Origin: Hyphomicrobium sp.
GTDB taxonomy: Bacteria; Pseudomonadota; Alphaproteobacteria; Rhizobiales; Hyphomicrobiaceae
DNA: 64,000 nucleotides
Reading direction: 5' to 3'
Assembly: GCF_003987855.1 (NCBI RefSeq)
Contig: NZ_RXIZ01000003.1
Location: forward strand, 18,233-82,232
Part shown: piece after piece, positions 1-64,000 of the stretch
Layout of the letters: every line of letters begins with the position of its first letter
How positions within the stretch are numbered: the first letter of the stretch is position 1
Translations under genes and position numbers: made by a program
The notes under the pieces: generated by a model
What the model saw: the letters and a program-made list of their open reading frames with translations, nothing else
Databases searched by the model: none
What the model was told of the DNA's origin: nothing

Positions 1-677
1 TCGGTTTTCCCGAGGCTGGCTACCCGGCTCCCCAGGGCGAGTACTACACGGGCGTTGGATACAAGAATGTCGGCGACGTCGCCCGCTCGATCGTTGAAGA
101 GCATCTCGACCTGTGCCTTGCTGCCGGCATCAACCACGAAGGCATCAACGCCGAAGTGGCGAAGGGCCAGTGGGAATTCCAGATTTTCGGCAAGGGCTCC
201 AAGAAGGCCGCTGACGAAATGTGGATCGCTCGCTATCTGCTTCTCCGCCTCACGGAAAAGTACGGCATCGATATCGAGTTCCACTGCAAGCCGCTCGGTG
301 ACACCGACTGGAACGGCTCGGGCATGCATGCCAACTTCTCGACCGAGTATCTGCGCACCGTCGGCGGCAAGCCGTACTTCGAGGCGCTGATGGCGCAGTT
401 CGACAAGAACCTGATGGATCACATCAACGTCTACGGTCCAGACAACGACAAGCGTCTGACCGGCAAGCACGAGACGGCACCGTGGAACAAGTTCAGCTAC
501 GGCGTTGCTGACCGTGGCGCTTCGATCCGCGTTCCGCACTCGTTCGTGAAGAATGGTTACAAGGGTTACCTTGAGGATCGCCGCCCGAACTCGCAGGGCG
601 ACCCATACCAGATTGCTTCTCAGATCCTCAAAACGATCTCCGAGGTTCCGACGGGCGCTGCCGCGAAGGCTGCTTAA
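1..677 (+). CDS. glnII: glutamine synthetase type II (GSII), 5' end lies outside the window
   Basis: The frame is open from position 3 into track ORF 156..677. The translation (GFPEAGYPAPQGEYYTGVGY...NAEVAKGQWEFQIFG...YGVADRGASIRVP...LEDRRPNSQGDPY) is the C-terminal catalytic half of eukaryote-like type II glutamine synthetase. Confidence 0.93.
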   Translation, partial: GFPEAGYPAPQGEYYTGVGYKNVGDVARSIVEEHLDLCLAAGINHEGINAEVAKGQWEFQIFGKGSKKAADEMWIARYLLLRLTEKYGIDIEFHCKPLGDTDWNGSGMHANFSTEYLRTVGGKPYFEALMAQFDKNLMDHINVYGPDNDKRLTGKHETAPWNKFSYGVADRGASIRVPHSFVKNGYKGYLEDRRPNSQGDPYQIASQILKTISEVPTGAAAKAA

Positions 678-686
678 GCCTTCAAA

Positions 687-720
687 TCATGGCGCCGGCT
701 CTCGCGAGTTGGCGCCATGA
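687..720 (+). terminator. hairpin after glnII (putative terminator)
   Basis: Perfect 10-bp inverted repeat TCATGGCGCC / GGCGCCATGA with a 14-nt loop, starting about 10 nt after the glnII stop. There is no clear T-tract, so its strength is uncertain. Confidence 0.45.
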
Positions 721-872
721 CTCTATCTGGCGTAGGTTCCGCCAGCCCCAATCTGCGGTCTTCCCGACGAATAATGAAACGGGACCGTCCGATGCTACGT
801 ACTCATCTGTGCACATGCCCGGAATTCGACCGGCATTGATGCATTAAGATCGGTTTACGTTAGAGATCGGAA

Positions 873-2615
873 ATGTTGCTGTTCATCCTCGCTTACCTTG
901 GCGGCGTCCTGACGATTGTCAGCCCGTGCATCTTGCCGGTGCTCCCTTTCGTATTCGCGCGCGCAGACAAGCCTTTCCTCCAGAACGGCATGCCGACGCT
1001 TCTCGGCATGGCCGCGACGTTCGCGGTGGTGGCCAGCCTTGCGGCGGTCGGAGGCGGATGGGCGGTCGCCGCAAATGAGTATGGACGCTACGCGGCTTTG
1101 ATCCTAGTTGCGGTTTTCGGGCTCGCCCTAGTATTCCCGGAACTGTCCGATCGTCTGTCACGGCCGCTCGTTGCGCTGGGTAACCAACTGTCGCAAAAGG
1201 CAGATGCGGCAGCCGAAGGGCATGCCTCCATTTGGCCGTCGCTTCTTCTCGGCGTCGCGATCGGTCTGCTGTGGGCCCCTTGCGCCGGGCCGGTGCTGGG
1301 TCTGATCCTTACCGGCGCCGCGCTGAACGGTGCAAGCACCGGTACGACGATTTTGCTGCTCGCCTATGCCGCTGGCGCGGCGACGTCGTTGGCGCTCGCG
1401 CTGCTTGCCGGCGGGCAGGTGTTCGCAGCCATGAAGAGGTCGCTGGGAGCCGGTGAGTGGGTGCGCCGCGGCGTCGGCGTGCTGGTCCTCGTTGCGGTTG
1501 CCGCTATCGCCCTCGGTGCCGACACCGGCGCCCTCACGCGACTGTCGGTCGCCAGTACTGGCGCGATCGAGCAGCGCCTCGTCGATGCGTTCGGCGGGCA
1601 TGCCGAAATGGCAAAGCAGGATGCGACAGGCGGTGAAGACAATTCCGATGACCTCCAGATTGAAGGCAAGATGCCGTCCATCGATGGTGCTGTCGCTTGG
1701 CTCAATTCAAAGCCGCTCACCCGCGAGGAGCTCAAAGGCAAAGTGGTGCTGATCGACTTTTGGACCTACTCGTGCATCAACTGCCTGCGCGCGCTGCCCT
1801 ACGTAGAGGCCTGGGCAAAGAAATATCAGAACGAAGGACTTGTGGTCATCGGCGTTCACGCGCCCGAGTTCGCCTTCGAAAAGAACATCGCGAACGTGAA
1901 GACGGCCGTCGCCGATCTCGGCATTACCTATCCCGTCGCGATCGACAATAATTACGCCATCTGGCGCGCGTTCAACAATGAGTATTGGCCCGCGCATTAT
2001 TTCATCGATGCGAACGGCGATATCCGCCACCACCACTTCGGCGAAGGCAAGTATGACGTCTCAGAGCGCGTCATCCAGAAGTTGCTGGCTGAAGCGGGAA
2101 ACAAGAATGTATCCACTGGTGTCGTCTCTGTCAGCGCATCGGGAATCGAAGCGAAGCCGTCCGAGACCGTGAACTCTCCAGAGACCTATGTCGGCTACCG
2201 CCGCGCGGAAAACTTCGTGTCGGCCGGTGGAGCTGTTCGCGACGTCTCGCACGACTACACTGGATCACCTCGCGACCTCAATGATTGGTCCTTAAACGGT
2301 AATTGGACGATCACACCGGAACACGCCCAGCTGAACGCGGCGGGCGGAAGCATCGCCTACAAGTTTCGCGCTCGAGATCTCCATCTCGTCTTGGGCCCCG
2401 GCGCCGATCAAAAGCCGGTGCGCTTTAAGATCACGATCGACGGCAAGGCTCCCGGGGACAATCACGGCGCCGACACGGATGCCGAGGGCACGGGCGTCGT
2501 GGCGAATGAACGGCTTTATCAGCTGGTTCGACAATCGGGTTCCGTCGAAGACCATGTCTTCAGGATCGAGTTTCTTGATCCAGGCGTTCAGGCATTCGCG
2601 TTTACGTTCGGGTGA
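873..2615 (+). CDS. dipZ: DipZ-type cytochrome c biogenesis / thiol:disulfide interchange protein (CcdA membrane domain + thioredoxin fold + C-terminal beta domain)
   Basis: The N-terminal multipass domain carries the CcdA/DsbD Cys motifs VSPCILPVLP and WAPCAGPVL. The periplasmic thioredoxin fold has WTYSCINC (CxxC). A long C-terminal extension matches DipZ proteins. Confidence 0.85.
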   Translation: MLLFILAYLGGVLTIVSPCILPVLPFVFARADKPFLQNGMPTLLGMAATFAVVASLAAVGGGWAVAANEYGRYAALILVAVFGLALVFPELSDRLSRPLVALGNQLSQKADAAAEGHASIWPSLLLGVAIGLLWAPCAGPVLGLILTGAALNGASTGTTILLLAYAAGAATSLALALLAGGQVFAAMKRSLGAGEWVRRGVGVLVLVAVAAIALGADTGALTRLSVASTGAIEQRLVDAFGGHAEMAKQDATGGEDNSDDLQIEGKMPSIDGAVAWLNSKPLTREELKGKVVLIDFWTYSCINCLRALPYVEAWAKKYQNEGLVVIGVHAPEFAFEKNIANVKTAVADLGITYPVAIDNNYAIWRAFNNEYWPAHYFIDANGDIRHHHFGEGKYDVSERVIQKLLAEAGNKNVSTGVVSVSASGIEAKPSETVNSPETYVGYRRAENFVSAGGAVRDVSHDYTGSPRDLNDWSLNGNWTITPEHAQLNAAGGSIAYKFRARDLHLVLGPGADQKPVRFKITIDGKAPGDNHGADTDAEGTGVVANERLYQLVRQSGSVEDHVFRIEFLDPGVQAFAFTFG

Positions 2616-2636
2616 CAAAAATCCAGAGCGAATGTC

Positions 2637-3179
2637 TCAACCCACGGATGCAGGATCCTTCCGCTCGCCGCGCGTATCGCCGGCGAGCCGCCAGAATGCC
2701 GCGAGTTTTGCTGCATCGTGATACTCGACCTGTTCGGCAATGCGAAATCCTTCCAGACGAAGGATCTGCCTAAGTGAGAGATTGATGGTGTGCCCTGACG
2801 CTTTGTGCCGGATGACCGCGGAGAGGCGCGTGCGGATGAGCCCGCGATCCTCACGAACTGAGTCGATGCGGGCCTGGCTATCGCAAGCATCCATTGATGC
2901 CCTAAGGCGTCGCCGCAAGTTGTCCTTTCCCTCGATCCTCAACGTTTCCCCGTTGGGACCGCCGGCATTCGTTATGTAGACGAGATCATCGACGTATTTT
3001 TCGAGCACGCCCTCAATGCTCCCGGAGTTCCAAGCCTCCTGAGACGCTAGCAGCATCGCCCTGACAGTCTCGATGTTTAAGCCCAAGGCCTGCCTTTTAT
3101 CCGAACCACGTCGGGGGAAATGGCCGACGATCGCTATGCTATTCATACATGAGCGGGTAAGGCGATTTCTACGTCGCAT
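2637..3179 (-). CDS. SnoaL/NTF2-like fold protein
   Basis: The segment NIETVRAMLLASQEAWNSGSIEGVLEKYVDDLVYI...LRLEGFRIAEQVEYHD has the pattern of SnoaL-like/NTF2 domains. The start is uncertain; Met at 3179 or 3146 are both possible. Confidence 0.6.
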   Translation of the reverse strand: MRRRNRLTRSCMNSIAIVGHFPRRGSDKRQALGLNIETVRAMLLASQEAWNSGSIEGVLEKYVDDLVYITNAGGPNGETLRIEGKDNLRRRLRASMDACDSQARIDSVREDRGLIRTRLSAVIRHKASGHTINLSLRQILRLEGFRIAEQVEYHDAAKLAAFWRLAGDTRGERKDPASVG

Positions 3180-3215
3180 TTGCGATTACAATGTTCGAGC
3201 TCGTGCAAATTCACT

Positions 3216-4103
3216 TTACCGGATTTCAGACGACCTGCGGCTAAGTTGGGCAGACCGCTTAGAGTGGCTCGAATATCTCCGCAACGTGCTTCGCTTCCGC
3301 GAGGCATATTTCGGCGCGGCTTTAACGGGGGGTGTGACGTCGGCGATCAACTGAACCGGGGCTTTGGCCTTCAGTTGCACGACTTTGTATCCGCCCTCTT
3401 TCAGTTTGAGCAGCAGTTGGGGTACTGCGTCTGCTGTCCACTTATGGATATCGTGCATCAAGATGATACCGCGCCCGCGCGCCTTCAGTCCGGCCATGAC
3501 ACGCGAAATGACGGGGCCGGAGCTTCGCATCCGCCAGTCTGAAGAGTCGATGTCCACGGCGAATTGCGCGATGTTCCGGCTCTTGAAATAGTCTTCAGCA
3601 AGCTTGCTGCTGCTCAGGTACGGGTAGCGGAAGAACGGTGCGACAGGCTCGGGGCTGTTTTTTTGGACGATGTTGATCGTCGCCTCAACCTCATGAGTTA
3701 TTTCCGGCAGGGTGAGACGCGCAACGTTGGGATGAGACCATGTGTGCGTACCGATCGTATGCCCCTGCGCAGCGACCTCTTTCACGACTTCGGGATGCGC
3801 AGCCACCATCTCGCCGACCATGAAGAAGGTCGCCTTCGTGCACTGTTTGGCGAGAGCTGCCAGAATCTCACGGGTGTCAGCCGGCGACGGGCCATCGTCG
3901 AATGTCAGGACGACCTCGCCGGGCGCGAGGAAATTGCGGTCACCGTGGGGTTCTCCAAACCAAGGCCCGTCCTTCGGATCAACCTCAATCGTGCGGGAGA
4001 CGCCGAGCGCGCCCGCCGGGCACGCCTCGTCCGCGATCACCGGAGGGCAAAGAGACAAAGCGACCATGGCCGCACTCAACGCAATCTTCCATCTCGCTCG
4101 CAT
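3216..4103 (-). CDS. polysaccharide deacetylase (NodB homology domain), secreted
   Basis: NodB motifs LTFDDGP and GTHTWSHP are present. The internal Met begins a signal-like MRARWKIALSAAMVALSL. The 77 codons upstream of it in track ORF 3216..4334 (GTG start) look non-coding. The start coordinate is from frame arithmetic and may be off by about 1 nt. Confidence 0.85.
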   Translation of the reverse strand: MRARWKIALSAAMVALSLCPPVIADEACPAGALGVSRTIEVDPKDGPWFGEPHGDRNFLAPGEVVLTFDDGPSPADTREILAALAKQCTKATFFMVGEMVAAHPEVVKEVAAQGHTIGTHTWSHPNVARLTLPEITHEVEATINIVQKNSPEPVAPFFRYPYLSSSKLAEDYFKSRNIAQFAVDIDSSDWRMRSSGPVISRVMAGLKARGRGIILMHDIHKWTADAVPQLLLKLKEGGYKVVQLKAKAPVQLIADVTPPVKAAPKYASRKRSTLRRYSSHSKRSAQLSRRSSEIR

Positions 4104-4355
4104 ACTTTGCCATCCCCCAGTTGGCACGCTGTGCGTGATCACAGGCGATGCCCCACTCCTGGCTCGCCGAACGCTCATACAACAAATTACGCAAAAACCG
4201 AACGGCGGCCGTGGGCCGCAAAGCTCGTGCCGGCACAATCTCGGCCTTTTTGCCCGCGATCGGTAGAATCCGGTGCCGGATAGGTCGCCAATCGGACGGA
4301 CATTTACCGGCTCGCAATCGAATCTCTGCCACACTTCCCTAGCAAAGTCCTTAAC

Positions 4356-5387
4356 ATGTCCCGGCCAGGAGATGACGTGCGCAAGTTCCTACTATTGTTA
4401 GGCTGTTTTGCCGCGAGCCCCCTGGTTGCCGAGGAGGCGAAGCTTAAAGGCGAAGCGATCAAAACGACGCTCGCCGGAGCCTTGATCGCGATCGATACGC
4501 CGGTCGGGAGCACTGTGTCCGTGCGGATCGGCCATGATGGCATGATGACAGGCGAAGCCGGAACGGCTCTGGGAGCTGTCCTTGGCGCGGCAAAGGACCG
4601 GGGTCGCTGGTGGGTCGCGCAAGATCAGGTCTGCTTTAAGTGGTTTCGTTGGTTCGACGCTGAAGAGCGCTGTGCCACGTTCACGATCGAGGGCACGCAT
4701 CTAACGTGGCGCAAGTCCGACGGCGACACCGGCACGGGCACGATTGTCGAGCAGGCTCAACCTGTCTCCAGACCAGCCGCGATCGTGGCCGAGGCGCCCA
4801 AGAAGTCCGAGCTGCCTGCGCACAAGGCCGAGCATAAGCCCACGATCCTCGCTGCCTCAGAATTGCCGGAGCCAAAACCGAAGTTATCGTCCTCCGTCAC
4901 TCCGCAAGCTAAGCCTTTGGCAGCTGCGGCTCCAGTGGTGAAAAAAACGGCCCCGCCGCACGAAACGGTCGTCGCGATGAGTGTTCCCCCGCCCCGACCT
5001 GCCGTTCGGCCGGCCGTTCATCACGACAAGGTCGCCGTCGCGTCCGTGAAGCCTCAGTTTTTCAAACCTGCAAAAGCGCGTGCGGCCAAGGTTGAGCCCA
5101 TCCGTGTTCAGGCTCCGACGGTTGAGCGCCATCCGTTCCGCGTCGCCGGTGTCGATCCCTCAGACGTGTTGAACATCAGAACCGGGCCCTCGTCGGACTA
5201 TCAGTCGGTCGGATCGATAGCGCCGGACAGCCGGGGTATCGCGATCACCGGACCTTGCCAGAACGATTGGTGTCCGGTGAAGCATCGGACGTTGGTAGGC
5301 TGGGTGAACCGCCGCTACCTCGCGGAGGAAACGGCTTCAAACACCGCAACAATTTCCGAACCGAACTATTGGGACCCGGCGCCCTGA
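4356..5387 (+). CDS. secreted protein with Ala/Pro-rich linker and C-terminal bacterial SH3 (SH3b) domain
   Basis: It has a signal-like N-terminus (FLLLLGCFAASPLVA), a low-complexity AP-rich middle, and a C-terminal segment FRVAGVDPSDVLNIRTGPSSDYQSVGSI...WCPVKHRTLVGWVNRRYL typical of SH3b. Confidence 0.7.
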   Translation: MSRPGDDVRKFLLLLGCFAASPLVAEEAKLKGEAIKTTLAGALIAIDTPVGSTVSVRIGHDGMMTGEAGTALGAVLGAAKDRGRWWVAQDQVCFKWFRWFDAEERCATFTIEGTHLTWRKSDGDTGTGTIVEQAQPVSRPAAIVAEAPKKSELPAHKAEHKPTILAASELPEPKPKLSSSVTPQAKPLAAAAPVVKKTAPPHETVVAMSVPPPRPAVRPAVHHDKVAVASVKPQFFKPAKARAAKVEPIRVQAPTVERHPFRVAGVDPSDVLNIRTGPSSDYQSVGSIAPDSRGIAITGPCQNDWCPVKHRTLVGWVNRRYLAEETASNTATISEPNYWDPAP

Positions 5388-5413
5388 CTTAGTCAGCCGC
5401 GCCCAAGGGCCTA

Positions 5414-6550
5414 CTAGCCTCCTGATAGGGCTACGACCCTGCGGAACCGAAGCAGCGCCACAAGCAAGAACAATCCCCCGATCAGGCCAACGGCAACGAA
5501 CTTTGGCCAAACGACATCGAAGCCGGCGCCGCGATAAAGTATTCCCTGAGCGAAGGCCACGAAGTGCGTCGAGGGTGATGCCTGCATTACCGCGCGAAGG
5601 AACGGCGGCATGCTTTCGAGCGGGGTATTGGCGCCGGACAGAAGGTTCAAAGGCACCGCGACCAAGATATACAGCAATCCTAGTTGCGGCATCGTTCGCG
5701 CAATCGTCGCCAGGAATATGCCGATCGCGGTCGAGAAAAACAGATAGATCATCACGCCAACCATGAAGAGTGGGATGGACCCGGCGATCGGGACATGCAG
5801 CAATCGCTGAACGACAAAAAACAGCGACAACGCGACGGCAATTGTGATCACGAGCGCGTTGGCCCAAATCTTCGACATGGCGATCTCGAAAGGCGTTACA
5901 GGCATGACGAGAAGGTGATCCATCGTTCCATGCTCGCGCTCGCGCACGATTGCCGCGCCGGCCAGAATGATCGCGAGCATGTTGACCGAACTGATGATGC
6001 CCATCACGGACGTGAACCAAGCCGTCGTGACATTTGGATTGAACGCAATACGCAACGATAGCGTCACTGCAGGGGTGGGCGTCGCTTCGCTGCGCGATAC
6101 GAATTTCGCTGTTTCGGCAGCAACAATCTGCTCGGCGTAACTCGAGCCGATCCCAGCCTGGATCATAGCAGTGGCATCTACGATGATTTGAATCGTGGGC
6201 TTTCGACCGCCTAGGACGTCGCTCTCGAATCTCGGCGGGATGTCGATGACGAACGTGTACTGCCCCGTATTCATTAGCCGATCGACATCGCGCTCGTCGA
6301 TGTACTGAGGCGTCTTGAAATAGGGCGGCAGAAAGCCCTGCGCGATCCGTCGCGACAGCTCCGAATGGTCCTCATCCACGATAGCTATGGAGGCGTTGTG
6401 AAGCTCCTGCGAGTTGCTCTGCGCCTGTGCGATCACAGCGAGCGAGAATGAATATATTACGAGGCCAAGCAAGACCCAGTCGCGCGAGAGACTGCGCAGC
6501 TCTTTCATCCCGAGCCAGTAGATGTTCGAAAGCTTGCGCATCAGCATCAC
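5414..6550 (-). CDS. yhhJ: ABC-2 type transporter permease (YhhJ-like)
   Basis: One N-terminal TM is followed by a large loop and then a cluster of C-terminal TM helices, the ABC-2 layout. The start overlaps the upstream stop (GTGATG / TGA at 6545..6550). Size and position match E. coli yhhJ downstream of rbbA. Confidence 0.85.
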   Translation of the reverse strand: MMLMRKLSNIYWLGMKELRSLSRDWVLLGLVIYSFSLAVIAQAQSNSQELHNASIAIVDEDHSELSRRIAQGFLPPYFKTPQYIDERDVDRLMNTGQYTFVIDIPPRFESDVLGGRKPTIQIIVDATAMIQAGIGSSYAEQIVAAETAKFVSRSEATPTPAVTLSLRIAFNPNVTTAWFTSVMGIISSVNMLAIILAGAAIVREREHGTMDHLLVMPVTPFEIAMSKIWANALVITIAVALSLFFVVQRLLHVPIAGSIPLFMVGVMIYLFFSTAIGIFLATIARTMPQLGLLYILVAVPLNLLSGANTPLESMPPFLRAVMQASPSTHFVAFAQGILYRGAGFDVVWPKFVAVGLIGGLFLLVALLRFRRVVALSGG

Positions 6551-9330
6551 GTTTCCTGCTTGCGCAAAAGGATCAAGCTGAGGAACGTGAGACAGGGAAT
6601 AAAAAGCGCTAAAATTCCTATATGCCGCGCGAGATCGAAAAAGCTGAGGCCCTTTGTAAAGGTTCCCACGCTGATCGGGACATAGTAGGTCATCGGAAAC
6701 AGCCGGCCGAGAATCGCGCCAAATCCCGTGATCGATGAGACCGGCGTCATCATTCCGGAGAACATCGTGGCCGGCAGCACCGTCATGATGGCGGTTCCAA
6801 ACAGGGCCGCGATCTGCGTTCGCGTGAAGGAAGAAATGACCATCCCGTACCCGGTGGTGGCGGTCACGTAGGCAAGCGATCCAAGCAATAGAGCCAAGAA
6901 GCTTCCCTTCAGCGGCACGTTGAAAATGAAGAGTGCCATCAGGAACAGAACCAGGAAGTTGATCATCGCCACGGCAACATACGGAATCTGCTTGCCGATA
7001 AGAAACTCGAGCCGCGTGACCGGCGTAACGTACAGGTTCGTGATCGAGCCAAGCTCTTTCTCGCGTACGATCGCAAGCGCCATCAAGATTGCCGGAATGA
7101 GTGCCAGCTGCATCGCGATAGTCGATGGCACCATTGCATAGATGCTGTCGAAATCTTGATTATAGCGGAAGCGAACCTCGATGTTCTCAGGGGCGTCGGC
7201 CCTCGACAGCCCGACGTGGCCCCGGATCGCCGGATCCGAGAGAAATTGCTGGTGCGCACCCTGAATATAGCCACGAATGGTCTCGGCTCGAAACGGCATC
7301 GCGCCATCCACCCAGACGGCCACCTCCGTCGGCCTTCCACGCCGGATATCGCGTCCAAAACCAGGCGGGATCTCCACCGTCGCCGAAACCGCTCCGCTCT
7401 TTAAGCGGTTCTGCAAGTCAGCCGCGTCCTTGAGCGGCGGCTGTTCGACGAAGTAGGCCGAGCCTCGCAATTCGCCGAGATACGCCCGGCTCTCGAAACT
7501 GTCGTCACGATCTAGGACGGCGAACGACAGGGAATTGACATCCGTCGTTATTCCGAACCCGAAGATGAGCATGAGAAAGGCAGTGCCCAGAAGCGCGAAG
7601 CTCATGCGGATTGGGTCGCGCCACAACTCAAGAGCCTCTCTGATCGTGTAGGCCATCATCCGCCGTGGGGAGAAACTTTCCAAAACCTCTTCCGCCGTCG
7701 CGTTTTCGGCCCGTGCCGACAGCGAGCCAATTTCAAACTGAGGCTGATGATCCTTGGGCCGCTTGGGAGCGGCTTCCTCCAAGTATGAAATGAACGCGTC
7801 TTCCAGCGTTGCCGCGTTGCGAGCTCGCATCAAGTTTTCTGGCGTATCGGTCGCAAGAACGCGTCCGGCGTTCATGAGCGCAATCCGGTCACAGCGCGCC
7901 GCCTCGTTCATGAAATGCGTCGACACAAAGATCGTCACGCCGTTCTTTCGCGACAGCTCGATCAACAACTCCCAAAATCCGTCTCTCGCAATCGGATCGA
8001 CGCCAGACGTTGGCTCATCGAGAATGAGAAGCTCTGGTTCGTGTACGACAGCAACGGCGAGCGACAGTCGCTGCCGGATGCCGAGCGGAAGATCCTCCGC
8101 GAGCTTGTCGATGTAATCAGCCAGTCCGAACCGGTCGACAAGGTAGGCAAGGCGATCCTTGATCGCGGCAGGCGCTAGGTTGAAAAGCCTCGCATGCAAA
8201 TCAAGATTTTGCCGCACCGTAAGCTCGCTGTAGAGAGAGAAAGCTTGCGACATGTAACCGACGCGCATTCGAGAGCGCATGTCGTTGGCGTCGATGGGAT
8301 CGCCAAAAAGTGTTGCACTCCCTTCATTCGACGGCAGAAGCCCCGTCAGCATTTTCATCGTGGTCGATTTCCCGCAGCCGTTTGAGCCCAGGAAGCCGAA
8401 AATCTCTCCGCGCCCGATATCGAAGCTCACGTGATCTACTGCGGTGAAATCGCCGAAGCGACGCGTGAGATCGCGGGCAACAATCACCGCGTCATCGGCA
8501 ATTTGGCTTCTTGGCGGTATCGTGAGGGTATGTCGACCTGACTTTATTTCAGTCGGCAGAAGCTCGATGAAAGCTTCTTCTATGGTGCCTTTCGCAGTCT
8601 TTTCCTTAAGGTCCGATGGCGAGCCCGTTGCCAGAACTTTGCCGGCGTTCATTGCCACCAGCCAATCAAAGCGTTCTGCTTCGTCCATGTAGGCCGTTGC
8701 GACCGCAACACTCATGCCCGGTCGACGCGAGCGCATTTCTCCGATGAGTTCCCAGAACTGGCGGCGAGAGAGGGGGTCCACGCCGGTAGTGGGTTCGTCA
8801 AGAAGCAGCAGATCCGGATCGTGCACGAGAGAGCAGCAAAGTCCGAGCTTCTGCCGCATGCCTCCAGACAATTTTTGGGCTGGACGGTCCGCGAATGGCT
8901 CCAGACCCGTGCTTTCAAGCAGGTTGGCGATGCGCGCCTCTCGCTCCAATCGCGCCTGGCCAAAGAGACGGGCAAAGAACTCGATGTTCTCTCGCACGCT
9001 GAGGTCCGGATAAAGATTCTTACCCAATCCCTGAGGCATATACGCAATGCGTGGGCAAATCCCTCTTCGCGCGACCGCGCTCGACATGTCGGCATCAAAG
9101 ACAGTAACGCGGCCGGATTGAATCTGCCGTGCGCCTGAGATCAGCGCCAGTAGCGTTGACTTGCCGACTCCGTCCGGGCCTATAAGTCCAATCATTTGGC
9201 CGGACGGCAATTCAATCGTTAGATTGTCGAGCGCGGCCACGGTGCCGTACCTGTGGGTGACGCCTTCCAGGCAAGCGACGGCTGGTCCGCCTGTCGCGTT
9301 CACGGCGTCCCCTTGAGGCGCTCCGGCCAA
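6547..9330 (-). CDS. rbbA: fused ABC transporter, ATPase-ATPase-permease (RbbA/YhiH-like)
   Basis: Two Walker A motifs (GPDGVGKST, GSNGCGKST) and two ABC signatures (LSGGMRQKL, LPLGIRQRL) are followed by a C-terminal ABC-2 membrane domain. An in-frame GTG at 9303 makes a GTGA overlap with the upstream stop and may be the true start. Confidence 0.9.
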   Translation of the reverse strand: MAGAPQGDAVNATGGPAVACLEGVTHRYGTVAALDNLTIELPSGQMIGLIGPDGVGKSTLLALISGARQIQSGRVTVFDADMSSAVARRGICPRIAYMPQGLGKNLYPDLSVRENIEFFARLFGQARLEREARIANLLESTGLEPFADRPAQKLSGGMRQKLGLCCSLVHDPDLLLLDEPTTGVDPLSRRQFWELIGEMRSRRPGMSVAVATAYMDEAERFDWLVAMNAGKVLATGSPSDLKEKTAKGTIEEAFIELLPTEIKSGRHTLTIPPRSQIADDAVIVARDLTRRFGDFTAVDHVSFDIGRGEIFGFLGSNGCGKSTTMKMLTGLLPSNEGSATLFGDPIDANDMRSRMRVGYMSQAFSLYSELTVRQNLDLHARLFNLAPAAIKDRLAYLVDRFGLADYIDKLAEDLPLGIRQRLSLAVAVVHEPELLILDEPTSGVDPIARDGFWELLIELSRKNGVTIFVSTHFMNEAARCDRIALMNAGRVLATDTPENLMRARNAATLEDAFISYLEEAAPKRPKDHQPQFEIGSLSARAENATAEEVLESFSPRRMMAYTIREALELWRDPIRMSFALLGTAFLMLIFGFGITTDVNSLSFAVLDRDDSFESRAYLGELRGSAYFVEQPPLKDAADLQNRLKSGAVSATVEIPPGFGRDIRRGRPTEVAVWVDGAMPFRAETIRGYIQGAHQQFLSDPAIRGHVGLSRADAPENIEVRFRYNQDFDSIYAMVPSTIAMQLALIPAILMALAIVREKELGSITNLYVTPVTRLEFLIGKQIPYVAVAMINFLVLFLMALFIFNVPLKGSFLALLLGSLAYVTATTGYGMVISSFTRTQIAALFGTAIMTVLPATMFSGMMTPVSSITGFGAILGRLFPMTYYVPISVGTFTKGLSFFDLARHIGILALFIPCLTFLSLILLRKQET

Positions 9331-10403
9331 TCCGCCTTCGAGTCCGTCAAAACATAAGCGTCCCCCGGCAAACCGCTGCGAACATAGTCAGCTTTCTCCA
9401 ACGATCGTGCTGGATCGATGCGAACCCGAACGCGGAACATGAGCTTGTCACGCTCGGTCTGTGTCTCGACCATTTTCGGCGTGAATTGCGCCTGGTCGGC
9501 GATAAAGGTCACTTTTGCCGGGATCGGGTGATCGGGATAAGCGTCGAGAACAATTCGTGCGTCGTTCCCAATTCGGACACGTCCGGCATCGAGCGTTGGA
9601 AGGTAGACATCCATGTAGACGTAACCGAAGTCGAGCATCGTGAAGACTTTACCGCCGGCTCCGAGTACCTCGCCGGTATTGGCGATGCGGTAAGCGATAC
9701 GTCCATCTCTCGGTGCGACCAACGTATTGTCGGCAATGTTCACGCGATAAAGGTCTGCATCATGATTGGCGGCCTCAAGCGCGTGCTCAGCCTCCGTAAC
9801 TCTCGCCTGAGCTGCAAGTTCGCCGGCCTTCGCCGAATTCAACGCCTGCTCGCGCTGATCGAAAACTTGTTTCGTGACCCAGCCGGACTTTAACAGCGCC
9901 TCCGCGCGAGCCATCTCCTGCTGGGCGAGAATGACCTGACTATGCTGCTGATTGAGAAGCGCATTTGCTTCGCTGATGATCTTCTTTGCTTGCTCAGCCT
10001 GCGCTTCGGATTTCTTCAGCGAGGTCTCGAGGTCGCGGGTATCCATCACCGCGAGGACCTGTCCAGCGGCGACCTTCGCTCCCTCATCGACGCGCAATTG
10101 GGCTATGCGGCCCGAAAATTTTGTCGCTATGTCTATAGGGTCGGCTTCTATGCGCCCATTGCCATATACGATCGCGGCAGGAAGGGGCGGAACGCGATGC
10201 AGCCACCAATAGCCGCCACCGACTGCGAGCGCCAGACCGGCGAGTGCGGCGACGAGCAGACGCCATCGAAAAAAGCGCCGCGAGTCTTTGTCGATCCCGA
10301 GATGAGATTGCGGCGATAAAGCTTTGCCTCCAGCCCGCTGATCGGCGGCGGGCATTTCCGTGAATTCGGCAGGCTTCTGCGTCGTCGGTTGCTCAACTTG
10401 CAT
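9300..10403 (-). CDS. yhiI: HlyD-family membrane fusion protein (YhiI-like)
   Basis: It has a single N-terminal TM (LLVAALAGLALAVGGGYWW), a central coiled-coil hairpin and flanking barrel-sandwich segments. It is the first gene of the yhiI-rbbA-yhhJ-type operon. Confidence 0.85.
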   Translation of the reverse strand: MQVEQPTTQKPAEFTEMPAADQRAGGKALSPQSHLGIDKDSRRFFRWRLLVAALAGLALAVGGGYWWLHRVPPLPAAIVYGNGRIEADPIDIATKFSGRIAQLRVDEGAKVAAGQVLAVMDTRDLETSLKKSEAQAEQAKKIISEANALLNQQHSQVILAQQEMARAEALLKSGWVTKQVFDQREQALNSAKAGELAAQARVTEAEHALEAANHDADLYRVNIADNTLVAPRDGRIAYRIANTGEVLGAGGKVFTMLDFGYVYMDVYLPTLDAGRVRIGNDARIVLDAYPDHPIPAKVTFIADQAQFTPKMVETQTERDKLMFRVRVRIDPARSLEKADYVRSGLPGDAYVLTDSKADWPERLKGTP

Positions 10404-10726
10404 TTTGGACCGCTACCCCAGGTGCGCAAGCGTGCCGGAAGCCTCGATCTCACCGTGCATCGCGCCGTCATCCCATCGATTGTTAACTTCGCCTGGCTCG
10501 GAAATCGTTGACCTGGAGCAAATTTGTGTTGCGTCGCGGAAGTAAGCATTGCGGGCGGCTCGCTATCGGTGCTTCGTTAAGAGGGGCTTTGTGTTCCCCA
10601 GAGTTCGCCGCTTGATATACAGTATAGGGATGATGGTGATGGTCGGTTCGGCCTTCGCAGTCGTAGTTCGTTTCCTAAAATCAGCGCAGCACCGTCAGTA
10701 CAATTCGTCCAAATCTGGAGCAGTTC

Positions 10727-12832
10727 ATGGCCACTCGCCGCGAATTCATCGGCACGCTTCCCGCCGCCGGCGCGGCGTTCGCCATTGCCGGATCCTTCGC
10801 CTTCGAAGACAGCCCCGCGCGAGCACAACCGGCATCGGTTCCGGCCGCCGGACATTTTCATCCCAAAGGCAAGGCTCCTTCTACGTATACGCTCGAGGTG
10901 CTTCGCAAAGCGAAAGCCTCGTTGCCCCTTGCCGATGAAAGAGATCTCGAGGAGCAAAAGAAGGGGCTCATTGCGCCCATGAAAGATCTCAAGATCATGG
11001 CGGATGCAGGTCATGTCGCCTGGGACATGGAGCGCTTTCAATTCCTTAACAGTGAGGAGGAATTTGAAAGCGTGCATCCTTCACTGATCCGCCAATCGAG
11101 ATTGAACAACAACTACGGACTCTATGAGGTCATCCCGGGCATCTATCAGGTCCGAGGGTTTGATCTTTCGGACATCAGCTTCGTTCGCGGTAAAACAGGC
11201 TGGATCGTCTTCGATCCGCTCGTCTCTGCTGAAACGGCGCGCGCAGCCTGGAAATTATTCCAAGACCACGTGGGTGAGGGTTTGCCGATCTCTGCGGTGA
11301 TTTACTCGCACACCCATGGTGATCATTGGGGCGGTGTCCGCGGTATTGTGAATGACGCAGACGTGCGCTCGGGCAAGATTCCAATCATCGCGCCTGCGGG
11401 CTTCATGGACTTCACGATTTCGGAGAACGTCTACGCTGGGAACGCGATGAACCGGCGCCTCTTCTATCAATACGGTCTACTGCTGCCCGCGAGCCCATTC
11501 GGTTACGTTGGGCAAGGCTTGGGTCAAGCAGTCTCTGCCGGAGCCTCCGGTCTCATCGCGCCAACCCAATTCGTGTCCCAGCCCATCGAGGAACTTGAAG
11601 TCGATGGCGTGCGCATGGTGTTTCAGAATACGCCGAATACCGAAGCACCCCGGGAGATGAACACATACATCCCGGAAATGAAGGCGCTCTGGATGGCGGA
11701 GAATGTGATCGCATCGCTCCATAACATTTATACGCTTCGTGGTGCGCCCGTTCGCGATCCGCTCAATTGGTCGAAATATATTGGCGAGGCCTTATACCGG
11801 TTTGGCCTTGAGGCCGAGGTCATGTTCGCATCGCATCACTGGCCGAGATGGGGCAATGAGCGCATTCAGGAGGTTTTGCGGGCTCAGCGCGATCTCTACG
11901 CCAATATGAACAATCAGGTTCTGCACCTGGCCAACAATGGCGTCACCATCAACCAGGTCCACAACGTCTATGCCGTCCCTAAAAGTCTGCAGGATAAATG
12001 GCATTGCCGCGGCTACCACGGCTCTCCTCAGCACAACGCCCGCGGTGTTATTCAACGCTATCTGGGATTTTGGGACTGCAATCCCACAACGCTGATACCG
12101 CATTCGCCCGAAGACTCTGCACCCCTGTATGTTGAGATGATGGGAGGCGCCGATAAGATTCTTGCGCGCGGGCGCGAGCTGCATGACGCGGGAAAGTATC
12201 TGCTCGCCTCCGAAATTGTGAACAAGTTGGTTCAGGCGCAGCCCGAGAACAGCGAGGCCAAAGATCTCCTGGCCGACATCTTTGAGCAGCTCGGCTATCA
12301 GCAGGAAAATCCGGGTCTGAGAAACAGTTTCCTCGCAGGCGCCTACGAACTTCGGACCGGCATTCCGCAAGGTGAGACCGCGAGTTCCAGCAGTCCGGAC
12401 GTGATCCGCGCCATGTCGACCGAACTGTTCTTAAATTTTCTCGCCATTCGCATGGATGCTACGAAGGCTGAAGACCTGCATTTCACGATAAATCTAATCA
12501 CACCCGACAACGGCGAGAAATTCATCATTGAGCTTGCCAACGCAACGCTGACCAACATCCAGGGCTTTCAGTCAGAAAAGCCGGATCTCACTCTAACGAT
12601 CGACCGCTCCGCGTTAGAGCAAACGATGATGGGCCTAAAAACCCTCGAAGCCCAAATCGCGGACGGCACCGCAAAGGTCCAAGGAGACGTCCAGATTCTT
12701 TACCAGCTGGCCGGCCTGATGGTCGACTTCGATCCACGATTCGAAATCATGCCCGGCACGAAACTCAGGACGGTAGCGGTGGCTCATGCGGATCCCTATG
12801 AGGCACTCCCGGGTGAGATCATAGCTGAGTAA
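10727..12832 (+). CDS. alkyl/aryl-sulfatase, metallo-beta-lactamase fold (SdsA1/BDS1 type), Tat-exported
   Basis: There is a twin-arginine signal (MATRREFIGTLPAAGAAFA), the MBL motif YSHTHGDHWGG, and a long dimerisation plus SCP2-like C-terminal region. A GGAG sits 7 nt upstream of the ATG. Confidence 0.88.
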   Translation: MATRREFIGTLPAAGAAFAIAGSFAFEDSPARAQPASVPAAGHFHPKGKAPSTYTLEVLRKAKASLPLADERDLEEQKKGLIAPMKDLKIMADAGHVAWDMERFQFLNSEEEFESVHPSLIRQSRLNNNYGLYEVIPGIYQVRGFDLSDISFVRGKTGWIVFDPLVSAETARAAWKLFQDHVGEGLPISAVIYSHTHGDHWGGVRGIVNDADVRSGKIPIIAPAGFMDFTISENVYAGNAMNRRLFYQYGLLLPASPFGYVGQGLGQAVSAGASGLIAPTQFVSQPIEELEVDGVRMVFQNTPNTEAPREMNTYIPEMKALWMAENVIASLHNIYTLRGAPVRDPLNWSKYIGEALYRFGLEAEVMFASHHWPRWGNERIQEVLRAQRDLYANMNNQVLHLANNGVTINQVHNVYAVPKSLQDKWHCRGYHGSPQHNARGVIQRYLGFWDCNPTTLIPHSPEDSAPLYVEMMGGADKILARGRELHDAGKYLLASEIVNKLVQAQPENSEAKDLLADIFEQLGYQQENPGLRNSFLAGAYELRTGIPQGETASSSSPDVIRAMSTELFLNFLAIRMDATKAEDLHFTINLITPDNGEKFIIELANATLTNIQGFQSEKPDLTLTIDRSALEQTMMGLKTLEAQIADGTAKVQGDVQILYQLAGLMVDFDPRFEIMPGTKLRTVAVAHADPYEALPGEIIAE

Positions 12833-12862
12833 CCCTGACGCCAAAGAAGGCAGGCAAACCGA

Positions 12863-13768
12863 CTAAACTGAAAACCGATCGAAATCGGCAGCGACAACTG
12901 CGCCCGGGAAGATCGCGCTGGCCTCTGCGAAAATTTCTCCCGCGCCATATCGGCCCGAGACATGCGTCAGCACCAGCCGTCGCACGCCATTCTGCGCGGC
13001 CAGCTGGGCGCCTTCCGCCGCAGTTAAATGGCCGTAATCGCGCGCGATCGCTGCATCGCGATCAAGAAATGTCGCTTCGATGATCAGCATGTCGGCGTCG
13101 CGTACGTGCTGCGCAATCCCCTGGGTCGACTCGATATCGCCGACCACCACCAGTTTACGCCCGCCTTCGGGGGGGCCCAGAACATCATCAGGCCTGATAC
13201 TCAAGCCCGATGGAAGCGTTGCCTCCATTCCGCTAGCAAGCCTGCTTCGGATGGGACCGTCGGGCACGCCGAGTTCTTGCAGACGCTCCGCCAGAAGATG
13301 GCGGCGTGGCGCGACCTCGAAAATATACGCTAAGCTGTCGCTGTCTCAGTGTGAGACCGGGAAGCAGCTGATCGCAAAACCGTCCACTTCGATCCGCTGC
13401 CCTCCCTCTAAGGGCTCTAGCTCCAGCGCGATCGGAGGACACTGGTTTGGCCAAAAGCCCGCGATGATGCCCGCGACGATCTCAAGCGTATGCCGGCTCC
13501 CGTTGATCATGATAGGCCCATGCGATTGCTGCAGGCCAAGTGTAGCGAGTAGCCCAGGCAAACCGAGAACATGGTCGAAGTGAGCATGCGTGAAAAGAAT
13601 GCGATGCGGGCGCCGTAAGCCGACACCTGCTCTTAGCATCTGCCGCTGGGTGCCCTCGCCGCAATCGACCAGCATCCGCGTGCCTCCGAACGAGACGAGG
13701 AGCCCAGGTTGATTGCGCTCCGTGGAGGGAATGCTGGCGGAGGTACCCAAGAACACGACTTCAAACAT
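12863..13768 (-). pseudogene. rnz: ribonuclease Z-like MBL-fold gene interrupted by one in-frame TGA (13346..13348)
   Basis: Track ORFs 13346..13768 (MFEVVFLGTSASIPS...THAHFDHVLGL...FPVSH*) and 12863..13267 are in the same frame. The 26 codons between them are open (DSDSLAYIFEVAPRRHLLAERLQELG). The total of 302 codons is the normal short RNase Z length. A good SD (GGAGACGATC-ATG) precedes the start. Confidence 0.8.
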
Positions 13769-13808
13769 GATCGTCTCCGAACCTTCCGTCCCATATCAGA
13801 TGATAAGG

Positions 13809-15077
13809 TCACGGAGCCGTGTTGAGGCGTCGATCGTCCTGCGAAAGAAGTCCGCGAATGACCTTCGGCGCAAGCAGACCTTGAAAGACGATCGTGAAGA
13901 TCACAACCGCATAGCATGCGGCGACCAGTGCATCACGATAGGCCCCGGTGTCGGACACGACCTGCGTGAGTGCAACAGAGATAGCGCCGCGCAAGCCCAA
14001 CCAGGTCATCAAGATGGGAATTCGCCGGTCACCGCGCAATCCAAACCCAAATATCGAGAACGGCAGCACGATACTGAAATAGCGGGCTATGAAGGCCAGC
14101 GGTATCGCGACAGCGGCGGACAAGAGAGCGAGTGGACTGAAATTCAGGGTCAGAATCTCGAATCCTAAAAGCATGAACAGGAAAACATTCAGAAGTCCAT
14201 CGACGAGGGACCAACATTCGTTGAGCTTGGCTCGCCGCAACTTTTCTCCCGGCGCCAATCGGTTCGACAAAAGAATTCCGCAGCAGACGACCGCAACCGG
14301 AGCAGACAGCTCGAAAGCGGATGCAAGTCTATATGTACCAAGCGCCAGGGCGAGCGAACCAAAGATGGCGATCTCGTCATCGCGGACCATCGATATAATG
14401 AATGACGCCGCAAGCCCCGTAACCAGACCTAAAACGGCGCCTCCGCCGCCCTCCACAACCATGGCATAGAGAAGATGCCCGTTGCCAAGCACGTCATGCT
14501 GGCCCGTCAGAATAGCTAGCGACGCAAGAAACAGCACGATTGCCGTGCCATCGTTGAACAGGCTCTCGCCGACGACGATCGTTTTTAACGATTCCGGCAA
14601 GGCGCTTTTACTCAGGAGTTCTTCGACCGCGACTGCGTCTGTCGGCGCCAAGATCGCGCCTAAAACAAAGCACCAGGACAATGGAATCGGCATACCGCAG
14701 ATCTGCAAAATCGCCCAAAACAACAACGTAAAGACAGTACACGATAGGATGACACCCAAAGTCGCGAGGCAGAATACGGACGCCGCGTTACGACGTAAGC
14801 TGGATACGTCTGTTTGCAGGCTAGCCGCGAAGAGGAGCAACGCGAGAACACCATCCAACAAAATTTTTGGAAGATGCGCATCGTCCACTCGCCTCTGGAG
14901 GACGACAGCGAACTGGCTATGCCCCGTGACACGGGCGATTGCTAATAGAATGATGGAAACCGCGAGCGCCCCAAGGAGCTGGGCGATGACGTTCGGCAGA
15001 TGCAGATATCGCTCGTTGATGATACCTATGGCGGTAGCGAGGACCAGAAGAAGAGCGCCAATATCGAACGCCGACAT
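13809..15077 (-). CDS. Na+/H+ (cation:proton) antiporter, CPA1/NhaP type
   Basis: This is a polytopic membrane protein of 422 aa with the CPA1-type motif VGESLFNDGTAIVLF. Confidence 0.85.
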   Translation of the reverse strand: MSAFDIGALLLVLATAIGIINERYLHLPNVIAQLLGALAVSIILLAIARVTGHSQFAVVLQRRVDDAHLPKILLDGVLALLLFAASLQTDVSSLRRNAASVFCLATLGVILSCTVFTLLFWAILQICGMPIPLSWCFVLGAILAPTDAVAVEELLSKSALPESLKTIVVGESLFNDGTAIVLFLASLAILTGQHDVLGNGHLLYAMVVEGGGGAVLGLVTGLAASFIISMVRDDEIAIFGSLALALGTYRLASAFELSAPVAVVCCGILLSNRLAPGEKLRRAKLNECWSLVDGLLNVFLFMLLGFEILTLNFSPLALLSAAVAIPLAFIARYFSIVLPFSIFGFGLRGDRRIPILMTWLGLRGAISVALTQVVSDTGAYRDALVAACYAVVIFTIVFQGLLAPKVIRGLLSQDDRRLNTAP

Positions 15078-15121
15078 TTACGGGAGTTCCTGCTGGAAGC
15101 TATGTCCACCGGCGCACGAAG

Positions 15122-15514
15122 ATGTGGTCCGCGCCAAAGCCTTTTTTCAGCTTGGGGTGCGTCGTGTCAAAAACAAACGGTATCAATCGCGATTCAAAGC
15201 CGAGCGGCACCGGCTGCGCCAGATGTCTTTCCACGGGTGGCTGGTGGTTCCATTTGCGGCGCTGCGCAGAGTGCGGTGAAATCGGCTGTTGCGACAGTTC
15301 ACCAAGTCAGCATGCGTCGAAGCATGCCGCCGAAACGGGTCACGCCATCATCGCGAGCTTCGAACCGGGCGAACACTGGTTCTACGATTACCGCACAAAC
15401 GAGGCGTTCTATGGCCCAGAACTCGCACCCCCGAACAGTCATCCTGTAGACCAGCCTGTACCCGGTCCGGCTGGGCACGTGCCAAAGGATTGGCAAAAGA
15501 GATTGCGCAGCTGA
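15122..15514 (+). CDS. UBP-type zinc-finger domain protein
   Basis: The Cys/His pattern GCARCL...WWFHLRRCAECGEIGCCDSSPSQHASKHAAETGHAI matches the zf-UBP fold. The exact start is uncertain. Confidence 0.7.
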   Translation: MWSAPKPFFSLGCVVSKTNGINRDSKPSGTGCARCLSTGGWWFHLRRCAECGEIGCCDSSPSQHASKHAAETGHAIIASFEPGEHWFYDYRTNEAFYGPELAPPNSHPVDQPVPGPAGHVPKDWQKRLRS

Positions 15515-15623
15515 AAGGGTCAAAAGCCTCCAGGCGCGCGTTCGTTTGATCGCTTATGAACTTCGCACCGTACGCGCGCCCTCACAACTCAGCGACCGTA
15601 CTGGCGGTATGATCCGTCAGAAG

Positions 15624-16307
15624 TTAGAACGTGCCTGAGGAAACCTTTAGCGGCGCGTTATCTCCGCTCAGGAGCGCGCCAGGGAAGAAGGCGGGCACCT
15701 CTGCCTCTATCGTGGCTGCGGGCGGCGTCGAAGCGAGCGCCTTGTCGAGCCAATCGGTTTGAGCCGGCAGCGTGACGGAGAGGATCATCTCGATCTTGGT
15801 CCCGGGTTCGATCAAGTTCTTCTCGCCGCCTCCCGCACTGTAGAACAGGACCGTGCCGGTGAACGCGCTTCGACCGGATACCGAGATCGGCGCGAACGGC
15901 GTCTTCGGACGTTTCACGCGCGCCGCAACATCGTCTCGCCCGCCAAAATACTGGGCATCAGCAACATAATTGCTTTTGAATTTCTCTACTTGGCCGGTCT
16001 TGAGATTTTTCGCTTCCAGCTGAAGTGAGAGCACTGCGCCATCCCGTGCTCCGCTGTTGGTGATGGTGACTGGGACGGCTAGAACTTCATACGGACCGTA
16101 AGGGTCACGCGTATATTGAATGTTCTCGGAAACGTAGAGCTTGATCTCCGGCTGCCTGAGTGTCGTCTCCCATAGCGACACGGCCGATGCAGTGAGTGCC
16201 AGCCCGGAGATCATGACGGTCAGCAAATTCCCAGAGGAATGCTGAACGGCTTCGACCGCGATCTCCGATGCCTCGTTTGTGGCGTTTGGTGCGCTGGAAG
16301 ATTTCAT
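15624..16307 (-). CDS. hypothetical N-terminally anchored envelope protein
   Basis: The internal Met (MKSSSAPN...) is followed by one TM (LLTVMISGLALTASAVSLW) and a beta-rich domain. I recognise no family. The track ORF extends to 16430, but that extension looks non-coding. Confidence 0.55.
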   Translation of the reverse strand: MKSSSAPNATNEASEIAVEAVQHSSGNLLTVMISGLALTASAVSLWETTLRQPEIKLYVSENIQYTRDPYGPYEVLAVPVTITNSGARDGAVLSLQLEAKNLKTGQVEKFKSNYVADAQYFGGRDDVAARVKRPKTPFAPISVSGRSAFTGTVLFYSAGGGEKNLIEPGTKIEMILSVTLPAQTDWLDKALASTPPAATIEAEVPAFFPGALLSGDNAPLKVSSGTF

Positions 16308-16699
16308 CGACGTTCCCCCAATAAGGTCTGGTACAGACGTACAGACATTCGACGGCACTATCGTCGATTTAGACAGCCATGCGCTGTCCTGGCAGTACCG
16401 CGATTTGCCTCGGCAGAAATCGGAGACCATGGCGACGACTTGCGGTCAAGTACAGGGCAGCCATCGCACCTGTACTCCGTCTGCAGGGTCTGCCGACCGA
16501 GCGTTGTCCAGCGGGATGCTCTTCGCCCAATCGAATGGCCGGCGAGATGACAGTTTCACGTCGTGATTAGGGAGACAAATGCCGACTCGACGATGCCAGA
16601 GCGGCTAGAGCGGAATTCGCAGCGGCTACATACGATTGCACGTTAGCGGACTAATCGCTAGGCTGAACGTGTCTCGTCCGAACAGCGTAGGGGGAAACG

Positions 16700-17500
16700 A
16701 TGCCGGGGAAACAAGCGGCTGCAAAAGCTGTGCCGAATGCTTGGTCCGCGATGCTGTTCGCCCTGGCCGCTGCAATAGCCATCATCACAGCGCTATCATT
16801 CTTGCTTCCGTTCGGGTCGCCGGCCGCCGCGCTTCTGCTCGATCATCACAAGTACAGCGTTTTTCCCTACCCATTCACGATCCAAAACGCGACCTACCTC
16901 ATCTTCGCGGTCGGCATCGCCGATCTCTATGTGCGGTGGCGAACCGCGAGATACGAACGCGCATTTCTGCATCGCAAGTTTTTGCCGGAAGACGATAAGA
17001 CCGTCCTGCAAATCAGCGATCTCGGTGTCATCCGTCGCGACGTCTCCCGTCTTTATGACAGTCAGAACGGTTTTCTGCCCTATCTCATCGACATCTCGAT
17101 CACCCAGCTCCAGTCCAGCCGCTCGGTCGATCAGGCTGTCGCCATCCTGACGTCGAGCCTCGATCTGATGATCCACAAACTCGATCTCAGATATCAGACG
17201 GTTCGCTATATCGCTTACCTGATCCCGACGATCGGCTTTATTGGAACGGTTGTCGGCATCGCGGTGGCGCTCGAATACATCAATCCGAACAATCCGGATC
17301 TAGGCCAGGTCACTGGCGCTCTCGGCGTCGCCTTCTATACGACCCTGGTTGCCCTGATCGTCAGCGCAATCATCGTTTTTCTCCAGCATGCGGTTCAGAG
17401 GGAAGAAGAAAGCGCCCTCAACGAAGCCGGGCAATATTGCCTGAAGAACTTGATCAACCGGATCTACATTCCCGAGAACACGGGACACGTCGTGTCATGA
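16700..17500 (+). CDS. MotA/TolQ/ExbB-family proton-channel protein
   Basis: It has the four-TM layout with a cytoplasmic insert between TM2 and TM3. The C-terminal helices LIPTIGFIGTVVGIAVAL and ALGVAFYTTLVALIVSAII resemble the conserved channel helices of the family. An SD (AGGGGGA) sits 6 nt upstream of the ATG. Confidence 0.8.
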   Translation: MPGKQAAAKAVPNAWSAMLFALAAAIAIITALSFLLPFGSPAAALLLDHHKYSVFPYPFTIQNATYLIFAVGIADLYVRWRTARYERAFLHRKFLPEDDKTVLQISDLGVIRRDVSRLYDSQNGFLPYLIDISITQLQSSRSVDQAVAILTSSLDLMIHKLDLRYQTVRYIAYLIPTIGFIGTVVGIAVALEYINPNNPDLGQVTGALGVAFYTTLVALIVSAIIVFLQHAVQREEESALNEAGQYCLKNLINRIYIPENTGHVVS

Positions 17501-19380
17501 AGCGCCCGCGCCGGTCTGACCCTTCGGCGGGCAGCGAAATCGCGATGATGGCGGTCATCACGAAGGCCATGGGCGCCTTTCTCGTTCTGGTCGTGCTGCT
17601 CATGCCGTACTACGTCGTCAACATCAACATCGAGGGGCTCACCAAGAACGTCCAAGAGAAGATGGACAAGGTCCAAAGCCAAAGCAGCGAGACGCTCAAA
17701 AACGTCAAGGAGGCTTTGCAAAGGGCGGGCAAGGGCAGGCTGACCGACCGTGAGATCGACGAGCTTCAGGCACAGATCAAGCAGCTGGAGACCGATCTCG
17801 CCGAGGCGCGGACAGAGGTCGAACGCCTCAATTCCAAGGTTAAGCAGCAGGCGTCGCAGATCGCCCGCCTGCAAAAGGAAATCGAAGATCTCAAGCAGGA
17901 AATCGAGAGGCTCAAGAGAAATCAGGGCGATCCGCCTCTCGTCATTTCCCAGCTGACATGGAGCGGGTGCGTGGGAACGCGCTTTGTTCCCCTTATGCGC
18001 CTGACCGGCGCCGACGGCAGCACGTCCGCGCCAATAACGCTCACCTCCAATTTGCCATTTCAAACCGCGCAGTCCACCTGGAAGCTCGATGATGATGGCG
18101 GTGTTAGCCGCGCTTCTCTTCCGATTGGAGACGGACAGAAGACGACCGACGTCTTTTTTCTGAGATTGAATGGCGTGCCGGGCGATCACAGCACCTGTCA
18201 CGTCAAAGCCGAGGTTCATGTCAAAAACTTAGTCCATCCGCTCGGTACCTTCGACGTACAGGACGAGACAGTCGGATTCGTCGGCCGCGTGAAGACGACC
18301 GCAAATTCGATCGAACCCGGGCAAGTTGAAGGCGCGGAAGTCGAAAAAGATCTCAGCGCGCTGAAGGCGTCCGACTGCGAGGATTTAACCTGTTTCTCGA
18401 AAGACAAGCCCGGCAGCGAGACCGACGTCGACCGCGCCTTCGCGAGCTATCTCGTCAAGGCCAAGGTGCCGGAAGATGTAGCCAAAGAGCTGGCCTCAGC
18501 GGTGGCCGCCAATCGAATGACGCCAGCTGCAGCTTTCCGGTGGGGCCAGCTCGTCCTCGATCTGAAAGACGCTCCGACAGGCAACGCAGGTATGGAGTCC
18601 GGTGAATTCAGCGGACTGCTGGAAGAAAAGGGCGCGCCGCCGACCGTGCGCACTCAAGCGCAAGAACATGCGTATTCAGATGAGACGACGCTCAGTGCCG
18701 CCGTCAAGAAGATGAAGGATTGGCCGGATGCGCTCGATCCAGCGCTCTACCCCATAGCTGAAGGCCTCCGCAATCAAGGCATGCCCCCGGAGCTCGCCAA
18801 TAAATTCGCGCGTGCAATCGACAACAAGGTGGTGTCGGAGGACGAGGCGAAGATGTGGGCGGATCTGCTCAAGAAGGCGAACGTCAGCGGGCCTGTGAAA
18901 TACGACACGACGAAACTCGCGATCCTGCAAACTCCGAAGGTGAGCGGAGCAAGGGTCGGCGTCGCGGTGCCGCTCGCCGCCGCGTTGGCAAAAGCAGTTA
19001 ACGATGGGCAGACGACGCGTGAGCAGGTGTTGGGGCTCCTTGGCGCGGCGGTCCAATCCGCTCCCAGTAAGCCTCAATTCAACGCGGTTCAGCCGCCGCC
19101 ATCATCGCAACCGGCGGCTAACAGCAATGGACGCGTCGATGCGACCCTGGGCCCGCTGGTAGCGTCCGGAGCGATATCGGACAGCGCCGCGGCGGCCTGG
19201 ACAAAAGTCATTGCGCAAGGCCGGCAAGACAAGGAAATAAAATTGATGGCAGCCAAGAGCGCCATCGAAGGAAGCATGAAGCTGCCCGCTGCTCTGGTGG
19301 AGTTGCTCGCTCGGCAGTATTCCGAGGGAGCATTGACGATGGAGCAGATCAAGCAAGTCTACGGCGAGATGCAGAAATAG
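17497..19380 (+). CDS. bitopic membrane protein with coiled coil, beta-rich domain and C-terminal helical repeats (TolA/TonB-like architecture, no family recognised)
   Basis: The ATG at 17497 overlaps the upstream stop (ATGA). A short basic N-terminus leads to a TM (IAMMAVITKAMGAFLVLVVLLMPYYVV). A heptad-rich segment follows (EIDELQAQIKQLETDLAEARTEVERLNSKVKQQASQIARLQKEIEDLKQEIERLKRNQ). The track ORF start at 17437 lies inside the upstream gene. Confidence 0.75.
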   Translation: MKRPRRSDPSAGSEIAMMAVITKAMGAFLVLVVLLMPYYVVNINIEGLTKNVQEKMDKVQSQSSETLKNVKEALQRAGKGRLTDREIDELQAQIKQLETDLAEARTEVERLNSKVKQQASQIARLQKEIEDLKQEIERLKRNQGDPPLVISQLTWSGCVGTRFVPLMRLTGADGSTSAPITLTSNLPFQTAQSTWKLDDDGGVSRASLPIGDGQKTTDVFFLRLNGVPGDHSTCHVKAEVHVKNLVHPLGTFDVQDETVGFVGRVKTTANSIEPGQVEGAEVEKDLSALKASDCEDLTCFSKDKPGSETDVDRAFASYLVKAKVPEDVAKELASAVAANRMTPAAAFRWGQLVLDLKDAPTGNAGMESGEFSGLLEEKGAPPTVRTQAQEHAYSDETTLSAAVKKMKDWPDALDPALYPIAEGLRNQGMPPELANKFARAIDNKVVSEDEAKMWADLLKKANVSGPVKYDTTKLAILQTPKVSGARVGVAVPLAAALAKAVNDGQTTREQVLGLLGAAVQSAPSKPQFNAVQPPPSSQPAANSNGRVDATLGPLVASGAISDSAAAAWTKVIAQGRQDKEIKLMAAKSAIEGSMKLPAALVELLARQYSEGALTMEQIKQVYGEMQK

Positions 19381-19432
19381 CCTTGCGCATTTCATTCGCA
19401 GCGTGGAGACGTGGGGAGAGGAACTGACGAGC

Positions 19433-21448
19433 ATGACCAAACTGGTGCGCTGTAGGCAAGGTCACGTCTTCGACCTCGATCAAAACACCGCGTGCCCCCA
19501 GTGCGGCGAAATCTTCGCCACCGACGATGATACCGCCAGTAAGAAGGATGTACCGTTGCCGAAACCGGCGCCGGTGCCGTCGAACGGTCTTCTCCAACAC
19601 CTGCTGACATTCCCGCTCAATGCGGTGGTTGGCGCAGTTCTCGTCGTGCTCGCCTGTTCTGTTTGGTATTTGACATCGCGGAGCCCTTCTCCGGTCCCGT
19701 CACCGCCGGTTTCAGTCGCTGTGACCAAACCACCTGCGCCGTCAGAACAGGCGAAACCACCGGCCGACGAGCACCCGCCAGCGACGGCTCCGTCCGGTGT
19801 GAAAGAAACCAAGGATACAACCCCGCCGGCGCAAGCCGTCCCCACTCAGGCGCCGCCAGCACCCCAGCCCGGACCGGCTGCGAGCCCATCGCAACCTACT
19901 CTGAAGGCAGCCGCTGCCCCGCGAGCACCACAACCCACAGAGCAACCCTCAGTCGAGCCTGAGGCTCCCCAGGAAGGCACGCCGTCGCCACCTCCCGTAG
20001 AGCCGGCCTTTGACGACGCCGGCCTGGACCCTATGGCGGGCGCTCGATTTATGTCGGACTATTCTCCAGCGAAACAGGCGACGCACCGTGTCGTCCTCGA
20101 ACAGGCAGCCGAGGATTTCGCGATCGGGATGCGTGGCAAGACGGGAGTCGTCGCTGCGCTCGTCTGTCAAGATCCAAGTAAGGATCGCTTCGGCAGCGGC
20201 GCGATCACGGTTTGGATGTACGCCGATGGCAATTCCGCGGATCTCTTCAACCAACAACCTGCGCCGAAGATTAAGGTCGATGGTGTCGAGTTTACGCTCG
20301 ATCTTTCGCTGCGCATCGATGGTCAGGACTTCAAGCTCACGCACGAGCGTATCCTGACAGTCAAGAACGGGCACAGGCTCGTGGCAGATGTTGCCCCGAC
20401 GGAGCCGCTCTTTTCAGCGATGAAGGCTGCCAAGCGCGTGGAAATCCTCGGCGACAGCAAGGTCTACATGGTCGAGACCGGCGGCCGCTTCGATGAACTG
20501 GCAAAAATCGTCGACGGGTGCAAGCAGATCGCCGGGGTAAACACCGGCAATGCATCGGGAGCGCAATCCGGTGCCCCGCCTTCCGATGCGGCGATCGCCG
20601 CGCTCGAAGACAAATACGCTTTCACGCCGCTCGCGCGCGAACTGCTGGCGATCTCGTATGCGGACGCTGCCTACGCGCGCAAGGACTATGCGGCTGCCAA
20701 AGCCTGGCTGATGTCTGATGTGGCCAAGAGCAATCCGGCGGCAATTTTCTATATCGCGGAGATGGTAGCGGCGGGTAACGGGTTTCAGAAAAACGCCGCG
20801 AACGCGTTGGGTCTCTATGCCGAATCCGCTAACGGCGGATTTTACCCGGCGCAACTGCGGCTCGGGAAGATCTTTAGCAACGGCGACTATCCCGGTGTTC
20901 CGCGCGATCCGAGCAAAGCCAAGGCGTGGCTGATGATGGCGGCCAAGGAAGATCGCGGCGAGGCCAACCGTATCTTGTCGGAGATGGGCGTGCCGAGAGC
21001 CGAAATCAAGCCAACGCGGACGGACCTCGAGCTCGCCCTTGGCCGAAGTTATCAAGAAGCGTTCGGCATTGCGAACACGCTGATCTCGCAGGGTTCGGGC
21101 AGCGCATATTATTGGGCAGGCTCCTTCATCCACGAAGGCCAGGGGACGGACAAGAACCCGGACTACGGACGCAAACTGATCGCCAAGGGCGCCCGCACGT
21201 TCGATGCCCTTTGCATTGAGGCCGTCGCGGAATGGTCGTTCAACGGCGAATCAACACCCAGAAACGTCCCCGAGGCCGTGACGTTGGCCTACATCGCTCG
21301 TGAGAACGCGGTATTCGGCGATGATGCAGTGTTGATCGACAAACGCATCAGCATGTTCCTCGATAAGATCACTGATGAACAGTATGAAGACGTGCGCCAA
21401 TTGCTGAAGGGGATACGAGATATCCCGGCCCGGCAAGCGTCACGTTAG
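19433..21448 (+). CDS. Zn-knuckle / TM / Pro-rich / Sel1-repeat protein (long paralog)
   Basis: The N-terminus is MTKLVRCRQGHVFDLDQNTACPQCGE, followed by one TM and a spacer of about 110 aa rich in P/A/S. An unassigned domain comes next, then C-terminal Sel1-like repeats (AAKAWL..., ALGLYAESANGGFYPAQLRLGKIF, SKAKAWLMMAAKE). GGAGAGGA lies upstream of the ATG at 19433. Confidence 0.75.
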   Translation: MTKLVRCRQGHVFDLDQNTACPQCGEIFATDDDTASKKDVPLPKPAPVPSNGLLQHLLTFPLNAVVGAVLVVLACSVWYLTSRSPSPVPSPPVSVAVTKPPAPSEQAKPPADEHPPATAPSGVKETKDTTPPAQAVPTQAPPAPQPGPAASPSQPTLKAAAAPRAPQPTEQPSVEPEAPQEGTPSPPPVEPAFDDAGLDPMAGARFMSDYSPAKQATHRVVLEQAAEDFAIGMRGKTGVVAALVCQDPSKDRFGSGAITVWMYADGNSADLFNQQPAPKIKVDGVEFTLDLSLRIDGQDFKLTHERILTVKNGHRLVADVAPTEPLFSAMKAAKRVEILGDSKVYMVETGGRFDELAKIVDGCKQIAGVNTGNASGAQSGAPPSDAAIAALEDKYAFTPLARELLAISYADAAYARKDYAAAKAWLMSDVAKSNPAAIFYIAEMVAAGNGFQKNAANALGLYAESANGGFYPAQLRLGKIFSNGDYPGVPRDPSKAKAWLMMAAKEDRGEANRILSEMGVPRAEIKPTRTDLELALGRSYQEAFGIANTLISQGSGSAYYWAGSFIHEGQGTDKNPDYGRKLIAKGARTFDALCIEAVAEWSFNGESTPRNVPEAVTLAYIARENAVFGDDAVLIDKRISMFLDKITDEQYEDVRQLLKGIRDIPARQASR

Positions 21449-21479
21449 TCCTTGGTATGTGTGAGAGGTCGAGCACAAC

Positions 21480-22907
21480 ATGACAGGACGGCTCACGCGC
21501 TGCAGCCAGGGTCACGTTTTTCAAGCCGCGGGTCTCACCGCCTGCCCCGTCTGCGGAGAAGAACTCTCCTCTCAAGCGCCAATACCTTCGCCCGACCCTG
21601 CGCCTCCGCCTCCGGCTGTCTCTCCATCATTCATCTGGAGCGGCGTCGCGGCGATCACGGCCGGGGCCGTTCTGATCTTCGCTTTCTGGCCAATGTCATC
21701 CCCTCGGAAAGAAAGCGCTCAGGCAACGCAGCCTCCTCAGGAAGCGGTGAAATCTACACAGGACACGGCAATCACTTTGAACCCTCCCAAAGAGGTGGCG
21801 GCCGCCACACACGACGCGTTGCCGCCAGATGCACCGCCCAACGTCGCTGCCGAGGCGCCGCCGGTAGATACGTCGGGTAAAGTCTCGCCACCGTCGTCGG
21901 TGCAACCTCCAGTCAAGCCCTCTGCACAGGCATCGGCACCTGCCGCGCCGGTGACCACACCGTCGCCACCCGTTCTGGAAGTCACCCCGCAGCCTCCTAA
22001 AAGTCCTGTTGTTGCTCCCGCCAATAGGCTGCTCCCCAACATCGATTATCCCGGCGAAGCGGTCGCGAAGCTGCAAAACACACTTCACCTCAGCGATTTT
22101 CTGATCGACATGCTGGGTGAGTTTGCGGCCGCCGATGCGATGAGCACCTCACCGACACCCGCCGCGGTCGCCGTCCTCACCAAGCTCGCCGATAAAGGGA
22201 TCGGCGTGGCCAAGTTCGATCTGGCGAACGTCTATTTTGCTGGACCCGTTGTCGGAAAGGATGATGGACAGGCGTTGATGTACTTACGTCAAGCGGCCGA
22301 TATGGGTGTGGGACCGGCTCGCATGAAGCTCGCGCAAATATTGGAGGAAGGTCAGCTCGTCCTGCAAGATCATCGCACGGCGCGCGAACTCGTGACGCTC
22401 GCGGCGCGCGAGGGCACCGGAGGGGCGAGCACAGTGGCCCAACAGATGGACGTCGATATTCAATCGCTTGGGCCTACGGGACCAGAGCTCACCGACATGG
22501 CGCTTCAGGGCAATGAGAAAGCTGTCGCGATCGCAAACGAATTCATCGCCAATCATCTCGCATCAGGCTATCTGGCCCTCGCGTGGTATGGCGCGAAATA
22601 CGGCAAGGACGCCGATCTCCGGCGCAAGGTTCCGGAGTTTGCGCGCAAGGCCGCCTCGCTCGGGATCTCGAACGGAATGAACATTCTGGCTAACCTCTAT
22701 CGCGACGATGTCCTCGTCGATAAGAACACCACGGAAGCCTATCTCTGGATCACGCTGGCCCATCGCTTTTGTGGTGAGCCCGACTGGTGCGCGGCGGAAG
22801 CAAAGTTGATTGCGAAGCTCGGCAAGACTGTCGATACAGCTCAGGTCGAAGCTCTGCGCGCCGCAATATCGAACGTCGTTTCGCCCCCCTCGGATGAAAC
22901 CAGATAG
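21480..22907 (+). CDS. Zn-knuckle / TM / Pro-rich / Sel1-repeat protein (short paralog)
   Basis: The N-terminus MTGRLTRCSQGHVFQAAGLTACPVCGE has the same spacing as the preceding gene. It is followed by one TM, a Pro-rich spacer and Sel1-like repeats (GIGVAKFDLANVYFAG, GQALMYLRQAADMGVGPARMKLAQIL, EAYLWITLA). Confidence 0.75.
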   Translation: MTGRLTRCSQGHVFQAAGLTACPVCGEELSSQAPIPSPDPAPPPPAVSPSFIWSGVAAITAGAVLIFAFWPMSSPRKESAQATQPPQEAVKSTQDTAITLNPPKEVAAATHDALPPDAPPNVAAEAPPVDTSGKVSPPSSVQPPVKPSAQASAPAAPVTTPSPPVLEVTPQPPKSPVVAPANRLLPNIDYPGEAVAKLQNTLHLSDFLIDMLGEFAAADAMSTSPTPAAVAVLTKLADKGIGVAKFDLANVYFAGPVVGKDDGQALMYLRQAADMGVGPARMKLAQILEEGQLVLQDHRTARELVTLAAREGTGGASTVAQQMDVDIQSLGPTGPELTDMALQGNEKAVAIANEFIANHLASGYLALAWYGAKYGKDADLRRKVPEFARKAASLGISNGMNILANLYRDDVLVDKNTTEAYLWITLAHRFCGEPDWCAAEAKLIAKLGKTVDTAQVEALRAAISNVVSPPSDETR

Positions 22908-23001
22908 GGTGCGGAAATGAAGGAAAGCTGGCGGCACAAGCCCTCAACGATTCCGAGAACGCTGTATCTTGCTCCAAGAACATCTCAACGGCTCAATTCC
23001 G

Positions 23002-23691
23002 ATGAATGATAATAGTCTTGAAGACGCGTTCCGTCGGATTTGTTCTTCGGACGAGCCTCTTAGAGAGCGCTTGAAAGAATTTTCCTCGGCTGTTTGCCAG
23101 TTTGCGCCTGAGTTCGCCGCCGTCTATGACGATCTCGTTGCGAGGCTGAAATCTGCTGATGCCGGTAGCGGTGCGCCGAGGCCGGGCGAGCCGATGCCGC
23201 CCTTTGTACTTCCCAACGAGAACAATCGCGTCACTCAGCTGGCAGAGTTCATCGGCAAGCGACCCGTCGTCATCAGTTTCAATCGTGGGCACTGGTGCGA
23301 ATATTGCCAGATCGAACTGCTCGCGCTTCAGTCGGCTCTCCACGAGTTCGCGCAAAGAGATGCGCTGGTCTTCTCGATCATGCCTGAGTTCCAACCGCGC
23401 CGACTTGGGCTGGAACTTAATGACACCATTCAATTCCTATGCGACGCCGACAACGGTTATGCGCTCGATCTTGGTTTGGCGATCTGGCTAGGTGATGAGT
23501 TTCGCGATCTCTACCTCAAGCACGGGATCGAATTGCAGCAGTACAACAGAAGTGAGAGCTGGTTTCTGCCGATACCAGCCACCTTTGTTGTTGGCCGAGA
23601 TGGTCTGATCGCAGACCGCTTCGTCGATCCTGATTTTCGCCACAGGATGGACATCGACGCGATCCTTTCAGCGCTGGATAAAGCTTCGTAG
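23002..23691 (+). CDS. peroxiredoxin-like / thioredoxin-fold protein (AhpC/TSA-like, CxxC)
   Basis: It contains FNRGHWCEYCQIEL (CxxC). It is paralogous over its whole length to 31595..32329 and 32404..33111. The start was chosen by alignment with those paralogs (MNDNSLEDAF...). Confidence 0.8.
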   Translation: MNDNSLEDAFRRICSSDEPLRERLKEFSSAVCQFAPEFAAVYDDLVARLKSADAGSGAPRPGEPMPPFVLPNENNRVTQLAEFIGKRPVVISFNRGHWCEYCQIELLALQSALHEFAQRDALVFSIMPEFQPRRLGLELNDTIQFLCDADNGYALDLGLAIWLGDEFRDLYLKHGIELQQYNRSESWFLPIPATFVVGRDGLIADRFVDPDFRHRMDIDAILSALDKAS

Positions 23692-23724
23692 AGCCGCGAT
23701 CGCTCACCTTTGCTGCATCAGCAG

Positions 23725-24933
23725 TCAAGTCTTCCGCACAAACGTCTCGTTGTTAACGGCGCTGATGCTTTCGATCGGCTTAGAGTCTCCTGCTTCGTGG
23801 AGGAAAACGCCCTCGATCGGGTCGATTTCTCGTTGCCATGGCGCTTGCTCGATCACACGCATCGTCTGTTCATAGCCGGCCTGCCACCGCTTCTTGATTC
23901 CGGATAAGGTGAAGTCGACATCCTTTGTGTGGTCCTCGGTTTCGTGGCCTTGCCAGAGGAGGCGAACGAAGTGCATGCGCGTCAAGCATCCGTAGCTTGC
24001 GAGTTCTCTGATGTCCTCGCGCGAGCGAAGTTCCTCAGGAATATGCATCGCGAGCTCTTTGATTATGTGCCTAAGGCGGTGAATTTGCGCCTGGCGCATG
24101 ATGTGCGTAGCCACCCGGCTTGAATATTGAATATTCTTCTGGCGATGAAGCACGTCCCAAATCGTCGAGGGTTCCGGTCCCGTCGGGTTCCACATATGAA
24201 CCGCAAAGACCAATGAGTTCTTGCGCGGATAATCATCGAAGATCGCTTCGGCCGGGGTATTAGAGAGAATACCGCCGTCCCAATAGAGTTCACCGTCGAT
24301 ACGCACAGCCGGGAATGCCGGTGGCAAAGCACCCGATGCCATGATGTGCTTCGCGGTGATTTCTGTCTGCTGGCTGTCGAAGTAGTGCATTCGGCTCGTC
24401 CGCACCTGAGCGGCGCCGACCGTCAATCGAGGCTTGTTCCGTCTTATCAGTGAAAAATCGATAAGATCGTTCAGTGTCGTTTCGAGTTCGGAGGTGGAAT
24501 AGTAGCCAGCGCGCTCTGCACCTAGCGGGAAATGGGGATTGAGAAAGGCAAGCATATTGGGCCTGAAAAACCCCGAAATACCGCTCGACAAAGCCTGCCA
24601 GTAAGAAAACATCGTCCCCGCCTGCGGCCATAGCATCGCAGGGTCCCACGCCGAGCGCTGAGCCATTCGTTGCCAAAATTCATGCAGAGCATCAAGCCGG
24701 TCGCTTGGTTCATTACCTGCGATGAGAGCTGCATTGATTGCCCCGATCGACGTTCCAATCACCCAGTCAGGCTCGATACCCGCTTCATGCAGTGCGTGAT
24801 AGACACCCGACTGATAAGCTCCGAGCGCGCCACCACCTTGCAGCACCAGAACGATTTGGCCGTATCCGGTGGTGCGGTCGTGATGTTGTGCTTGCATTGC
24901 CGGTGTTGAGCGATAGTTGGGGTGCAGCGTCAT
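23725..24933 (-). CDS. patatin-like phospholipase
   Basis: The oxyanion motif GGGALGAYQSG, the nucleophile elbow GTSIGA and the catalytic DGG are all present, with the long C-terminal extension typical of bacterial patatins. Confidence 0.88.
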   Translation of the reverse strand: MTLHPNYRSTPAMQAQHHDRTTGYGQIVLVLQGGGALGAYQSGVYHALHEAGIEPDWVIGTSIGAINAALIAGNEPSDRLDALHEFWQRMAQRSAWDPAMLWPQAGTMFSYWQALSSGISGFFRPNMLAFLNPHFPLGAERAGYYSTSELETTLNDLIDFSLIRRNKPRLTVGAAQVRTSRMHYFDSQQTEITAKHIMASGALPPAFPAVRIDGELYWDGGILSNTPAEAIFDDYPRKNSLVFAVHMWNPTGPEPSTIWDVLHRQKNIQYSSRVATHIMRQAQIHRLRHIIKELAMHIPEELRSREDIRELASYGCLTRMHFVRLLWQGHETEDHTKDVDFTLSGIKKRWQAGYEQTMRVIEQAPWQREIDPIEGVFLHEAGDSKPIESISAVNNETFVRKT

Positions 24934-24946
24934 AGCGGCCTCTCAT

Positions 24947-25447
24947 TCATCGCTTTGACGCGACGCTCGATGTGATCGAAGCAATCACTGCTGATGCCAT
25001 TTTGAATTGCGCGTCACGGTCGCTAATGCCATGGCGGCGGGCGATCCATCCGAAGTCTGTGTAGACGGCCCAGACTTGCCCGTCTCTATCCTTTCGGACG
25101 AGAAGGCGCACGGGCCAGTCGAGTCCGGAATCGGGATTTGACGTCAAAAACTGAATTCCCAGTGGCGGGTTGCCGAAGATCAATAAAGTCGAAGGGTTGA
25201 GAGTAATGCCGGCGCCTGCGCCAAGTTGCGACTGGTCGATGGCGGAGAAGAACATGATGCCCTTGCTCGAAATATCGGCTTTGAGACGAGCGACAGTTTC
25301 ACCAAAGCTGTAGACGCTCTTCACTTTGATGATGCCGTTGTCCGGCGCTCCGTCGGAGGACGAAGCCGAATAACTCATCGGCGGCAAAGCTAGAAGCAGC
25401 GAGACTATTAGAGCGCTGAATATCCCAGACCTCACGAGCATGACCAT
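24947..25447 (-). CDS. DUF302 domain protein, secreted
   Basis: A signal peptide (IFSALIVSLLLALPPMSYSA) precedes DUF302-like LLIFGNPPLGIQFL...LDWPVRLLV. It lies 13 nt upstream of the patatin gene on the same strand. Confidence 0.7.
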   Translation of the reverse strand: MVMLVRSGIFSALIVSLLLALPPMSYSASSSDGAPDNGIIKVKSVYSFGETVARLKADISSKGIMFFSAIDQSQLGAGAGITLNPSTLLIFGNPPLGIQFLTSNPDSGLDWPVRLLVRKDRDGQVWAVYTDFGWIARRHGISDRDAQFKMASAVIASITSSVASKR

Positions 25448-25694
25448 CTTCCTTCTTCATCACGATCTCAGCGATCATTGTCAGGGGGAAAATGGCCAAG
25501 CGGCTCTCGTCACGAAAATATCGATTGGCTTCCAAGTCGATAGTCGCTGCCTATCAATTGAGGCTGGATGCTGCCGGGGATAGCACCGAGCTATCAATTC
25601 CAGTGCCAAACGGCATTTCAGTCGATTTTAGGAAGCTCATAGGTTCTCCCCAACCCCGCTTCGCAGGGGCAACTAAGACACCAGGAGAGAATCA

Positions 25695-25961
25695 ATGAAA
25701 CTCGCTTCAGCAGCAACGCTCGTTGCCATTTTTGCCGCGATTGCAACTCCGACTTACGCAGCCGAAGATTGCGACGGCGGTTTCAAGACGCACATGGGTA
25801 AGATGTCGATCTACATCGACAAGATGTCAGGCTATGAGTTGGCGGATGCGGTCCGTAAGTCGCTCGACGCCTACAACTCGTGCAAGGCCGGGGATGGTTT
25901 CTCGCCCCATGGCGTTTGGGACCAGATCGAGGCCGACATGCAGGCGAAGCACGGCAAGTGA
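25695..25961 (+). CDS. small secreted hypothetical protein (88 aa, two Cys)
   Basis: There is a clear signal peptide (MKLASAATLVAIFAAIATPTYA), an AGGAGAG SD upstream, and a strong terminator downstream. Confidence 0.65.
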   Translation: MKLASAATLVAIFAAIATPTYAAEDCDGGFKTHMGKMSIYIDKMSGYELADAVRKSLDAYNSCKAGDGFSPHGVWDQIEADMQAKHGK

Positions 25962-25985
25962 TGCGCTGACGAAGAGCATGCCGAG

Positions 25986-26020
25986 AAGCCTCGCACATCT
26001 GCTGCGGGGCTTTCTTTATT
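25986..26020 (+). terminator. Rho-independent terminator
   Basis: The 9-bp stem AAGCCTCGC / GCGGGGCTT contains one G-U pair and has a 9-nt loop. It is followed by TCTTTATT. Confidence 0.7.
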
Positions 26021-26032
26021 GGAGGTTTTTCG

Positions 26033-27631
26033 ATGACCGCCGTGCGTCAACGTAGGCTCGTTCGGATGGGCTTGTTTGCTGCCGCAAGTGTGGCAGCCAC
26101 GTTGGCTGGCGGATTTGATGCATCGTCATCCCTCGATGTCATGTTGACCAACCTACCGCAGCAGCAAAGTTCTGCTTATTCGCAGTTGTACGAAGCCGCC
26201 GGCAAGCCGGACCGTGAAGTCCTGGAAATGAGCAAAGCAGAGATCTGGAAAATACCTTCAGGGCAATGGGAAGCCTTCCTCGTTCTTGCGCAGAAGGCGG
26301 GGTCAAATGCGCAAAAGCTCAGTCCTGCCGCAAATCACCTACTGCTCCCAATGGCTGAATCTAAGGGGATGTCGGCAGCTCAGAGTGCGGTGATGCACGC
26401 CGCCATGGACACCAAGGCTGCAGTTGGTGCCGCCGTTATGTCTGTCGCTCCCGCGGCCGTCGCTGAGCATATTTTGTCTGGAGGCGAAATCGTAATTCCC
26501 CTTGCTGGCGGCGTCGCCGTAACTGCGAAGCGGATCAGCCTGCACAAGCGCGATGATGGGTATGCCTGGCACGGCGTGGTAACGGAAACCGGCGAACCCG
26601 TGACGATCCTATGGTGGGCAACCGGGCGCGTGGCGGGCTCCGTCACTTACCGTGGCCATGTCTACTCCGTTCACGAACTTGGGGGAGACATGCAAGCGGT
26701 CATCGAGATGGACCCTGCCCGCATGCCCCAAGAACATGCGCCTATGCCTTTCAACATGATGGAAAAGATGCATTTCGCGAAGGATCCGCTCGTCACACAG
26801 GGAGATCCGAGCGCGCTGACCGGTGTTCGCGGCGCCGGGGCACCAAAGGACGGCGGCACCGAAAAAGCTGTAAAGGAGGCGCGGGACATACCTTCGGCCT
26901 CGGCCGGCGTTATTGCACCGGGGCCACTGGATATCATTCGGGTCGGCTCGTTGCCGCAAGTGGCGACGCCAAAAGCCGTCATTCGCCTCATCGTCGCCTA
27001 TACGAAGGCGGCCGCGGCTCATTATCAAGACATCAAGATGGATCTCATTCCGCTTGCGATCGAGGATGCGAATGAATCGTTTCGCATGAGTGGCATCGAT
27101 AACGTGGAGCTGGAACTCGCTTACGCGTACGAAACTGACTACGTCGAAAGCGGCTCCCACTTCGAACACGTATTTCGGTTTGCCGACAAGAATGACGGCT
27201 ACATGGACGAAGTTCATGCGCTCCGCGACCGTTATAAAGCCGACGTTGGTGTGTTGATCGTTGACGATCCCCACGGGTGCGGTCTCTCAGCCGGAGTGCA
27301 TGTGGATGCAGACCGGGCATTCACGGTCGTTCATCACGAATGTGCCGCCAACATGTATTCATTGGCTCACGAAATCGGCCACATCATTGGTGCACGGCAT
27401 GACGAAGCGCTCGATGACAGCAAAGATCCGTTCTCTTTTGGTCATGGCTATGTTTCGGGCAAGAACTGGCGAACGATGATGGCGTACAAAGACAGTTGCG
27501 ATGGCTGCCCGCGCGTGCCGGTTTGGTCGAACCCCAGGGTCATGATACGGGGCGTGCCGGCGGGAAATGCCGAAAGCGATAACGCCCGTGTCATATCCGA
27601 AAATGCAGCCCGCGTCGCGGCGTTCCGATAG
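26033..27631 (+). CDS. secreted zinc metalloprotease, metzincin (reprolysin/M12B- or M72-like catalytic domain)
   Basis: The extended zinc site is LAHEIGHIIGARHD (HExxHxxGxxHD). The N-terminus is signal-like (LVRMGLFAAASVAATLAGG). The N-terminal region of about 330 aa belongs to no family I recognise. Confidence 0.8.
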   Translation: MTAVRQRRLVRMGLFAAASVAATLAGGFDASSSLDVMLTNLPQQQSSAYSQLYEAAGKPDREVLEMSKAEIWKIPSGQWEAFLVLAQKAGSNAQKLSPAANHLLLPMAESKGMSAAQSAVMHAAMDTKAAVGAAVMSVAPAAVAEHILSGGEIVIPLAGGVAVTAKRISLHKRDDGYAWHGVVTETGEPVTILWWATGRVAGSVTYRGHVYSVHELGGDMQAVIEMDPARMPQEHAPMPFNMMEKMHFAKDPLVTQGDPSALTGVRGAGAPKDGGTEKAVKEARDIPSASAGVIAPGPLDIIRVGSLPQVATPKAVIRLIVAYTKAAAAHYQDIKMDLIPLAIEDANESFRMSGIDNVELELAYAYETDYVESGSHFEHVFRFADKNDGYMDEVHALRDRYKADVGVLIVDDPHGCGLSAGVHVDADRAFTVVHHECAANMYSLAHEIGHIIGARHDEALDDSKDPFSFGHGYVSGKNWRTMMAYKDSCDGCPRVPVWSNPRVMIRGVPAGNAESDNARVISENAARVAAFR

Positions 27632-28840
27632 TTAGCGCGCAGGTTTTAGGTGCTGGGTCAACCAAGCGGCGACGGCAAGGGATACACCGATCCCAGCCAC
27701 ACAGGCGGCCCATCCGAACCGATCGAAGATCTGCCCGAGAACAGCTGTGCCGATCAGGCCGCCGGAAAAGTAGCTGGCGAGATAGATGCCGCTCGCAGAG
27801 GCGCGATTGTGTTTCGCCGCGCGGCTAACAATGCCGGTAGCCAGAGCTTGAGCCAGAAATGTTCCGGCCGCTACCAAAACCATTCCCACAAGAATGGCGG
27901 TTAGCCGGGGAACGACTAGAAGCGGTAGCCCACAAGCGGCTATCGCGAGCGCAGCCCAAAGAGATACTTTGTGACCCAGATTTTTGGCGATCGCTCCGGC
28001 AAGGGGCGTGGTGGCGATCGACGGCAGGAAGACGAAGTAAATGAAGCCAAGAGTCATCATACCGACGCCAAGAGGTGGCGCGACGAGAACGAAATTGACG
28101 TAGGTGAACGTGCCGATGAAAGCAAAAAGGATGCAGAAGCCGATCGCAAAGCCCGCGCGCATCTCGGTCACCTGGAGGTGCGTCCACCAGGGTTCCGAAC
28201 ATCCCTCAGTCGAAGCGCAAACAGTTCGTCTCGCAGGCATTCGACTGATGGTGCCATAGACGAGTGCGGCTCCAAGCAAATTCAGTCCGGCGAAGACGAT
28301 GAAGTTGGCAGTAAGGCCGGCATGATCGGTCACCGCACTTGCCACGAGACGCCCGATGAGGTTGCTCGCAACATTGCCCGTTATATAAGCCGCGAATGCC
28401 GCCGCCGATTGATCGGCAGAATAGTGTTCGCCCAGATAAGCGAGAGTTAGACCAAATGCGGACGCCATGCAGAGGCCCTGCAGGATGCGCAGTGCCGCAA
28501 ACGTGCCGATATTTGGGGCGAATGCGAGCAACAGCGTGGGCACGGACAACGCGATCAAGCTTGCCAGAATTCCGCTGCGGCGTTCGATGCGATCGCTCAA
28601 GAGGGCGATCGATAGCCCACCGATGGCCATTCCGAGCGTGCATGCATTGACCGCCAGTCCCATAGTGCCGGCGCTGACCTTGTAATGGCTCGCGAGCGTG
28701 GGAAGAAGCGCCTGCGTTGCGAACAGGTCCACGACTGTCAGGAATGCTGTGATCGCAATCACAAGCAGGTCGAACGACGTGGCCGTGCCAGCAAGCTCCG
28801 ACGGAGTTTCGAAAACATTTGTTTGAGCGTCTGTGCGCAT
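27632..28840 (-). CDS. MFS transporter
   Basis: This is a 402-aa hydrophobic protein with about 12 TM segments and an MFS loop motif (LSDRIERRSG). Confidence 0.85.
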   Translation of the reverse strand: MRTDAQTNVFETPSELAGTATSFDLLVIAITAFLTVVDLFATQALLPTLASHYKVSAGTMGLAVNACTLGMAIGGLSIALLSDRIERRSGILASLIALSVPTLLLAFAPNIGTFAALRILQGLCMASAFGLTLAYLGEHYSADQSAAAFAAYITGNVASNLIGRLVASAVTDHAGLTANFIVFAGLNLLGAALVYGTISRMPARRTVCASTEGCSEPWWTHLQVTEMRAGFAIGFCILFAFIGTFTYVNFVLVAPPLGVGMMTLGFIYFVFLPSIATTPLAGAIAKNLGHKVSLWAALAIAACGLPLLVVPRLTAILVGMVLVAAGTFLAQALATGIVSRAAKHNRASASGIYLASYFSGGLIGTAVLGQIFDRFGWAACVAGIGVSLAVAAWLTQHLKPAR

Positions 28841-28912
28841 CGCTTCCTAGCTCCGAACGGATGATTGCTGCCGGACCAGACGGGCCGGCAGCAACGACCG
28901 GATAAGACGATC

Positions 28913-29398
28913 TTACATGTTGTGATCTTTGGGATCGGCTGCGATATCCGCCGAGATCAAGACCGTCGGCTTGTCTGAATTGTTCTTCCACCAATGCGAT
29001 AGATGGCTCTCGACCGAGAGATCGCCGGCGTCGTGCTCGATAGGCACCGAGCAGGTGCTTGCATACTCGGTGATCTTTCCGGATACGACGTAGATGAGAG
29101 CCGGCCGTTCGTCATGGCTGTGCCAAGCCACTTCGCCGCCCGGGGCAACTTCGAGGCGTCGCATGCGGAAGTGATGGCCCTGAACAGCCACCTTCTCATT
29201 GGTGAGATCGATTTCGCCGAGCAGCTTTTCTGTGACGTCTTTGTGGGCGGTCGCGCCAGGCTTTTGTCCATCACTGGTCACAACTTTACCCGCCGGGCAT
29301 TCGCCGGCACTTGCTGCGTTGGCCAGAAGCATGAGTGCGCCGGTAAGGGCGCCTGCAAGGGTCAAAGCAAACAACGATTTGCTGAGAGGAAGTGTCAT
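28913..29398 (-). CDS. secreted cupin-domain protein
   Basis: The internal ATG at 29398 starts a signal peptide (MTLPLSKSLFALTLAGALTGALMLLANAASA). The cupin motif is GGEVAWHSHDERPALIYVVSG. The upstream part of track ORF 28913..29722 runs into the bdhA terminator region. Confidence 0.75.
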   Translation of the reverse strand: MTLPLSKSLFALTLAGALTGALMLLANAASAGECPAGKVVTSDGQKPGATAHKDVTEKLLGEIDLTNEKVAVQGHHFRMRRLEVAPGGEVAWHSHDERPALIYVVSGKITEYASTCSVPIEHDAGDLSVESHLSHWWKNNSDKPTVLISADIAADPKDHNM

Positions 29399-29534
29399 TG
29401 TGTGTGTCTCCGAAGTTGAATTCAATTTGCGAAGCGCGGCAGCGCCTTCGAAGACACATTGCCGAGGGCGAGTGCGATTTTTAAATATCGATTTGTTCGC
29501 TGTTCGATAGCATCGAGCTATTGCGGCGCATGTA

Positions 29535-29563
29535 ACAAAAAAAGCGAGCCAGGAAGCTCGCTT
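29535..29563 (-). terminator. Rho-independent terminator of bdhA
   Basis: On the minus strand it reads AAGCGAGC-TTCCTG-GCTCGCTT followed by TTTTTTTG, about 29 nt after the bdhA stop. Confidence 0.8.
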
Positions 29564-29591
29564 GTTCTGGTCAGTCGCTTTTTCGTGGCGC

Positions 29592-30413
29592 CTAATGGGC
29601 CGTCCATCCGCCCTCCACGGGGAGCGCAGCGCCGGTGATGGATCGCGCGCTCTCACCGCACAAAAAGGCGGCCATTTCGCCGACCTCTTCAGTGGTGACG
29701 AACGTCTTTGTCGGCTGGGCATGAAGCAGTACGTCCCGAATGACCTGCTCTTCCGTCAGACCGCGAGCTTGGGCGGTTTCTGGGATTTGCTTCTCTACCA
29801 GAGGGGTGAGAACGTAACCTGGGCAAATGGCGTTTGCGGTGACGCCGTGCTCCGCGAGCTCAAGAGCGACGGTTTTCGTTAGGCCGAGGAGTCCATGCTT
29901 GGCAGCCACGTAGGCGCATTTGAAGGGCGACGCGACGAGAGCGTGAGCGGAGGCGACATTCACGATGCGGCCCCATCGCCTTTTTTTCATCTCGGGAACG
30001 ACGGCGCGGATGGTATGAAAAGCCGCTGAGAGATCGATGGCGATAATGGCATTCCATTTGGCGGCCGGAAACGATTCTATCGCCTCGACGTGCTGAATTC
30101 CTGCATTGTTGACCAGAATATCGATTTGTCCGAATGCACTTCTGGCGTCCTCGATCATCTGCTCGATAGCTTGCTCGCTGGACATATCGGCGCCTGAAAA
30201 AGCGGTCGAGATACCACTGCTCTTCTCCAGCTCTTTGCGGACATTATTTATGTCTCCCGCCGAGCCGAACCCATTGATCATAATGTTCACCCCGCGTTTT
30301 GCGAGTGAGCGGGCGATGCCGAGGCCAATGCCGCTCGTTGAACCCGTAATGATGGCGGATTTTCCGCTGAGCTCGCGATCAAAAGACTCCCTCATCCGCG
30401 TATCGACGTTCAT
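29592..30413 (-). CDS. bdhA: 3-hydroxybutyrate dehydrogenase (SDR family)
   Basis: Motifs include GKSAIITGSTSGIGLGIA, NNAGIQHV and ASAHALVASPFKCAYVAAKHG (YxxxK). The ATG at 30413 has a GGAG 8 nt upstream; the track ORF starts at a GTG at 30422. Confidence 0.88.
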   Translation of the reverse strand: MNVDTRMRESFDRELSGKSAIITGSTSGIGLGIARSLAKRGVNIMINGFGSAGDINNVRKELEKSSGISTAFSGADMSSEQAIEQMIEDARSAFGQIDILVNNAGIQHVEAIESFPAAKWNAIIAIDLSAAFHTIRAVVPEMKKRRWGRIVNVASAHALVASPFKCAYVAAKHGLLGLTKTVALELAEHGVTANAICPGYVLTPLVEKQIPETAQARGLTEEQVIRDVLLHAQPTKTFVTTEEVGEMAAFLCGESARSITGAALPVEGGWTAH

Positions 30414-30693
30414 TGGTGACACTCCAAGGAAAAAATGGGAGGATCCGATGGCACGGGGGAGGGCTCACCGGATCCTGAGGCGAACGAGGCGGAGGCGTGG
30501 TCATCCGCCGAAACCGCATTGAACCAGCCGATTCATTGCCGATGCTCTCTGCGACTTCGTTTGCGTGCAAACTATCTGCGGTAGCGCTGGATCAGAAATA
30601 TCCTTTGAGCTAAGTTTCGATACCTTTTGACTATCGGCCGGGTGCTTGCGCCCGACCTTGTCATCGGCAGCTGAAATTCGGACCCATATCCAG

Positions 30694-31638
30694 ATGGAAA
30701 TGCACCAAGTTAGATACTTCTTGGCCGTTGCGCGTGAGCTAAATTTCACGCGCGCCGCCGAGAGCTGTAACGTGGCGCAGCCGTCGTTGACACGCGCGAT
30801 TAAGCAACTTGAAGACGAATTGGGAGGCGAACTCTTTCGCCGCGAGCGGAGCCTCTCCCATTTAACCGAACTCGGACAGCGCATGCTGCCGATGCTTCAG
30901 CAGTGTTACGACAGCGCCTTAAACGCCAAATCACTGGCGCAATCTATCAAGAGTGGTGCTGTGGCACCGCTCGCCATCGCCCTATCCGTTACAGTAAACA
31001 TCATGCTGCTCATCCCCTTCCTCTCGGAGCTGATGCGCGTGCTACCCGGTCTTGAACTGCGTTTTTATCGCGGAACGAACAATGAGATCGCGGAGCTTTT
31101 GAAGAAGGGAGAAGCTGAAATCGGAATCGGCGGCGCGCTTGAGGGAGTTTGGGAGCGGCTCGACTCCTGGCAGCTGTTTTCCGAACCATATCTTTTAGTA
31201 GTCGGCAGCCGACACCGCCTCGCATCGCTAGCCGAGCCGGTTTCACCTTCCGAGCTACCGGCTGAACGGCTTCTGTGTCGCACGAATTGTGAGAATGTTA
31301 AGGAAATTCTGCAGTTTCTCGCCGCTCACGGCGGTCAGCCTAGAGTGAAGCACGACATCTCGACCGAACCTGACCTAACGGCCCTCTTAGAGAACAATTT
31401 CGGAATAGGAATCGCGCCAAGAAGCTCGGTGCTCAGTGTGAATGCGCGACGCTTGAAAATCGAGGGTCTCGAAATCACTCGAACAGTGTTCGCCTATGCC
31501 GTTGCCGGGCGACAGCGTTCAACGGCTGCAAGTACATTGATAAAAATGCTTCGTGCCGCTGATTGGCATGCGGTCGAGGAACAGCTCAACCCCGTCAACG
31601 GGGGCCCGGAGATCCTGCCCAGCTCGCGAGTTGCTTGA
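30694..31638 (+). CDS. LysR-family transcriptional regulator (divergent from bdhA)
   Basis: The N-terminal wHTH is MEMHQVRYFLAVARELNFTRAAESCNVAQPSLTRAIKQLE, followed by a LysR substrate-binding domain. The 3' end overlaps the convergent gene by 44 nt. Confidence 0.88.
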   Translation: MEMHQVRYFLAVARELNFTRAAESCNVAQPSLTRAIKQLEDELGGELFRRERSLSHLTELGQRMLPMLQQCYDSALNAKSLAQSIKSGAVAPLAIALSVTVNIMLLIPFLSELMRVLPGLELRFYRGTNNEIAELLKKGEAEIGIGGALEGVWERLDSWQLFSEPYLLVVGSRHRLASLAEPVSPSELPAERLLCRTNCENVKEILQFLAAHGGQPRVKHDISTEPDLTALLENNFGIGIAPRSSVLSVNARRLKIEGLEITRTVFAYAVAGRQRSTAASTLIKMLRAADWHAVEEQLNPVNGGPEILPSSRVA

Positions 31639-32329
31639 GGATCTCGAGAATTTCGTCCGTATCCATTCTCTTGCGGTAGTCGGGGTCGATAAACCGCGCT
31701 TTCACAAGACCATCCTGACCTACGATGAACGTTGCAGGTATCGGAAGCGTCCAGTTCGTGTTGCCCTGAAACGTAGAGAAATCCCAGCCGGCAGCCGTCA
31801 TCGCCTCGCGCTTTTCGTCGCTTACCAGAAACGCCAAGTTGAGAAGCAATGCGTACCCATTGTCCATGTCTGAGAGGATTGGGAAAGTGTCTCGAACTTC
31901 AGGCGCAAGTTCCGAATTGAAGCGCTCGCTTTCAGGAGTGATCGCGACGATCTCCGCCCCGAGAGACTTAACCTCTCCATATATCTGGGCAAGCGCCTGT
32001 GCATTGATGCGGCAGTAGGGGCACCAATGCCCGCGATGAAACGCGATTACCGCCGGCCCATTCGCGATCAGATCATCGAGAGTATGGAGCCGCCCTTTCT
32101 GATCCGGCAACATAAAATTCGGCAGGGGCTCACCGGGTCTTGGGGCATTCGCGCCAACTCCCGTTGCCTTTAAGTGCGCGACCATTCGGTCGACAACATC
32201 GGCGAAATCGGGACTGAGGTCGCGCACATCGGCGGCGAAGGCCTGCAGTCTCGCTGTGAGCGGCGCTTCCATACTCTGGCAGCGCACCGTGCAATCATGC
32301 AGCGCTTCCGAAAGCGTCTTCTCAGCCAT
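31595..32329 (-). CDS. peroxiredoxin-like / thioredoxin-fold protein (CxxC), paralog 2
   Basis: It contains FHRGHWCPYCRINAQAL and shares the N-terminal helical extension with the other two paralogs. Confidence 0.82.
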   Translation of the reverse strand: MAEKTLSEALHDCTVRCQSMEAPLTARLQAFAADVRDLSPDFADVVDRMVAHLKATGVGANAPRPGEPLPNFMLPDQKGRLHTLDDLIANGPAVIAFHRGHWCPYCRINAQALAQIYGEVKSLGAEIVAITPESERFNSELAPEVRDTFPILSDMDNGYALLLNLAFLVSDEKREAMTAAGWDFSTFQGNTNWTLPIPATFIVGQDGLVKARFIDPDYRKRMDTDEILEILKQLASWAGSPGPR

Positions 32330-32403
32330 TCAGTGCGGCTCCGCGCTCGAAATTCCGGGCATTGCTTGGGCCTTTCCCAATCTAGTTCGGATCAGCCGAG
32401 TCC

Positions 32404-33111
32404 TCAACGATCCGAGCGAAAGCGCGTGAGGATCGACAAAATATCGTCGACTTCCATTCGCTTGCGGAAGTCAGGATCCACAAACCGGCCGATTATGCGG
32501 GCATCGCCGTCGACTACGAAAGTCGCCGGAGCCGGCAGGAACCAGCCGTCGTTGCCATGATATGTATCGAGGTGGTAGCCGCGCCCTTTCATCAAAGTTT
32601 TCAGATGCTCGCCGACCCATACAACGAGGCCAAGCGACAGCGCATAACCGCAATCGACGTCGGTAAGGATGCGAATGTTGTGCTGAGTTGTTCGTCTCAG
32701 ATCATCTGTGAACTGCTGCCTATCGGGAATGATAGAAACAACTTGAGCACCGGTCTTTGCAATCTCGTCGTTATGTTCTGCGATCGTGCGCAGCGTTATC
32801 CGGCAGAATGGGCACCAGTGGCCTCGGTTAAGGCTGAGGATGACTGGTCCTTGTTTTGTTAGTTCCTCTAGGCTGACCAGAAGCCCAGACCTATCTGGCA
32901 ACACAAACTGGGGGAGTGCCGCGCCTAACTCGGGGACCATGTTCCCAACCTCGCCGGAAAAAAGGCGCGCGACGAGATCGTCGTAAGCTTCGGCAAACGG
33001 GAAGTTCAACTCGCGTAGTTTATCGGCATAAGCAGCGAGCCTTGCATTCAAGGGCGCTTGCATCGCGCAGACCTCCGCGAAGGCTTCCGCAAGTGTCGAC
33101 GCGCGCGTCAA
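32404..33111 (-). CDS. peroxiredoxin-like / thioredoxin-fold protein (CxxC), paralog 3
   Basis: It contains LNRGHWCPFCRITLRTI and sits in tandem with paralog 2, separated by a 74-nt gap. Confidence 0.82.
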   Translation of the reverse strand: MTRASTLAEAFAEVCAMQAPLNARLAAYADKLRELNFPFAEAYDDLVARLFSGEVGNMVPELGAALPQFVLPDRSGLLVSLEELTKQGPVILSLNRGHWCPFCRITLRTIAEHNDEIAKTGAQVVSIIPDRQQFTDDLRRTTQHNIRILTDVDCGYALSLGLVVWVGEHLKTLMKGRGYHLDTYHGNDGWFLPAPATFVVDGDARIIGRFVDPDFRKRMEVDDILSILTRFRSDR

Positions 33112-33186
33112 GGATCAGCTCCTTTTATCCTAGTCTCTTGCACGGTCTCGCCTGTTGGCTCAGCTCACATCCCAATCTGATCTGAT

Positions 33187-33222
33187 CGAGCATTGAAGAC
33201 CAATGCTCGTTTCTGCCGGTTT
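33187..33222 (+). terminator. orphan terminator-like hairpin in the cspA upstream region
   Basis: A perfect 9-bp stem CGAGCATTG / CAATGCTCG with a 5-nt loop is followed by TTTCTGCCGGTTT. No plus-strand CDS lies upstream of it. Confidence 0.45.
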
Positions 33223-33638
33223 CCATAGAAACTGGCTATCTGCCCGTCGATCGCTCCTGAAGAAATCGGTGCCCCACACAGCCTTAATCTTCTAAGAAAT
33301 TCCCTAAACCCAAACCGCGGGTGCGATGCTTGATGGCCCCATGCAAAATCGCTGGTCAAGTGCAGATGGGGCGGGGGACGTGAAGCGTCCGCGCATGTTG
33401 CCGGCAACCACAAATTACCTTCAGAGGCATGCCCTATGCTGTTGAAAGGCTTGCGAGCAATGCTTACTGGTCGTCAGTTTCACTCCTTGCGAGCCTGGGG
33501 TGTGGTCACGGATCCGAACATCCGTCAGGTTTCCGAGCGAGATGGGTAGATCACAGCGGTCTAAAACCTGTTCTCCAACAGCACTCCGTGATACAGAGGG
33601 CGGCCCACAGTGGCGAGTATCTTAGACAGGGTGTTTCA

Positions 33639-33848
33639 ATGCCTACCGGAACGGTAAAATTCTACAACGATCAAAAAGGCTACGGTTTCATCGCTCCTGA
33701 TGGCGGTGGCAATGACGTTTTTGTGCATGCCACGGCGCTGGAGCGTGCTGGACTGACGGGCTTACGCGAAAATCAAAAGGTTAGCTTCGAGACTGAAGTT
33801 GATCGCCGGAGTGGTAAGACCGCAGTAAGCACTATCAAACTGGTTTAA
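33639..33848 (+). CDS. cspA: cold-shock protein (CspA family)
   Basis: The protein is MPTGTVKFYNDQKGYGFIAPDGGGNDVFVHATAL, with RNP1 KGYGFI and RNP2 VFVH, and is 69 aa long. The upstream part of track ORF 33429..33848 is probably 5' leader. Confidence 0.93.
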   Translation: MPTGTVKFYNDQKGYGFIAPDGGGNDVFVHATALERAGLTGLRENQKVSFETEVDRRSGKTAVSTIKLV

Positions 33849-33963
33849 TTAATCCGTTTTAGATGTTGGTGAGCGGCTACTGATCAGGTCAACCGGCAAG
33901 TAACGATGTAGCCTCGCTCACGTTCACTTCACGGAAAACGTTTTGCCTGGTATCCACGGGAAG

Positions 33964-34000
33964 CACCGGCCGCCGGGCTGAACGCGGCCGGTGTTTCTTT
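33964..34000 (+). terminator. Rho-independent terminator about 115 nt after cspA
   Basis: A perfect 10-bp stem CACCGGCCGC / GCGGCCGGTG with a 10-nt loop is followed by TTTCTTT. Confidence 0.7.
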
Positions 34001-34348
34001 GAACCAACCTCCAGGACACTCAGGATGAGTGCTGCCTGAAGCTTGGCCACCTTCCACGTCTCGCAAAGCACCGCCGGTTGGAGCAACTCGCGATTGCCAT
34101 TTCCGAGTTGATGGGGGCGAGAGTCGTCAGATCATCTCGTGGCAGAAAATACGTGCAGTCGAATTTCGCCATTGATCGTTTGAAAATCGAAAGCAGCATT
34201 GGGCCACCGGCAACGTGCACCGGAACGCCGTTCAATCAAAACATAAATGTCGCCTACCGGACAATGGAATTGATTGTGGGAATGCCGGTCGGATTAAAAA
34301 TGAAACGCTTGCGTCCTTATGGTGATTCGATAGCCTTATGCGAATTCA

Positions 34349-35512
34349 TTGAGGGAATTGCAATTGGCGTTGGCAAGCGACTCCGAAGAATTATCATATT
34401 CCATCGAGCGACTTTACGATGCAGTCCTCGATCCATCCAAGTGGAATGAAGCTCTAGAGGCAACGACTCGGTTCATCGGCGGTGAAGCGGCTAATCTATT
34501 TTGGCAAGACTTGGCGACCAACGAGGCCGCCGTATTTCATTCTTGGAACGAGGACGCATATTACGGGCAGCTGTATACGGAGAAATACGCGAGCCTGAAT
34601 CCGTATTTCCCGGCGCTGGCCTTCGTAGAGGTTGGTAAGGTGGTTTCCGGTGGCGATCTTATCCCTCACGACGAGTTTCGTCAGACCAGGTTCTATATGG
34701 AATGGGTAAAGCCGCAGAACTACATCGACGTTCTTGGCGCCAACTTGGAACGAACACTGACGAGCACGGCTTTTTTCTCTGTGCAGCGACATGAGCGCCA
34801 AGGGGTCGTCGACGAGCGCGCTCGCGAACGGTGTAACCTTATTCTTCCACATATCAGAAGAGCCGTTTCGATCGGCAAAGTTATCGAAAAAGGACGCGCG
34901 CACGAGCGCCTCCTAGAGAACGCTTTACATCTCATTTCTTCAGCTGCTCTGATGGTGGATGCAACCGGCCGCATCGTTTTCGCGAATGCCAAATCGGAGG
35001 AATATTTGGCGCACGCTGCCATCATTAGAGCGGATCAGGGTATCCTGCACGCTATCGATAGAGATGCGGAACGCGCGCTCAAGGATGCCTTCGCGGCGGC
35101 GGCAAGGGGGGACTCTGTCCTGGGCGTAAAAGGCATCGAAGTAGTCTTGGCCAATGGTGGAAAGAGCCGCTTTGTAGCTCACGTTCTTTGTCTCGCGTCC
35201 GATGCTCGGCGAGACGTCACGACGAGCGGCGCCGTTGCGGCTCTCTTCGTCAACGAAGTTAGATTGGCGCTTCAGTCTCCACTCGAAGAAATCGCCGCGC
35301 GTTTCCTCCTGACGCCTAGTGAACTACGCGTGCTGGCTGCTGTATGGGAGGAGAGCGGAGTACAGCAAATCGCCGAACGGCTCGGCATCTCTGCTGCGAC
35401 AGTCAAGACGCATCTAAACCATATATTCTCGAAGACAGGCCTGCGTCGCCAAGCAGACCTTGTTCGTCTCGCGTCACGCGACGCCACGTTAGACTATCAA
35501 CCGAAAGGTTGA
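34349..35512 (+). CDS. LuxR-family transcriptional regulator (N-terminal sensory region + C-terminal HTH)
   Basis: The C-terminal segment LTPSELRVLAAVWEESGVQQIAERLGISAATVKTHLNHIFSKTGLRRQADLV is a LuxR/GerE HTH. The start is a TTG and is uncertain. Confidence 0.8.
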   Translation: MRELQLALASDSEELSYSIERLYDAVLDPSKWNEALEATTRFIGGEAANLFWQDLATNEAAVFHSWNEDAYYGQLYTEKYASLNPYFPALAFVEVGKVVSGGDLIPHDEFRQTRFYMEWVKPQNYIDVLGANLERTLTSTAFFSVQRHERQGVVDERARERCNLILPHIRRAVSIGKVIEKGRAHERLLENALHLISSAALMVDATGRIVFANAKSEEYLAHAAIIRADQGILHAIDRDAERALKDAFAAAARGDSVLGVKGIEVVLANGGKSRFVAHVLCLASDARRDVTTSGAVAALFVNEVRLALQSPLEEIAARFLLTPSELRVLAAVWEESGVQQIAERLGISAATVKTHLNHIFSKTGLRRQADLVRLASRDATLDYQPKG

Positions 35513-35655
35513 TGCCAGAAAATATAACGACGTCTACGAAAGCTCAGGGAACGAGGGCCGCGCAGTACTGACGTTCTCAGTCTGATGCCGATCGTTTTCA
35601 ACCCGGGTGATCAAACTTCCGGGCGGTCGTGGCTGCGTTTTAAAGAATTCAAACG

Positions 35656-38600
35656 ATGCAAAAACTTGCTCGGACCCACGGCGCAGGCGAATTAACGCGC
35701 GAAACAACCATCGATCAGGGCACGGAGCCACGGGGGATACTCAAGCGTTTTCACCGCGCTCTCGCAATAGTCCGAACAGCCGTTACCGCTAGGCTAATCG
35801 TCATAGCAGCGATTGCTGCTGCCGGCCCTGGTATCGCGCTTTCATCGTATGCGGACGATGTTCCGATGCCGCCGATCGAGCCGGCAACGGAAGCGGGCGC
35901 TCCCCCGATTGATGTGTTCAAACCGGGCGATATCGCGGCCAGCAGCTTCTCGGGCACGAAACTCATTGTCCAAAGTCTGCCGCCCGGCGTCGATCCAGTA
36001 TCGAAGTCCTTTCTCGACCCCGATGGAGTTGTTTTACGCGTCTATTCGTTAGGCAACTTGCCAAGTGCCGCCACGGGACAAATTCTCGGTGCGAGTCCCG
36101 TATTTGAAGGCAAGGCTCGCGATTTGGGTCAAGTCTTCGCGTTGGCTTTCGAAAAGGCAAGCTCCGATAAGTCCACGCCGCCAGCTCTCTACGCGGCAGC
36201 CTCGTCGGCTTTCGGTTTGCAGATCATCGCGCCCGACAAGAATGGAGGCGGTCCGACTCGGATTTGGAAGGGTGCGCCAGGCGCAGCATTCATGCCGGGA
36301 CAATTTGGTGGTCTGCCCAGCTCGGGGCCTGGAACGATCTACAAGATTGATCGGGCAAACGGAGACATACGGGTCTTCGGCAACGTCGCCACGAATGGAA
36401 TTGCGAACAGTGGGCCCGGACTCGGCGGCTTGGCATTCGACCCCGCCAGTAAAACCCTTTACGCGTCCGATCTCGACACGGGGCTCATTCACGCATTTTC
36501 AGCCGATGGATCGGACGTCGCGCAGTTTGATCACGGTGCCGACGGTCGTCCGGTTGGCAAAAGGAATGCGGTTGGTGATAATGGCAAGCGCGCGGACATC
36601 TCATCACCGGAATTCATCGCTTCCGACCCTGCGACGTGGGGTTTCACGCAGACAGAACGGCGTATAGATGCCATCGCCATTCACGACGGGCGCCTCTATT
36701 ACGCAGCCGCGGACGGACCCGAGATTTGGTCGATCGGGATTGATTCAAGCGGCAAGTTCACCAAAGACCCGCGCTTAGAGTTGGCTCCGTCGACTGTAAA
36801 GCCATTTCCAATTACGGCGATCGTGTTTGATGCCGCCGGTCGCATGATCATTACGCAGCGCGGCACACAAGACAATCCCGCAGACTATTCGCAATTCACG
36901 ACGAAGGGCCCGGCCCAAACGCTCCGCTTCACACCAGAAAACCCCGACAATCCGCAAACGCCGGGGCAGTGGAAGCCCACGCCGGACGAATACGCCGTCG
37001 GCAATATCGAAGATTTTCGCGCCTCAAGCGGTGGTCTTGCGATTCAGTACGGCTACAGGGACGATGGCAGCATCGATCTCAGCACCTGCAGCGGCACCAT
37101 CATCGCATCCGGCGACGCGCTTGGAGCGCAGAAGACCGCATTCGGTTTGCAACTTAGCAGTATCGAACGCGTGCGGCCCGCCAATGCCCCGCCTGTCCAA
37201 ACTTCCATTATCGATCTCGATGCCAAACAGGACGATCCGGCGGCGCGCGGCCACGCAGGCGGCATTGCCGTCTTACGGGATTGCGCTGGCGGTGCCGGCG
37301 GCTTCCCGGCAGTGGCCGGTGGTGAAGGCGGAGAGATGCCTCCCGTTGCAGGCGGCGAGCCGGGCGGAGGATCTCCAGGAGCGACCGGCGGCGGCGAAAT
37401 GTTCCCCCAGGTGGACGAGTCCGCAGAGGGCGGCGGCGGTACGGTAACCGATGATCAACAAGGCGGTGGTGGCACGACGACGAACGGTCCGCTGACGATG
37501 ACCAAGTCGCCCGGGTCGGCGACATGCGCGGAAAATCAATCGTGCTCTTTCAAAATCACAGTCACGAACAACGGCGACAAGCCCGTCGACAAAATCGTCT
37601 TCACCGACAACCCAACGATCGGCGGCGCCCCGTTCACGAAGTTCAAGTTGGGCGACGTTGCGGCTCCCTGGAAATGTGAAGCCTCTGCGGCGCCGGGCAT
37701 GCAATGCACGAACGCCGATCCCTTGCAGCCGAAGGCATCGACCGAACTCACGCTTTCCTTCACGCCGGATCCGGGTTCGCTCGCTGGCGCTTCCGAACTG
37801 AAGAACTGCGCGGCGTTTCCGGCCGGGGCAAACCAACAAGGAAACGGTCCGCAGCAAGCGCTGCCGCCTCCGCCCCCGCCGAGTGGAACTAACAACGGCG
37901 GTCTGAAAGTCGAGATGGCGCCTACGGCTGCGTCTTGTTCGCCTGCGACCGGCAATTGCGAGTTCAAGCTCACGATCACTAACACGACCGGCCAGCCAAT
38001 TACGGCGCCGCTAAAGATCTTCAACACGCTCGCCGTGGGCACACAATCGCAGGCGAAGAATGAAGCAAAGTCGATGCAGCTTCCTGCTGGTCTGACATGC
38101 CAGCCAGAAGGCCGCGAATTCAATTGCTCGCAGGATCAGCTGACGCTCGCTCCGAACGGTGCACTTACGATGTCCGTCGCATATTCGGTCGATACCACCG
38201 AAGGCGGGGACGCAAATTTCGTCCAAAACAAGAGCGCCGTCACATTCGGGCCACTCACCGGCGAAGCAACGGCGGCGGTCGCCTTCGTTGACAACGCCAA
38301 GCTGCCCGAGCCAGGCGCGGACGCTCAGAAGCCGGGTAACGCCGGACCGGCCGAACCTGCGTGCGCAAGCATTCCGATCGCGCCAAGCGGACCGATCGTC
38401 GTCAACAAAAAAGGGCCCGCGAAGTGCGCGATCAAGGGACCATGCGCCTTCACCATTGACGTGACGAACGCCTCCAACGCGCCCGTACAAGGGCCGATCG
38501 AAATTGAAGACACGATCGATCTGCCGAATGCCACGATAGCCACCCCGGTCGCCGCGCCATTTTCGTGCGACGCGGCGGGACCTCCATTCAAATGCAAGTT

Positions 38601-41600
38601 CGACGGCACCCTTCAGCCGAAAGAAACGAAAACGCTCGCACTAACTCTGAATATCGACGCGCCGGCCGGTACCAAGTCATTGAAGAATTGCGCCGTGCCG
38701 ACGCAGCCGCAAGCCGCAGGTGGGCAAGGTGGCGCTGGGCAGGGCCAAGGCGGGGGAGGAAAAGGCCAGCAGAAAAATCAGCTCGCGCCGGGCAAGAAGT
38801 CGGATCTCTTTCCCTTCGGCAGAAAGGCGATTTTCGACTTTGCAGCGTTTCGTCCGCAATCGCTACCGCACGCGACGTCGCTTTTGCATTTCACGGGTGG
38901 GGCAGGCGGCAATATCGGCGGCGTCGGCCCGAACAAATGCAAGCAATGGGGAATGCCGCAGAACGGCTTCAACATCATACAGAGTAACGGACCGCACGTT
39001 GGCTTCGGCGATGTGAAAGTTGGGCCCGACGGCAAGGTCACCGGAACGGCTTCTTTCATATCCAATGACGGGCCGGTGGGCGGCACCGTGACAGGAACCA
39101 TCATCGGATCTCAGGTCGATCTCACGGTCAATTGGAAGAACAACAACGTCAAAAGCGGCCATTACACGGGCACCATCGAGCCCGACGGCGACTTTTCCGG
39201 TTTGAACAGAGCCTCAAACGGCAACACCGCGACGTTCAAGAGCAGTAAGATCTGGTTCAAGTGTTCGCTCGACGACCTTTGTCAAAAATACGCCGACGAC
39301 GCCATCGCGACAGTGAGGGAATTTCAAAGCCTGAAATGCGGTTCTGTCGGTCCGGGCCGTTTCTCGCTCAATAAGCAAGAGCATATCGATTGGTGCATGG
39401 CGCAAACCCGCGGTGGTGGCAGTCCTATCCCCGTCGAAACAGAAGAGCGCACAAAGCGGCTCGACTCCTGTCGCGCATTCGATGCGAAATGCACTCAGGC
39501 CGGACTCGCGATCGCCGCGAAGAACGACGAGATGAAAGCGCTCAACTGCAAGGACGCGATACCGTCATTGCAGCCGGACAGAGCGAAGGACGCCTGCAAA
39601 GCGGCGGCTTTAAAAGCTAGTCCGGAGGCATTGGTGCAGGGCGTGCAGGAGAAACTCGACGCCTGCAAGCTCGCGAAGTTGAACGGTGACGGTGGAGCAG
39701 GTGCTCCCGGCGGCGCTGGCGGCGCAGGCGATCCCGGCGCCGGCGGACCGGCCAATCCCGGCAACGACAATGGCGCGAATGGCCAGGGGGGCGACCAGGT
39801 TCAGCAGCCGGCCGGCAATCAATGCGTAACCGTCGAACTAGAGGAAAAGCCTGCCCCAAATCCGCAGCAGGCAGGCAAGCTCGCGCTCTCCAAAAATCCG
39901 GCTGCCGGCAAATGTACCTCGACCGGCGGCGGCTGCGATTTCGTTATCTCGGTATTCAATCCTGATCCGGCAGTCGACTTCGTCGGTCCCGTGGACTTCA
40001 CGGATCATATTTCACAACCGGACGGATCTCCGTTCCCGAATGTCACGGTCCAGACGCCGATAAACCCGCTGGCAGACTCGGGGATCAAGGGCGGGGTGCT
40101 CGGTTGCAGGAAAAACGGCAATGACGTGAACTGCACGTCAAGCGGTGCCTCGCTGACGATACCGCCCGGCAAGAAGATTCTCATCCCTATGAGCTTCACC
40201 CCCGGGGGCGACACCACAGCCAAGGCCGTCAAGAACTGCGCCTCGCTTCCCGGAGGAGAACAGCAATGCGTGACAATACCGTTCGGTGAGAACGGTCCGC
40301 TGCTCCGCGCCAAGAAGATCGCAGTCGGCAATCCCCAGACTTGCGTACCCAATTGCGAATTCATCATCACGATGAGCAACGTGGGTACGACCGACGCGCA
40401 AGGGCCATTCGTGCTGAAGGACGTTTTCACGGCCGCAAACGGCTTTGACTCTTTCAAGATGATCGGCGACAGCGCCTTCGCGTGCACGAGTACCAATGGC
40501 ACGATCGGCTGCATCTCGACCAACAAGGGCGCGAATACATTGCGACCCGGAGAGACAATCTCCGGCGTGATCCTGTTCAACATCAGCTCGGTATCGCCAG
40601 AATATAAGAACTGCGTGCAATACGATCCCGCAGTCCAGGCAAAGCCCAGTCCCTTCGATCAGGATGCCGGTCCACTATGCGCGGTCGTCAAAGATACGGC
40701 GCATGCCGGACCCAATCTTCTAATGCAGCTTACGGCGCCCAATGAAGGACCGGATGGCGTCGGCGAATGCGCCATCAATTCGCCGTGCCGCTTCCAAACC
40801 CTCGTTCGCAGCAACGGCACCGTCGATTTTCCGGAACGAGCCCGGTTTACCGCAACTGTCTCGCCAAATGTTCCGCAAAGCCTGAAGGCGGGTGACAACC
40901 GATGGATATGCAGCCCCAATAACGGCGGTAAGATAGAGTGCTCAGACGGTCTTCAGCAAAAGCTGCTGGCCGTAGGAAATCAGTTGCCGGGTGAGATCGA
41001 AGTCCTTGCCGGACCGGGTTGGCAGAAGAACGATACCTTGACGCTTTGCGCCAAGATCGCACCCGCAAATTCCAAGAGCGACACCAACCCAGCCGACGAT
41101 CTCGCATGCAAATCCGTCAAGCTTGACCCTTTCAACGTCAAGGTATCGAAGACGGGCGATCAGTCATGCACGCCAGGAGGCGACTGCCATTTCGCGATCA
41201 ATCTCTTCAACCCTGGGCCGATCGATCACAACGCGCCGGTAACGATCACTGATCACCTCAACGGTTTGTCGTCCGCGACCATCGTATCGATCAATCCGCC
41301 GTTGCCGTGTGCGACGCAGCCGACGCAAATTCCATTTTCGTGCACGTCACCTGGCAACGTGTGTCTGAAAATCGGCGCCAAGGCTGGTGATGCCTGCGGA
41401 CCGCTGACCTTCCAGATGGTGGTGCGGTTGCCAAACGATACGAGCGCGACGCAGTTCGCCAACTGCGTAAGCGTGACGGCGGGTGAAAAATCGCGGAGCG
41501 ATGACGAGTCGTGCCATCCGGTATCGCTTAAGCCCGTAGTGACAACCGTTCCTCCGCCGCGCGAGACGGCGCCCGTAGTCACAACGCCGCCCCGCGAATG

Positions 41601-42711
41601 CTTCGGCGGCATGATCATGGTCGGAAATCTCTGCCAGTGCCCGCCAGGGTCGCGCTTCAATGGCAGGCGTTGCTTCTCAGACGGCGGAGAGGGCGGCGCG
41701 TATCCGGCCGTCCAGCCGGGCAATGTCGTCGTGCCTGTGGAGCCGCCGCGGTGCCCAGCCTTCCGGCCAGTCGGTATCTATCCGAACTGCTGCCCGCTCG
41801 GAACCGATTATCGATTCGGCGCCTGCCGCCGACCTTCTCCGATCGTAGTCCCGCCGCCAGCGGTGGAGCGCCCGCCGGTCTGTCCCTCGTATCGACCGGT
41901 CGGCACGTATCCGAATTGCTGCCCGCTCGGTATGGAATACAGGTACGGCTCATGCCGCCGCCGCGGGACGACAGGTCCGGGAACGGGAGGTGCGGACGGC
42001 ACCTATCCGAATACAGAACCGCCATCGCGGAAGTGCCCATCTTTCCGACCCATCGGCACGTATCCGAATTGTTGCCCGCTCGGCATGGAATTCCGGTTCG
42101 GGTCGTGCCGACGTGCGCCGACCGGGGGAGGCGGCGCGGATGGAACCATTCCCGGCACTGAACTGCCACCCCGTAAGTGCCCATCGTTCCGACCCATCGG
42201 CATGTATCCGAACTGCTGCCCAATCGGCATGGAATTCAGGAACGGTTCTTGCCGACGCCCCTCAACATCTGACCAGGGTTCTGGCGGCACGAACGGAACG
42301 ACGTCTCCGGATGATCGCAAATGCCCGCCGGGCTACCACCGCCTTCGCCGTCCGAACAAGTATGGTGCCTATTGTGAGCCAGATCAGTCGCAGAAGTGCC
42401 CGCCAAGTGCGCCAGAAGGCACGCCTCCCAATTGCCATTGTCCAGCCGGAACCGTCTCCCGAGGCGGGTTCTGCCGGCCGGCATCGTGCGGACCTAACAT
42501 GACGGGCACGCCGCCTAATTGTCATCGCATCTGTCCGCCGGGCACGGTCAATCGCAATGAGACGTGCGTGCAAATTCAGAAGCCGCCGCCGAAAAAGACG
42601 CCCCCGAATTGCACTGGCGGAAAGGTGCCGCGAAATCCTGACGGACTCTGCGTCTGTCCGGCGGGATTTATAGACCAGGGTGGGCGATGTGTTCCGCGAG
42701 GTCCCGCCTAA
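35656..42711 (+). CDS. giant secreted multi-domain protein (2351 aa): beta-propeller-like N-region, 7 Cys-paired DUF11/Ig-like modules, unassigned central module, Cys-rich C-terminal repeats
   Basis: A single uninterrupted ORF with a signal-like segment LIVIAAIAAAGPGIALSSYA. Blade-like motifs are present (GLGGLAFDPASKTLYASD, IDAIAIHDGRLYYAA, ITAIVFDAAGRMIIT). The seven module cores are CSFKITVTNNGDKPVD, CEFKLTITNTTGQPIT, CAFTIDVTNASNAPVQ, CDFVISVFNPDPAVDF, CEFIITMSNVGTTDAQ, CRFQTLVRSNGTVDF and CHFAINLFNPGPIDHN. No SD is obvious before the ATG. Confidence 0.85.
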   Translation: MQKLARTHGAGELTRETTIDQGTEPRGILKRFHRALAIVRTAVTARLIVIAAIAAAGPGIALSSYADDVPMPPIEPATEAGAPPIDVFKPGDIAASSFSGTKLIVQSLPPGVDPVSKSFLDPDGVVLRVYSLGNLPSAATGQILGASPVFEGKARDLGQVFALAFEKASSDKSTPPALYAAASSAFGLQIIAPDKNGGGPTRIWKGAPGAAFMPGQFGGLPSSGPGTIYKIDRANGDIRVFGNVATNGIANSGPGLGGLAFDPASKTLYASDLDTGLIHAFSADGSDVAQFDHGADGRPVGKRNAVGDNGKRADISSPEFIASDPATWGFTQTERRIDAIAIHDGRLYYAAADGPEIWSIGIDSSGKFTKDPRLELAPSTVKPFPITAIVFDAAGRMIITQRGTQDNPADYSQFTTKGPAQTLRFTPENPDNPQTPGQWKPTPDEYAVGNIEDFRASSGGLAIQYGYRDDGSIDLSTCSGTIIASGDALGAQKTAFGLQLSSIERVRPANAPPVQTSIIDLDAKQDDPAARGHAGGIAVLRDCAGGAGGFPAVAGGEGGEMPPVAGGEPGGGSPGATGGGEMFPQVDESAEGGGGTVTDDQQGGGGTTTNGPLTMTKSPGSATCAENQSCSFKITVTNNGDKPVDKIVFTDNPTIGGAPFTKFKLGDVAAPWKCEASAAPGMQCTNADPLQPKASTELTLSFTPDPGSLAGASELKNCAAFPAGANQQGNGPQQALPPPPPPSGTNNGGLKVEMAPTAASCSPATGNCEFKLTITNTTGQPITAPLKIFNTLAVGTQSQAKNEAKSMQLPAGLTCQPEGREFNCSQDQLTLAPNGALTMSVAYSVDTTEGGDANFVQNKSAVTFGPLTGEATAAVAFVDNAKLPEPGADAQKPGNAGPAEPACASIPIAPSGPIVVNKKGPAKCAIKGPCAFTIDVTNASNAPVQGPIEIEDTIDLPNATIATPVAAPFSCDAAGPPFKCKFDGTLQPKETKTLALTLNIDAPAGTKSLKNCAVPTQPQAAGGQGGAGQGQGGGGKGQQKNQLAPGKKSDLFPFGRKAIFDFAAFRPQSLPHATSLLHFTGGAGGNIGGVGPNKCKQWGMPQNGFNIIQSNGPHVGFGDVKVGPDGKVTGTASFISNDGPVGGTVTGTIIGSQVDLTVNWKNNNVKSGHYTGTIEPDGDFSGLNRASNGNTATFKSSKIWFKCSLDDLCQKYADDAIATVREFQSLKCGSVGPGRFSLNKQEHIDWCMAQTRGGGSPIPVETEERTKRLDSCRAFDAKCTQAGLAIAAKNDEMKALNCKDAIPSLQPDRAKDACKAAALKASPEALVQGVQEKLDACKLAKLNGDGGAGAPGGAGGAGDPGAGGPANPGNDNGANGQGGDQVQQPAGNQCVTVELEEKPAPNPQQAGKLALSKNPAAGKCTSTGGGCDFVISVFNPDPAVDFVGPVDFTDHISQPDGSPFPNVTVQTPINPLADSGIKGGVLGCRKNGNDVNCTSSGASLTIPPGKKILIPMSFTPGGDTTAKAVKNCASLPGGEQQCVTIPFGENGPLLRAKKIAVGNPQTCVPNCEFIITMSNVGTTDAQGPFVLKDVFTAANGFDSFKMIGDSAFACTSTNGTIGCISTNKGANTLRPGETISGVILFNISSVSPEYKNCVQYDPAVQAKPSPFDQDAGPLCAVVKDTAHAGPNLLMQLTAPNEGPDGVGECAINSPCRFQTLVRSNGTVDFPERARFTATVSPNVPQSLKAGDNRWICSPNNGGKIECSDGLQQKLLAVGNQLPGEIEVLAGPGWQKNDTLTLCAKIAPANSKSDTNPADDLACKSVKLDPFNVKVSKTGDQSCTPGGDCHFAINLFNPGPIDHNAPVTITDHLNGLSSATIVSINPPLPCATQPTQIPFSCTSPGNVCLKIGAKAGDACGPLTFQMVVRLPNDTSATQFANCVSVTAGEKSRSDDESCHPVSLKPVVTTVPPPRETAPVVTTPPRECFGGMIMVGNLCQCPPGSRFNGRRCFSDGGEGGAYPAVQPGNVVVPVEPPRCPAFRPVGIYPNCCPLGTDYRFGACRRPSPIVVPPPAVERPPVCPSYRPVGTYPNCCPLGMEYRYGSCRRRGTTGPGTGGADGTYPNTEPPSRKCPSFRPIGTYPNCCPLGMEFRFGSCRRAPTGGGGADGTIPGTELPPRKCPSFRPIGMYPNCCPIGMEFRNGSCRRPSTSDQGSGGTNGTTSPDDRKCPPGYHRLRRPNKYGAYCEPDQSQKCPPSAPEGTPPNCHCPAGTVSRGGFCRPASCGPNMTGTPPNCHRICPPGTVNRNETCVQIQKPPPKKTPPNCTGGKVPRNPDGLCVCPAGFIDQGGRCVPRGPA
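41752..42258 (+). repeat. four tandem in-frame Cys-rich repeats within the giant CDS
   Basis: The four cores are CPAFRPVGIYPNCCPLGTDYRFGACRR, CPSYRPVGTYPNCCPLGMEYRYGSCRR, CPSFRPIGTYPNCCPLGMEFRFGSCRR and CPSFRPIGMYPNCCPIGMEFRNGSCRR. Core starts are at about 41752, 41881, 42034 and 42178, with variable Gly/Pro linkers between them. Confidence 0.85.
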
Positions 42712-42773
42712 GTGCGAGCATCCAAGCGTACAATTGTGTGCGAGGTGACTGAGCTCGGAGCAGAGGGAGTTCT

Positions 42774-43358
42774 GTGCGTATGCGGCGGATAATCTACAGC
42801 GGCGCATGCAAGTTTGCCGCGGCAACGATAGTGATCTTAGCCACTCCACATGAGCTGCGAGCCGCCGAATTTTCACTTCATTGCGCGCGCGCGGATGTGG
42901 TCAACCCGGCGTGGGATGGGCCGTTGACGTTCCGATATGACGGGTCCGATCACGGAACACTCCAGGTGGGAGGCGTCTTCGGTGATTTCACGCTTCCGGC
43001 GACACGCGCGCCATTACAAATTCAGCCGGGCGAGATGGGAGAAGCGATCGACGGCAGCGCAGCGGTGCAAGTGAAATTACCTCGACTGGACGAACTCGAC
43101 GCGTGCATCAGCCAGGGGGCCGGCAAGTCCGCAGATGATATGGCGACGGGCCGCGATCAATGTATTCAAAAATTGTCACCGTCATCCTCACTCGTCGATG
43201 CGTCGGCGCGGATCCGGATCGGCTTCACTGGAGCGAAGGATGACAGTGGTGAGGACGCTTTTGTGGTCTTTAGATTGCAATATGCGGCACGCAGTCAAGT
43301 CTCCGGCGGTGTGATGACTGTGGAAGCATTCCCCGCACATTGCACACTGAAGAAGTGA
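42774..43358 (+). CDS. hypothetical secreted protein downstream of the giant gene
   Basis: The N-terminus is signal-like (ACKFAAATIVILATPHELRA). It lies 62 nt after the giant CDS on the same strand. I recognise no family. Confidence 0.55.
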   Translation: MRMRRIIYSGACKFAAATIVILATPHELRAAEFSLHCARADVVNPAWDGPLTFRYDGSDHGTLQVGGVFGDFTLPATRAPLQIQPGEMGEAIDGSAAVQVKLPRLDELDACISQGAGKSADDMATGRDQCIQKLSPSSSLVDASARIRIGFTGAKDDSGEDAFVVFRLQYAARSQVSGGVMTVEAFPAHCTLKK

Positions 43359-43372
43359 CTTTTGCATTCCAT

Positions 43373-43400
43373 CCGCTGCAACACGTCTCTCAGCGGTTTG
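43373..43400 (+). terminator. weak hairpin terminator after 42774..43358
   Basis: A 6-bp stem CCGCTG / CAGCGG with a 12-nt loop is followed by TTTGGGCGCGTTTG. Confidence 0.3.
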
Positions 43401-43733
43401 GGCGCGTTTGATGTCTTTGATTTAGAGAAATCTGTATGCCGCAAGTTCGCCGTGTGGGTCACACACGAATTGCGAGCCGAGCGGTCGCTGCAGCGGTCGT
43501 CCTTGGACGAAGCGGATAATAGGTTGGACATTCTGATCCCGAGGGTCTAACGTACAAATGGCGTTAGGCGCATGAACATCAGACGGCGCCTCTCTTATCT
43601 TCGGCATACTTCGCGCGGTTCAGCTGTCGAACTCACTATCGATGCCGACTTCGTTAAGCTGACGTTGTAGCTTGAATTCTGCTGATCCGTTGCTGCTTCG
43701 GAGCTGATATTCCGGGCGCATGAGGAGCCTGCC

Positions 43734-43961
43734 ATGAAAGAGGATTTTATTCGCGTCACGCGGCGCCGTGATGGCTCGTGGACTGTGTTTCGCGGGCCCC
43801 ATAGTCTCATGCTCCTCGCATTCCGTTTGAAAGCTCACGCAATCGCCTATGCACGCGCCGTCTCGTTCTCAGGAAAGCTGATCCTCTTTGTCGATGACAA
43901 AAGTGGAGTAGCGATCCGGCAATCGTCGTCGAGCCTGACCTATCCAATGCTCCTCGAGTAG
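43734..43961 (+). CDS. small hypothetical protein (75 aa, possibly DUF2188-like)
   Basis: A GAGGAG SD lies 6 nt upstream. The pattern RRDGSWTVFRG...KAHAIAYARAVS...LILFVDDKSG resembles DUF2188 proteins, but the resemblance is weak. Confidence 0.5.
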   Translation: MKEDFIRVTRRRDGSWTVFRGPHSLMLLAFRLKAHAIAYARAVSFSGKLILFVDDKSGVAIRQSSSSLTYPMLLE

Positions 43962-44040
43962 GAAAAGACGTTAGCGCTGTGCATCTCGCTGTTGCCGTGT
44001 ACCCGAACGGATCCAGCAGAAACCGCGAGAGAAAGAAATA

Positions 44041-44424
44041 ATGACAGCAAGTCACGTCGTCACAAGATCTGCCGCGCTAGCCAAGCGCGGGTTGAAGCAG
44101 ACCTGCGAAAATCTTGAATGCGCTAATAGGTTCTACGATCTGAAGCGGGAACCCTCTGCATGCCCTTATTGTGGCACGCCGTCCAATGCTACCCCCGCGA
44201 TTGTGCTGAACTTCGATACGCTCGGTAAGATCCGTCCAAATAAACGCAATCGGTGGGCGGAGCCCAAGAAGCCAGCCATCGAAGTCTCAAAAGTCGAAGA
44301 CGAGGTTGTCGACGAGCAAGTCGATAATGAAGCGGAAATTCCGTCAGCCGCCGAGGAACTGTTAATCGAGACCGAGGATGACGATGCGGACGAGCTCGTA
44401 GAGGATACGAGCGAATTGACTTAG
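44041..44424 (+). CDS. TIGR02300 (FYDLN_acid) family protein: Zn-ribbon plus acidic tail
   Basis: The N-terminal ribbon is CENLECANRFYDLKREPSACPYCG. The C-terminal tail is rich in D/E (EDEVVDEQVDNEAE...TEDDDADELVEDTSE). Confidence 0.8.
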   Translation: MTASHVVTRSAALAKRGLKQTCENLECANRFYDLKREPSACPYCGTPSNATPAIVLNFDTLGKIRPNKRNRWAEPKKPAIEVSKVEDEVVDEQVDNEAEIPSAAEELLIETEDDDADELVEDTSELT

Positions 44425-44448
44425 CTCTAGGAAAGTTTGGAGCCCGAA

Positions 44449-44724
44449 ATGTCACAAACTGACGAGTTCTTGGCGGCTTTTGCTCGTCTGCCCCAAGAAG
44501 AGCGAGAACGCAGTATCCGTCTCATCAATGCTTACAATGACGCTGTTGTCGAATCTCGTTCGAGCCATGCGGCAGCAAACGAGCCGTTCCAGTTATTCAG
44601 CTCGGCAGAAGTGGAACGCCTCGTTAAAGACTTTCGTGCCGATAGGTTGTCCCGAATAGGTCCCGCGATGGGACGCTATTTGTCCCTTTTGGACCGCGGA
44701 TACAGGTGGCCGAGCTTCGTGTAG
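44449..44724 (+). CDS. small hypothetical protein (91 aa)
   Basis: The ATG at 44449 has a GGAG 6 nt upstream; the track ORF begins at a TTG at 44437. I recognise no family. Confidence 0.5.
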   Translation: MSQTDEFLAAFARLPQEERERSIRLINAYNDAVVESRSSHAAANEPFQLFSSAEVERLVKDFRADRLSRIGPAMGRYLSLLDRGYRWPSFV

Positions 44725-44770
44725 CAGCGGCCAAGTCGATCTACAAAAATTTGAAACTCAGGAGAACGCG

Positions 44771-44908
44771 ATGCCCAAAGGCAATCAAAGAACCAACCGC
44801 GAGATACGGAAGCCGAAAGCTCCAAAATCGAAACCTGGTCAACTCGCGGCGAGTTTCACAAAAGCCCCACTGGGTTCCACGATGACCAGCGGAACCAAGA
44901 AGAAGTGA
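44771..44908 (+). CDS. small basic Lys-rich protein (45 aa), below the ORF-track size cut-off
   Basis: I read it directly from the sequence: CAGGAGAACGCG-ATG, translating to MPKGNQRTNREIRKPKAPKSKPGQLAASFTKAPLGSTMTSGTKKK followed by TGA. It has a strong SD. Similar MPKG...REIRKPK peptides are annotated in other Rhizobiales, but that is from memory and has not been checked. Confidence 0.55.
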   Translation: MPKGNQRTNREIRKPKAPKSKPGQLAASFTKAPLGSTMTSGTKKK

Positions 44909-44922
44909 TAGCGCCGTCGGCA

Positions 44923-46071
44923 TCACGTTCGGAGCATGATTAGCGGCAGGGTGATGTGAGCGACCATACCGTCCGGATTCCAGTCTTTTTCGATCGTCCC
45001 GCCCAGCCCCTGGATAGAACCGAGAATTAGACGTGTGCCATAGCCGATATCTCTCGGAGCGACCACGTGCGCCGCTCCTATTTCTCGCCACGTCAGAACT
45101 AAGGATTCGTCAAGCTTGGTCCACGAAACCTGGACTTCGCCGTCCCCCCTGCTGTAAGCGCCGTACTTAGCCGAGTTCGTCGCCAATTCGTGGAAAGCTA
45201 ATGCGAGTGAGTTGATAGCCCGTTCACCGAGAGCGATATCAGGGCCGTTCAACACGGGCGGCTTATATGGCTTGAGTGTTGCCTCGATTACGTCATTCAA
45301 GGAGACAACATCAAACGATATTTTATCGTTCTCGACGAGCTTGATGAGGGCATGGGCATCGGCGAGTGCCCTGAGCCGTGCGGATAGGCTCTGCCTCATC
45401 TCCTCCTTGGTGCTGCTGTGACGGGCGGCCATTTCTACCAACGCACTGGTTACAGCAAACAAATTTTTGACTCGGTGGCTCATCTCCAGAGCGAGAGTTT
45501 CGCGCTGTTCTACAGCCGATCTTAGCTCTTTCTCCGATTGGATCATCTTCAAAGCTACGCCAGTAAATACGGCGAGTTCCATCATAACGCGAGCGTCGCC
45601 CGAGTGAAAATGTTGCCCCTCCTCGGCAACCACCCACAGAGTGCCGAGAGGTGGGCTTCCCTTGATTTGGAGAGGAACCAGAAGGACCTCGGGAATGGTA
45701 ATACCCGCCTCGGCGATCCACTGGTACGCACGCTCAGGACGTTCCATCAAAACCGGCTTCATCGAGTCGATACAAACTCCGCACGGGCTGAAGCCGCGAG
45801 GGGTCCGTGTATCTTCGAGGTCCGATAGACGGCCGGAAAGGTCCAGCCAGCGGAACTCCTGGCCCTCGAGCACGCTGATGCCCGCTGAGTCCGCTGCGCA
45901 TAGTTCCATCGCGAGTTTCACAAGCCTCGGCAGAACTTCGGCAGGATACTCCGCCATTTGATGGGCAAGATCCTGCAGAGCCACTTTCTCGAGGAGGTAA
46001 TTGGGAATTGGAGGAGGGCGCAGATCCAGCACGTCGGTGATCAGAACGCTGCTTATGTCAGGATGGCTCAA
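44923..46071 (-). CDS. GAF-domain sensor histidine kinase, HWE/HisKA_2 type
   Basis: The phospho-acceptor H-box is EMSHRVKNLFAVTSALVEMA. The ATPase N-box is HELATNSAKYGA. A GAF-like N-terminal domain is present, and there is no TM segment. Confidence 0.85.
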   Translation of the reverse strand: MSHPDISSVLITDVLDLRPPPIPNYLLEKVALQDLAHQMAEYPAEVLPRLVKLAMELCAADSAGISVLEGQEFRWLDLSGRLSDLEDTRTPRGFSPCGVCIDSMKPVLMERPERAYQWIAEAGITIPEVLLVPLQIKGSPPLGTLWVVAEEGQHFHSGDARVMMELAVFTGVALKMIQSEKELRSAVEQRETLALEMSHRVKNLFAVTSALVEMAARHSSTKEEMRQSLSARLRALADAHALIKLVENDKISFDVVSLNDVIEATLKPYKPPVLNGPDIALGERAINSLALAFHELATNSAKYGAYSRGDGEVQVSWTKLDESLVLTWREIGAAHVVAPRDIGYGTRLILGSIQGLGGTIEKDWNPDGMVAHITLPLIMLRT

Positions 46072-46315
46072 GCGCGAACGGACCTTCCTCTTTTTCTTGC
46101 TTGTTCCCTATAGGCAATCTTTGCACGCGTGACAACGCGCGCCTGCGGGAGGGGCATCGATGCGAAATTTCCGTTGGCCCACGCGCATGGCATTTTGTGG
46201 GGTGCCTTGATGATCGCATTCCAGGGAACGCCAGGTGGGGCGCTGTCACCCAAAGGAATAGCGGTGATGCGTTACCAAATAATGCGCGTTCCACCGGCTA
46301 TTGAAGCCGCGCACG

Positions 46316-46690
46316 TCACGCCAATTGAGCCATAATACTGTTGAGCAGCTTCGGCCACTTGTCCCAGTCGTATGGCTTCGAAAACAAAGCAACGTTGTCA
46401 GGCAGCTCGTCAAAGCCGACCATGTTTCCAGACGCGATTATGATAACCGTGGGCGGCCAACGCTTGCGCACGTAATGGGCAAGAGCGAGCCCATCCATCT
46501 TCCCCGGCATTTGAATGTCTGTGAAAACCGCACGAATATCATCATTTCCTTCCAGGATCTGCGTGGCTTCCGCTGCAGATCCTGCTTCCACGACTTCGAA
46601 ACCCGCCTCTTCAAGTCGAAACATTAAATCCCAACGAATCAAGGATTCGTCTTCGACCACTAATATCCGAGCCTTGCTTTTCGATGACAT
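46316..46690 (-). CDS. single-domain response regulator (receiver only)
   Basis: Motifs include ARILVVEDESLIR, DIQMPGKMDG and IIIASG. The protein is 124 aa with no output domain. Confidence 0.88.
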   Translation of the reverse strand: MSSKSKARILVVEDESLIRWDLMFRLEEAGFEVVEAGSAAEATQILEGNDDIRAVFTDIQMPGKMDGLALAHYVRKRWPPTVIIIASGNMVGFDELPDNVALFSKPYDWDKWPKLLNSIMAQLA

Positions 46691-46873
46691 TGCGAGCCTC
46701 GGTATAAGTTGTGCTTGGGGAACTCAACCGCACCTCTTTAGGTTCATATCTATTTTGCTCGAGCGAAACTTCACAGAAAGCGGGCCTCGCTTACCGATGC
46801 AGTTAGTGAGCGATGCCCATGGTGGGTCGCGACCCGCGCATGCTCTATGCAAGTTTGATTGCAGTCGCGGGAC

Positions 46874-47116
46874 CTACTCGACTTCGGCAGAGAAGATAGT
46901 CGATGATTGCTCGACCAGGATGTATCTATGCGCCGTGATTGCTTTTATATATTCGGCTCGCACATTGTTGAGTTCACCGCTCTTCAGGTGCTGCCACGGA
47001 CCTCTGTTGCGCACATGTTCAGGAAGGCTTTCGAATGTACCTTCCTCGAAAATGAGATGAAGCTTCTGATCTTTCATGGAGCGGCGGATTGAATATCGCA
47101 TCGCTTTGCATAGCAC
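46874..47116 (-). CDS. small hypothetical protein (possible YcgL/DUF709-like)
   Basis: The segment SIRRSMKDQKLHLIFEEGTFESLPEHV...AHRYILVEQ loosely resembles the YcgL pattern. An alternative start lies at 47101. Support is weak. Confidence 0.4.
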   Translation of the reverse strand: MLCKAMRYSIRRSMKDQKLHLIFEEGTFESLPEHVRNRGPWQHLKSGELNNVRAEYIKAITAHRYILVEQSSTIFSAEVE

Positions 47117-47758
47117 GTTGGCGGGCTGTCTGATATCACCAAAGCAGTTCGCGCAACGGCTGCCGCGACCCAGGAGACTGATCGCGTGCTGCGATAAGAA
47201 ATGGTGTTAGCCACGGTCCAAGCGTCCGTATGAATTTCCTTCTTGTTCGAAATTTCCCTCGTGGCCCTGGCCGAAGAAATCGACCCATCCGCTTATAGGT
47301 GACGAGCGGAAGTACACGCGAATTTCGTGCTCCGCGACGGTCCACTGATGCCCGCCTCCCGCTTGCAGATTTTTCCGGGATGAGCACTGGAGAGCAAAGG
47401 TCTTCAGTGCGGCCGTGCCGCGGTTAGGAAGCGCCGCACGTCTATCTTTCGCCGGGTGGCTCTCGAAGATTGCTATTATTGCCCGCGTGCCTGTCTAAAT
47501 TGATCTGCCGACATCATAAGTAACAAAGTCAGTTCCGGCAGAGGTTTTTTTATTTTGAAACAGCTTCTTGGAGGATCCTATTCCATTCAAATCTTTGGAT
47601 GGGCCCCTGTTGACGCTCGCTATCGAGATGTTCTCTGATTGTTGAACCTGCTTGGTTGCTGCGGTCTATCCTCTCCAGCCAAGTTCTGCCTCGACGTTTA
47701 GATGGGCCGATCTCATCGGCCGAAATAATAAAAGTGACGTCAACAAGGGAGCGATGAA

Positions 47759-48400
47759 ATGCAGGAAGCGGTGAAATTCCCACGGGCAACGCGAGCTTCT
47801 GAAGCCAAAAAAGATGCGACATCCCCTGAGGGCAGAGAAGGTCAAGCTCTTAAAATTACGCTCGAGCGGCCGGAGTCGATTGAGGCGCTGAAGTCGGCAA
47901 AACCCGACACCCATATAAATGACGAGGGGAGCGTGCCATGGCCGATGGCGGCAAAGGACTTCCGCGCTGACCTACAGAATACTTTGAAGACCGATGTGGA
48001 AGACAGGGACACGGCCGACGCGAAGCCAATCCAAAATCCGCTTCCTGAAGAGAGGTCCGAGGTATCGACCGCACAGCCTACGCCTGTCTACGAACCCTTC
48101 GATACCACCTATTTTGCTCGAACATTTATCATGATCGTCGCAACGATTGGATCAATCCTAGTAGCGGCATATTGCTATGCTTCGTTGCGAGATCTCCGCG
48201 GACAGCTCGCGACCGAGTCAGGCGCCAAGGCGTCTGCAGAAATGGCTCTAGCTGAATCGAAGTCGCGTTTAGCAGCTACTGAGAAGCAGCTCTCCGAGTC
48301 CCAGTCACGTCTAGCCGAGGCGGAGAAGGTTCTTGCGAGTGTTCGAGACGCCCTGGCAACTGTGAAGCCTCCGACGACACCAAGCGCAACGACAAAATAG
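47759..48400 (+). CDS. hypothetical bitopic membrane protein with C-terminal coiled coil
   Basis: A GGGAG SD lies upstream. One TM (FIMIVATIGSILVAAYCYA) is followed by heptad-like AEMALAESKSRLAATEKQLSESQSRLAEAEKVL. Confidence 0.55.
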   Translation: MQEAVKFPRATRASEAKKDATSPEGREGQALKITLERPESIEALKSAKPDTHINDEGSVPWPMAAKDFRADLQNTLKTDVEDRDTADAKPIQNPLPEERSEVSTAQPTPVYEPFDTTYFARTFIMIVATIGSILVAAYCYASLRDLRGQLATESGAKASAEMALAESKSRLAATEKQLSESQSRLAEAEKVLASVRDALATVKPPTTPSATTK

Positions 48401-48427
48401 CGCGTTTAACGAGTGAGCTATTAAAGA

Positions 48428-48457
48428 GTGCGGCGGAAGCCTCGGATTTCGCCGCAC
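48428..48457 (+). terminator. hairpin after 47759..48400
   Basis: A perfect 8-bp stem GTGCGGCG / CGCCGCAC with a 14-nt loop lies about 28 nt after the stop. There is no T-tract. Confidence 0.35.
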
Positions 48458-48807
48458 CAATAGGCAGTGTTAGCGAGGCAAGTGGTAACGAAAGGCATCT
48501 GGATCTAGCGGCGGCGATGGTCCTCCTTATGCTGAATAATTGATTTTCATCAGATTACCTTTGCAAAGCAGCAACGATTCCGCTTGCTCACGGGACGTGC
48601 GCAGCGCATCGTCATTATCAGCAAGACGGGTCGGGCACTGACGTAATCCAGCGATGAACTGGGATGTGCAGTGCTGTTTGCATTCATTTACACTTCCATT
48701 CTTTCGAACGCCGCAGAGCGTGTCGAATTTCCTTCCATCACCGAAACGATTACGAGCCCGTGGCTTTGCATGGCCGCGGAGCATGGTGAACAAGTCATGG
48801 AGTATGC

Positions 48808-51309
48808 GTGATGAAAAAGCTCGCCGGCGTGTCACTGGCGTTTGCAGGTGCAGCACTCTTGACCTGCTCGGCTGATGCTCAGGAAGTAATCGGGACGCTA
48901 GGATCGCCGGGGGCGAGGACCACGATTGATGGAAAGCAACTTCCGCCTCCCGACCCGAAATTCGGCGGCGTGATCAAGGACGGCGCCCTGCAATCGACAC
49001 CGTGGTGGGCGCCACGCATCGTGCCGCCAAAGGGCGCGCCAAATGTCTTGCTCATCATTACCGACGACGCAGGATTTGGGGTGCCAAGCACTTTTGGGGG
49101 CGTTATCCCGACGCCGACCATGGACCGCATCGCGCAAGAGGGGTTGCGCTACAATCGGGTCTTTTCGACCGCACTATGCTCCCCGACTCGGGCAGCACTC
49201 ATCACCGGGCGTAATCATCACTCAGTCGGCTTCGGCGTAATCTCGGAGCAGTCCACAGGCTTCCCCGGCTACAATAGTATCATTGGCAAGGACAAGGCCA
49301 CGATCGGGCGCATTTTGCGCGATAACGGCTACTCCACTGCATGGTTCGGCAAGGATCACAACACGCCCGCATTCGCGGCGAGCCAGGTTGGACCGTTTGA
49401 TCAGTGGCCGACCGGCATGGGCTTCGAATATTTTTACGGGTTCGTTGGTGGCGACGCCAACCAGTGGCAGCCAAATCTCTTCCGCAACACGACGCAGATC
49501 TATCCGTTCGAAGGCAAGCCCGGCTGGAACCTCGTCACCGGTATGGCCGACGATGCTATCGACTACATGACCCGAATACACCAGACGGATCCATCCAAGC
49601 CAATCTTCATCAAGTACGCACCTGGTGCAACGCACGCGCCCCATCACCCGACCCAGGAGTGGGTGGACAAGATCCACGCGATGCACATGTTCGACGACGG
49701 TTACGAGAAGTTGCGCGAACGCATCTTTGAAAATCAGAAACGGCTCGGGGTGATCCCCAAAGATACCAAGCTGACGCCTTGGCCGAATGATATCCTGAAA
49801 CCATGGGATCAGCTGACGGACATCGAGAAGAAGCTTTTCATCCGTCAGGTCGAGGTCTTCGCTGCCTATGCGGCGTATAGCGACCATGAGATAGGCCGCG
49901 TGATCCAAGCGCTGGAGGATCTGGGCAAGAAAGATAATACGCTGATTATTTATATAAACGGCGACAACGGCACTAGCGCGGAGGGCGGACCGCTGGGTAC
50001 GCCGAATGAGGTCGCGTTCTTCAATGGCCTCAACAAAATTCCTGCTGAAGAGCAGATGAAGTTCTACGACGTCTGGGGTACTGAGCAGACCTATAATCAC
50101 ATGTGCGCGGGCTGGTCGTGGGCCTTCGACACACCGTTCGATTGGTTTAAGCAGAACGCGTCGAGGCTAGGTGGCATCAACCAGAACATGGTCGTATCAT
50201 GGCCAGCCCGCATCACCGACAAGGGAGCATTGCGCGAGCAGTTCATCCACGTCATCGACGTCGTGCCAACTATTCTCGAGGCCACCGGCATCCCCGCGCC
50301 CGAGGTCGTCGACGGCATCAAACAATCACCGATCGAAGGCACAAGCTTTGCTTACACGTTTGATCGGGATAACGCCAAAGCGCCCGCTCGTCATAAACTG
50401 CAGTACTTTGAGATGATGGGCCAGTGGGCGCTTTACGACGACGGCTGGCTGTTGAGCACTAAAGTGAACCGCGCGCCGTGGGAGGCCTTCGGACCGGCGA
50501 ACCCCGATCCGCTGAACAACCAAGTATTCCAACTCTATGACCTGCATAACGACTTCAGCCAAGCCGAGGACGTCGCTGCCGCCCATCCTGATAAGGTTTC
50601 ACAGATGCGTCAGGAGTTCGTCTCGGAAGCAAAGAAATATGAAGTCTTCCCGATGGACGCCTCGGTTGCAGCACGCATTGTCGCGCCGCGTCCTAACATT
50701 ACAGCGGGGCGTACCGAATTCATCTACACGCGGCCGATGACCGGGTTGCCGCAGGGCGATTCACCCGTTCTGCTCAATACCTCGTACACGATATCTGCCG
50801 ACATCGATGTTCCAGAAGGCGGTGCCGAAGGCATGATTTTAACTTCGGGTGGGCGCTTCGGCGGCTATGGCTTTTATCTCCTCAAGGGCAAGCCGGTTTT
50901 TCTTTGGAATATGGTCGATTTGGAGCGGATAAAATGGCAAGGCCCAGATACCCTTTCTCCTGGCAGACACAAGATAGAGTTTGACTTCAAGTACGATGGG
51001 CTTGGTGCAGGCACGCTGGCCTTCAACAACTTCAGTGGCGTCGGCCGCCCCGGCACCGGCACATTGAAAGTCGATGGCAACCCTGTCGATTCCAAAACTA
51101 TGCCGAAAACGTTGCCCATGATCCTGCAGTGGGACGAGAGCTTTGATATTGGCTCCGACACCCTGACCGGCGTGAATGATGCCGATTACACTCCGCCATT
51201 CCCACTATCAGCCAAACTAAACAAGCTGACCATCAATGTGGATCGCCCACAATTGTCGGCTGAAGATATCAAGAAGCTCGACGCTGGAATGAAAGCTTCG
51301 GCGGATTGA
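48808..51309 (+). CDS. arylsulfatase (type I, formylglycine-dependent), long form
   Basis: It has a signal peptide, the metal-site motif LLIITDDAGFG, and the FGly motif LCSPTRAALITGRNHH (CxPxR). A C-terminal region follows the sulfatase core. Confidence 0.9.
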   Translation: MMKKLAGVSLAFAGAALLTCSADAQEVIGTLGSPGARTTIDGKQLPPPDPKFGGVIKDGALQSTPWWAPRIVPPKGAPNVLLIITDDAGFGVPSTFGGVIPTPTMDRIAQEGLRYNRVFSTALCSPTRAALITGRNHHSVGFGVISEQSTGFPGYNSIIGKDKATIGRILRDNGYSTAWFGKDHNTPAFAASQVGPFDQWPTGMGFEYFYGFVGGDANQWQPNLFRNTTQIYPFEGKPGWNLVTGMADDAIDYMTRIHQTDPSKPIFIKYAPGATHAPHHPTQEWVDKIHAMHMFDDGYEKLRERIFENQKRLGVIPKDTKLTPWPNDILKPWDQLTDIEKKLFIRQVEVFAAYAAYSDHEIGRVIQALEDLGKKDNTLIIYINGDNGTSAEGGPLGTPNEVAFFNGLNKIPAEEQMKFYDVWGTEQTYNHMCAGWSWAFDTPFDWFKQNASRLGGINQNMVVSWPARITDKGALREQFIHVIDVVPTILEATGIPAPEVVDGIKQSPIEGTSFAYTFDRDNAKAPARHKLQYFEMMGQWALYDDGWLLSTKVNRAPWEAFGPANPDPLNNQVFQLYDLHNDFSQAEDVAAAHPDKVSQMRQEFVSEAKKYEVFPMDASVAARIVAPRPNITAGRTEFIYTRPMTGLPQGDSPVLLNTSYTISADIDVPEGGAEGMILTSGGRFGGYGFYLLKGKPVFLWNMVDLERIKWQGPDTLSPGRHKIEFDFKYDGLGAGTLAFNNFSGVGRPGTGTLKVDGNPVDSKTMPKTLPMILQWDESFDIGSDTLTGVNDADYTPPFPLSAKLNKLTINVDRPQLSAEDIKKLDAGMKASAD

Positions 51310-51613
51310 TGTGCGCGGGTTTCGCTTCTGACTTTCGCCGTTAGGATTTGCTGAACGCATATACGTATTCACCAAGCCAGCGCTCCGCTCGCACCGCAAC
51401 GACGAATTCAATTGACGACGAATGGACGAGAGCGTCCTGTTCTTCGCGGATGGACGGGCCACTACGAACGTCATCGAGTCAGCTGATGCTAGCGTTCGTT
51501 TATGATTTGCAATCCGCGATAACGCGGCACGTCGTTCATGACGTCGTCCACAGCACGCCCGCGTTTCAGCCAGCGAGCTTTTGGGGACGCTCTTCTTCTT
51601 CGGAGGAGAGCGT

Positions 51614-52636
51614 ATGAGTGAATGCTCGTCCTACCCAGTGAGGAATTTGATCGATCCCAGCAGGCAAAGGGAACAAGCAGGCGAGGGGGCAGGCGAGGGG
51701 ATGGTGCTCGTGCCAGGCGGCACATTCCGAATGGGTTCGGACAAGCATTATCCCGAGGAGGCCCCATCGCATTTCGTCAGTGTGGATCCGTTTTGGATCG
51801 ACGAAGCACCAGTCACCAACGCGCAGTTCCGCCGTTTCGTTGAGGAGACTGGGCATGTCACCTTCGCCGAATTGACGCCGAAGGCGAGCGAATATCCCGG
51901 CGCCCTTCCTCACATGCTCAAGGCGGGCTCGCTTGTCTTTAAACCTCCGCCCGGCAAGGTTGATCTTAGAAATTGGGCCCAATGGTGGGAGTTTCATTTC
52001 GGCGCGAACTGGCGCCGTCCCTATGGTCGTGGCAGCTGGATAAAAGGCATTGATGACCACCCAGTTGTTCATGTGGCCTACGTCGACGCCGAGGCTTATG
52101 CCCATTGGGCTGGCAAAGAGCTGCCGACCGAAGCGGAATGGGAGTTCGCGGCTCGTGGCGCACTCGATGGCGCGGAGTTTGCCTGGGGTAATGAGCTGAC
52201 ACCGGGAGGCCGGCACATGGCCAACACCTGGCAGGGCGACTTTCCGCATCAAAACCTGGGGCTTGACGGCTACGAGCGGACCTCTCCGGTCAAGGCGTTT
52301 CCGCCGAACGGCTACGGCATCTACGACATGATCGGCAACGTCTGGGAGTGGACCAGTGATTGGTATGGGCCCAAACACACCGAGGATGTGAAGAAGGCTT
52401 GCTGCATCCCTCGCAATCCGCGCGGCCCCAGAGAAGATCAAAGCTACGATCCTTCGCAGCCGAACATCCACATCCCCCGCAAGGTATTAAAGGGCGGTTC
52501 TCACCTCTGTGCGCCGAATTACTGTCGCCGGTATCGACCGGCGGCACGCCATGCCGAGCCAATCGATACATCCACTTGCCACGTTGGATTTCGCTGCGTC
52601 GTCCGTCGACCGACGCTAACGGAAGGAGAACAGTAG
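51614..52636 (+). CDS. formylglycine-generating enzyme (FGE/SUMF1 family)
   Basis: Motifs include HFVSVDPFWIDEAPVTNAQFRRFV, GNVWEWTSDWY and KGGSHLCAPNYCRRYRPAAR. The ATG at 51614 has GGAGGAGAG upstream; the track ORF begins at 51581. Confidence 0.9.
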   Translation: MSECSSYPVRNLIDPSRQREQAGEGAGEGMVLVPGGTFRMGSDKHYPEEAPSHFVSVDPFWIDEAPVTNAQFRRFVEETGHVTFAELTPKASEYPGALPHMLKAGSLVFKPPPGKVDLRNWAQWWEFHFGANWRRPYGRGSWIKGIDDHPVVHVAYVDAEAYAHWAGKELPTEAEWEFAARGALDGAEFAWGNELTPGGRHMANTWQGDFPHQNLGLDGYERTSPVKAFPPNGYGIYDMIGNVWEWTSDWYGPKHTEDVKKACCIPRNPRGPREDQSYDPSQPNIHIPRKVLKGGSHLCAPNYCRRYRPAARHAEPIDTSTCHVGFRCVVRRPTLTEGEQ

Positions 52637-52684
52637 TTCCGGAGGCTGTCGCTTGGAATCTTTAAGAACAACAGGAGTCGAAAA

Positions 52685-54328
52685 ATGTGTTTCTCGCGAA
52701 CCACTAAATTTATTGCTCCTCTGGCTGTGGGCGCCTCATTGATCGCCTCGCAAATTTCGGCGCCCGCTGCCAACGCTCAGACGCAGCCAAACATCGTCTT
52801 CATTATGGGCGATGATATTGGCATGTGGAATATCGGCGCTTACCATCGCGGCTTGATGGCGGGTCGAACGCCTAATCTCGATAAGATCGCCAAGGAAGGC
52901 ATGCTCTTCACGGACTATTATGCCGAGGCGAGCTGCACGGCCGGTCGTGCGAACTTCATCACTGGCGAGCTTCCGATACGCACAGGTATGACCACGGTTG
53001 GGCAAGCTGGAGCTCCGACAGGGCTGCCGGCCGAGGCTGTAACGATCGCGACGGTGTTGAAATCAATGGGCTACGCCACCGGCCAGTTTGGAAAAAACCA
53101 TCTGGGCGACAAGAACGAGTTTCTGCCCACAGTCCATGGTTTCGATGAGTTCTTCGGTTACCTGTATCATCTGGACGCTATGGAGGATCCTGCTCATCCG
53201 AACTACCCGCAGAACCTGCTGAATGTCGTTGGTCCGCGCAACATGGTGCATAGTTGGGCGACCGACACCGACGATCCAACGGACATGCCGCGATGGGGAA
53301 AAGTCGGCAAGCAAAAGATAGAGGACGCTGGTCCGCTCTATCCCAAGCGCATGGAAACGGTTGACGACGAAATCCGTGACCTGGCGCTCAACTTTATGGA
53401 GAAGGCAAAAAGCGACGGTAAGCCCTTCTTCGTCTGGTTGAACCCGACGCGCATGCATATCGTCACTCACCTTTCCCCGAAATACGAGGCCATGCGCAAC
53501 TCCGACAATGGATGGTCGGAAGAAGAAGCCGGCATGGCGCAACTTGACGACGACGTCGGTCTGGTCATGAAAAAGTTGAAGGACATGGGCGTCGACGACA
53601 ACACGATCGTCGTCTTCAGCACAGACAACGGCACTGAAGTCTTCACTTGGCCGGACGGTGGACAGACGCCCTTTGCGCAATCCAAGGGAACCGTACTTGA
53701 GGGCGGCTTCCGGGTTCCGGCGATTGTTCGCTGGCCGGGCCACGTACCTGCGGACTCCGTGCAAAATGGGATCTTCTCAGGCCTTGATTGGTTTCCGACC
53801 TTCGTTGCGGCGGCAGGAAATCCGAGCATTGCCGATGAATTGCTGAAGGGTAAGCAGATCGGCGACCGCACCTACAAGAACCATCTGGATGGCTACAATC
53901 AATTGGCCTGCATCACCGGCAAAGGACCCTCTGCGCGTCACGAAATCTTCTATCTCGGCGAAAGCACCGTCGGTGCGGTGCGGATCGACGACTACAAGTT
54001 TCGCTTCATCGATCAGCCTGCAGGCTGGTTAGGCGAAAAGACACACCCCGACATTCCATATATCACCAACCTCCGTCTCGATCCGTTCGAGAGAACAGGT
54101 TGGCCAAATAACGGTACCAAGGAAGGCGCTCAGCAATATTTCGACTGGTTCAAGTATCAGTTCTGGCGCTTCGTATTCGTCCAGCAGGTTGTCGGAAAGG
54201 AACTACAAACGTTCCTCGACTTCCCACCGATGCAGCGAGGTGCAAGCTTCAACCTCGACGCGGTCAAAGCCGAAATGCAGAAGCGCATGGCCGAAGCGCA
54301 AGCGGCTAGCAAAGGCCCTGGCCAATAA
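52685..54328 (+). CDS. arylsulfatase (type I), second copy with CxAxR motif
   Basis: It has a signal peptide, IVFIMGDDIGMWN, and the FGly motif SCTAGRANFITG. Confidence 0.88.
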   Translation: MCFSRTTKFIAPLAVGASLIASQISAPAANAQTQPNIVFIMGDDIGMWNIGAYHRGLMAGRTPNLDKIAKEGMLFTDYYAEASCTAGRANFITGELPIRTGMTTVGQAGAPTGLPAEAVTIATVLKSMGYATGQFGKNHLGDKNEFLPTVHGFDEFFGYLYHLDAMEDPAHPNYPQNLLNVVGPRNMVHSWATDTDDPTDMPRWGKVGKQKIEDAGPLYPKRMETVDDEIRDLALNFMEKAKSDGKPFFVWLNPTRMHIVTHLSPKYEAMRNSDNGWSEEEAGMAQLDDDVGLVMKKLKDMGVDDNTIVVFSTDNGTEVFTWPDGGQTPFAQSKGTVLEGGFRVPAIVRWPGHVPADSVQNGIFSGLDWFPTFVAAAGNPSIADELLKGKQIGDRTYKNHLDGYNQLACITGKGPSARHEIFYLGESTVGAVRIDDYKFRFIDQPAGWLGEKTHPDIPYITNLRLDPFERTGWPNNGTKEGAQQYFDWFKYQFWRFVFVQQVVGKELQTFLDFPPMQRGASFNLDAVKAEMQKRMAEAQAASKGPGQ

Positions 54329-54340
54329 AGCCTTCCATTG

Positions 54341-54364
54341 CGGCGGCTCACAAACGAGCCGCCG
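54341..54364. terminator. hairpin between convergent genes
   Basis: A 9-bp perfect stem CGGCGGCTC / GAGCCGCCG with a 6-nt loop. No U-tract follows on either strand. Confidence 0.4.
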
Positions 54365-54367
54365 TGC

Positions 54368-54853
54368 CTAAGGTCCGTGCTGGGTCACTCGCCGGAAAAT
54401 CCTGGCTAGGATGACGATAGCAGTGGCGCCGACGAGTATCGGTAAGACCAGGAACTCGAGGCCCGGCCGTGCCATGGCCACAACGATGGGATTGGCGCCA
54501 GCAGGCGGGTGGACAGTATCCGTCAGCATCATCGCGGTGATGGCGAGGCCAACACCGGACGCTAGACCAAAGGCGCTATAGCCGAGTAGTGCGCACGCCG
54601 ATAATCCCATCACTGCCGAAATCACATGGCCGCCGATGATATTCTTCGGTTGGGCAAAGGGGCTCGCGGGAAATCCAAACGCCAGAACACAAGTCGCGCC
54701 AAACGGCGGGACGAGCAAATTCAATTGGCTTATGTCACGCACGAGGGCGAGCAGCCCAATCGCGATGAAGCCGCCAACCCCCGCCAGAATGGCTGGGCGC
54801 CAGGAGCGCGCATGCGTCAGCCAAAAGAACCTTTGTCGTGCCGGTGTGCCCAA
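54368..54853 (-). CDS. HPP-family membrane protein
   Basis: There are four TM segments and the signature TVHPPAGANP. Confidence 0.8.
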   Translation of the reverse strand: MGTPARQRFFWLTHARSWRPAILAGVGGFIAIGLLALVRDISQLNLLVPPFGATCVLAFGFPASPFAQPKNIIGGHVISAVMGLSACALLGYSAFGLASGVGLAITAMMLTDTVHPPAGANPIVVAMARPGLEFLVLPILVGATAIVILARIFRRVTQHGP

Positions 54854-54930
54854 TATTTCCGCCTTTAATCAAAGTTGCGGGCGCAGTGAAACGGCGGCGC
54901 CGCTGACCAGAAGCAGCGCCGCCATGTGGG

Positions 54931-56130
54931 TCAGCGTTTGAACTTCGCAGCTTCTTCCGAGCCGGAAGTGGCGTTGCCTGCGCTATATGAGTGGGCGCCG
55001 ACACCGGCAAGCTTACCCCCTTGAACGATCAGGTACTCGTTGCGAATGGGCTTCTTGCCGAAATAACATTCGAGAATTTCCCGCGTACCCGCTGCGTAGC
55101 GCGCTTGTGCCGAAAGCGACGTTCCAGAGATATGTGGCGTCATGCCGTGATGAGGCATCGTTCGCCAGGGATGGTCTTGCGGCGGTGGCTGTGGGAACCA
55201 CACGTCACCCGCATAGCCAGCAAGCTGACCGCTTTCGAGTGCGCGAACAATGGCGTCCCGGTCGCAGAGCTTGCCGCGCGCGGTATTTACAAGGTATGCG
55301 CCGCGCTTGAAGTTCTTCAGCGTTTTGTCGTTGATCATATGCTCGGTTTCGGGATGAAGCGGGCAATTCAACGTAACGACGTCGCAGGCCTTCGTGAGGC
55401 TTTCGAGGCTCGTGTGATGGGTGAGATTCAGTTCCCTTTCAACTGCATCGGGGAGCTTATAACGATCCATATAATGAAGATGCACATCGAAGGGCTTCAG
55501 CAGGCGTAACACCCGCAAGCCGATGCGCCCTGCGGCAACCGTGCCGACGTGCATACCCTCAATGTCGTATGACCGCTCCACGCAATCAGCAATGTTCCAA
55601 CCGCCTTTGATCACCCAATTGTACGAGGGAATGTAGTTGCGGACGAGCGACAGCATCTGCATGACAACGTGCTCTGCGACGCTGTTGGAGTTGCAGTATG
55701 TGACTTCCGCGACGGTTATGCCGCGATCCATGGCTGCCTGCAGGTCAGTGTGATCGGAGCCGATACCAGCAGTCACAATCATCCTGAGCTTCGGGGCTTT
55801 GGCAATTCGCTCGGCGGTCATGTACGCCGGCCAGAATGGTTGCGAGATGACGATCTCAGCGTCCGGCAGTTCCTGGTCCAGCTTTGAGTTTTTGCCGTCC
55901 TTGTCAGAGGTCACAACCAGCGTATGGCCGTTGCTTTCCAGGTATCTGCGCAGACCCAGTTCCCCCGACACGCTGCCGAGAAGATGCCCCGGAACGAAGT
56001 CGATAGCTTGTGGCGTCGGGGTCGTTTGACCATCGGGGTATTTGGTGATTTTGGGGATGTCGTCCCGCGCGTAGGATTTGGGGTATCCGTTTACGGGATC
56101 GTCGTAGAGCACACATACGATTTTAGCCAT
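54931..56130 (-). CDS. fdh: NAD-dependent formate dehydrogenase
   Basis: The sequence from the ATG at 56130 is MAKIVCVLYDDPVNGYPKSYARDDIPKITKYPDGQTTPTP...GSDHTDLQAAMDRGITVAEVTYCNS...GTVAAGRIGL and runs for 399 aa. It closely resembles the Pseudomonas sp. 101 type FDH. The upstream 30 codons of the track ORF are probably not translated. Confidence 0.92.
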   Translation of the reverse strand: MAKIVCVLYDDPVNGYPKSYARDDIPKITKYPDGQTTPTPQAIDFVPGHLLGSVSGELGLRRYLESNGHTLVVTSDKDGKNSKLDQELPDAEIVISQPFWPAYMTAERIAKAPKLRMIVTAGIGSDHTDLQAAMDRGITVAEVTYCNSNSVAEHVVMQMLSLVRNYIPSYNWVIKGGWNIADCVERSYDIEGMHVGTVAAGRIGLRVLRLLKPFDVHLHYMDRYKLPDAVERELNLTHHTSLESLTKACDVVTLNCPLHPETEHMINDKTLKNFKRGAYLVNTARGKLCDRDAIVRALESGQLAGYAGDVWFPQPPPQDHPWRTMPHHGMTPHISGTSLSAQARYAAGTREILECYFGKKPIRNEYLIVQGGKLAGVGAHSYSAGNATSGSEEAAKFKR

Positions 56131-56439
56131 CTCATATTCCTCGATGAATAGGACATGAGGAGACGCTCCGTGCGGCGGGCCGAACGGCTGACGTAAGCGT
56201 AAAATGAGGGATGCTGGCAACGCTCCTGGGAGTGCTGCCCATATTCCTCTCGCGTTTCCTCGCCTGGCAGCCGGCTTTTTGAAGCTCTATGACCGATCAA
56301 GCGCCCGAGTTCTCGTGCTCAAGCGAGCCATCGTCAAACGGAAGGGATTTCTCGACTGATCGATCCCGTCGATGAACTAACGCGAAATCTGCCGGGACGG
56401 CCAACGACGGCAGTTATCGGTTGCACAACGCCTAGGTGC

Positions 56440-56459
56440 TAGCTATAGCCATATAGCTA
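56440..56459. promoter_or_regulatory. dyad TAGCTATA-GCCA-TATAGCTA, candidate LysR operator in the fdh/lysR divergent region
   Basis: It has perfect 8-bp inverted arms with a 4-nt spacer and lies 18 nt upstream of the LysR ATG at 56477. Confidence 0.5.
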
Positions 56460-56476
56460 TATCGTTGGAGATGCGG

Positions 56477-57388
56477 ATGTTCGTTCGCCAGATGAGCTAT
56501 CTGTTAGCTCTTGCTCGCGAGAAGCATTTTACGCGAGCGGCTGAAAGCTGCTGTGTGACCCAATCCACCCTCTCGTCCGGGCTCAAAGCGCTGGAGCGAG
56601 AGCTGAACATGCCTCTTGTGCTAAGGGGATCCAGGTTCATCGGCCTCACCCCCGAAGGCGAGCGCGTGGCTGCGTGGGCCGTTCATATCGTATCTGACTA
56701 CGAAAATCTGAAGCAAGATGTTGCGGGACTGCGCTCCGGCCTAAAGGGCACTCTCCGCCTCGGGGTAGTGCCTGCAGCAATGCCCGCAGTTGCAAAACTG
56801 ACCGCTCCGTTTTGCGCTCAGAATCCAGGTCTGGCGGTAAACGTAATTTCACTGACTTCGGCTGAAATTCAAGTCGGCATCGATAAGTTCGATTTGGATG
56901 CGGGGATCACATATCTCGAAAATGAGCCGCTTACAAAAGTGCGGAAGATCCCGCTATACGAAGAGCGATATCTGTTAGTCACGCATATCGACAGCCCACT
57001 CGCACAGATGCCTTCTGTTTCCTGGCGCGACGCGGCGGCGGAAAATCTCTGCCTCCTCAACGAGAGCATGCAGAACAGGCGCATTCTGAATAACCTCGCT
57101 CGATCATTCGGGATCGAGCTCATACCCTCTATTACTTCCAACTCCTATCTCGCTATCTGCTCGCACGTTTGTACCGGCGGATGGGCGAGCATAATCCCGC
57201 ACACTTTTTCCTACATCTTCCGGGGTTGCAGAGAACTCACGTTCGTAGAACTGGTCGGCCCAAAACACAGCCAATCGATCGGCATCGTCGTGTCGGAGCG
57301 AGATCCATTATCCCCGATCGCCCACGCGCTCTTGCGATGCGCCGGAAGAATGGTTGCAAACAATCCTCTCGTGCCGAGCCTGGCTTGA
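56477..57388 (+). CDS. LysR-family transcriptional regulator (divergent from fdh)
   Basis: The wHTH is MFVRQMSYLLALAREKHFTRAAESCCVTQSTLSSGLKALE. The start was chosen by alignment to the usual LysR N-terminus; the track ORF starts at 56465. Confidence 0.85.
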   Translation: MFVRQMSYLLALAREKHFTRAAESCCVTQSTLSSGLKALERELNMPLVLRGSRFIGLTPEGERVAAWAVHIVSDYENLKQDVAGLRSGLKGTLRLGVVPAAMPAVAKLTAPFCAQNPGLAVNVISLTSAEIQVGIDKFDLDAGITYLENEPLTKVRKIPLYEERYLLVTHIDSPLAQMPSVSWRDAAAENLCLLNESMQNRRILNNLARSFGIELIPSITSNSYLAICSHVCTGGWASIIPHTFSYIFRGCRELTFVELVGPKHSQSIGIVVSERDPLSPIAHALLRCAGRMVANNPLVPSLA

Positions 57389-57633
57389 CCAATTGCGCCG
57401 AGTCGCGAGCGACTACCTAAGGGCCGACCGTTGTAGCGGGATAACCGCGTGAAAACCGTGGACGATTGGCGACGTTGATCGCGCCGAACGGGATCGGGGC
57501 ACCGTTACAATTGTTGCGCTTTGGTGACGCGCATTGATCATCCTCACGAGGGCGATATTAGTCCTTTGCCAAACGCGCAGGTTCAATTCTATTTTCACTC
57601 GGAAATACAGACGTTTGTGAAATCGGCATCATA

Positions 57634-58041
57634 ATGAGTGCCCAGGGGCGCAAAATCGACGGCCGGACCTGGCGCGCGAATATCGTACGCGTCGTTCTTG
57701 CCGCATTTCTGCTGCGCGCCCTGATCCCCGCCGGATTTATGCCCGACTTCGGCGCTGCCTCTCACGGCGTCTTCCAGGTTGTTATTTGCTCCGCAAATGG
57801 ACTGGAGCATCTCACCCTGGACGTGGATGGGAAACCGGTTCACGGGCAAAAGTCGTCTCACCAACATCAACCCTGCGCCTTCAGCGGTTTGGCTGCAGTC
57901 GCCTTGCCCTCCCTTGCAGACGCTCGGCTGCCAGTACCGAGTCATCACAGCGTAGCGACTCTAACCTACGATGCTGCAGGCTTGCCTCCGGCACGCGCGG
58001 GGCCTCCTCTCGGGTCTCGCGGCCCCCCTCAACTCTCCTGA
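57634..58041 (+). CDS. DUF2946 domain protein
   Basis: It contains VVLAAFLLRALIPAGFMP and sits immediately upstream of a TonB-dependent receptor, which is typical for this family. Confidence 0.7.
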   Translation: MSAQGRKIDGRTWRANIVRVVLAAFLLRALIPAGFMPDFGAASHGVFQVVICSANGLEHLTLDVDGKPVHGQKSSHQHQPCAFSGLAAVALPSLADARLPVPSHHSVATLTYDAAGLPPARAGPPLGSRGPPQLS

Positions 58042-58106
58042 ACTGAACCGATTGTCCCGACGCCGGTAGCGGCGTTCGTTCAGAGGCTTGTCAGGAGCAT
58101 TTTCCT

Positions 58107-60530
58107 ATGTCGACCGCTTGTTCGCGCTTTCGCACGCAGCCAACAGCTGCTGTGCGCGCCACCATTTCCATCATGGCTCTCCTTTGCACCCTTCGTGCCG
58201 CTCAAGGCGAGGAGGCCAAGCTGCCAGAAGCGACGCTGAACACGTCTTCTCCTTCCGCCAAAACCGAATTGCCCGCCGTCGAAGTCTTGCAGGAAAGGAA
58301 AAAAGCCAAATCGGCGAAGAGGACGGCCTCCAAACAAATGACAGCAAATCCCGCGTCGGCCGAGAACCTTTCTCGGGCGGAAAAGGCAGCGCCAATCCAA
58401 TCCGACGCCTTCACCCCGGTCAACGGGGAACGCATCGGCGATGCGGAACCAGGGACAAGTCAAAGCGGCGCCGGTCTCGGAGGCCGCTTTACGGGTTACA
58501 CGGTCGTGGGATCCGCCGTTTCGACGAAGGATGGAATTGCGGTGATGCAAAACCCGGTGGCCGTTCAAGTGGTACCGAGGGAGGTCCTTGACGACCAGCA
58601 AGCGGTTTCAGTTCAGGATGCGATCGTGGGCAACGTCTCAAGCGTGCTTCCCTCGAGCGACACGTTCTATGATGGATTTACGATCCGCGGCTTCGACAGG
58701 GCAAATATCTACCGCAACGATTTGCGGACGCTCTCTTCGTCGCACCTCAACACGTCCAATCTGCAGTCGATCGAAGTCCTGAAGGGTCCAGCCGCCATGT
58801 TCTTCGGGCGGCTAGAACCCGGTGGCGTTGTCAACCTCGTATTGAAGCGCCCGCTCGACACATCCTACACGTCGGTTGAGGAGCAGGTCGACTCCTGGGG
58901 CAAGAGCAATACCTCTGTCGATACGACAGGTGCACTGACGCCAGACAAGACCTGGCTCTACCGGCTCAATCTCAATTATTCCGATGGCGACACGTTCAGA
59001 GACTTCGTGTGGAACCGGGATGTCTTCATCGCGCCGACAATTTCATTTCGTCCCAACAGCGCGTTTCGATTGAACGTCGACGTCGAATATCAGAACACGA
59101 CCTTCGTCGCCGACGCCGACACAGCACTTCCAGCAATTGGAAACCGGCCAGCGCCTATTCCGATCAGCCGATACCTTCAAGACCCCGCGGTGACCGCTGC
59201 CGACCCTACCACGCAGGAGCGCGCGCTCATCGGATACGACTGGACCTATAATCTGAGCAGAGATTGGAGCGTCACCAATCGCTTTTCTTACGAGCACACC
59301 GACTACAACCAGCGAATAACCAATCTTGTGTCGCTTAATGAGACGACCGGCATCGCAGACCGCGGTTTATGGGACGAGGCCATATCGAGAGATGCTTACG
59401 CCACCAATCTCGATATCAAGGGCAATGTTCGCACTGGGTCGCTCAACCACGCCCTCCTATTCGGCGTCGACTATCAGAAATTTTCGGAGATTCCGAACGG
59501 CTATGCCGCTTATGCGGATCCGAATTACGGTACAAATCCGGTCATCGGTCCGATCAACATTTTCGACCCGCATTACAGCTTTTCAGGCTACGTGAAACCA
59601 CCGAACAACGACCACGGCAACGCTCAGGAGTCTTGGGCCGGCGTTTATGCTCAGGACATGGTGTCATTCTTCAACGACCGGGTGCACCTGCTCTTTGGCG
59701 GCCGTTATGATTGGGCAGACACGGGGTACGGATACAGCAACACGTCCGCCGCTGAGGCAGCAGCTTCCGTCCGGACCACGCACGAAGAAGCCTTCAGCCC
59801 GAGAGCCGGCATCGTGATCCAGCCTCAGCCTTGGCTGTCGTTCTATGCCAACTACTCGAAATCGTTCGGTGCGACGAATTCCTTCAATAGCCCTCTTCCC
59901 GGCTCCGCGCCGCTCGCTCCTGAGGAAGGAACCCAGTGGGAAGGCGGCGTCAAATCGCAATTCTTCAACAACAGATTGACCGCCACGCTCGCGTATTACG
60001 ACATCACGAAATCCAATGTCGCCGAACCGATCCCGGGCAATCCATTTTACTATCAAACGATAGGCTTGGTGGGCAGCCGTGGCTTCGAGTTCGATATCGC
60101 GGGCCGCATTGATGAGCACTGGAGCGTCATCGGAAACTACGCGTACGACGACGCAAAAATCCTCGATGACACGAATGGCAATCAAGGTCACCGACTGGCA
60201 AATGTGCCGCAAAACGCCGTCGGCATTTGGATCAAGTACGATGCCGACGGATCATTCAAGGGGCTAAGTCTGGGCGGCGGTGTGACGGTGCTTGGAGACC
60301 GGCAGGGCGATAACACGAACGATTTTGAACTTCCTGCCTTTGCCCGCGTCGACGCGATGATCATGTATCGCCTGCCCCGTTATCTGCTCGACTGGGGAAA
60401 GAATGCGACCTTGCAGCTCAACGTCAAGAATGTCTTCGACGAGACGTATTATCTGCATTCCTACGATCGCTTCAGCATCGCACCCGGAGCTCCGCGCACA
60501 TTCATTGTTTCACTGCGGTCGGAGTTCTGA
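58107..60530 (+). CDS. TonB-dependent outer-membrane receptor
   Basis: The plug motif is IEVLKGPAAMFFGRLEPGGVVNLVLKRP. A long beta-barrel region follows, ending in the C-terminal sequence TFIVSLRSEF with a terminal Phe. Confidence 0.9.
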   Translation: MSTACSRFRTQPTAAVRATISIMALLCTLRAAQGEEAKLPEATLNTSSPSAKTELPAVEVLQERKKAKSAKRTASKQMTANPASAENLSRAEKAAPIQSDAFTPVNGERIGDAEPGTSQSGAGLGGRFTGYTVVGSAVSTKDGIAVMQNPVAVQVVPREVLDDQQAVSVQDAIVGNVSSVLPSSDTFYDGFTIRGFDRANIYRNDLRTLSSSHLNTSNLQSIEVLKGPAAMFFGRLEPGGVVNLVLKRPLDTSYTSVEEQVDSWGKSNTSVDTTGALTPDKTWLYRLNLNYSDGDTFRDFVWNRDVFIAPTISFRPNSAFRLNVDVEYQNTTFVADADTALPAIGNRPAPIPISRYLQDPAVTAADPTTQERALIGYDWTYNLSRDWSVTNRFSYEHTDYNQRITNLVSLNETTGIADRGLWDEAISRDAYATNLDIKGNVRTGSLNHALLFGVDYQKFSEIPNGYAAYADPNYGTNPVIGPINIFDPHYSFSGYVKPPNNDHGNAQESWAGVYAQDMVSFFNDRVHLLFGGRYDWADTGYGYSNTSAAEAAASVRTTHEEAFSPRAGIVIQPQPWLSFYANYSKSFGATNSFNSPLPGSAPLAPEEGTQWEGGVKSQFFNNRLTATLAYYDITKSNVAEPIPGNPFYYQTIGLVGSRGFEFDIAGRIDEHWSVIGNYAYDDAKILDDTNGNQGHRLANVPQNAVGIWIKYDADGSFKGLSLGGGVTVLGDRQGDNTNDFELPAFARVDAMIMYRLPRYLLDWGKNATLQLNVKNVFDETYYLHSYDRFSIAPGAPRTFIVSLRSEF

Positions 60531-60532
60531 AA

Positions 60533-61723
60533 ATGATTAGCGGCATGGCTACATCGGGTTCGGCTGCAACCGTCGCTGGCTCTTCCGGTCGCATTCGATG
60601 GATGCTGCGCTTCCTCCATCGAACGCTTGGGCATACGCTCGGCATCGTCTTTGTCGTCATTGGTCTGACGGGGAGCATGCTTGCTTACTGGCAGGCAATT
60701 GATGAAGCATTGAACCCCGGTGTTCTGCTGGTCGCTGCATCGCCACCGGAAGATCGTCAATACCGCCCTATCGACCAGATCATGTCCTCGGCGAAGGCGG
60801 CGATGAAACCGGGCGGAGAAGCACGAATTTTAATCATGCCTCGACACGAGAATGCTGCCGCTTTGGTGCTGTACGAAATTCAGCGCTCGGGAGGCGTCAT
60901 CGATCTCCACGAAATAGGCATCGACCCTTACACCGCGACGACGGTCGGACAGCGTGCTATCCAGGAAGACGGCCGCACGCTTTCGATGCCCTTCATCCAA
61001 ATCCTCATGAGCCTTCATTCGGCGCTTCTGTTGAACGAAGGCGGCGAAATTCTGGTCGCTGTCATCGCCACCTTCATGATCATCTCCATCATTGCCGGGA
61101 TCTATCTTTGGTGGCCCCGCAATGGCAACTGGCGCCAAGCCATTACGATCAAAAGAGGCGCCAGCCCGGCACGGCGGATTTTCGACGTGCACCGGGTTAC
61201 CGGGGCATGGACATCGATTGTACTCATTGCGATGCTGTTTACTGGCACCTACGTTATCATTCGCCAAGTAATGCCCAGTCTGCTCTCGTTCGTAGCGGGA
61301 TCAGAAAAGCCATTGGATAGCTACAGGTCGGCGGCATCGCTGGGCGCTACTATCTCGCCGGGAGACGCTGTCAAGCGTGCTGAAGAGGCGCTTCCTGGTG
61401 GGAAGTTGTACTCTCTCAGCTTGCCGCAAAATCGCGAGGGCGTTTACATCGTTGGCCGGCAGTCGGTAGAGGAGCCAAACCGCGCCGCGACGTATCGCAA
61501 CGTCGTCGTCGATCAATTCAGCGGGGCTGTGCTCACCATTCAAGATCGTGACAAGTTTTCCGCAGGTGAGACATTCAACGAATGGGTCTATCCGCTTCAC
61601 TGCGGCGAAGCGTTCGGCAACTTTGGTCGCGGTGTCGTCATGCTGCTTGGTATCGTTCCGGCGCTGCTCTATTTCACTGCTCTTGCACGTTGGCTGAATA
61701 AACGGCGCGCAACGTCAAAATGA
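60533..61723 (+). CDS. PepSY-associated TM helix protein (PiuB-like)
   Basis: It starts 2 nt after the receptor stop. Four TM segments carry conserved His residues (LHRTLGH, SLHSALL, VHRVTGAW, YPLHCGEAFG). Confidence 0.8.
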   Translation: MISGMATSGSAATVAGSSGRIRWMLRFLHRTLGHTLGIVFVVIGLTGSMLAYWQAIDEALNPGVLLVAASPPEDRQYRPIDQIMSSAKAAMKPGGEARILIMPRHENAAALVLYEIQRSGGVIDLHEIGIDPYTATTVGQRAIQEDGRTLSMPFIQILMSLHSALLLNEGGEILVAVIATFMIISIIAGIYLWWPRNGNWRQAITIKRGASPARRIFDVHRVTGAWTSIVLIAMLFTGTYVIIRQVMPSLLSFVAGSEKPLDSYRSAASLGATISPGDAVKRAEEALPGGKLYSLSLPQNREGVYIVGRQSVEEPNRAATYRNVVVDQFSGAVLTIQDRDKFSAGETFNEWVYPLHCGEAFGNFGRGVVMLLGIVPALLYFTALARWLNKRRATSK

Positions 61724-61727
61724 CTGA

Positions 61728-62273
61728 TCAAGTTATTCCGGCTGTGATGTAGAGCAAGCAACCGGAAGGACTAAAGGCCGATGGATGCGTACGGCCCTTC
61801 GGCGCGAAATGAAAATCTCCAGCCTTCAGCAGGAGATCGCCGAACTTAAGATCGCCCTGAATCACGAGGCACTCTTCGTCATCGTCGTGATCGTGAGACT
61901 GATAACGGGCGCCGGGTTTCATGCGAATGAGGGACGACTGACGATTTGCTTTCTCATTTCGCCACAGCAACGCAGTTTCGACGCCATCCGACAGCGGTCG
62001 CCAATCATAGGCATCGGCCCGCAGAGTAAGCGTCCCAGTCAGAGCGGCGTCGGCCTCAGCTATGCGAGTTTCGATGCCCGCAAACAAATCGGGCGGAGGC
62101 TCAGCTGGTGAAATGAGCGTAGCAAGCGGGGAGAGCCGCATCGCGATTGCGTCCACCGCATGATGCAGATCGGCTTCACGTTGCTCAATCGCACCAGCGT
62201 GTCTCCGCTCATCCTGACTTAAGCCTCCGAGCACCAGACCTGCCACCAGCTCTTCAAACTCGTTCGTCGTCAT
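61728..62273 (-). CDS. ChrR-like anti-sigma factor with C-terminal cupin domain
   Basis: The ATG at 62273 overlaps the sigma-factor stop (ATGA). The C-terminal cupin is ARYQSHDHDDDEECLVIQGDL. No TM segment is present. Confidence 0.7.
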   Translation of the reverse strand: MTTNEFEELVAGLVLGGLSQDERRHAGAIEQREADLHHAVDAIAMRLSPLATLISPAEPPPDLFAGIETRIAEADAALTGTLTLRADAYDWRPLSDGVETALLWRNEKANRQSSLIRMKPGARYQSHDHDDDEECLVIQGDLKFGDLLLKAGDFHFAPKGRTHPSAFSPSGCLLYITAGIT

Positions 62274-62839
62274 GAAGCCAAGCAATCTTGAAGTTTCGCC
62301 AACCCTCTGGTTACCCAGCTCTTCGCAGTTCCCAGTGGAACGCTCAGTTTCGATGACAGTTCCTCGTGTGTCAGGCCGTGGAAGTATGCCAGCAAAATCG
62401 CGCGAGAATACTTGGCATCGAGGTTCTCAAGGCACCGCTTGAGGCTCAGAGCTTCGACCGACCCTCCGCCAAGTCGTTCCGAAGCAGAGGACAGAAGTTC
62501 TTCGTCTGCATCGTCGAGCGATATGGATGTTCGTTTCGTCTGAGCCAATCTATCGAGCACGCAACGTCGCGTAATTGTGACCATCCAGCCAAGAGCAGGC
62601 CCTTTATCTCGGTTATAGAGGTTAGCCTTCTGCCAAATACGGAAATACGCCTCTTGGAAAACATCGTTGGCGGCGTCCCGGTCCCGAAGCATCTTTAGGC
62701 AGATCGGATAAAGGCGGGAAGAGGTGGCGTCGTAAAGTTCGCGAAACGCATTCTTGTTGCCCGAAGCGACTGCGACGAGCAAATCCTCGTTCGAAACGAG
62801 GAGGGAGTTCTGAGCGAAATTGGGTTTTGCGCCGATCAT
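62270..62839 (-). CDS. ECF-type RNA polymerase sigma factor
   Basis: Region 2 is DVFQEAYFRIWQKA and region 4 is LLAYFHGLTHEELSSKLSVPLGTAKSWVTRGLAKL. The internal ATG at 62839 removes the overlap with the upstream gene. Confidence 0.85.
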   Translation of the reverse strand: MIGAKPNFAQNSLLVSNEDLLVAVASGNKNAFRELYDATSSRLYPICLKMLRDRDAANDVFQEAYFRIWQKANLYNRDKGPALGWMVTITRRCVLDRLAQTKRTSISLDDADEELLSSASERLGGGSVEALSLKRCLENLDAKYSRAILLAYFHGLTHEELSSKLSVPLGTAKSWVTRGLAKLQDCLAS

Positions 62840-62928
62840 TCGCGCGGCACAATAGATGATGTTTTTCGCCTGCGGAAGACCATTTGCACTTGTTGCCGCA
62901 ACGTAAAATAATCCGTCAACGGCGCTTT

Positions 62929-63720
62929 TCATAGACCGCTGAACCAATTATAGCCATAAGTTTCCCAATAGCCGCCTGTATACTCGTTGCCGATCTGAAT
63001 TTCGCCGATGTGCTTGGGGTTCTTGAAACCAAGCTTCGTCGGCACGCGCAGCTTCATGGGGAAGCCATGTCGGCGCGGGAGAATCTGATCATCAAGGAAG
63101 AACGTAAGCTGCGTCTGCGGATGAAGTGCCGTCGCCATGTCGATGCTTGTCACGTAATTATCGTCGCATCGCATTGTCACGTACTTGGCTGTCTTGTCTG
63201 CACCGATCCTTGCTAGGAACTCGGAGAAGCGCACGCCCGTGAACTTGCCTACCGCGCTCCACCCCTCAATGCAGATATGTCGGGTGATCTGGGTCGTCCG
63301 CGGCAGTGCATAGAGCTGATCGAGCGTCCAGTCAGCTTTGCTCTCCACCATCCCAGTGATGTTGAGCCGGTAGGTTGTGGGATCGACGATCGGAGCTTTT
63401 TCGGGCGAGTTGGGAAGGTAGAACGAGTTGAATGGGAACGGTCGGGTGATCATGCTTTCGGGGTATTCACGCGCGAGTTTGCCAGGATTGAACAACCAAG
63501 CCTGAACGCGATCGTTAAAGTCGGACATAAAAGACAACGCTTGCTCTGCCGACGCTCCATCCACGACTTCCCGACCAGCCAGGAGCGTAAGCGTTCCCAG
63601 TCCGAGGGCGTTGCGGAGGAACAAACGACGAGTCGGTACGTCGAGACGGCGCGCTGCCTCTTTCAGCGCGGGACCCGTGTCAGGATGCGGTGATTTCTTG
63701 GGCGTCATTTGCGTGTGCAT
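62929..63720 (-). CDS. molybdopterin-dependent oxidoreductase, sulfite-oxidase family (YedY/MsrP-like), Tat signal
   Basis: It has a Tat signal (TRRLFLRNALGLGTLTLLAG) and the motifs RHICIEGWSAVGKF and HGFPMKLRVPTKLGFKNPKHI. The start at 63720 or 63708 lies just after the upstream cytochrome b stop. Confidence 0.82.
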   Translation of the reverse strand: MHTQMTPKKSPHPDTGPALKEAARRLDVPTRRLFLRNALGLGTLTLLAGREVVDGASAEQALSFMSDFNDRVQAWLFNPGKLAREYPESMITRPFPFNSFYLPNSPEKAPIVDPTTYRLNITGMVESKADWTLDQLYALPRTTQITRHICIEGWSAVGKFTGVRFSEFLARIGADKTAKYVTMRCDDNYVTSIDMATALHPQTQLTFFLDDQILPRRHGFPMKLRVPTKLGFKNPKHIGEIQIGNEYTGGYWETYGYNWFSGL

Positions 63721-63728
63721 TCCGTTTG

Positions 63729-64000
63729 TCAGCGACCAATTATCATTGCTCTGAGGCTCTTCGGAACGATCAGCGACATCGTCACGTGCACAGCAAGAAA
63801 CCCCACAATTGTGCACATGGCCGCGAAGTGCATGATGCGCGCGTTGTCGAAATCCCCGAACAACAAGGTGATCTCCTTGAGCTGCACCGGCTTCCAAATC
63901 GCAAGGCCTGTGATAATCGCCAGCACCCCCGCGGCAATTACGCCGGCATAAAGCGCGCGTTGAACAGCATTGTAGGTCGAGAGATCCTCGTGATCGAGTT
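63729..64000 (-). CDS. cytochrome b (b561/Ni-Fe hydrogenase b-type family) membrane subunit, 5' end outside window
   Basis: The frame is open to the window edge. TM helices carry conserved His residues (IMHFAAMCTIVGFLAVHVTM). It lies upstream of the Mo-oxidoreductase on the same strand. Confidence 0.7.
   Translation of the reverse strand, partial: LDHEDLSTYNAVQRALYAGVIAAGVLAIITGLAIWKPVQLKEITLLFGDFDNARIMHFAAMCTIVGFLAVHVTMSLIVPKSLRAMIIGR

Follow-up and report, generated by a model that had tools for sequence, protein, structure and literature searches.

A Hyphomicrobium operon with a MotA/ExbB/TolQ-family channel gene as a candidate representative of a widespread envelope machine with three components

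Introduction

ExbB and TolQ have three transmembrane (TM) helices, and MotX, which is small and secreted, has neither a zinc ribbon (ZnR) nor a TM anchor. Titles of PDB entries describe TonB bound to ExbB and TolA complexed with TolQR. A TM-helix Asp is needed by every characterized MotB, ExbD, TolR, AglQ and AglS, and GldM, a large, dimeric B-type subunit thought to reach distal partners, forms a periplasm-spanning shaft (PMC9389320). The TolQR-like motor AglR5QS of Myxococcus xanthus works with GltG, which comprises an FHA domain, a TM helix, a linker and a C-terminal domain (CTD), and also with GltJ, which comprises a ZnR, a GYF domain, a TM helix, a linker and a CTD; in both proteins the linker is long, disordered and periplasmic and the C-terminal domain serves for binding (PMC11761067).

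Results

Four tightly packed open reading frames (g1-g4) lie on the plus strand within positions 16700-22907 of the window, the 64,000-nucleotide stretch of Hyphomicrobium DNA analyzed here. They encode 266 (g1), 627 (g2), 671 (g3, read from its ATG) and 475 (g4) amino acids, and public gene calls on identical contigs gave the same lengths. A GTG at 19403, upstream of the ATG, is a possible alternative start of g3. The ATGA start/stop overlap of g1 and g2 (17497-17500) and the gaps of 52 nt (g2-g3) and 31 nt (g3-g4) reported in a preliminary description were confirmed on the sequence. The 392-nt divergent intergenic region of that description holds with the neighboring start chosen by public callers (16307) but shortens to 269 nt with a start at 16430; no promoter-like site and no sigma-70 consensus were found in it. 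GGAG-like Shine-Dalgarno sequences had been described earlier; purine runs of Shine-Dalgarno type precede g1 (GGGGGA), g3 (GGGGAGAGGA) and g4 (GAGAGG), and g2, with only a weak GGGA, probably depends on translational coupling. The neighbors of the operon in the window are of housekeeping type (Na/H exchanger, AhpC, patatin, sulfatase).

16308..16699, no strand: divergent intergenic region, presumed promoter region; divergent gene start at 16307
16700..17500, plus strand: g1, A subunit, MotA/TolQ/ExbB-family channel protein, 266 aa (Pfam PF01618)
17497..19380, plus strand: g2, B-type (axle) subunit, 627 aa; start overlaps g1 stop (ATGA)
19433..21448, plus strand: g3, bitopic, 671 aa; ZnR, TM helix, Pro-rich spacer, middle domain, Sel1 repeats
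21480..22907, plus strand: g4, paralogue of g3, 475 aa; ZnR, TM helix, Pro-rich spacer, Sel1 repeats

The four genes belong to a three-part module, consisting of an A gene, next a gene for a bitopic TM/coiled-coil protein (B) and then one to three genes for proteins with an N-terminal CHCC ZnR, that was detected in at least 551 species-level genomes from many phyla. The g1 gene product always travels with a dedicated partner, and the earlier label of an orphan channel operon was therefore wrong. At 74 of 85 loci, the gene directly downstream of the A gene encoded an N-terminus matching an HMM of g2 residues 1-45, and, of 65 loci that extended far enough, 56 had a ZnR gene on the same strand at most 6.5 kb downstream of the A gene. 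Dozens of unrelated genomes share this gene order, showing that the arrangement is not due to chance, and conservation between loci covers g1-g4 only. The three tests by which the preliminary description could have been refuted (assignment of g2 to a known B-subunit or transducer family, a match to a named system, lack of synteny elsewhere) left its proposal standing: g2 fell into none of those families at significance (see below), searches brought up no named system or publication that corresponds to the cluster, and a conserved module was present in other genomes. Within the family, the ZnR is joined in some proteins to an FHA domain and in others to a TM helix, spacer and solenoid. In other phyla the genes linked to the module encode FHA, kinase and phosphatase proteins and not transport functions, and the ZnR-FHA proteins there occur together with kinase, phosphatase and vWA proteins.

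The membership of g1 in the MotA/TolQ/ExbB family, proposed earlier, was upheld by its Pfam score and predicted fold. The match to MotA_ExbB (PF01618) had a value of 3.8e-14 and 53 bits against a cut-off of 22.9 bits, and a Foldseek search with the AF2 model (pLDDT 88.5) placed ExbB, TolQ, MotA, PomA and ZorA on top (probability 1.0, TM-score at most 0.63). The protein combines a small cytoplasmic domain with four hydrophobic helices (about residues 14-35, 61-80, 168-192 and 201-225), and many phyla hold homologues at 50-77% identity. Both channel-helix sequences noted previously were found:

17219..17356, plus strand: g1 TM3 (LIPTIGFIGTVVGI) and TM4 (GVAFYTTLVAL) channel helices (homologue alignment)

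Invariant residues are P176, T177, G179, G182 and T183 in TM3 and T214 and T215 in TM4; P176, T177, T183, T214 and T215 of the channel motif were unchanged in 22 diverse homologues. Beside the channel threonines, Tyr213 is clade-specific, the same position being N or D elsewhere.

The features of g2 are as follows:

17497..17613, plus strand: basic cytoplasmic tail (residues 1-14) and TM helix (residues 15-39) (alignments, translation)
17536-17538, 17551-17553 and 17563-17565, plus strand: codons of E14, A19 (canonical Asp position) and K23
17614..17925, plus strand: periplasmic coiled-coil stalk (AF2 model, coiled-coil family matches only, alignment)
17938..18321, plus strand: beta-sandwich domain, residues 148-275, with conserved Cys (model, alignment)
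18331..19374, plus strand: C-terminal helical-hairpin array, residues 279-626 (model, alignment)

The N-terminus of B is near-invariant in most phyla, reading REINIFNLSMLDVISGAMGAF; its TM helix is TolR-like, and the Asp in it does not vary. The 40 N-terminal residues of g2 belong to this EIN...LDV partner family, and by its sequence g2 is thus best read as the B (axle) subunit itself and not as a TolA-like protein. This replaces the earlier view of g2 as a coiled-coil substitute for a B/TolA-type subunit with one in which the Asp was relocated or replaced. The accompanying statement that no downstream protein resembles MotB, TolR or ExbD stands insofar as no significant profile match placed g2 in the ExbD, TolR, MotB, TonB or TolA families, but its N-terminus is the conserved part of a TolR-like, Asp-bearing partner family. 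A profile search of PDB sequences with the B helix gave no match. In hhalign, the family helix was paired with the TolR motif SEINIV..LLDV without significance, with approximate values of E = 0.16 for Escherichia coli TolR and E = 0.28 for E. coli ExbD. The only further matches, both weak, were to ZorB1: 9e-4 for full-length g2, possibly driven by the coiled coil, and 0.039 for one B N-terminus. Homology of the B helix to ExbD, TolR or MotB is thus not statistically established.

The helix ..EINIFNLSMLDV.. with the invariant Asp was present in 52 B partners and an E/D...A...K helix in 28, with no intermediates. The latter is confined to one Hyphomicrobiales clade, which includes this window and forms a single branch in the tree of the A subunit. 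In g2, Ala19 occupies the Asp position, with Glu14 at i-5 and Lys23 at i+4, and without the Asp of characterized B subunits ion coupling may be lost. Changes in A parallel the switch in B (Y213, Y66, A70, E192 and loss of E221); the switch from Asp to Ala/Lys happened once, so this perfect covariation of A and B represents one evolutionary event and not replicated evidence. D75 and E192 of A, candidate acidic partners of the B Lys, are not invariant. Hennell James et al. reportedly described in 2021 an Arg in the GldM axle helix whose partner is an acidic residue of GldL; no other characterized axle is known to carry a positive charge.

The AF2 model of g2 contains helices at residues 12-78 and 84-143, joined at a conserved GKGRLTD hinge, such that the TM helix continues into about 130 residues of helix. 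The 40 N-terminal residues are almost invariant within the family and the remainder is about 25% identical. The basic character of the N-terminus and the presence of conserved Cys residues towards the C-terminus are consistent with an N-in/C-out topology. A structure search with the beta-sandwich gave no significant match, and the helical-hairpin array differs between relatives. With its long coiled coil and unmatched domains, B differs from ExbD and TolR, whose small periplasmic domain it lacks; an OmpA, ExbD or other peptidoglycan-binding domain was detected in none of the 74 B partners.

The remaining two proteins share one domain order, except that g4 lacks the middle domain:

19433..19513, plus strand: g3 cytoplasmic CHCC zinc ribbon (MTKLVRCRQGHVFDLDQNTACPQCGEI); family motif RC..GH.FD......CP.CG (alignment)
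19589..19672, plus strand: g3 TM helix
about 19673-20017, 20018-20587 and 20588-21445, plus strand: g3 Pro-rich spacer, middle domain and Sel1 region
21480..21560, plus strand: g4 cytoplasmic CHCC zinc ribbon (MTGRLTRCSQGHVFQAAGLTACPVCGE)
21630..21689, plus strand: g4 TM helix
about 21690-22049 and 22059-22904, plus strand: g4 Pro-rich spacer and Sel1 region

Their paralogy, noted earlier, is reflected in 26% identity over 204 aa, rising to 63% in the zinc ribbon, and sequence analysis supported the accompanying view of bitopic Sel1 proteins with a cytoplasmic zinc ribbon and a Pro-rich periplasmic spacer. Both passed the Pfam Sel1 threshold (residues 473-505 of g3, 244-276 of g4), and g3 residues 401-624 matched phrog_8741. 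In 49 of 60 ZnR proteins of the family a TM helix lies at a distance of 45-85 residues from the N-terminus; 27 of the 60 have Sel1 repeats and six have TPR repeats. By analogy, g3 and g4 look like better candidates than g2 for a transducer role in the style of TonB, TolA or GltJ. A Sel1-repeat protein alongside a MotA-family complex recalls PomAB-MotX of the Vibrio polar flagellar stator, and g4 partially matched the MotX model (1.3e-7); however, the match covered a single repeat pair and, at 31 bits, stayed far under the cut-off of 330, reducing the MotX analogy of the preliminary description to generic Sel1 similarity, and no flagellar genes adjoin the operon.

Discussion

On balance, we lean toward the operon being a member of a widespread three-component 5:2 MotA/ExbB/TolQ-type envelope machine whose coupling site was rewired in the Hyphomicrobiales clade. 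It would then be one member of a widespread ion-driven membrane motor family for which no description was found. We infer an ion-conducting pentamer of g1 surrounding a dimer of g2 N-terminal helices, with the periplasmic part of g2 forming a dimeric coiled-coil stalk that bears a head of beta-sandwich and helical repeats. The g3 and g4 gene products would be accessory transducers. Their zinc ribbons probably dock on the cytoplasmic face of A, which is very conserved, their TM helices could pack outside the A ring in the manner of TonB and TolA, their Pro-rich spacers could cross the periplasm, and the target of the Sel1 solenoids would lie in the periplasm, the peptidoglycan or the outer membrane. 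Driven by ions passing through A/B, A would rotate relative to B, and anything bound by the Sel1 domains would thereby be pulled or moved. We read the motor of the Hyphomicrobiales clade as still functional but with altered proton-carrying chemistry, in which Lys23 and/or Glu14 would be the titratable group or the Lys amine would act as a tethered cation.

A Zorya-like anti-phage or conflict system, in which A/B senses envelope perturbation and the ZnR proteins (or ZnR-FHA, kinase, phosphatase and vWA proteins) relay or execute a response, is improbable. Like ZorAB, a non-flagellar MotAB-like 5:2 complex, the operon pairs an A gene whose best PADLOC matches are ZorA models (1e-7) and whose structural matches include ZorA (8vvn) with a B gene weakly matching ZorB1. 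The genomic neighborhood of the module varies between genomes and its distribution is patchy; one locus adjoins TIR-nSTAND and trypsin-TPR-S genes and another an integrase, trypsin-like proteases are repeated neighbors, and linked Ser/Thr kinases match the kinase-based PD-T4-6 defense models. However, the ZorA matches are limited to the TM3-TM4 core common to the family, NCBIfam scores fall far short of the cut-offs (13.8 bits where 700 are required), g1 lacks the long ZorA tail and B the peptidoglycan-binding domain of ZorB, ZorC/D/E-type effectors are absent, and the window contains housekeeping-type neighbors and no nuclease or helicase effector. Of the 49 PADLOC families matched among 119 flanking ORFs, the 25 matched by the most ORFs all fell on the same seven ORFs and are kinase models.

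We consider it equally unlikely that A/B in this clade is a static scaffold or gated pore that organizes the Sel1 proteins without ion-driven movement, for example in polar localization or envelope signaling. All 28 clade partners have Ala at the canonical Asp position, the Lys at a distance of one helical turn could act like a cation that is always bound, and Sel1 proteins are frequently periplasmic regulators, g4 itself having weak NCBIfam matches to ExoR and AlgK. Against this, A keeps its channel threonines and its P-x-x-G-x-x-G-T motif invariant in the clade, the B helix, E14 and K23 included, is under extreme purifying selection, and the substitutions beside the channel are co-ordinated and show no decay, a pattern that suggests a changed but working coupling site.

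The operon resembles TolQR-TolA and ExbBD-TonB in the Pfam family and nearest solved folds (ExbB and TolQ) of A, in a B gene directly after A, in the short basic N-terminus and single TM helix of B, which in most of the family, but not in this clade, has an invariant Asp within an EIN...LDV-like motif, and in further bitopic proteins with a TonB-like TM helix and long Pro-rich periplasmic spacer. A divergent Ton/Tol-type energizer of uptake or outer-membrane tethering, with g3 and g4 acting on receptors or lipoproteins in place of TonB or TolA, is nevertheless very unlikely, even with the non-significant pairing of the B helix with TolR, given that g1 has a four-helix, MotA-like topology and not three helices, that NCBIfam TolQ and ExbB scores are far under the cut-offs, that domain searches detected no TonB_C, TolA_III or ExbD periplasmic fold (g3 and g4 begin with a zinc ribbon and end in a Sel1 solenoid), that no TonB-dependent receptor, tolB or pal gene adjoins the operon, and that the linkage in other phyla is to FHA, kinase and phosphatase genes and not to transport.

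For the envelope machine that we favor, the large B-type subunit with a periplasmic dimer or shaft recalls GldLM/PorLM, the motor of type IX secretion and gliding, although g1 is a clear PF01618 protein and not GldL, and sequence and fold searches with g2 gave no match to GldM. The Agl-Glt gliding machinery offers a parallel for the transducers: its cytoplasmic ZnR (GltJ) and FHA (GltG) domains recall the two kinds of ZnR fusion in the family. The resemblance is one of design, not demonstrated membership: the GYF domain, the TonB-CTD-like domain and the other glt genes are absent, the ZnR showed no sequence homology to that of GltJ (PDB 7zok was not among the 60 profile matches listed), and the NCBIfam GltJ match (0.0079) is weak and confined to the TM and Pro-rich region. 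Some loci of the family contain two tandem B paralogues, as in AglQ and AglS.

Organization of the operon

Four tightly packed genes on the forward strand make up the operon, and independent public gene calls on identical contigs gave the same lengths for all four:

16700-17500, + strand, g1, open reading frame of 266 aa
17497-19380, + strand, g2, open reading frame of 627 aa
19433-21448, + strand, g3, open reading frame of 671 aa
21480-22907, + strand, g4, open reading frame of 475 aa

The packing reported in the preliminary description, with an ATGA overlap between g1 and g2 and gaps of 52 nt (g2-g3) and 31 nt (g3-g4), was borne out by these coordinates and by the public gene calls. The intergenic DNA 5' of g1 is 392 nt long, as had been described, if the divergent gene starts at position 16307. 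A GGAG-like Shine-Dalgarno sequence had been reported before each gene; purine-rich runs of this kind were present before g1, g3, and g4, and the run before g2 is only weak. g2 is probably translationally coupled to g1. A promoter scan found no sigma-70 consensus, which is uninformative for an alphaproteobacterium.

When the window was compared with other loci, conservation around the module was limited to g1-g4. The divergent gene (15624-16307) was rejected as a part of the system, since it had no family match and was not conserved beside the module in other loci. Two minus-strand open reading frames (16796-17176 and 17464-18219) that appeared conserved in BLAST comparisons with other loci are shadow frames of g1 and g2, reflecting a conserved coding strand in GC-rich DNA. 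The genes around the operon encode a Na/H exchanger, MBL-fold proteins, an alkyl sulfatase, AhpC, a patatin, and a DUF302 protein. A small MBL-fold protein encoded a few kb upstream (window approximately 13346-13768, minus strand; 5850-6272 of locus L085) had a precomputed Pfam match to the Anti-Pycsar protein Apyc1 and is probably a generic MBL hydrolase.

The A subunit

The placement of g1 in the MotA/TolQ/ExbB channel family held. g1 scored 53 bits with Pfam MotA_ExbB (PF01618; cut-off 22.9, E = 3.8e-14), and the protein carries LIPTIGFIGTVVGI and AFYTTLVAL, which supply the P-x-x-G-x-x-G-T motif and the Thr-bearing final helix. Residues P176, T177, G179, G182, T183, T214, and T215 were invariant among 22 homologues. 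g1 scored far under every cut-off of the NCBIfam equivalogs TolQ, PomA, MotA, MotP, ExbB, and ZorA; TolQ was the best of these (21.8 bits vs. a cut-off of 221) and the rest were lower. An AlphaFold2 model built on the 22 homologues (pLDDT 88.5) shows four hydrophobic helices along with a small cytoplasmic domain. Foldseek matched this model best to ExbB (5sv0) and TolQ (9avi, 8vlw, and 8odt), then to MotA, PomA, and ZorA, with probability 1.0 and TM-scores of 0.5-0.63 at E-values of only about 2e-3. In the model, the topology of g1 is thus MotA-like and its cytoplasmic part TolQ/ExbB-sized. The cytoplasmic face is very conserved, with invariant stretches that include LPED and the C-terminal YCLKNLINRLY.

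g2 and its relatives

The preliminary description regarded the channel as an orphan and g2 as a replacement for the B subunit. Neither view agrees with the comparison of loci: in 74 of 85 of them, an HMM of the g2 N-terminus recognized a B gene directly after A. We read g2 as the B (axle) subunit itself, its homology to ExbD/TolR being statistically unproven, because of its position, its probable translational coupling, its topology, the wider family's invariant Asp, and the extreme degree to which its helix is conserved.

g2 is 100% identical to a Hyphomicrobium sp. protein that NCBI names hypothetical, and its own family is small (20 clusters). Its N-terminus consists of a basic tail (MKRPRRSD) and a single hydrophobic helix (residues 15-39), with conserved Cys residues further on; the predicted topology is a short cytoplasmic N-terminus, one transmembrane (TM) helix, and a periplasmic remainder that makes up most of the protein. 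Residues 1-40 are almost invariant in the alignment of the g2 family and the remainder is about 25% identical. Such extreme conservation, confined to the B helix, would be expected if the A ring surrounded that helix.

In most phyla, the N-terminus of the partner reads MKPRNREINIFNLSMLDVISGAMGAFLIIMIVL.PYY and has the same design as TolR/ExbD, namely a basic tail, the motif 'EIN', and an Asp-bearing TM helix. This Asp is invariant in a 21-sequence alignment of Asp-type B N-termini and is present in 52 partners of other clades. Against the E. coli sequences, hhalign paired REINIF..LDV of the B family with SEINIV-LLDV of TolR (E = 0.16), and the comparisons with TolR and ExbD were not significant.

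An hmmsearch of PDB sequences with the Asp-type B helix profile gave no match, a PDB sequence search with g2 gave coiled-coil noise alone, and PHROGs gave similarity only to Sel1 and coiled-coil proteins. MotB, ExbD, and TolR combine the TM-helix Asp with an OmpA-like or ExbD/TolR-fold domain, whereas g2 has neither; Pfam found no OmpA, ExbD, or other peptidoglycan-binding domain in g2 or the 74 partners and matched coiled-coil families alone. A canonical ExbD/TolR gene, sought as a comparator, was absent from a regular-expression scan of all loci. The model of g2 (pLDDT 67.5) shows a helix (residues 12-78), a hinge, a second helix (84-143), a beta-sandwich (148-275), and helical hairpins (279-626), and had no Foldseek match in the PDB at E <= 1e-3. 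Resemblances of the beta-sandwich to PLAT, DUF4425, and MmpS-like folds were weak and were not trusted. The hairpin region (window 18331-19374) apparently contains five or six units of about 40 aa, among them VPEDVAKELASAVAANRMTPAAAFRW, MPPELANKFARAIDNKVVSEDEAKMW, and LPAALVELLARQYSEGALTMEQIKQVY, with no family or fold match.

The zinc-ribbon component

g3 and g4 are paralogues. Each begins with a CHCC zinc ribbon (ZnR; consensus ..L.RC..GH.FD......CP.CG), continues with a TM helix (residues 53-80 of g3 and 51-70 of g4) and a spacer with a Pro content of 22-26% over the 100 residues past the helix, and ends in Sel1 repeats, the only C-terminal domains detected. In g3, a further domain of about 190 aa (residues approximately 196-385; window approximately 20018-20587) separates the Sel1 repeats from the Pro-rich spacer; this domain is absent from g4 and had no Pfam, NCBIfam, or PADLOC family match. 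The 60 PDB matches listed for the ZnR profile were only generic CPxCG knuckle matches, and the entry for the GltJ ZnR, 7zok, was not one of them.

An N-terminal TM anchor and an extended Pro-rich spacer are common to g3, g4, and TonB/TolA, but the TonB_C or TolA_III domain that ends TonB/TolA is missing from g3 and g4. The order of cytoplasmic domain, TM helix, spacer, and C-terminal domain also resembles GltG/GltJ; GltJ of the Agl-Glt system has GYF and TonB-CTD-like domains, whereas neither GYF nor TonB_C was found in g3 or g4. Against the NCBIfam model of MotX, g4 scored 31.3 bits (cut-off 330).

Of the 65 loci with enough sequence, 56 have a same-strand ZnR gene no more than 6.5 kb downstream of A; in two more loci it lies upstream. 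A TM helix lies 45-85 residues from the N-terminus in 49 of 60 distinct ZnR proteins; Sel1 repeats were found in 27, TPR in six, PDZ in two, and FHA in 10. The ZnR-FHA fusions, which lack a TM helix, occur in Deltaproteobacteria, Binataceae, Chromatiaceae, and Burkholderiales; after their genes come those of a vWA-FHA membrane protein, a PP2C phosphatase, and a Ser/Thr kinase. The recurrent families in 119 flanking open reading frames were FHA (9), protein kinase (7), TPR/Sel1 (6), PP2C (5), and trypsin-like protease (4). These alternative fusions, with TM helix and Sel1/TPR or with FHA and kinase/phosphatase genes, suggest ion-driven motors linked to Ser/Thr phosphosignalling.

At Desulfobacterales- and Chromatiaceae-type loci (L082, 9560-12018; L060, 9581-14171; L079, 3823-7567), the module extends into genes for a ZnR-FHA protein, a membrane protein whose vWA domain is periplasmic and whose FHA domain is cytoplasmic, and a PP2C phosphatase with a TM helix. 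At these loci, the motor thus seems to be connected to signalling by Thr phosphorylation. In MAGs of Binataceae and Deltaproteobacteria (loci L031, L036, L038, L043, L044, L064, L067, and L068, approximately 8750-10000 in each), two B paralogues in tandem, each about 195 aa long, come after the A gene; their TM helices are nearly identical (..NIFNMSVLDLLTGALGAFCF..), and the pair recalls the AglQ/AglS heterodimer. The next genes at these loci encode a ZnR-FHA protein, a PP2C phosphatase, and a Ser/Thr kinase that bears a double zinc ribbon.

Replacement of the axle Asp

A conserved mid-membrane Asp has been described for MotB, TolR, and AglQ/S (PMC9389320). In g2 the aligned position is Ala19, accompanied by E14 and K23. 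Across the B proteins, the positions aligned to g2 residues 14, 19, and 23 were either N/S, D, and G (n = 52) or E/D, A, and K (n = 28), with no intermediates. In this second, Asp-less (A/K) type, the Lys stands one helical turn above the former Asp position and the acid 1.5 turns below it.

Wherever an A/K-type host is named, it belongs to the Hyphomicrobiales (Hyphomicrobium, Nitrobacter, Xanthobacter, Rhodoblastus, Bosea, Bradyrhizobium, Methylobacterium, Chelatococcus, and Methyloceanibacter), with the sole exception of a MAG labelled Leifsonia. No Asp-less system other than that locus (L015, QFQR01000013.1, labelled Leifsonia xyli) has a label from outside the Alphaproteobacteria; the locus is almost identical to those of Bosea, and its contig was therefore probably mis-binned. 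Neighbour joining of the A subunits gave a tree with the A/K loci in one clade, which has two subclades, E-A-K and D-A-K. The switch of the Asp therefore happened once, which caps its value as covariation evidence. One E-A-K and one D-A-K system (L017 and L056) lie about 17 kb apart on a Rhizobiales contig (LSIB01000180.1), indicating that the clade duplicated and diverged within genomes.

The A subunits of the clade differ from the others at positions in and near the membrane helices.

Positions of the A subunit at which the A/K clade differs from other loci (g1 numbering)
213, TM4, directly before the invariant T214/T215: Tyr in 24 of 24 of the A/K clade; Asn in 31, Asp in nine, and Tyr in five of the others
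66, TM2: Tyr in the A/K clade; mostly His in the others
70, TM2: Ala in the A/K clade; mostly Phe in the others
192, periplasmic end of TM3: Glu or His in the A/K clade; Ala, Gly, Arg, or Ser in the others
221, TM4: Val, Ala, or Leu in the A/K clade; Glu in 28 of 45 of the others

The residues of the channel motif remain invariant, and the site in the A subunit looks remodelled and selected rather than decayed. The complex of the A/K clade may be a static scaffold or have a signalling role; because of the selection pattern, we favour a coupling chemistry that is altered but working, with Lys23 and/or Glu14 as the putative titratable group, over a loss of function. To our knowledge, GldM is the only characterised axle with a basic residue, and all mechanistic models of MotAB, PomAB, ExbBD, TolQR, and AglRQS that we know of rest on the (de)protonation of one axle Asp. 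A conserved lineage in which this Asp is Ala is a ready-made test of whether the carboxylate is essential and whether an amine is able to carry the coupling ion. We advance only tentatively, as a rather doubtful proposition, that this is the first MotA/ExbB-family 5:2 motor without an axle Asp, in which K23, possibly with Glu/Asp14, couples the ion in a natural 'charge-inverted' proton motor, and that the triad of A, B, and zinc-ribbon protein is a new and widespread class of envelope apparatus for force transduction or signalling, with Sel1/TPR adaptors in some phyla and FHA/PP2C/Ser/Thr kinase in others.

Possible mechanism

By analogy with solved 5:2 complexes, a g1 pentamer would surround two g2 helices, and ion flow would rotate g1 relative to g2, or the converse. 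The periplasmic part of GldM forms a dimer that rises from the axle (PMC9389320), and the coiled coil of g2 would be the right structure for a comparable parallel dimeric stalk on two axle helices. PDB entry titles record TonB bound to ExbB and complexes of TolAQR; in Myxococcus, AglR5QS is predicted to bind GltG via a TM helix and a membrane-adjacent FHA domain, and GltJ carries a ZnR (PMC11761067). On these precedents, the ZnR of g3 and g4 may dock on the very conserved cytoplasmic face of g1, their TM helix may ride on the A ring, and the Sel1 solenoid may hold the target.

Relationship to known systems

The cluster matched no named system in NCBIfam, PADLOC, or the open-access literature; no significant match placed g2 in the ExbD/TolR families, either in the PDB profile search or with hhalign; and gene order was conserved for both the B and the ZnR gene. 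The earlier proposal of a new energy-transducing complex has thus withstood the checks set for it, with the TonB/TolA-like role moved from g2 to g3 and g4.

A defence role like that of Zorya is possible. g1 and g2 have ZorA- and ZorB-like matches, the latter weak: PADLOC matched ZorB1 to full-length g2 at E = 9e-4, and a Pfam and PADLOC scan of isolated B N-termini gave a single match, ZorB1 at 0.039. The neighbourhoods of the module vary between genomes, and one locus adjoins TIR-nSTAND genes. However, the defining features of Zorya are absent: ZorA has a long C-terminal tail, which g1 (266 aa) lacks; ZorB has a peptidoglycan-binding domain, which the B partners lack; none of the effectors ZorC/D/E/F/G is encoded near the operon; and PADLOC had no match for g3 or g4. 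The 119 flanking open reading frames gave kinase-domain matches only, among the PADLOC matches listed. A Ton- or Tol-type paralogue is unlikely because the Ton/Tol domains are missing and no transport genes are linked.

The locus beside the TIR-nSTAND genes (L001, 1-6604, metagenomic) places the module next to TIR-nSTAND1-FGE-sulfatase and trypsin-TPR-S genes, which belong to conflict-system families, with hyp (hydrogenase maturation) genes on its other flank.

Distribution of the family

Homologues of g1 with 50-77% identity occur in Alpha-, Beta-, Gamma-, and Deltaproteobacteria, Planctomycetota, Binataceae, Acidobacteriota, Bdellovibrionales, Gemmatimonadota, and Balneolales, and at least 551 loci were confirmed in GTDB contigs (one genome per species). 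Among 1.84 billion representatives, the A-family profile matched 209 clusters (50% identity) at E <= 1e-30 and only 3395 at E <= 1e-3, so the A family is a distinct, compact branch of the superfamily. In the triad, which spans many phyla (at least 551 species-level genomes), two of the three parts lack a Pfam family. Searches of the open-access literature, recent surveys of MotAB relatives included, gave no account of the combination of A, B, and ZnR genes; one survey, from 2025, pools the non-flagellar relatives as heterogeneous 'generic ion transporters' (PMC12505986). The triad appears to be an unstudied envelope machine; we read the system as a probable 5:2 MotA/ExbB-type machine with a new set of partners and, in the window, a clade-specific loss of the canonical Asp. 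Culturable carriers include Xanthobacter autotrophicus, Bosea, Methylobacterium organophilum, Chelatococcus, and Methyloceanibacter, which makes genetic work feasible.

A megablast of the operon against plasmids gave no match, and tblastn with g1 found one distant copy, on an unannotated Rhizobium leguminosarum megaplasmid (pRlBT01d, NZ_CP125637.1; locus L087, 5695-13862). This copy is of the Asp type and its A subunit is 41% identical to g1; a PP2C gene lies directly upstream, and downstream are a 180-aa open reading frame and then a 1610-aa open reading frame rich in Gly, Asp, and Ser.

Follow-up and report, generated by a model that had tools for sequence, protein, structure and literature searches.

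A Sec-exported, disulfide-rich protein with a predicted propeller head, a CLIPPER/DUF11 stalk and a Cys-rich tail represents a large family in Hyphomicrobiales and may be tethered at peptidoglycan

The closest described counterparts of the protein reported here are the CLIPPER adhesins, represented by Acinetobacter silvestris B9T28_05395 (PDB 9IFR; PMC12617251). DUF11 has been renamed CLIPPER and its structure solved (PDB 9IFR; PMC12617251). In fibrillar adhesins it serves as a CnaA-like stalk domain in which an Asp catalyses a Lys-Asn bond, and for 58% of these domains in Pseudomonadota disulfides have been reported beside the isopeptide bonds (PMC12617251). The CLIPPER/DUF11 domain as an adhesin building block, and the presence of disulfides in such domains, are already documented.

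A second counterpart is found in Mesorhizobium loti, at a locus beside dnaK-dnaJ (L038), where two adjacent genes encode a 736-aa protein that carries the same head as the present protein (42% identity) and a 1282-aa protein with a DUF7929 domain, Cys-paired DUF11 modules and a tail of four-Cys repeats. Escherichia coli YncE, a periplasmic, Sec-exported beta-propeller with seven blades, is a single-domain protein of ~350 aa. Giant, repeat-rich envelope proteins with Ig-like stalks also include the RTX/LapA-like type I adhesins of Gram-negatives. Those are Cys-poor and have no Sec signal peptide, contain RTX repeats, are secreted by a signal at the C-terminus, and have ABC/MFP genes beside their own.

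The DNA analysed here (the window) is a 64-kb stretch from Hyphomicrobium sp. It carries an uninterrupted ORF of 2351 aa with an ATG start (35656..42711, + strand), and its ~235 kDa product contains 88 Cys. The features of this protein and its immediate neighbours are as follows.

34349..35512, + strand: LuxR/GerE-type regulator, 387 aa, N-terminal part weakly PAS-like (PF00196 match)
35656..35853, + strand: Sec-type signal peptide (sole hydrophobic segment; no alternative start before it)
35854..37290, + strand: predicted beta-propeller head, residues 67-545 (AF2 model, Foldseek, homologue conservation)
37291..37473, + strand: Gly-rich flexible linker, residues ~545-612 (38% Gly, 10% Pro)
37474..38727, + strand: CLIPPER/DUF11 modules 1-3, residues 607-735, 745-866 and 908-1024 (HMM boundaries; Pfam DUF11 on 1 and 3)
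38938..39273, + strand: insert part A, predicted up-and-down beta-barrel, residues 1095-1206 (AF2 pLDDT 85; Foldseek)
39274..39681, + strand: insert part B, predicted helical bundle, residues 1207-1342 (AF2 helices; invariant Cys columns)
39862..41523, + strand: CLIPPER/DUF11 modules 4-7, residues 1403-1542, 1543-1668, 1694-1816 and 1818-1956 (HMM boundaries; DUF11 on 7)
41533..42708, + strand: basic Pro/Gly/Cys-rich tail, residues 1960-2351 (regex units; EB match)
42774..43358, + strand: small secreted protein with four Cys, 194 aa, candidate partner (signal peptide; synteny)

Like the CLIPPER adhesins, the window protein is long, begins with a signal peptide, has a central stalk of tandem DUF11 domains, and shows a putative Lys/Asp/Asn triad with similar spacing and disulfides alongside. 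It differs from them in having no sorting or anchor domain and a head outside any Pfam family. Its stalk is split by a barrel and a helical insert, its tail is made of EGF/EB-like knots, and its modules are divergent, two of them without the triad. Compared with the M. loti locus, the parts are fused into one protein and DUF7929 is missing. Unlike the RTX/LapA-like adhesins, the window protein is Cys-rich, has a Sec signal peptide, and shows one GGxGxD motif and no adjacent type I system.

The region 33300-45000 showed 0 differences among contigs of three unrelated studies, so the ORF is not an assembly artefact. In a strain diverged by ~2%, the frame stays open and the indels within the ORF are all in-frame (-21, -3 and +3 nt), whereas indels of 1-2 nt occur in the non-coding DNA on its flanks. 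The intact 7-kb reading frame described in an earlier sequence-only reading is thus borne out, and the ORF is a real gene under constraint. PLSDB gave no match, leaving a plasmid origin unsupported. A search of 33000-45000 against Rfam found no RNA family, and hence no riboswitch ahead of the gene. Counts from a promoter and terminator scan were not above shuffled expectation, and operon structure was therefore not inferred from them. Patchy short contigs along the ORF in three RNA-labelled runs (X25, X26 and X28) support its transcription only weakly. Another run labelled RNA (X13), with even coverage of genes and spacers alike, is possibly DNA, and a poly-A library labelled organism A, the label of several runs holding the sequence, contained no reads.

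Residues 34-66 form the only hydrophobic segment of the protein, and the ATG at codon 1 is the sole possible start ahead of it. The predicted signal peptide has an n-region of ~40 aa, an h-region at about residues 44-62, and a cleavage site after SSYA at residue 66 (SSYA|DD). At this position the homologues, too, show clear signal peptides. In the related strain, the 21-nt in-frame deletion lies inside the n-region, which is therefore unconstrained. Conservation of the Cys columns is at least 90% across 700 family modules, and likewise in the insert and the head. The Sec signal peptide, the number of Cys and the conservation of the Cys positions checked agree with the original proposal of an extracytoplasmic, disulfide-rich protein.

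The same reading had noted the absence of any recognisable anchoring or secretion module, and this held in searches by regular expression, Pfam and NCBIfam. The regular expressions found neither LPXTG nor a lipobox nor an RTX array; Pfam and NCBIfam at E<=1 matched no model for autotransporters, PEP-CTERM or any other kind of sorting; and Pfam recognised no TPS domain, no ESPR extension of the signal peptide and no beta-barrel at the C-terminus. A type I secreted RTX adhesin was rejected, given the absence of an RTX array (the single GGxGxD match is isolated), the Cys-rich C-terminus and the lack of adjoining type I secretion genes; an efflux-type ABC-2/HlyD gene set lies 25 kb away. Autotransporter and two-partner secretion were rejected for want of a Pfam match to their defining domains, and a lipoprotein or a sortase/exosortase substrate for want of a lipobox, LPXTG or sorting model. 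Type II secretion genes were found neither in the window nor in the fetched flanks of relatives. Three traits of fibrillar adhesins are present (signal peptide, terminal non-repeat domain, tandem stalk repeats), and one is absent, a recognisable cell-surface sorting or anchor module (Pfam and NCBIfam at E<=1, regular expressions).

The AF2 model of the head is all-beta (pLDDT 79.4, pTM 0.84) and Foldseek retrieved beta-propellers only (TMq 0.27-0.37), with no close structural neighbour. The model thus predicts a propeller, by a match that is generic (TM <0.4). The pair C478 and C543 is conserved. YncE is the NCBI name for the Mesorhizobium relatives; membership of that family was rejected for the window protein, since no YncE or related model matches at E<=1 and the head has no Pfam match at E<=5. 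The one NCBIfam match to the whole protein was TIGR01451 (E 0.007). The head is 38-71% identical in every one of the 120 homologues listed, and a search at E<=1e-30 matched it to 842 clusters (50% identity). Always N-terminal, it is the part best conserved in distant relatives and the domain by which the family is defined. In a collection of one genome per species, 301 loci carry it, and the family ranges over Hyphomicrobium, Mesorhizobium, Aminobacter and Methyloligella. No paper was found that links DUF11 with Rhizobiales genera. The head is acidic (pI 4.8) and the tail basic (pI 9.1).

A PF01345 (DUF11) score of 44.7 bits for the whole protein, against a gathering cut-off of 24.6, confirms modules of DUF11 type; it is the summed score alone that passes, modules 1, 3 and 7 singly scoring 18.7-23.1 bits, each under the cut-off. 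Relatives score 59-110 bits. The modules share a C-x5/6-C pair ahead of an F-x-I-x-V-x-N strand, a second pair C-x8-10-C, and a K-N-C-A strand. A Cys-paired Ig module is thus nothing new, DUF11 being CLIPPER, with a solved structure (9IFR) and reported disulfides.

Assigned by position and co-variation, the Lys/Asp/Asn triad occupies aligned columns in modules 1, 3, 4 and 5. In module 7 the Asp and Asn are present and the Lys is offset by one to two positions, while module 2 is without Lys and Asp and module 6 is without all three residues. The spacing in module 1 (K617-34-D651-66-N717) may be compared with that of the solved CLIPPER domain (K715-33-D748-58-N806). Asp/Glu and Asn occur together in 594 of the 700 family modules and are jointly missing from 79; only 27 retain one without the other. 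This count takes in related modules and is inflated by shared ancestry. A PDB sequence search with a profile of the seven modules returned nothing at E<=10, and a canonical DUF11 domain from within the family retrieved neither 9IFR nor any credible relative among PDB sequences; the triad could therefore not be aligned to the solved structure. From their residues, five of the seven modules probably contain a Lys-Asn isopeptide bond.

The seven Cys-paired Ig-like modules of the sequence-only reading were all recovered. They do not form the single continuous series that it described, being arranged 3 + 4 around an insert of ~380 residues (1025-1402) that it had not mentioned. The predicted barrel in this insert is closed by the invariant pair C1095 and C1203. 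Its best Foldseek matches were rhizavidin/avidin-like proteins and designed beta-barrels (E 4e-4, TMt 0.47-0.56). Bacterial avidins (rhizavidin, shwanavidin and agroavidin) are the best PDB match and share the up-and-down barrel of eight to ten strands, but the match is weak (14-15% identity) and designed barrels and lipocalins score similarly; the name avidin was accordingly rejected beyond fold resemblance. The helical bundle contains eight invariant Cys and appears to be stapled by disulfides. At one locus (L003), a segment related to it occurs in a free-standing neighbour protein of 267 aa.

The tail (34 Cys, pI 9.13) contains seven to nine four-Cys units, C-x10-12-C-x0-1-C-P-x-G-x7-C by regular expression, and includes four near-identical CPSFRPIGTYPNCCPLGMEFRFGSC repeats. 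Its match to the Pfam EB module (PF01683) is marginal, at 24.6 bits against a cut-off of 24.3 over three stretches, and relatives match EB, Teneurin-EGF or TIL. A PDB sequence search with the tail found no relative. The signal-like segment, propeller-like region, Gly-rich spacer and Cys-rich tail reported earlier were each recovered.

The regulator upstream, also named in that reading, matches PF00196 (GerE, 42.7 bits, HTH residues 321-375) and is separated from the large ORF by 143 nt. LuxR homologues adjoin the large gene at five other loci (74% identity in L003; 54-55% in L008, L010, L011 and L012). The ORF for the 194-aa protein begins 62 nt past the stop codon of the large ORF. This small protein has no Pfam, NCBIfam or PDB relatives, the PDB search giving chance matches alone, and its homologues lie downstream of the large gene in five other loci (L001, L005 with 44% identity, L009, L013 and L014). 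Given this synteny, the earlier suggestion that it is a partner is plausible. The 13 kb upstream contain three genes for secreted, TlpA-like redoxins, and a further protein with a redoxin domain, the fourth, is encoded at the start of the window.

Relatives of the large gene provide a link to peptidoglycan. A gene encoding DUF4892 and OmpA domains lies directly downstream in the loci of three homologues (P0002, P0004 and P0006) and in L014, and is divergent in L018. DUF4892 receives passing mentions in two papers. Proteins with PG_binding_1, a fold unrelated to the OmpA type, are encoded directly downstream in L005 and L016. In the large homologues P0085 and P0092, PG_binding_1 is itself a recorded or measured domain, and in P0085 it stands between the last DUF11 match and the Cys-rich tail. 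The peptidoglycan link arises three times independently across relatives. Of the long-form loci, only about one in three has the peptidoglycan binder, and the same holds for the 194-aa protein and for the LuxR regulator. The window itself contains no peptidoglycan-binding gene, so that a tether for its protein is extrapolated from relatives. Export and attachment had been called unexplained; no known module was found, in agreement with this, and attachment can be narrowed to peptidoglycan through the partner or the fused PG_binding_1 domain of relatives.

Anatomy, family, stalk domain type and synteny are direct observations, and a mechanism can be proposed that goes beyond them. The protein would be exported by Sec and fold in the oxidising periplasm. 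The acidic N-terminal propeller head would be the working end and most likely binds a ligand, an enzymatic role being as open as a binding one. Behind it would stand a stalk of seven CLIPPER (DUF11) domains, each with two or three disulfides and five of them probably also locked by a Lys-Asn isopeptide bond. An avidin/calycin-like barrel and a helical bundle would break up this stalk and might provide a second site for binding. At the C-terminus, the basic array of EGF/EB-like four-Cys knots would be the cell-proximal end, held non-covalently at the peptidoglycan layer by analogy with relatives, where the tether would be a partner peptidoglycan-binding protein encoded just downstream. As that partner gene is absent from the window, it would have been lost or would lie in another part of the genome. 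The small 194-aa secreted protein is probably also involved, and the adjacent LuxR-type regulator probably controls expression of the large gene. This arrangement as a whole, a Sec-exported, fibre-like and disulfide-rich envelope protein with a propeller head on a CLIPPER stalk and a tail tethered at peptidoglycan, is the favoured reading and is on balance probable. The word adhesin, as applied to this protein, is an analogy.

If the protein were exported by Sec, oxidised by Dsb and tethered at peptidoglycan, and never passed the outer membrane, it could be a periplasmic structural or scaffold protein that acts as an envelope spacer or ligand binder. The lack of any outer-membrane translocation or sorting module found here is in keeping with this, as are the peptidoglycan-binding partners or fused domains of relatives and the TlpA-like redoxin genes, three upstream and the fourth at the window start. 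However, a fibre of seven Ig-like domains, some nine EGF-like knots and long Gly-rich linkers would far exceed the width of the periplasm, CLIPPER stalks have been described in surface proteins (PMC12617251), and the position of the fused PG_binding_1, near the C-terminus, points to attachment at the wall by one end only; a purely periplasmic role is fairly unlikely, if a serious contender. Release as an extracellular matrix protein or adhesin, folded in the periplasm and leaving by type II secretion or similar with a basic Cys-rich tail that binds polysaccharide of the cell itself or other surfaces, would suit a disulfide-rich, pre-folded cargo (which fits type II and not type I), the Sec signal peptide without an anchor, and the architecture resembling fibrillar adhesins. 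It is made decidedly improbable by the missing type II genes, in the window and in the relatives' fetched flanks alike, and by the recurrent peptidoglycan-binder neighbour, which is hard to square with release.

A different view of the head makes it a calcium-dependent hydrolase or lactonase with six or seven blades (DFPase/SMP30/gluconolactonase type), with the rest of the protein as a stalk that positions it. DFPase and lactonases are the top matches by sequence profile and fold, one relative carries the JGI label 'sugar lactone lactonase YvrE', and many polar residues are invariant, including N187, D208, D210, D228, H229, E311 and several Arg (numbering of alignment A1). These matches are weak, with E ~0.006 for an alignment of one to two blades, TMq of 0.27-0.37 and rmsd >10 A, and no Pfam or NCBIfam enzyme family was matched, so a tethered enzyme of this type seems very improbable. 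The favoured tethered fibre also has a bolder form, an undescribed envelope structure of Hyphomicrobiales in which isopeptide and disulfide bonds lock the fibre exported by Sec, a dedicated, interchangeable partner (OmpA-type or PG_binding_1-type) docks its basic Cys-knot tail on peptidoglycan, and its head reaches the surface by an outer-membrane passage unlike known secretion systems. In this full form the proposal is speculative and unlikely to be correct.

The window protein belongs to a large, uncharacterised family in soil and water Hyphomicrobiales, and is an exported, probably heavily cross-linked, fibre-like envelope protein. Its head family, which has no Pfam model, extends over more than 800 clusters; its carriers include Mesorhizobium, which is of importance to agriculture, and Hyphomicrobium, a methylotroph. 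With two or three disulfides each in addition to a predicted isopeptide bond, five of the modules might serve as protein building blocks of very high stability. The peptidoglycan tether, if borne out, would give a testable answer to how a Gram-negative cell holds on to a Sec-exported fibre without a classical anchor, and the ligand of the head could matter for attachment of the soil and water carriers to roots or particles.

The big gene is an ORF of 2351 codons with an ATG start and no break in frame, and its closest surroundings are as follows.

34349..35512, LuxR/GerE regulator, upstream of the big gene
35656..42711 (+), big gene
62 nt past the big-gene stop, 194-aa four-Cys protein with a signal peptide, downstream

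This agrees with the sequence-only reading, which had described one uninterrupted frame between these two neighbours. The region 33300-45000 shows zero differences across contigs of three unrelated studies (one freshwater metagenome and two organisms with different labels). Disruption in related strains had been named as grounds for doubt, and in a ~2% divergent strain the frame is still open; indels inside the ORF are of -21, -3 and +3 nt, and the spacers flanking the gene carry 1-2 nt indels. Homologues that are 55-68% identical retain the complete architecture of the protein, which is set out below, with module boundaries taken from an HMM made from the repeats.

1-66, Sec-type signal peptide
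67-545, head, all-beta in an AlphaFold model (pLDDT 79, pTM 0.84) built from 22 aligned family sequences
607-735, module 1; triad Lys, Asp and Asn all present
745-866, module 2; Lys and Asp absent, Asn present
908-1024, module 3; triad all present
1095-1206, insert, up-and-down beta-barrel in the predicted model
1207-1342, insert, helical bundle in the predicted model
1403-1542, module 4; triad all present
1543-1668, module 5; triad all present
1694-1816, module 6; Lys, Asp and Asn all absent
1818-1956, module 7; Lys offset by 1-2 positions, Asp and Asn present
1960-2351, tail, with 34 Cys, Pro- and Gly-rich, pI 9.1 (head, 4.8)

The signal peptide has an unusually long n-region, and its hydrophobic segment (34-66) is the only one in the entire protein. 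The gene has no alternative start codon ahead of this segment, and homologues have ordinary signal peptides at the matching position. A 21-nt in-frame deletion at position 35699, in the n-region, was seen in the ~2% divergent strain of sequencing run X13, which suggests that the extension is only loosely constrained.

A linker containing 38% Gly follows the head and leads into the stalk. The seven modules had been recognised previously, but the insert that splits them into blocks of three and four had been missed. Their assignment to the DUF11 style holds, as the whole protein scores 44.7 bits against Pfam DUF11 (cut-off 24.6); individual modules fall slightly under the cut-off. DUF11 has been renamed CLIPPER, and its solved structure (PDB 9IFR) has a Lys-Asn isopeptide bond with Asp as catalyst (PMC12617251). 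Disulfides beside isopeptide bonds occur in ~30% of CLIPPER domains, the share among those of Pseudomonadota being 58% (PMC12617251), so both the stalk type and its Cys-pairing are already documented. The spacing in module 1 (K617-34-D651-66-N717) is near that of the solved domain (K715-33-D748-58-N806). Among 700 modules from 120 family proteins, 594 have Asp/Glu together with Asn, 79 have neither and 27 have one of the two, a pattern expected of residues acting together, although related modules are included and shared ancestry inflates the count. Isopeptide bonds in the stalk are predicted from these residues.

The insert model (pLDDT 85) has two parts. The best PDB matches of the barrel are bacterial avidins and designed barrels, and are weak (E 4e-4, TMt ~0.5). 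All ten Cys of the insert are invariant among 16 homologues. A separate 267-aa protein (locus L003, 18227-19030 (+)), encoded two genes after the closest orthologue, matches a short part of the Cys-rich helical bundle (window 39280-39408) with 39% identity over 46 aa, and the bundle may be a mobile module. The tail consists of seven to nine four-Cys units, C-x10-12-C-x0-1-C-P-x-G-x7-C, and narrowly passes the Pfam cut-off for EB-module.

The protein had been said to lack any recognisable anchoring or secretion module, and this stands: Pfam and NCBIfam searches (E<=1) found no sorting or outer-membrane module, regular expressions found no LPXTG or lipobox and a single GGxGxD, and no protein secretion system adjoins the gene in the window or in the relatives' flanks. 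Relatives connect the protein with peptidoglycan in three independent ways. In the loci of P0002, P0004 and P0006, the three closest orthologues, and in locus L014, the gene immediately downstream encodes a signal-peptide protein with DUF4892 and an OmpA peptidoglycan-binding domain; in L018 such a gene adjoins divergently. In L005 and L016, PG_binding_1 proteins, of unrelated fold, occupy the same downstream position, while the large homologues P0085 and P0092 contain a PG_binding_1 domain themselves, which in P0085 follows the final DUF11 module and precedes the Cys-rich tail. That a non-homologous protein of the same activity can take this place, and that the domain can be fused, argues fairly well for a functional connection of the C-terminal end with peptidoglycan. 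The window has no such peptidoglycan-binding gene; it retains the next gene of the cassette, that for the 194-aa protein. Two other long-form loci have repeat-rich proteins without a Pfam match directly downstream (L004 15194-16417 (+) and L017 15677-17701 (+)), with ~50% mutual identity over repeated 180-aa stretches; these are possibly another type of partner.

The 194-aa protein had been proposed as a partner. Its homologues follow the big gene in five loci (L001, L005 with 44% identity, L009, L013 and L014), and the LuxR regulator adjoins it in L003 (74% identity), L008, L010, L011 and L012. Each neighbour type is present in roughly a third of long-form loci, so the links recur without being obligatory.

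Evidence for expression is weak: RNA-labelled runs gave either even coverage, possibly from DNA, or short contigs scattered over the ORF, and a poly-A library yielded no reads. Rfam returned no element upstream of it, and consensus promoter and terminator scans were at chance level. The 194-aa gene is followed by 1.5 kb with small ORFs only (43359-44922), including one for a FYDLN_acid family protein (44041-44424); the deepest contigs of RNA-labelled run X26 lie here. Near-identical sequence occurs in many RNA-labelled runs of differently named organisms (X13, X25-X37), suggesting that other cultures or samples often contain this bacterium as an associate or contaminant.

Other genes of the window are listed here.

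873-2615 (+), AhpC/TSA-redoxin, additionally encoding a Thioredoxin_10 domain
10727-12832, alkyl-sulfatase, apart from the sulfatase cluster
16700-22907 (+), same-strand run: MotA/ExbB-like channel protein, two Sel1-repeat proteins (681 and 475 aa) and a 647-aa protein, possibly coiled-coil, with weak sub-threshold Pfam matches only
22969-23691 (+), AhpC/TSA-redoxin
26033-27631 (+), 532-aa reprolysin-like (M12B) metallopeptidase, a family uncommon in bacteria
31595-32329 (-) and 32404-33111 (-), AhpC/TSA-redoxins in tandem, 2.5-4 kb upstream of the big gene
48808-54328 (+), sulfatase cluster: 833-aa sulfatase, FGE-sulfatase (formylglycine-generating enzyme) and 547-aa sulfatase

The four redoxins (TlpA-like thiol:disulfide oxidoreductases) within 64 kb are possibly tied to oxidative folding of the big protein.

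We consider it somewhat probable that the product is an exported fibre, cross-linked and associated with peptidoglycan, whose head binds a ligand. By its sequence it would be exported by Sec; it would fold oxidatively in the periplasm, as its 88 Cys and the conservation of the Cys positions checked in relatives suggest. Five stalk modules are predicted to lock by self-catalysed isopeptide bonds; a partner, to judge from relatives, would keep the basic tail at the peptidoglycan layer, and the acidic propeller would be displayed at the opposite end as the ligand-binding part. The earlier interpretation as a disulfide-stabilised periplasmic or surface adhesin or matrix protein is partly supported: export and the disulfide-rich character hold, and adhesin function is by analogy with fibrillar adhesins.

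The missing sorting module would suit a wholly periplasmic scaffold, or a released matrix protein exiting by type II secretion, while the peptidoglycan binders of relatives speak against release. A tethered hydrolase or lactonase is a further rival, and concerns the head. The head model matched only beta-propellers in the PDB (DFPase, lactonases, YWTD, NHL), with low query-normalised TM-scores (0.27-0.37); its sequence profile matched DFPase alone (E ~0.006), spanning one to two blades, and it has no Pfam model.

In distant relatives the conserved part is the head, not the stalk, and modules, insert and tail are variably present. Head identity is 38-71% across all 120 homologues listed. The head is always N-terminal, in proteins of ~450 to 2577 residues, and in some relatives a secreted caspase domain precedes it. 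In Mesorhizobium loti the parts lie on two neighbouring genes beside dnaK-dnaJ, encoding a 736-aa protein with the head and one of 1282 aa, in which DUF7929 is joined by the same Cys-paired DUF11 modules and four-Cys tail; in the window head, modules and tail are fused and DUF7929 is missing. In strain DSM 2626 a 768-aa ORF (L038, 7336-9642 (+)) matches Pfam 'NAD-GH' (PF10712, 667 bits). Because a minus-strand ORF of 770 aa, at the expected place of dnaK and adjoining dnaJ, overlaps it, it is probably the known antisense-of-dnaK artefact and not a gene. Relatives are labelled 'hypothetical', 'DUF11 domain-containing', 'YncE family' or 'lactonase YvrE'; neither of the last two families' models matches the window protein. 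No published paper on the family was found, and the head, insert, tail and peptidoglycan-partner link are undescribed. The family is large: at E<=1e-30 the head profile matches 842 clusters (50% identity), and at E<=1e-10 it matches 1748. In a collection with one genome per species the head occurs in 301 loci, with carriers including Hyphomicrobium, Methyloligella, Devosiaceae, Aminobacter and many Mesorhizobium species.
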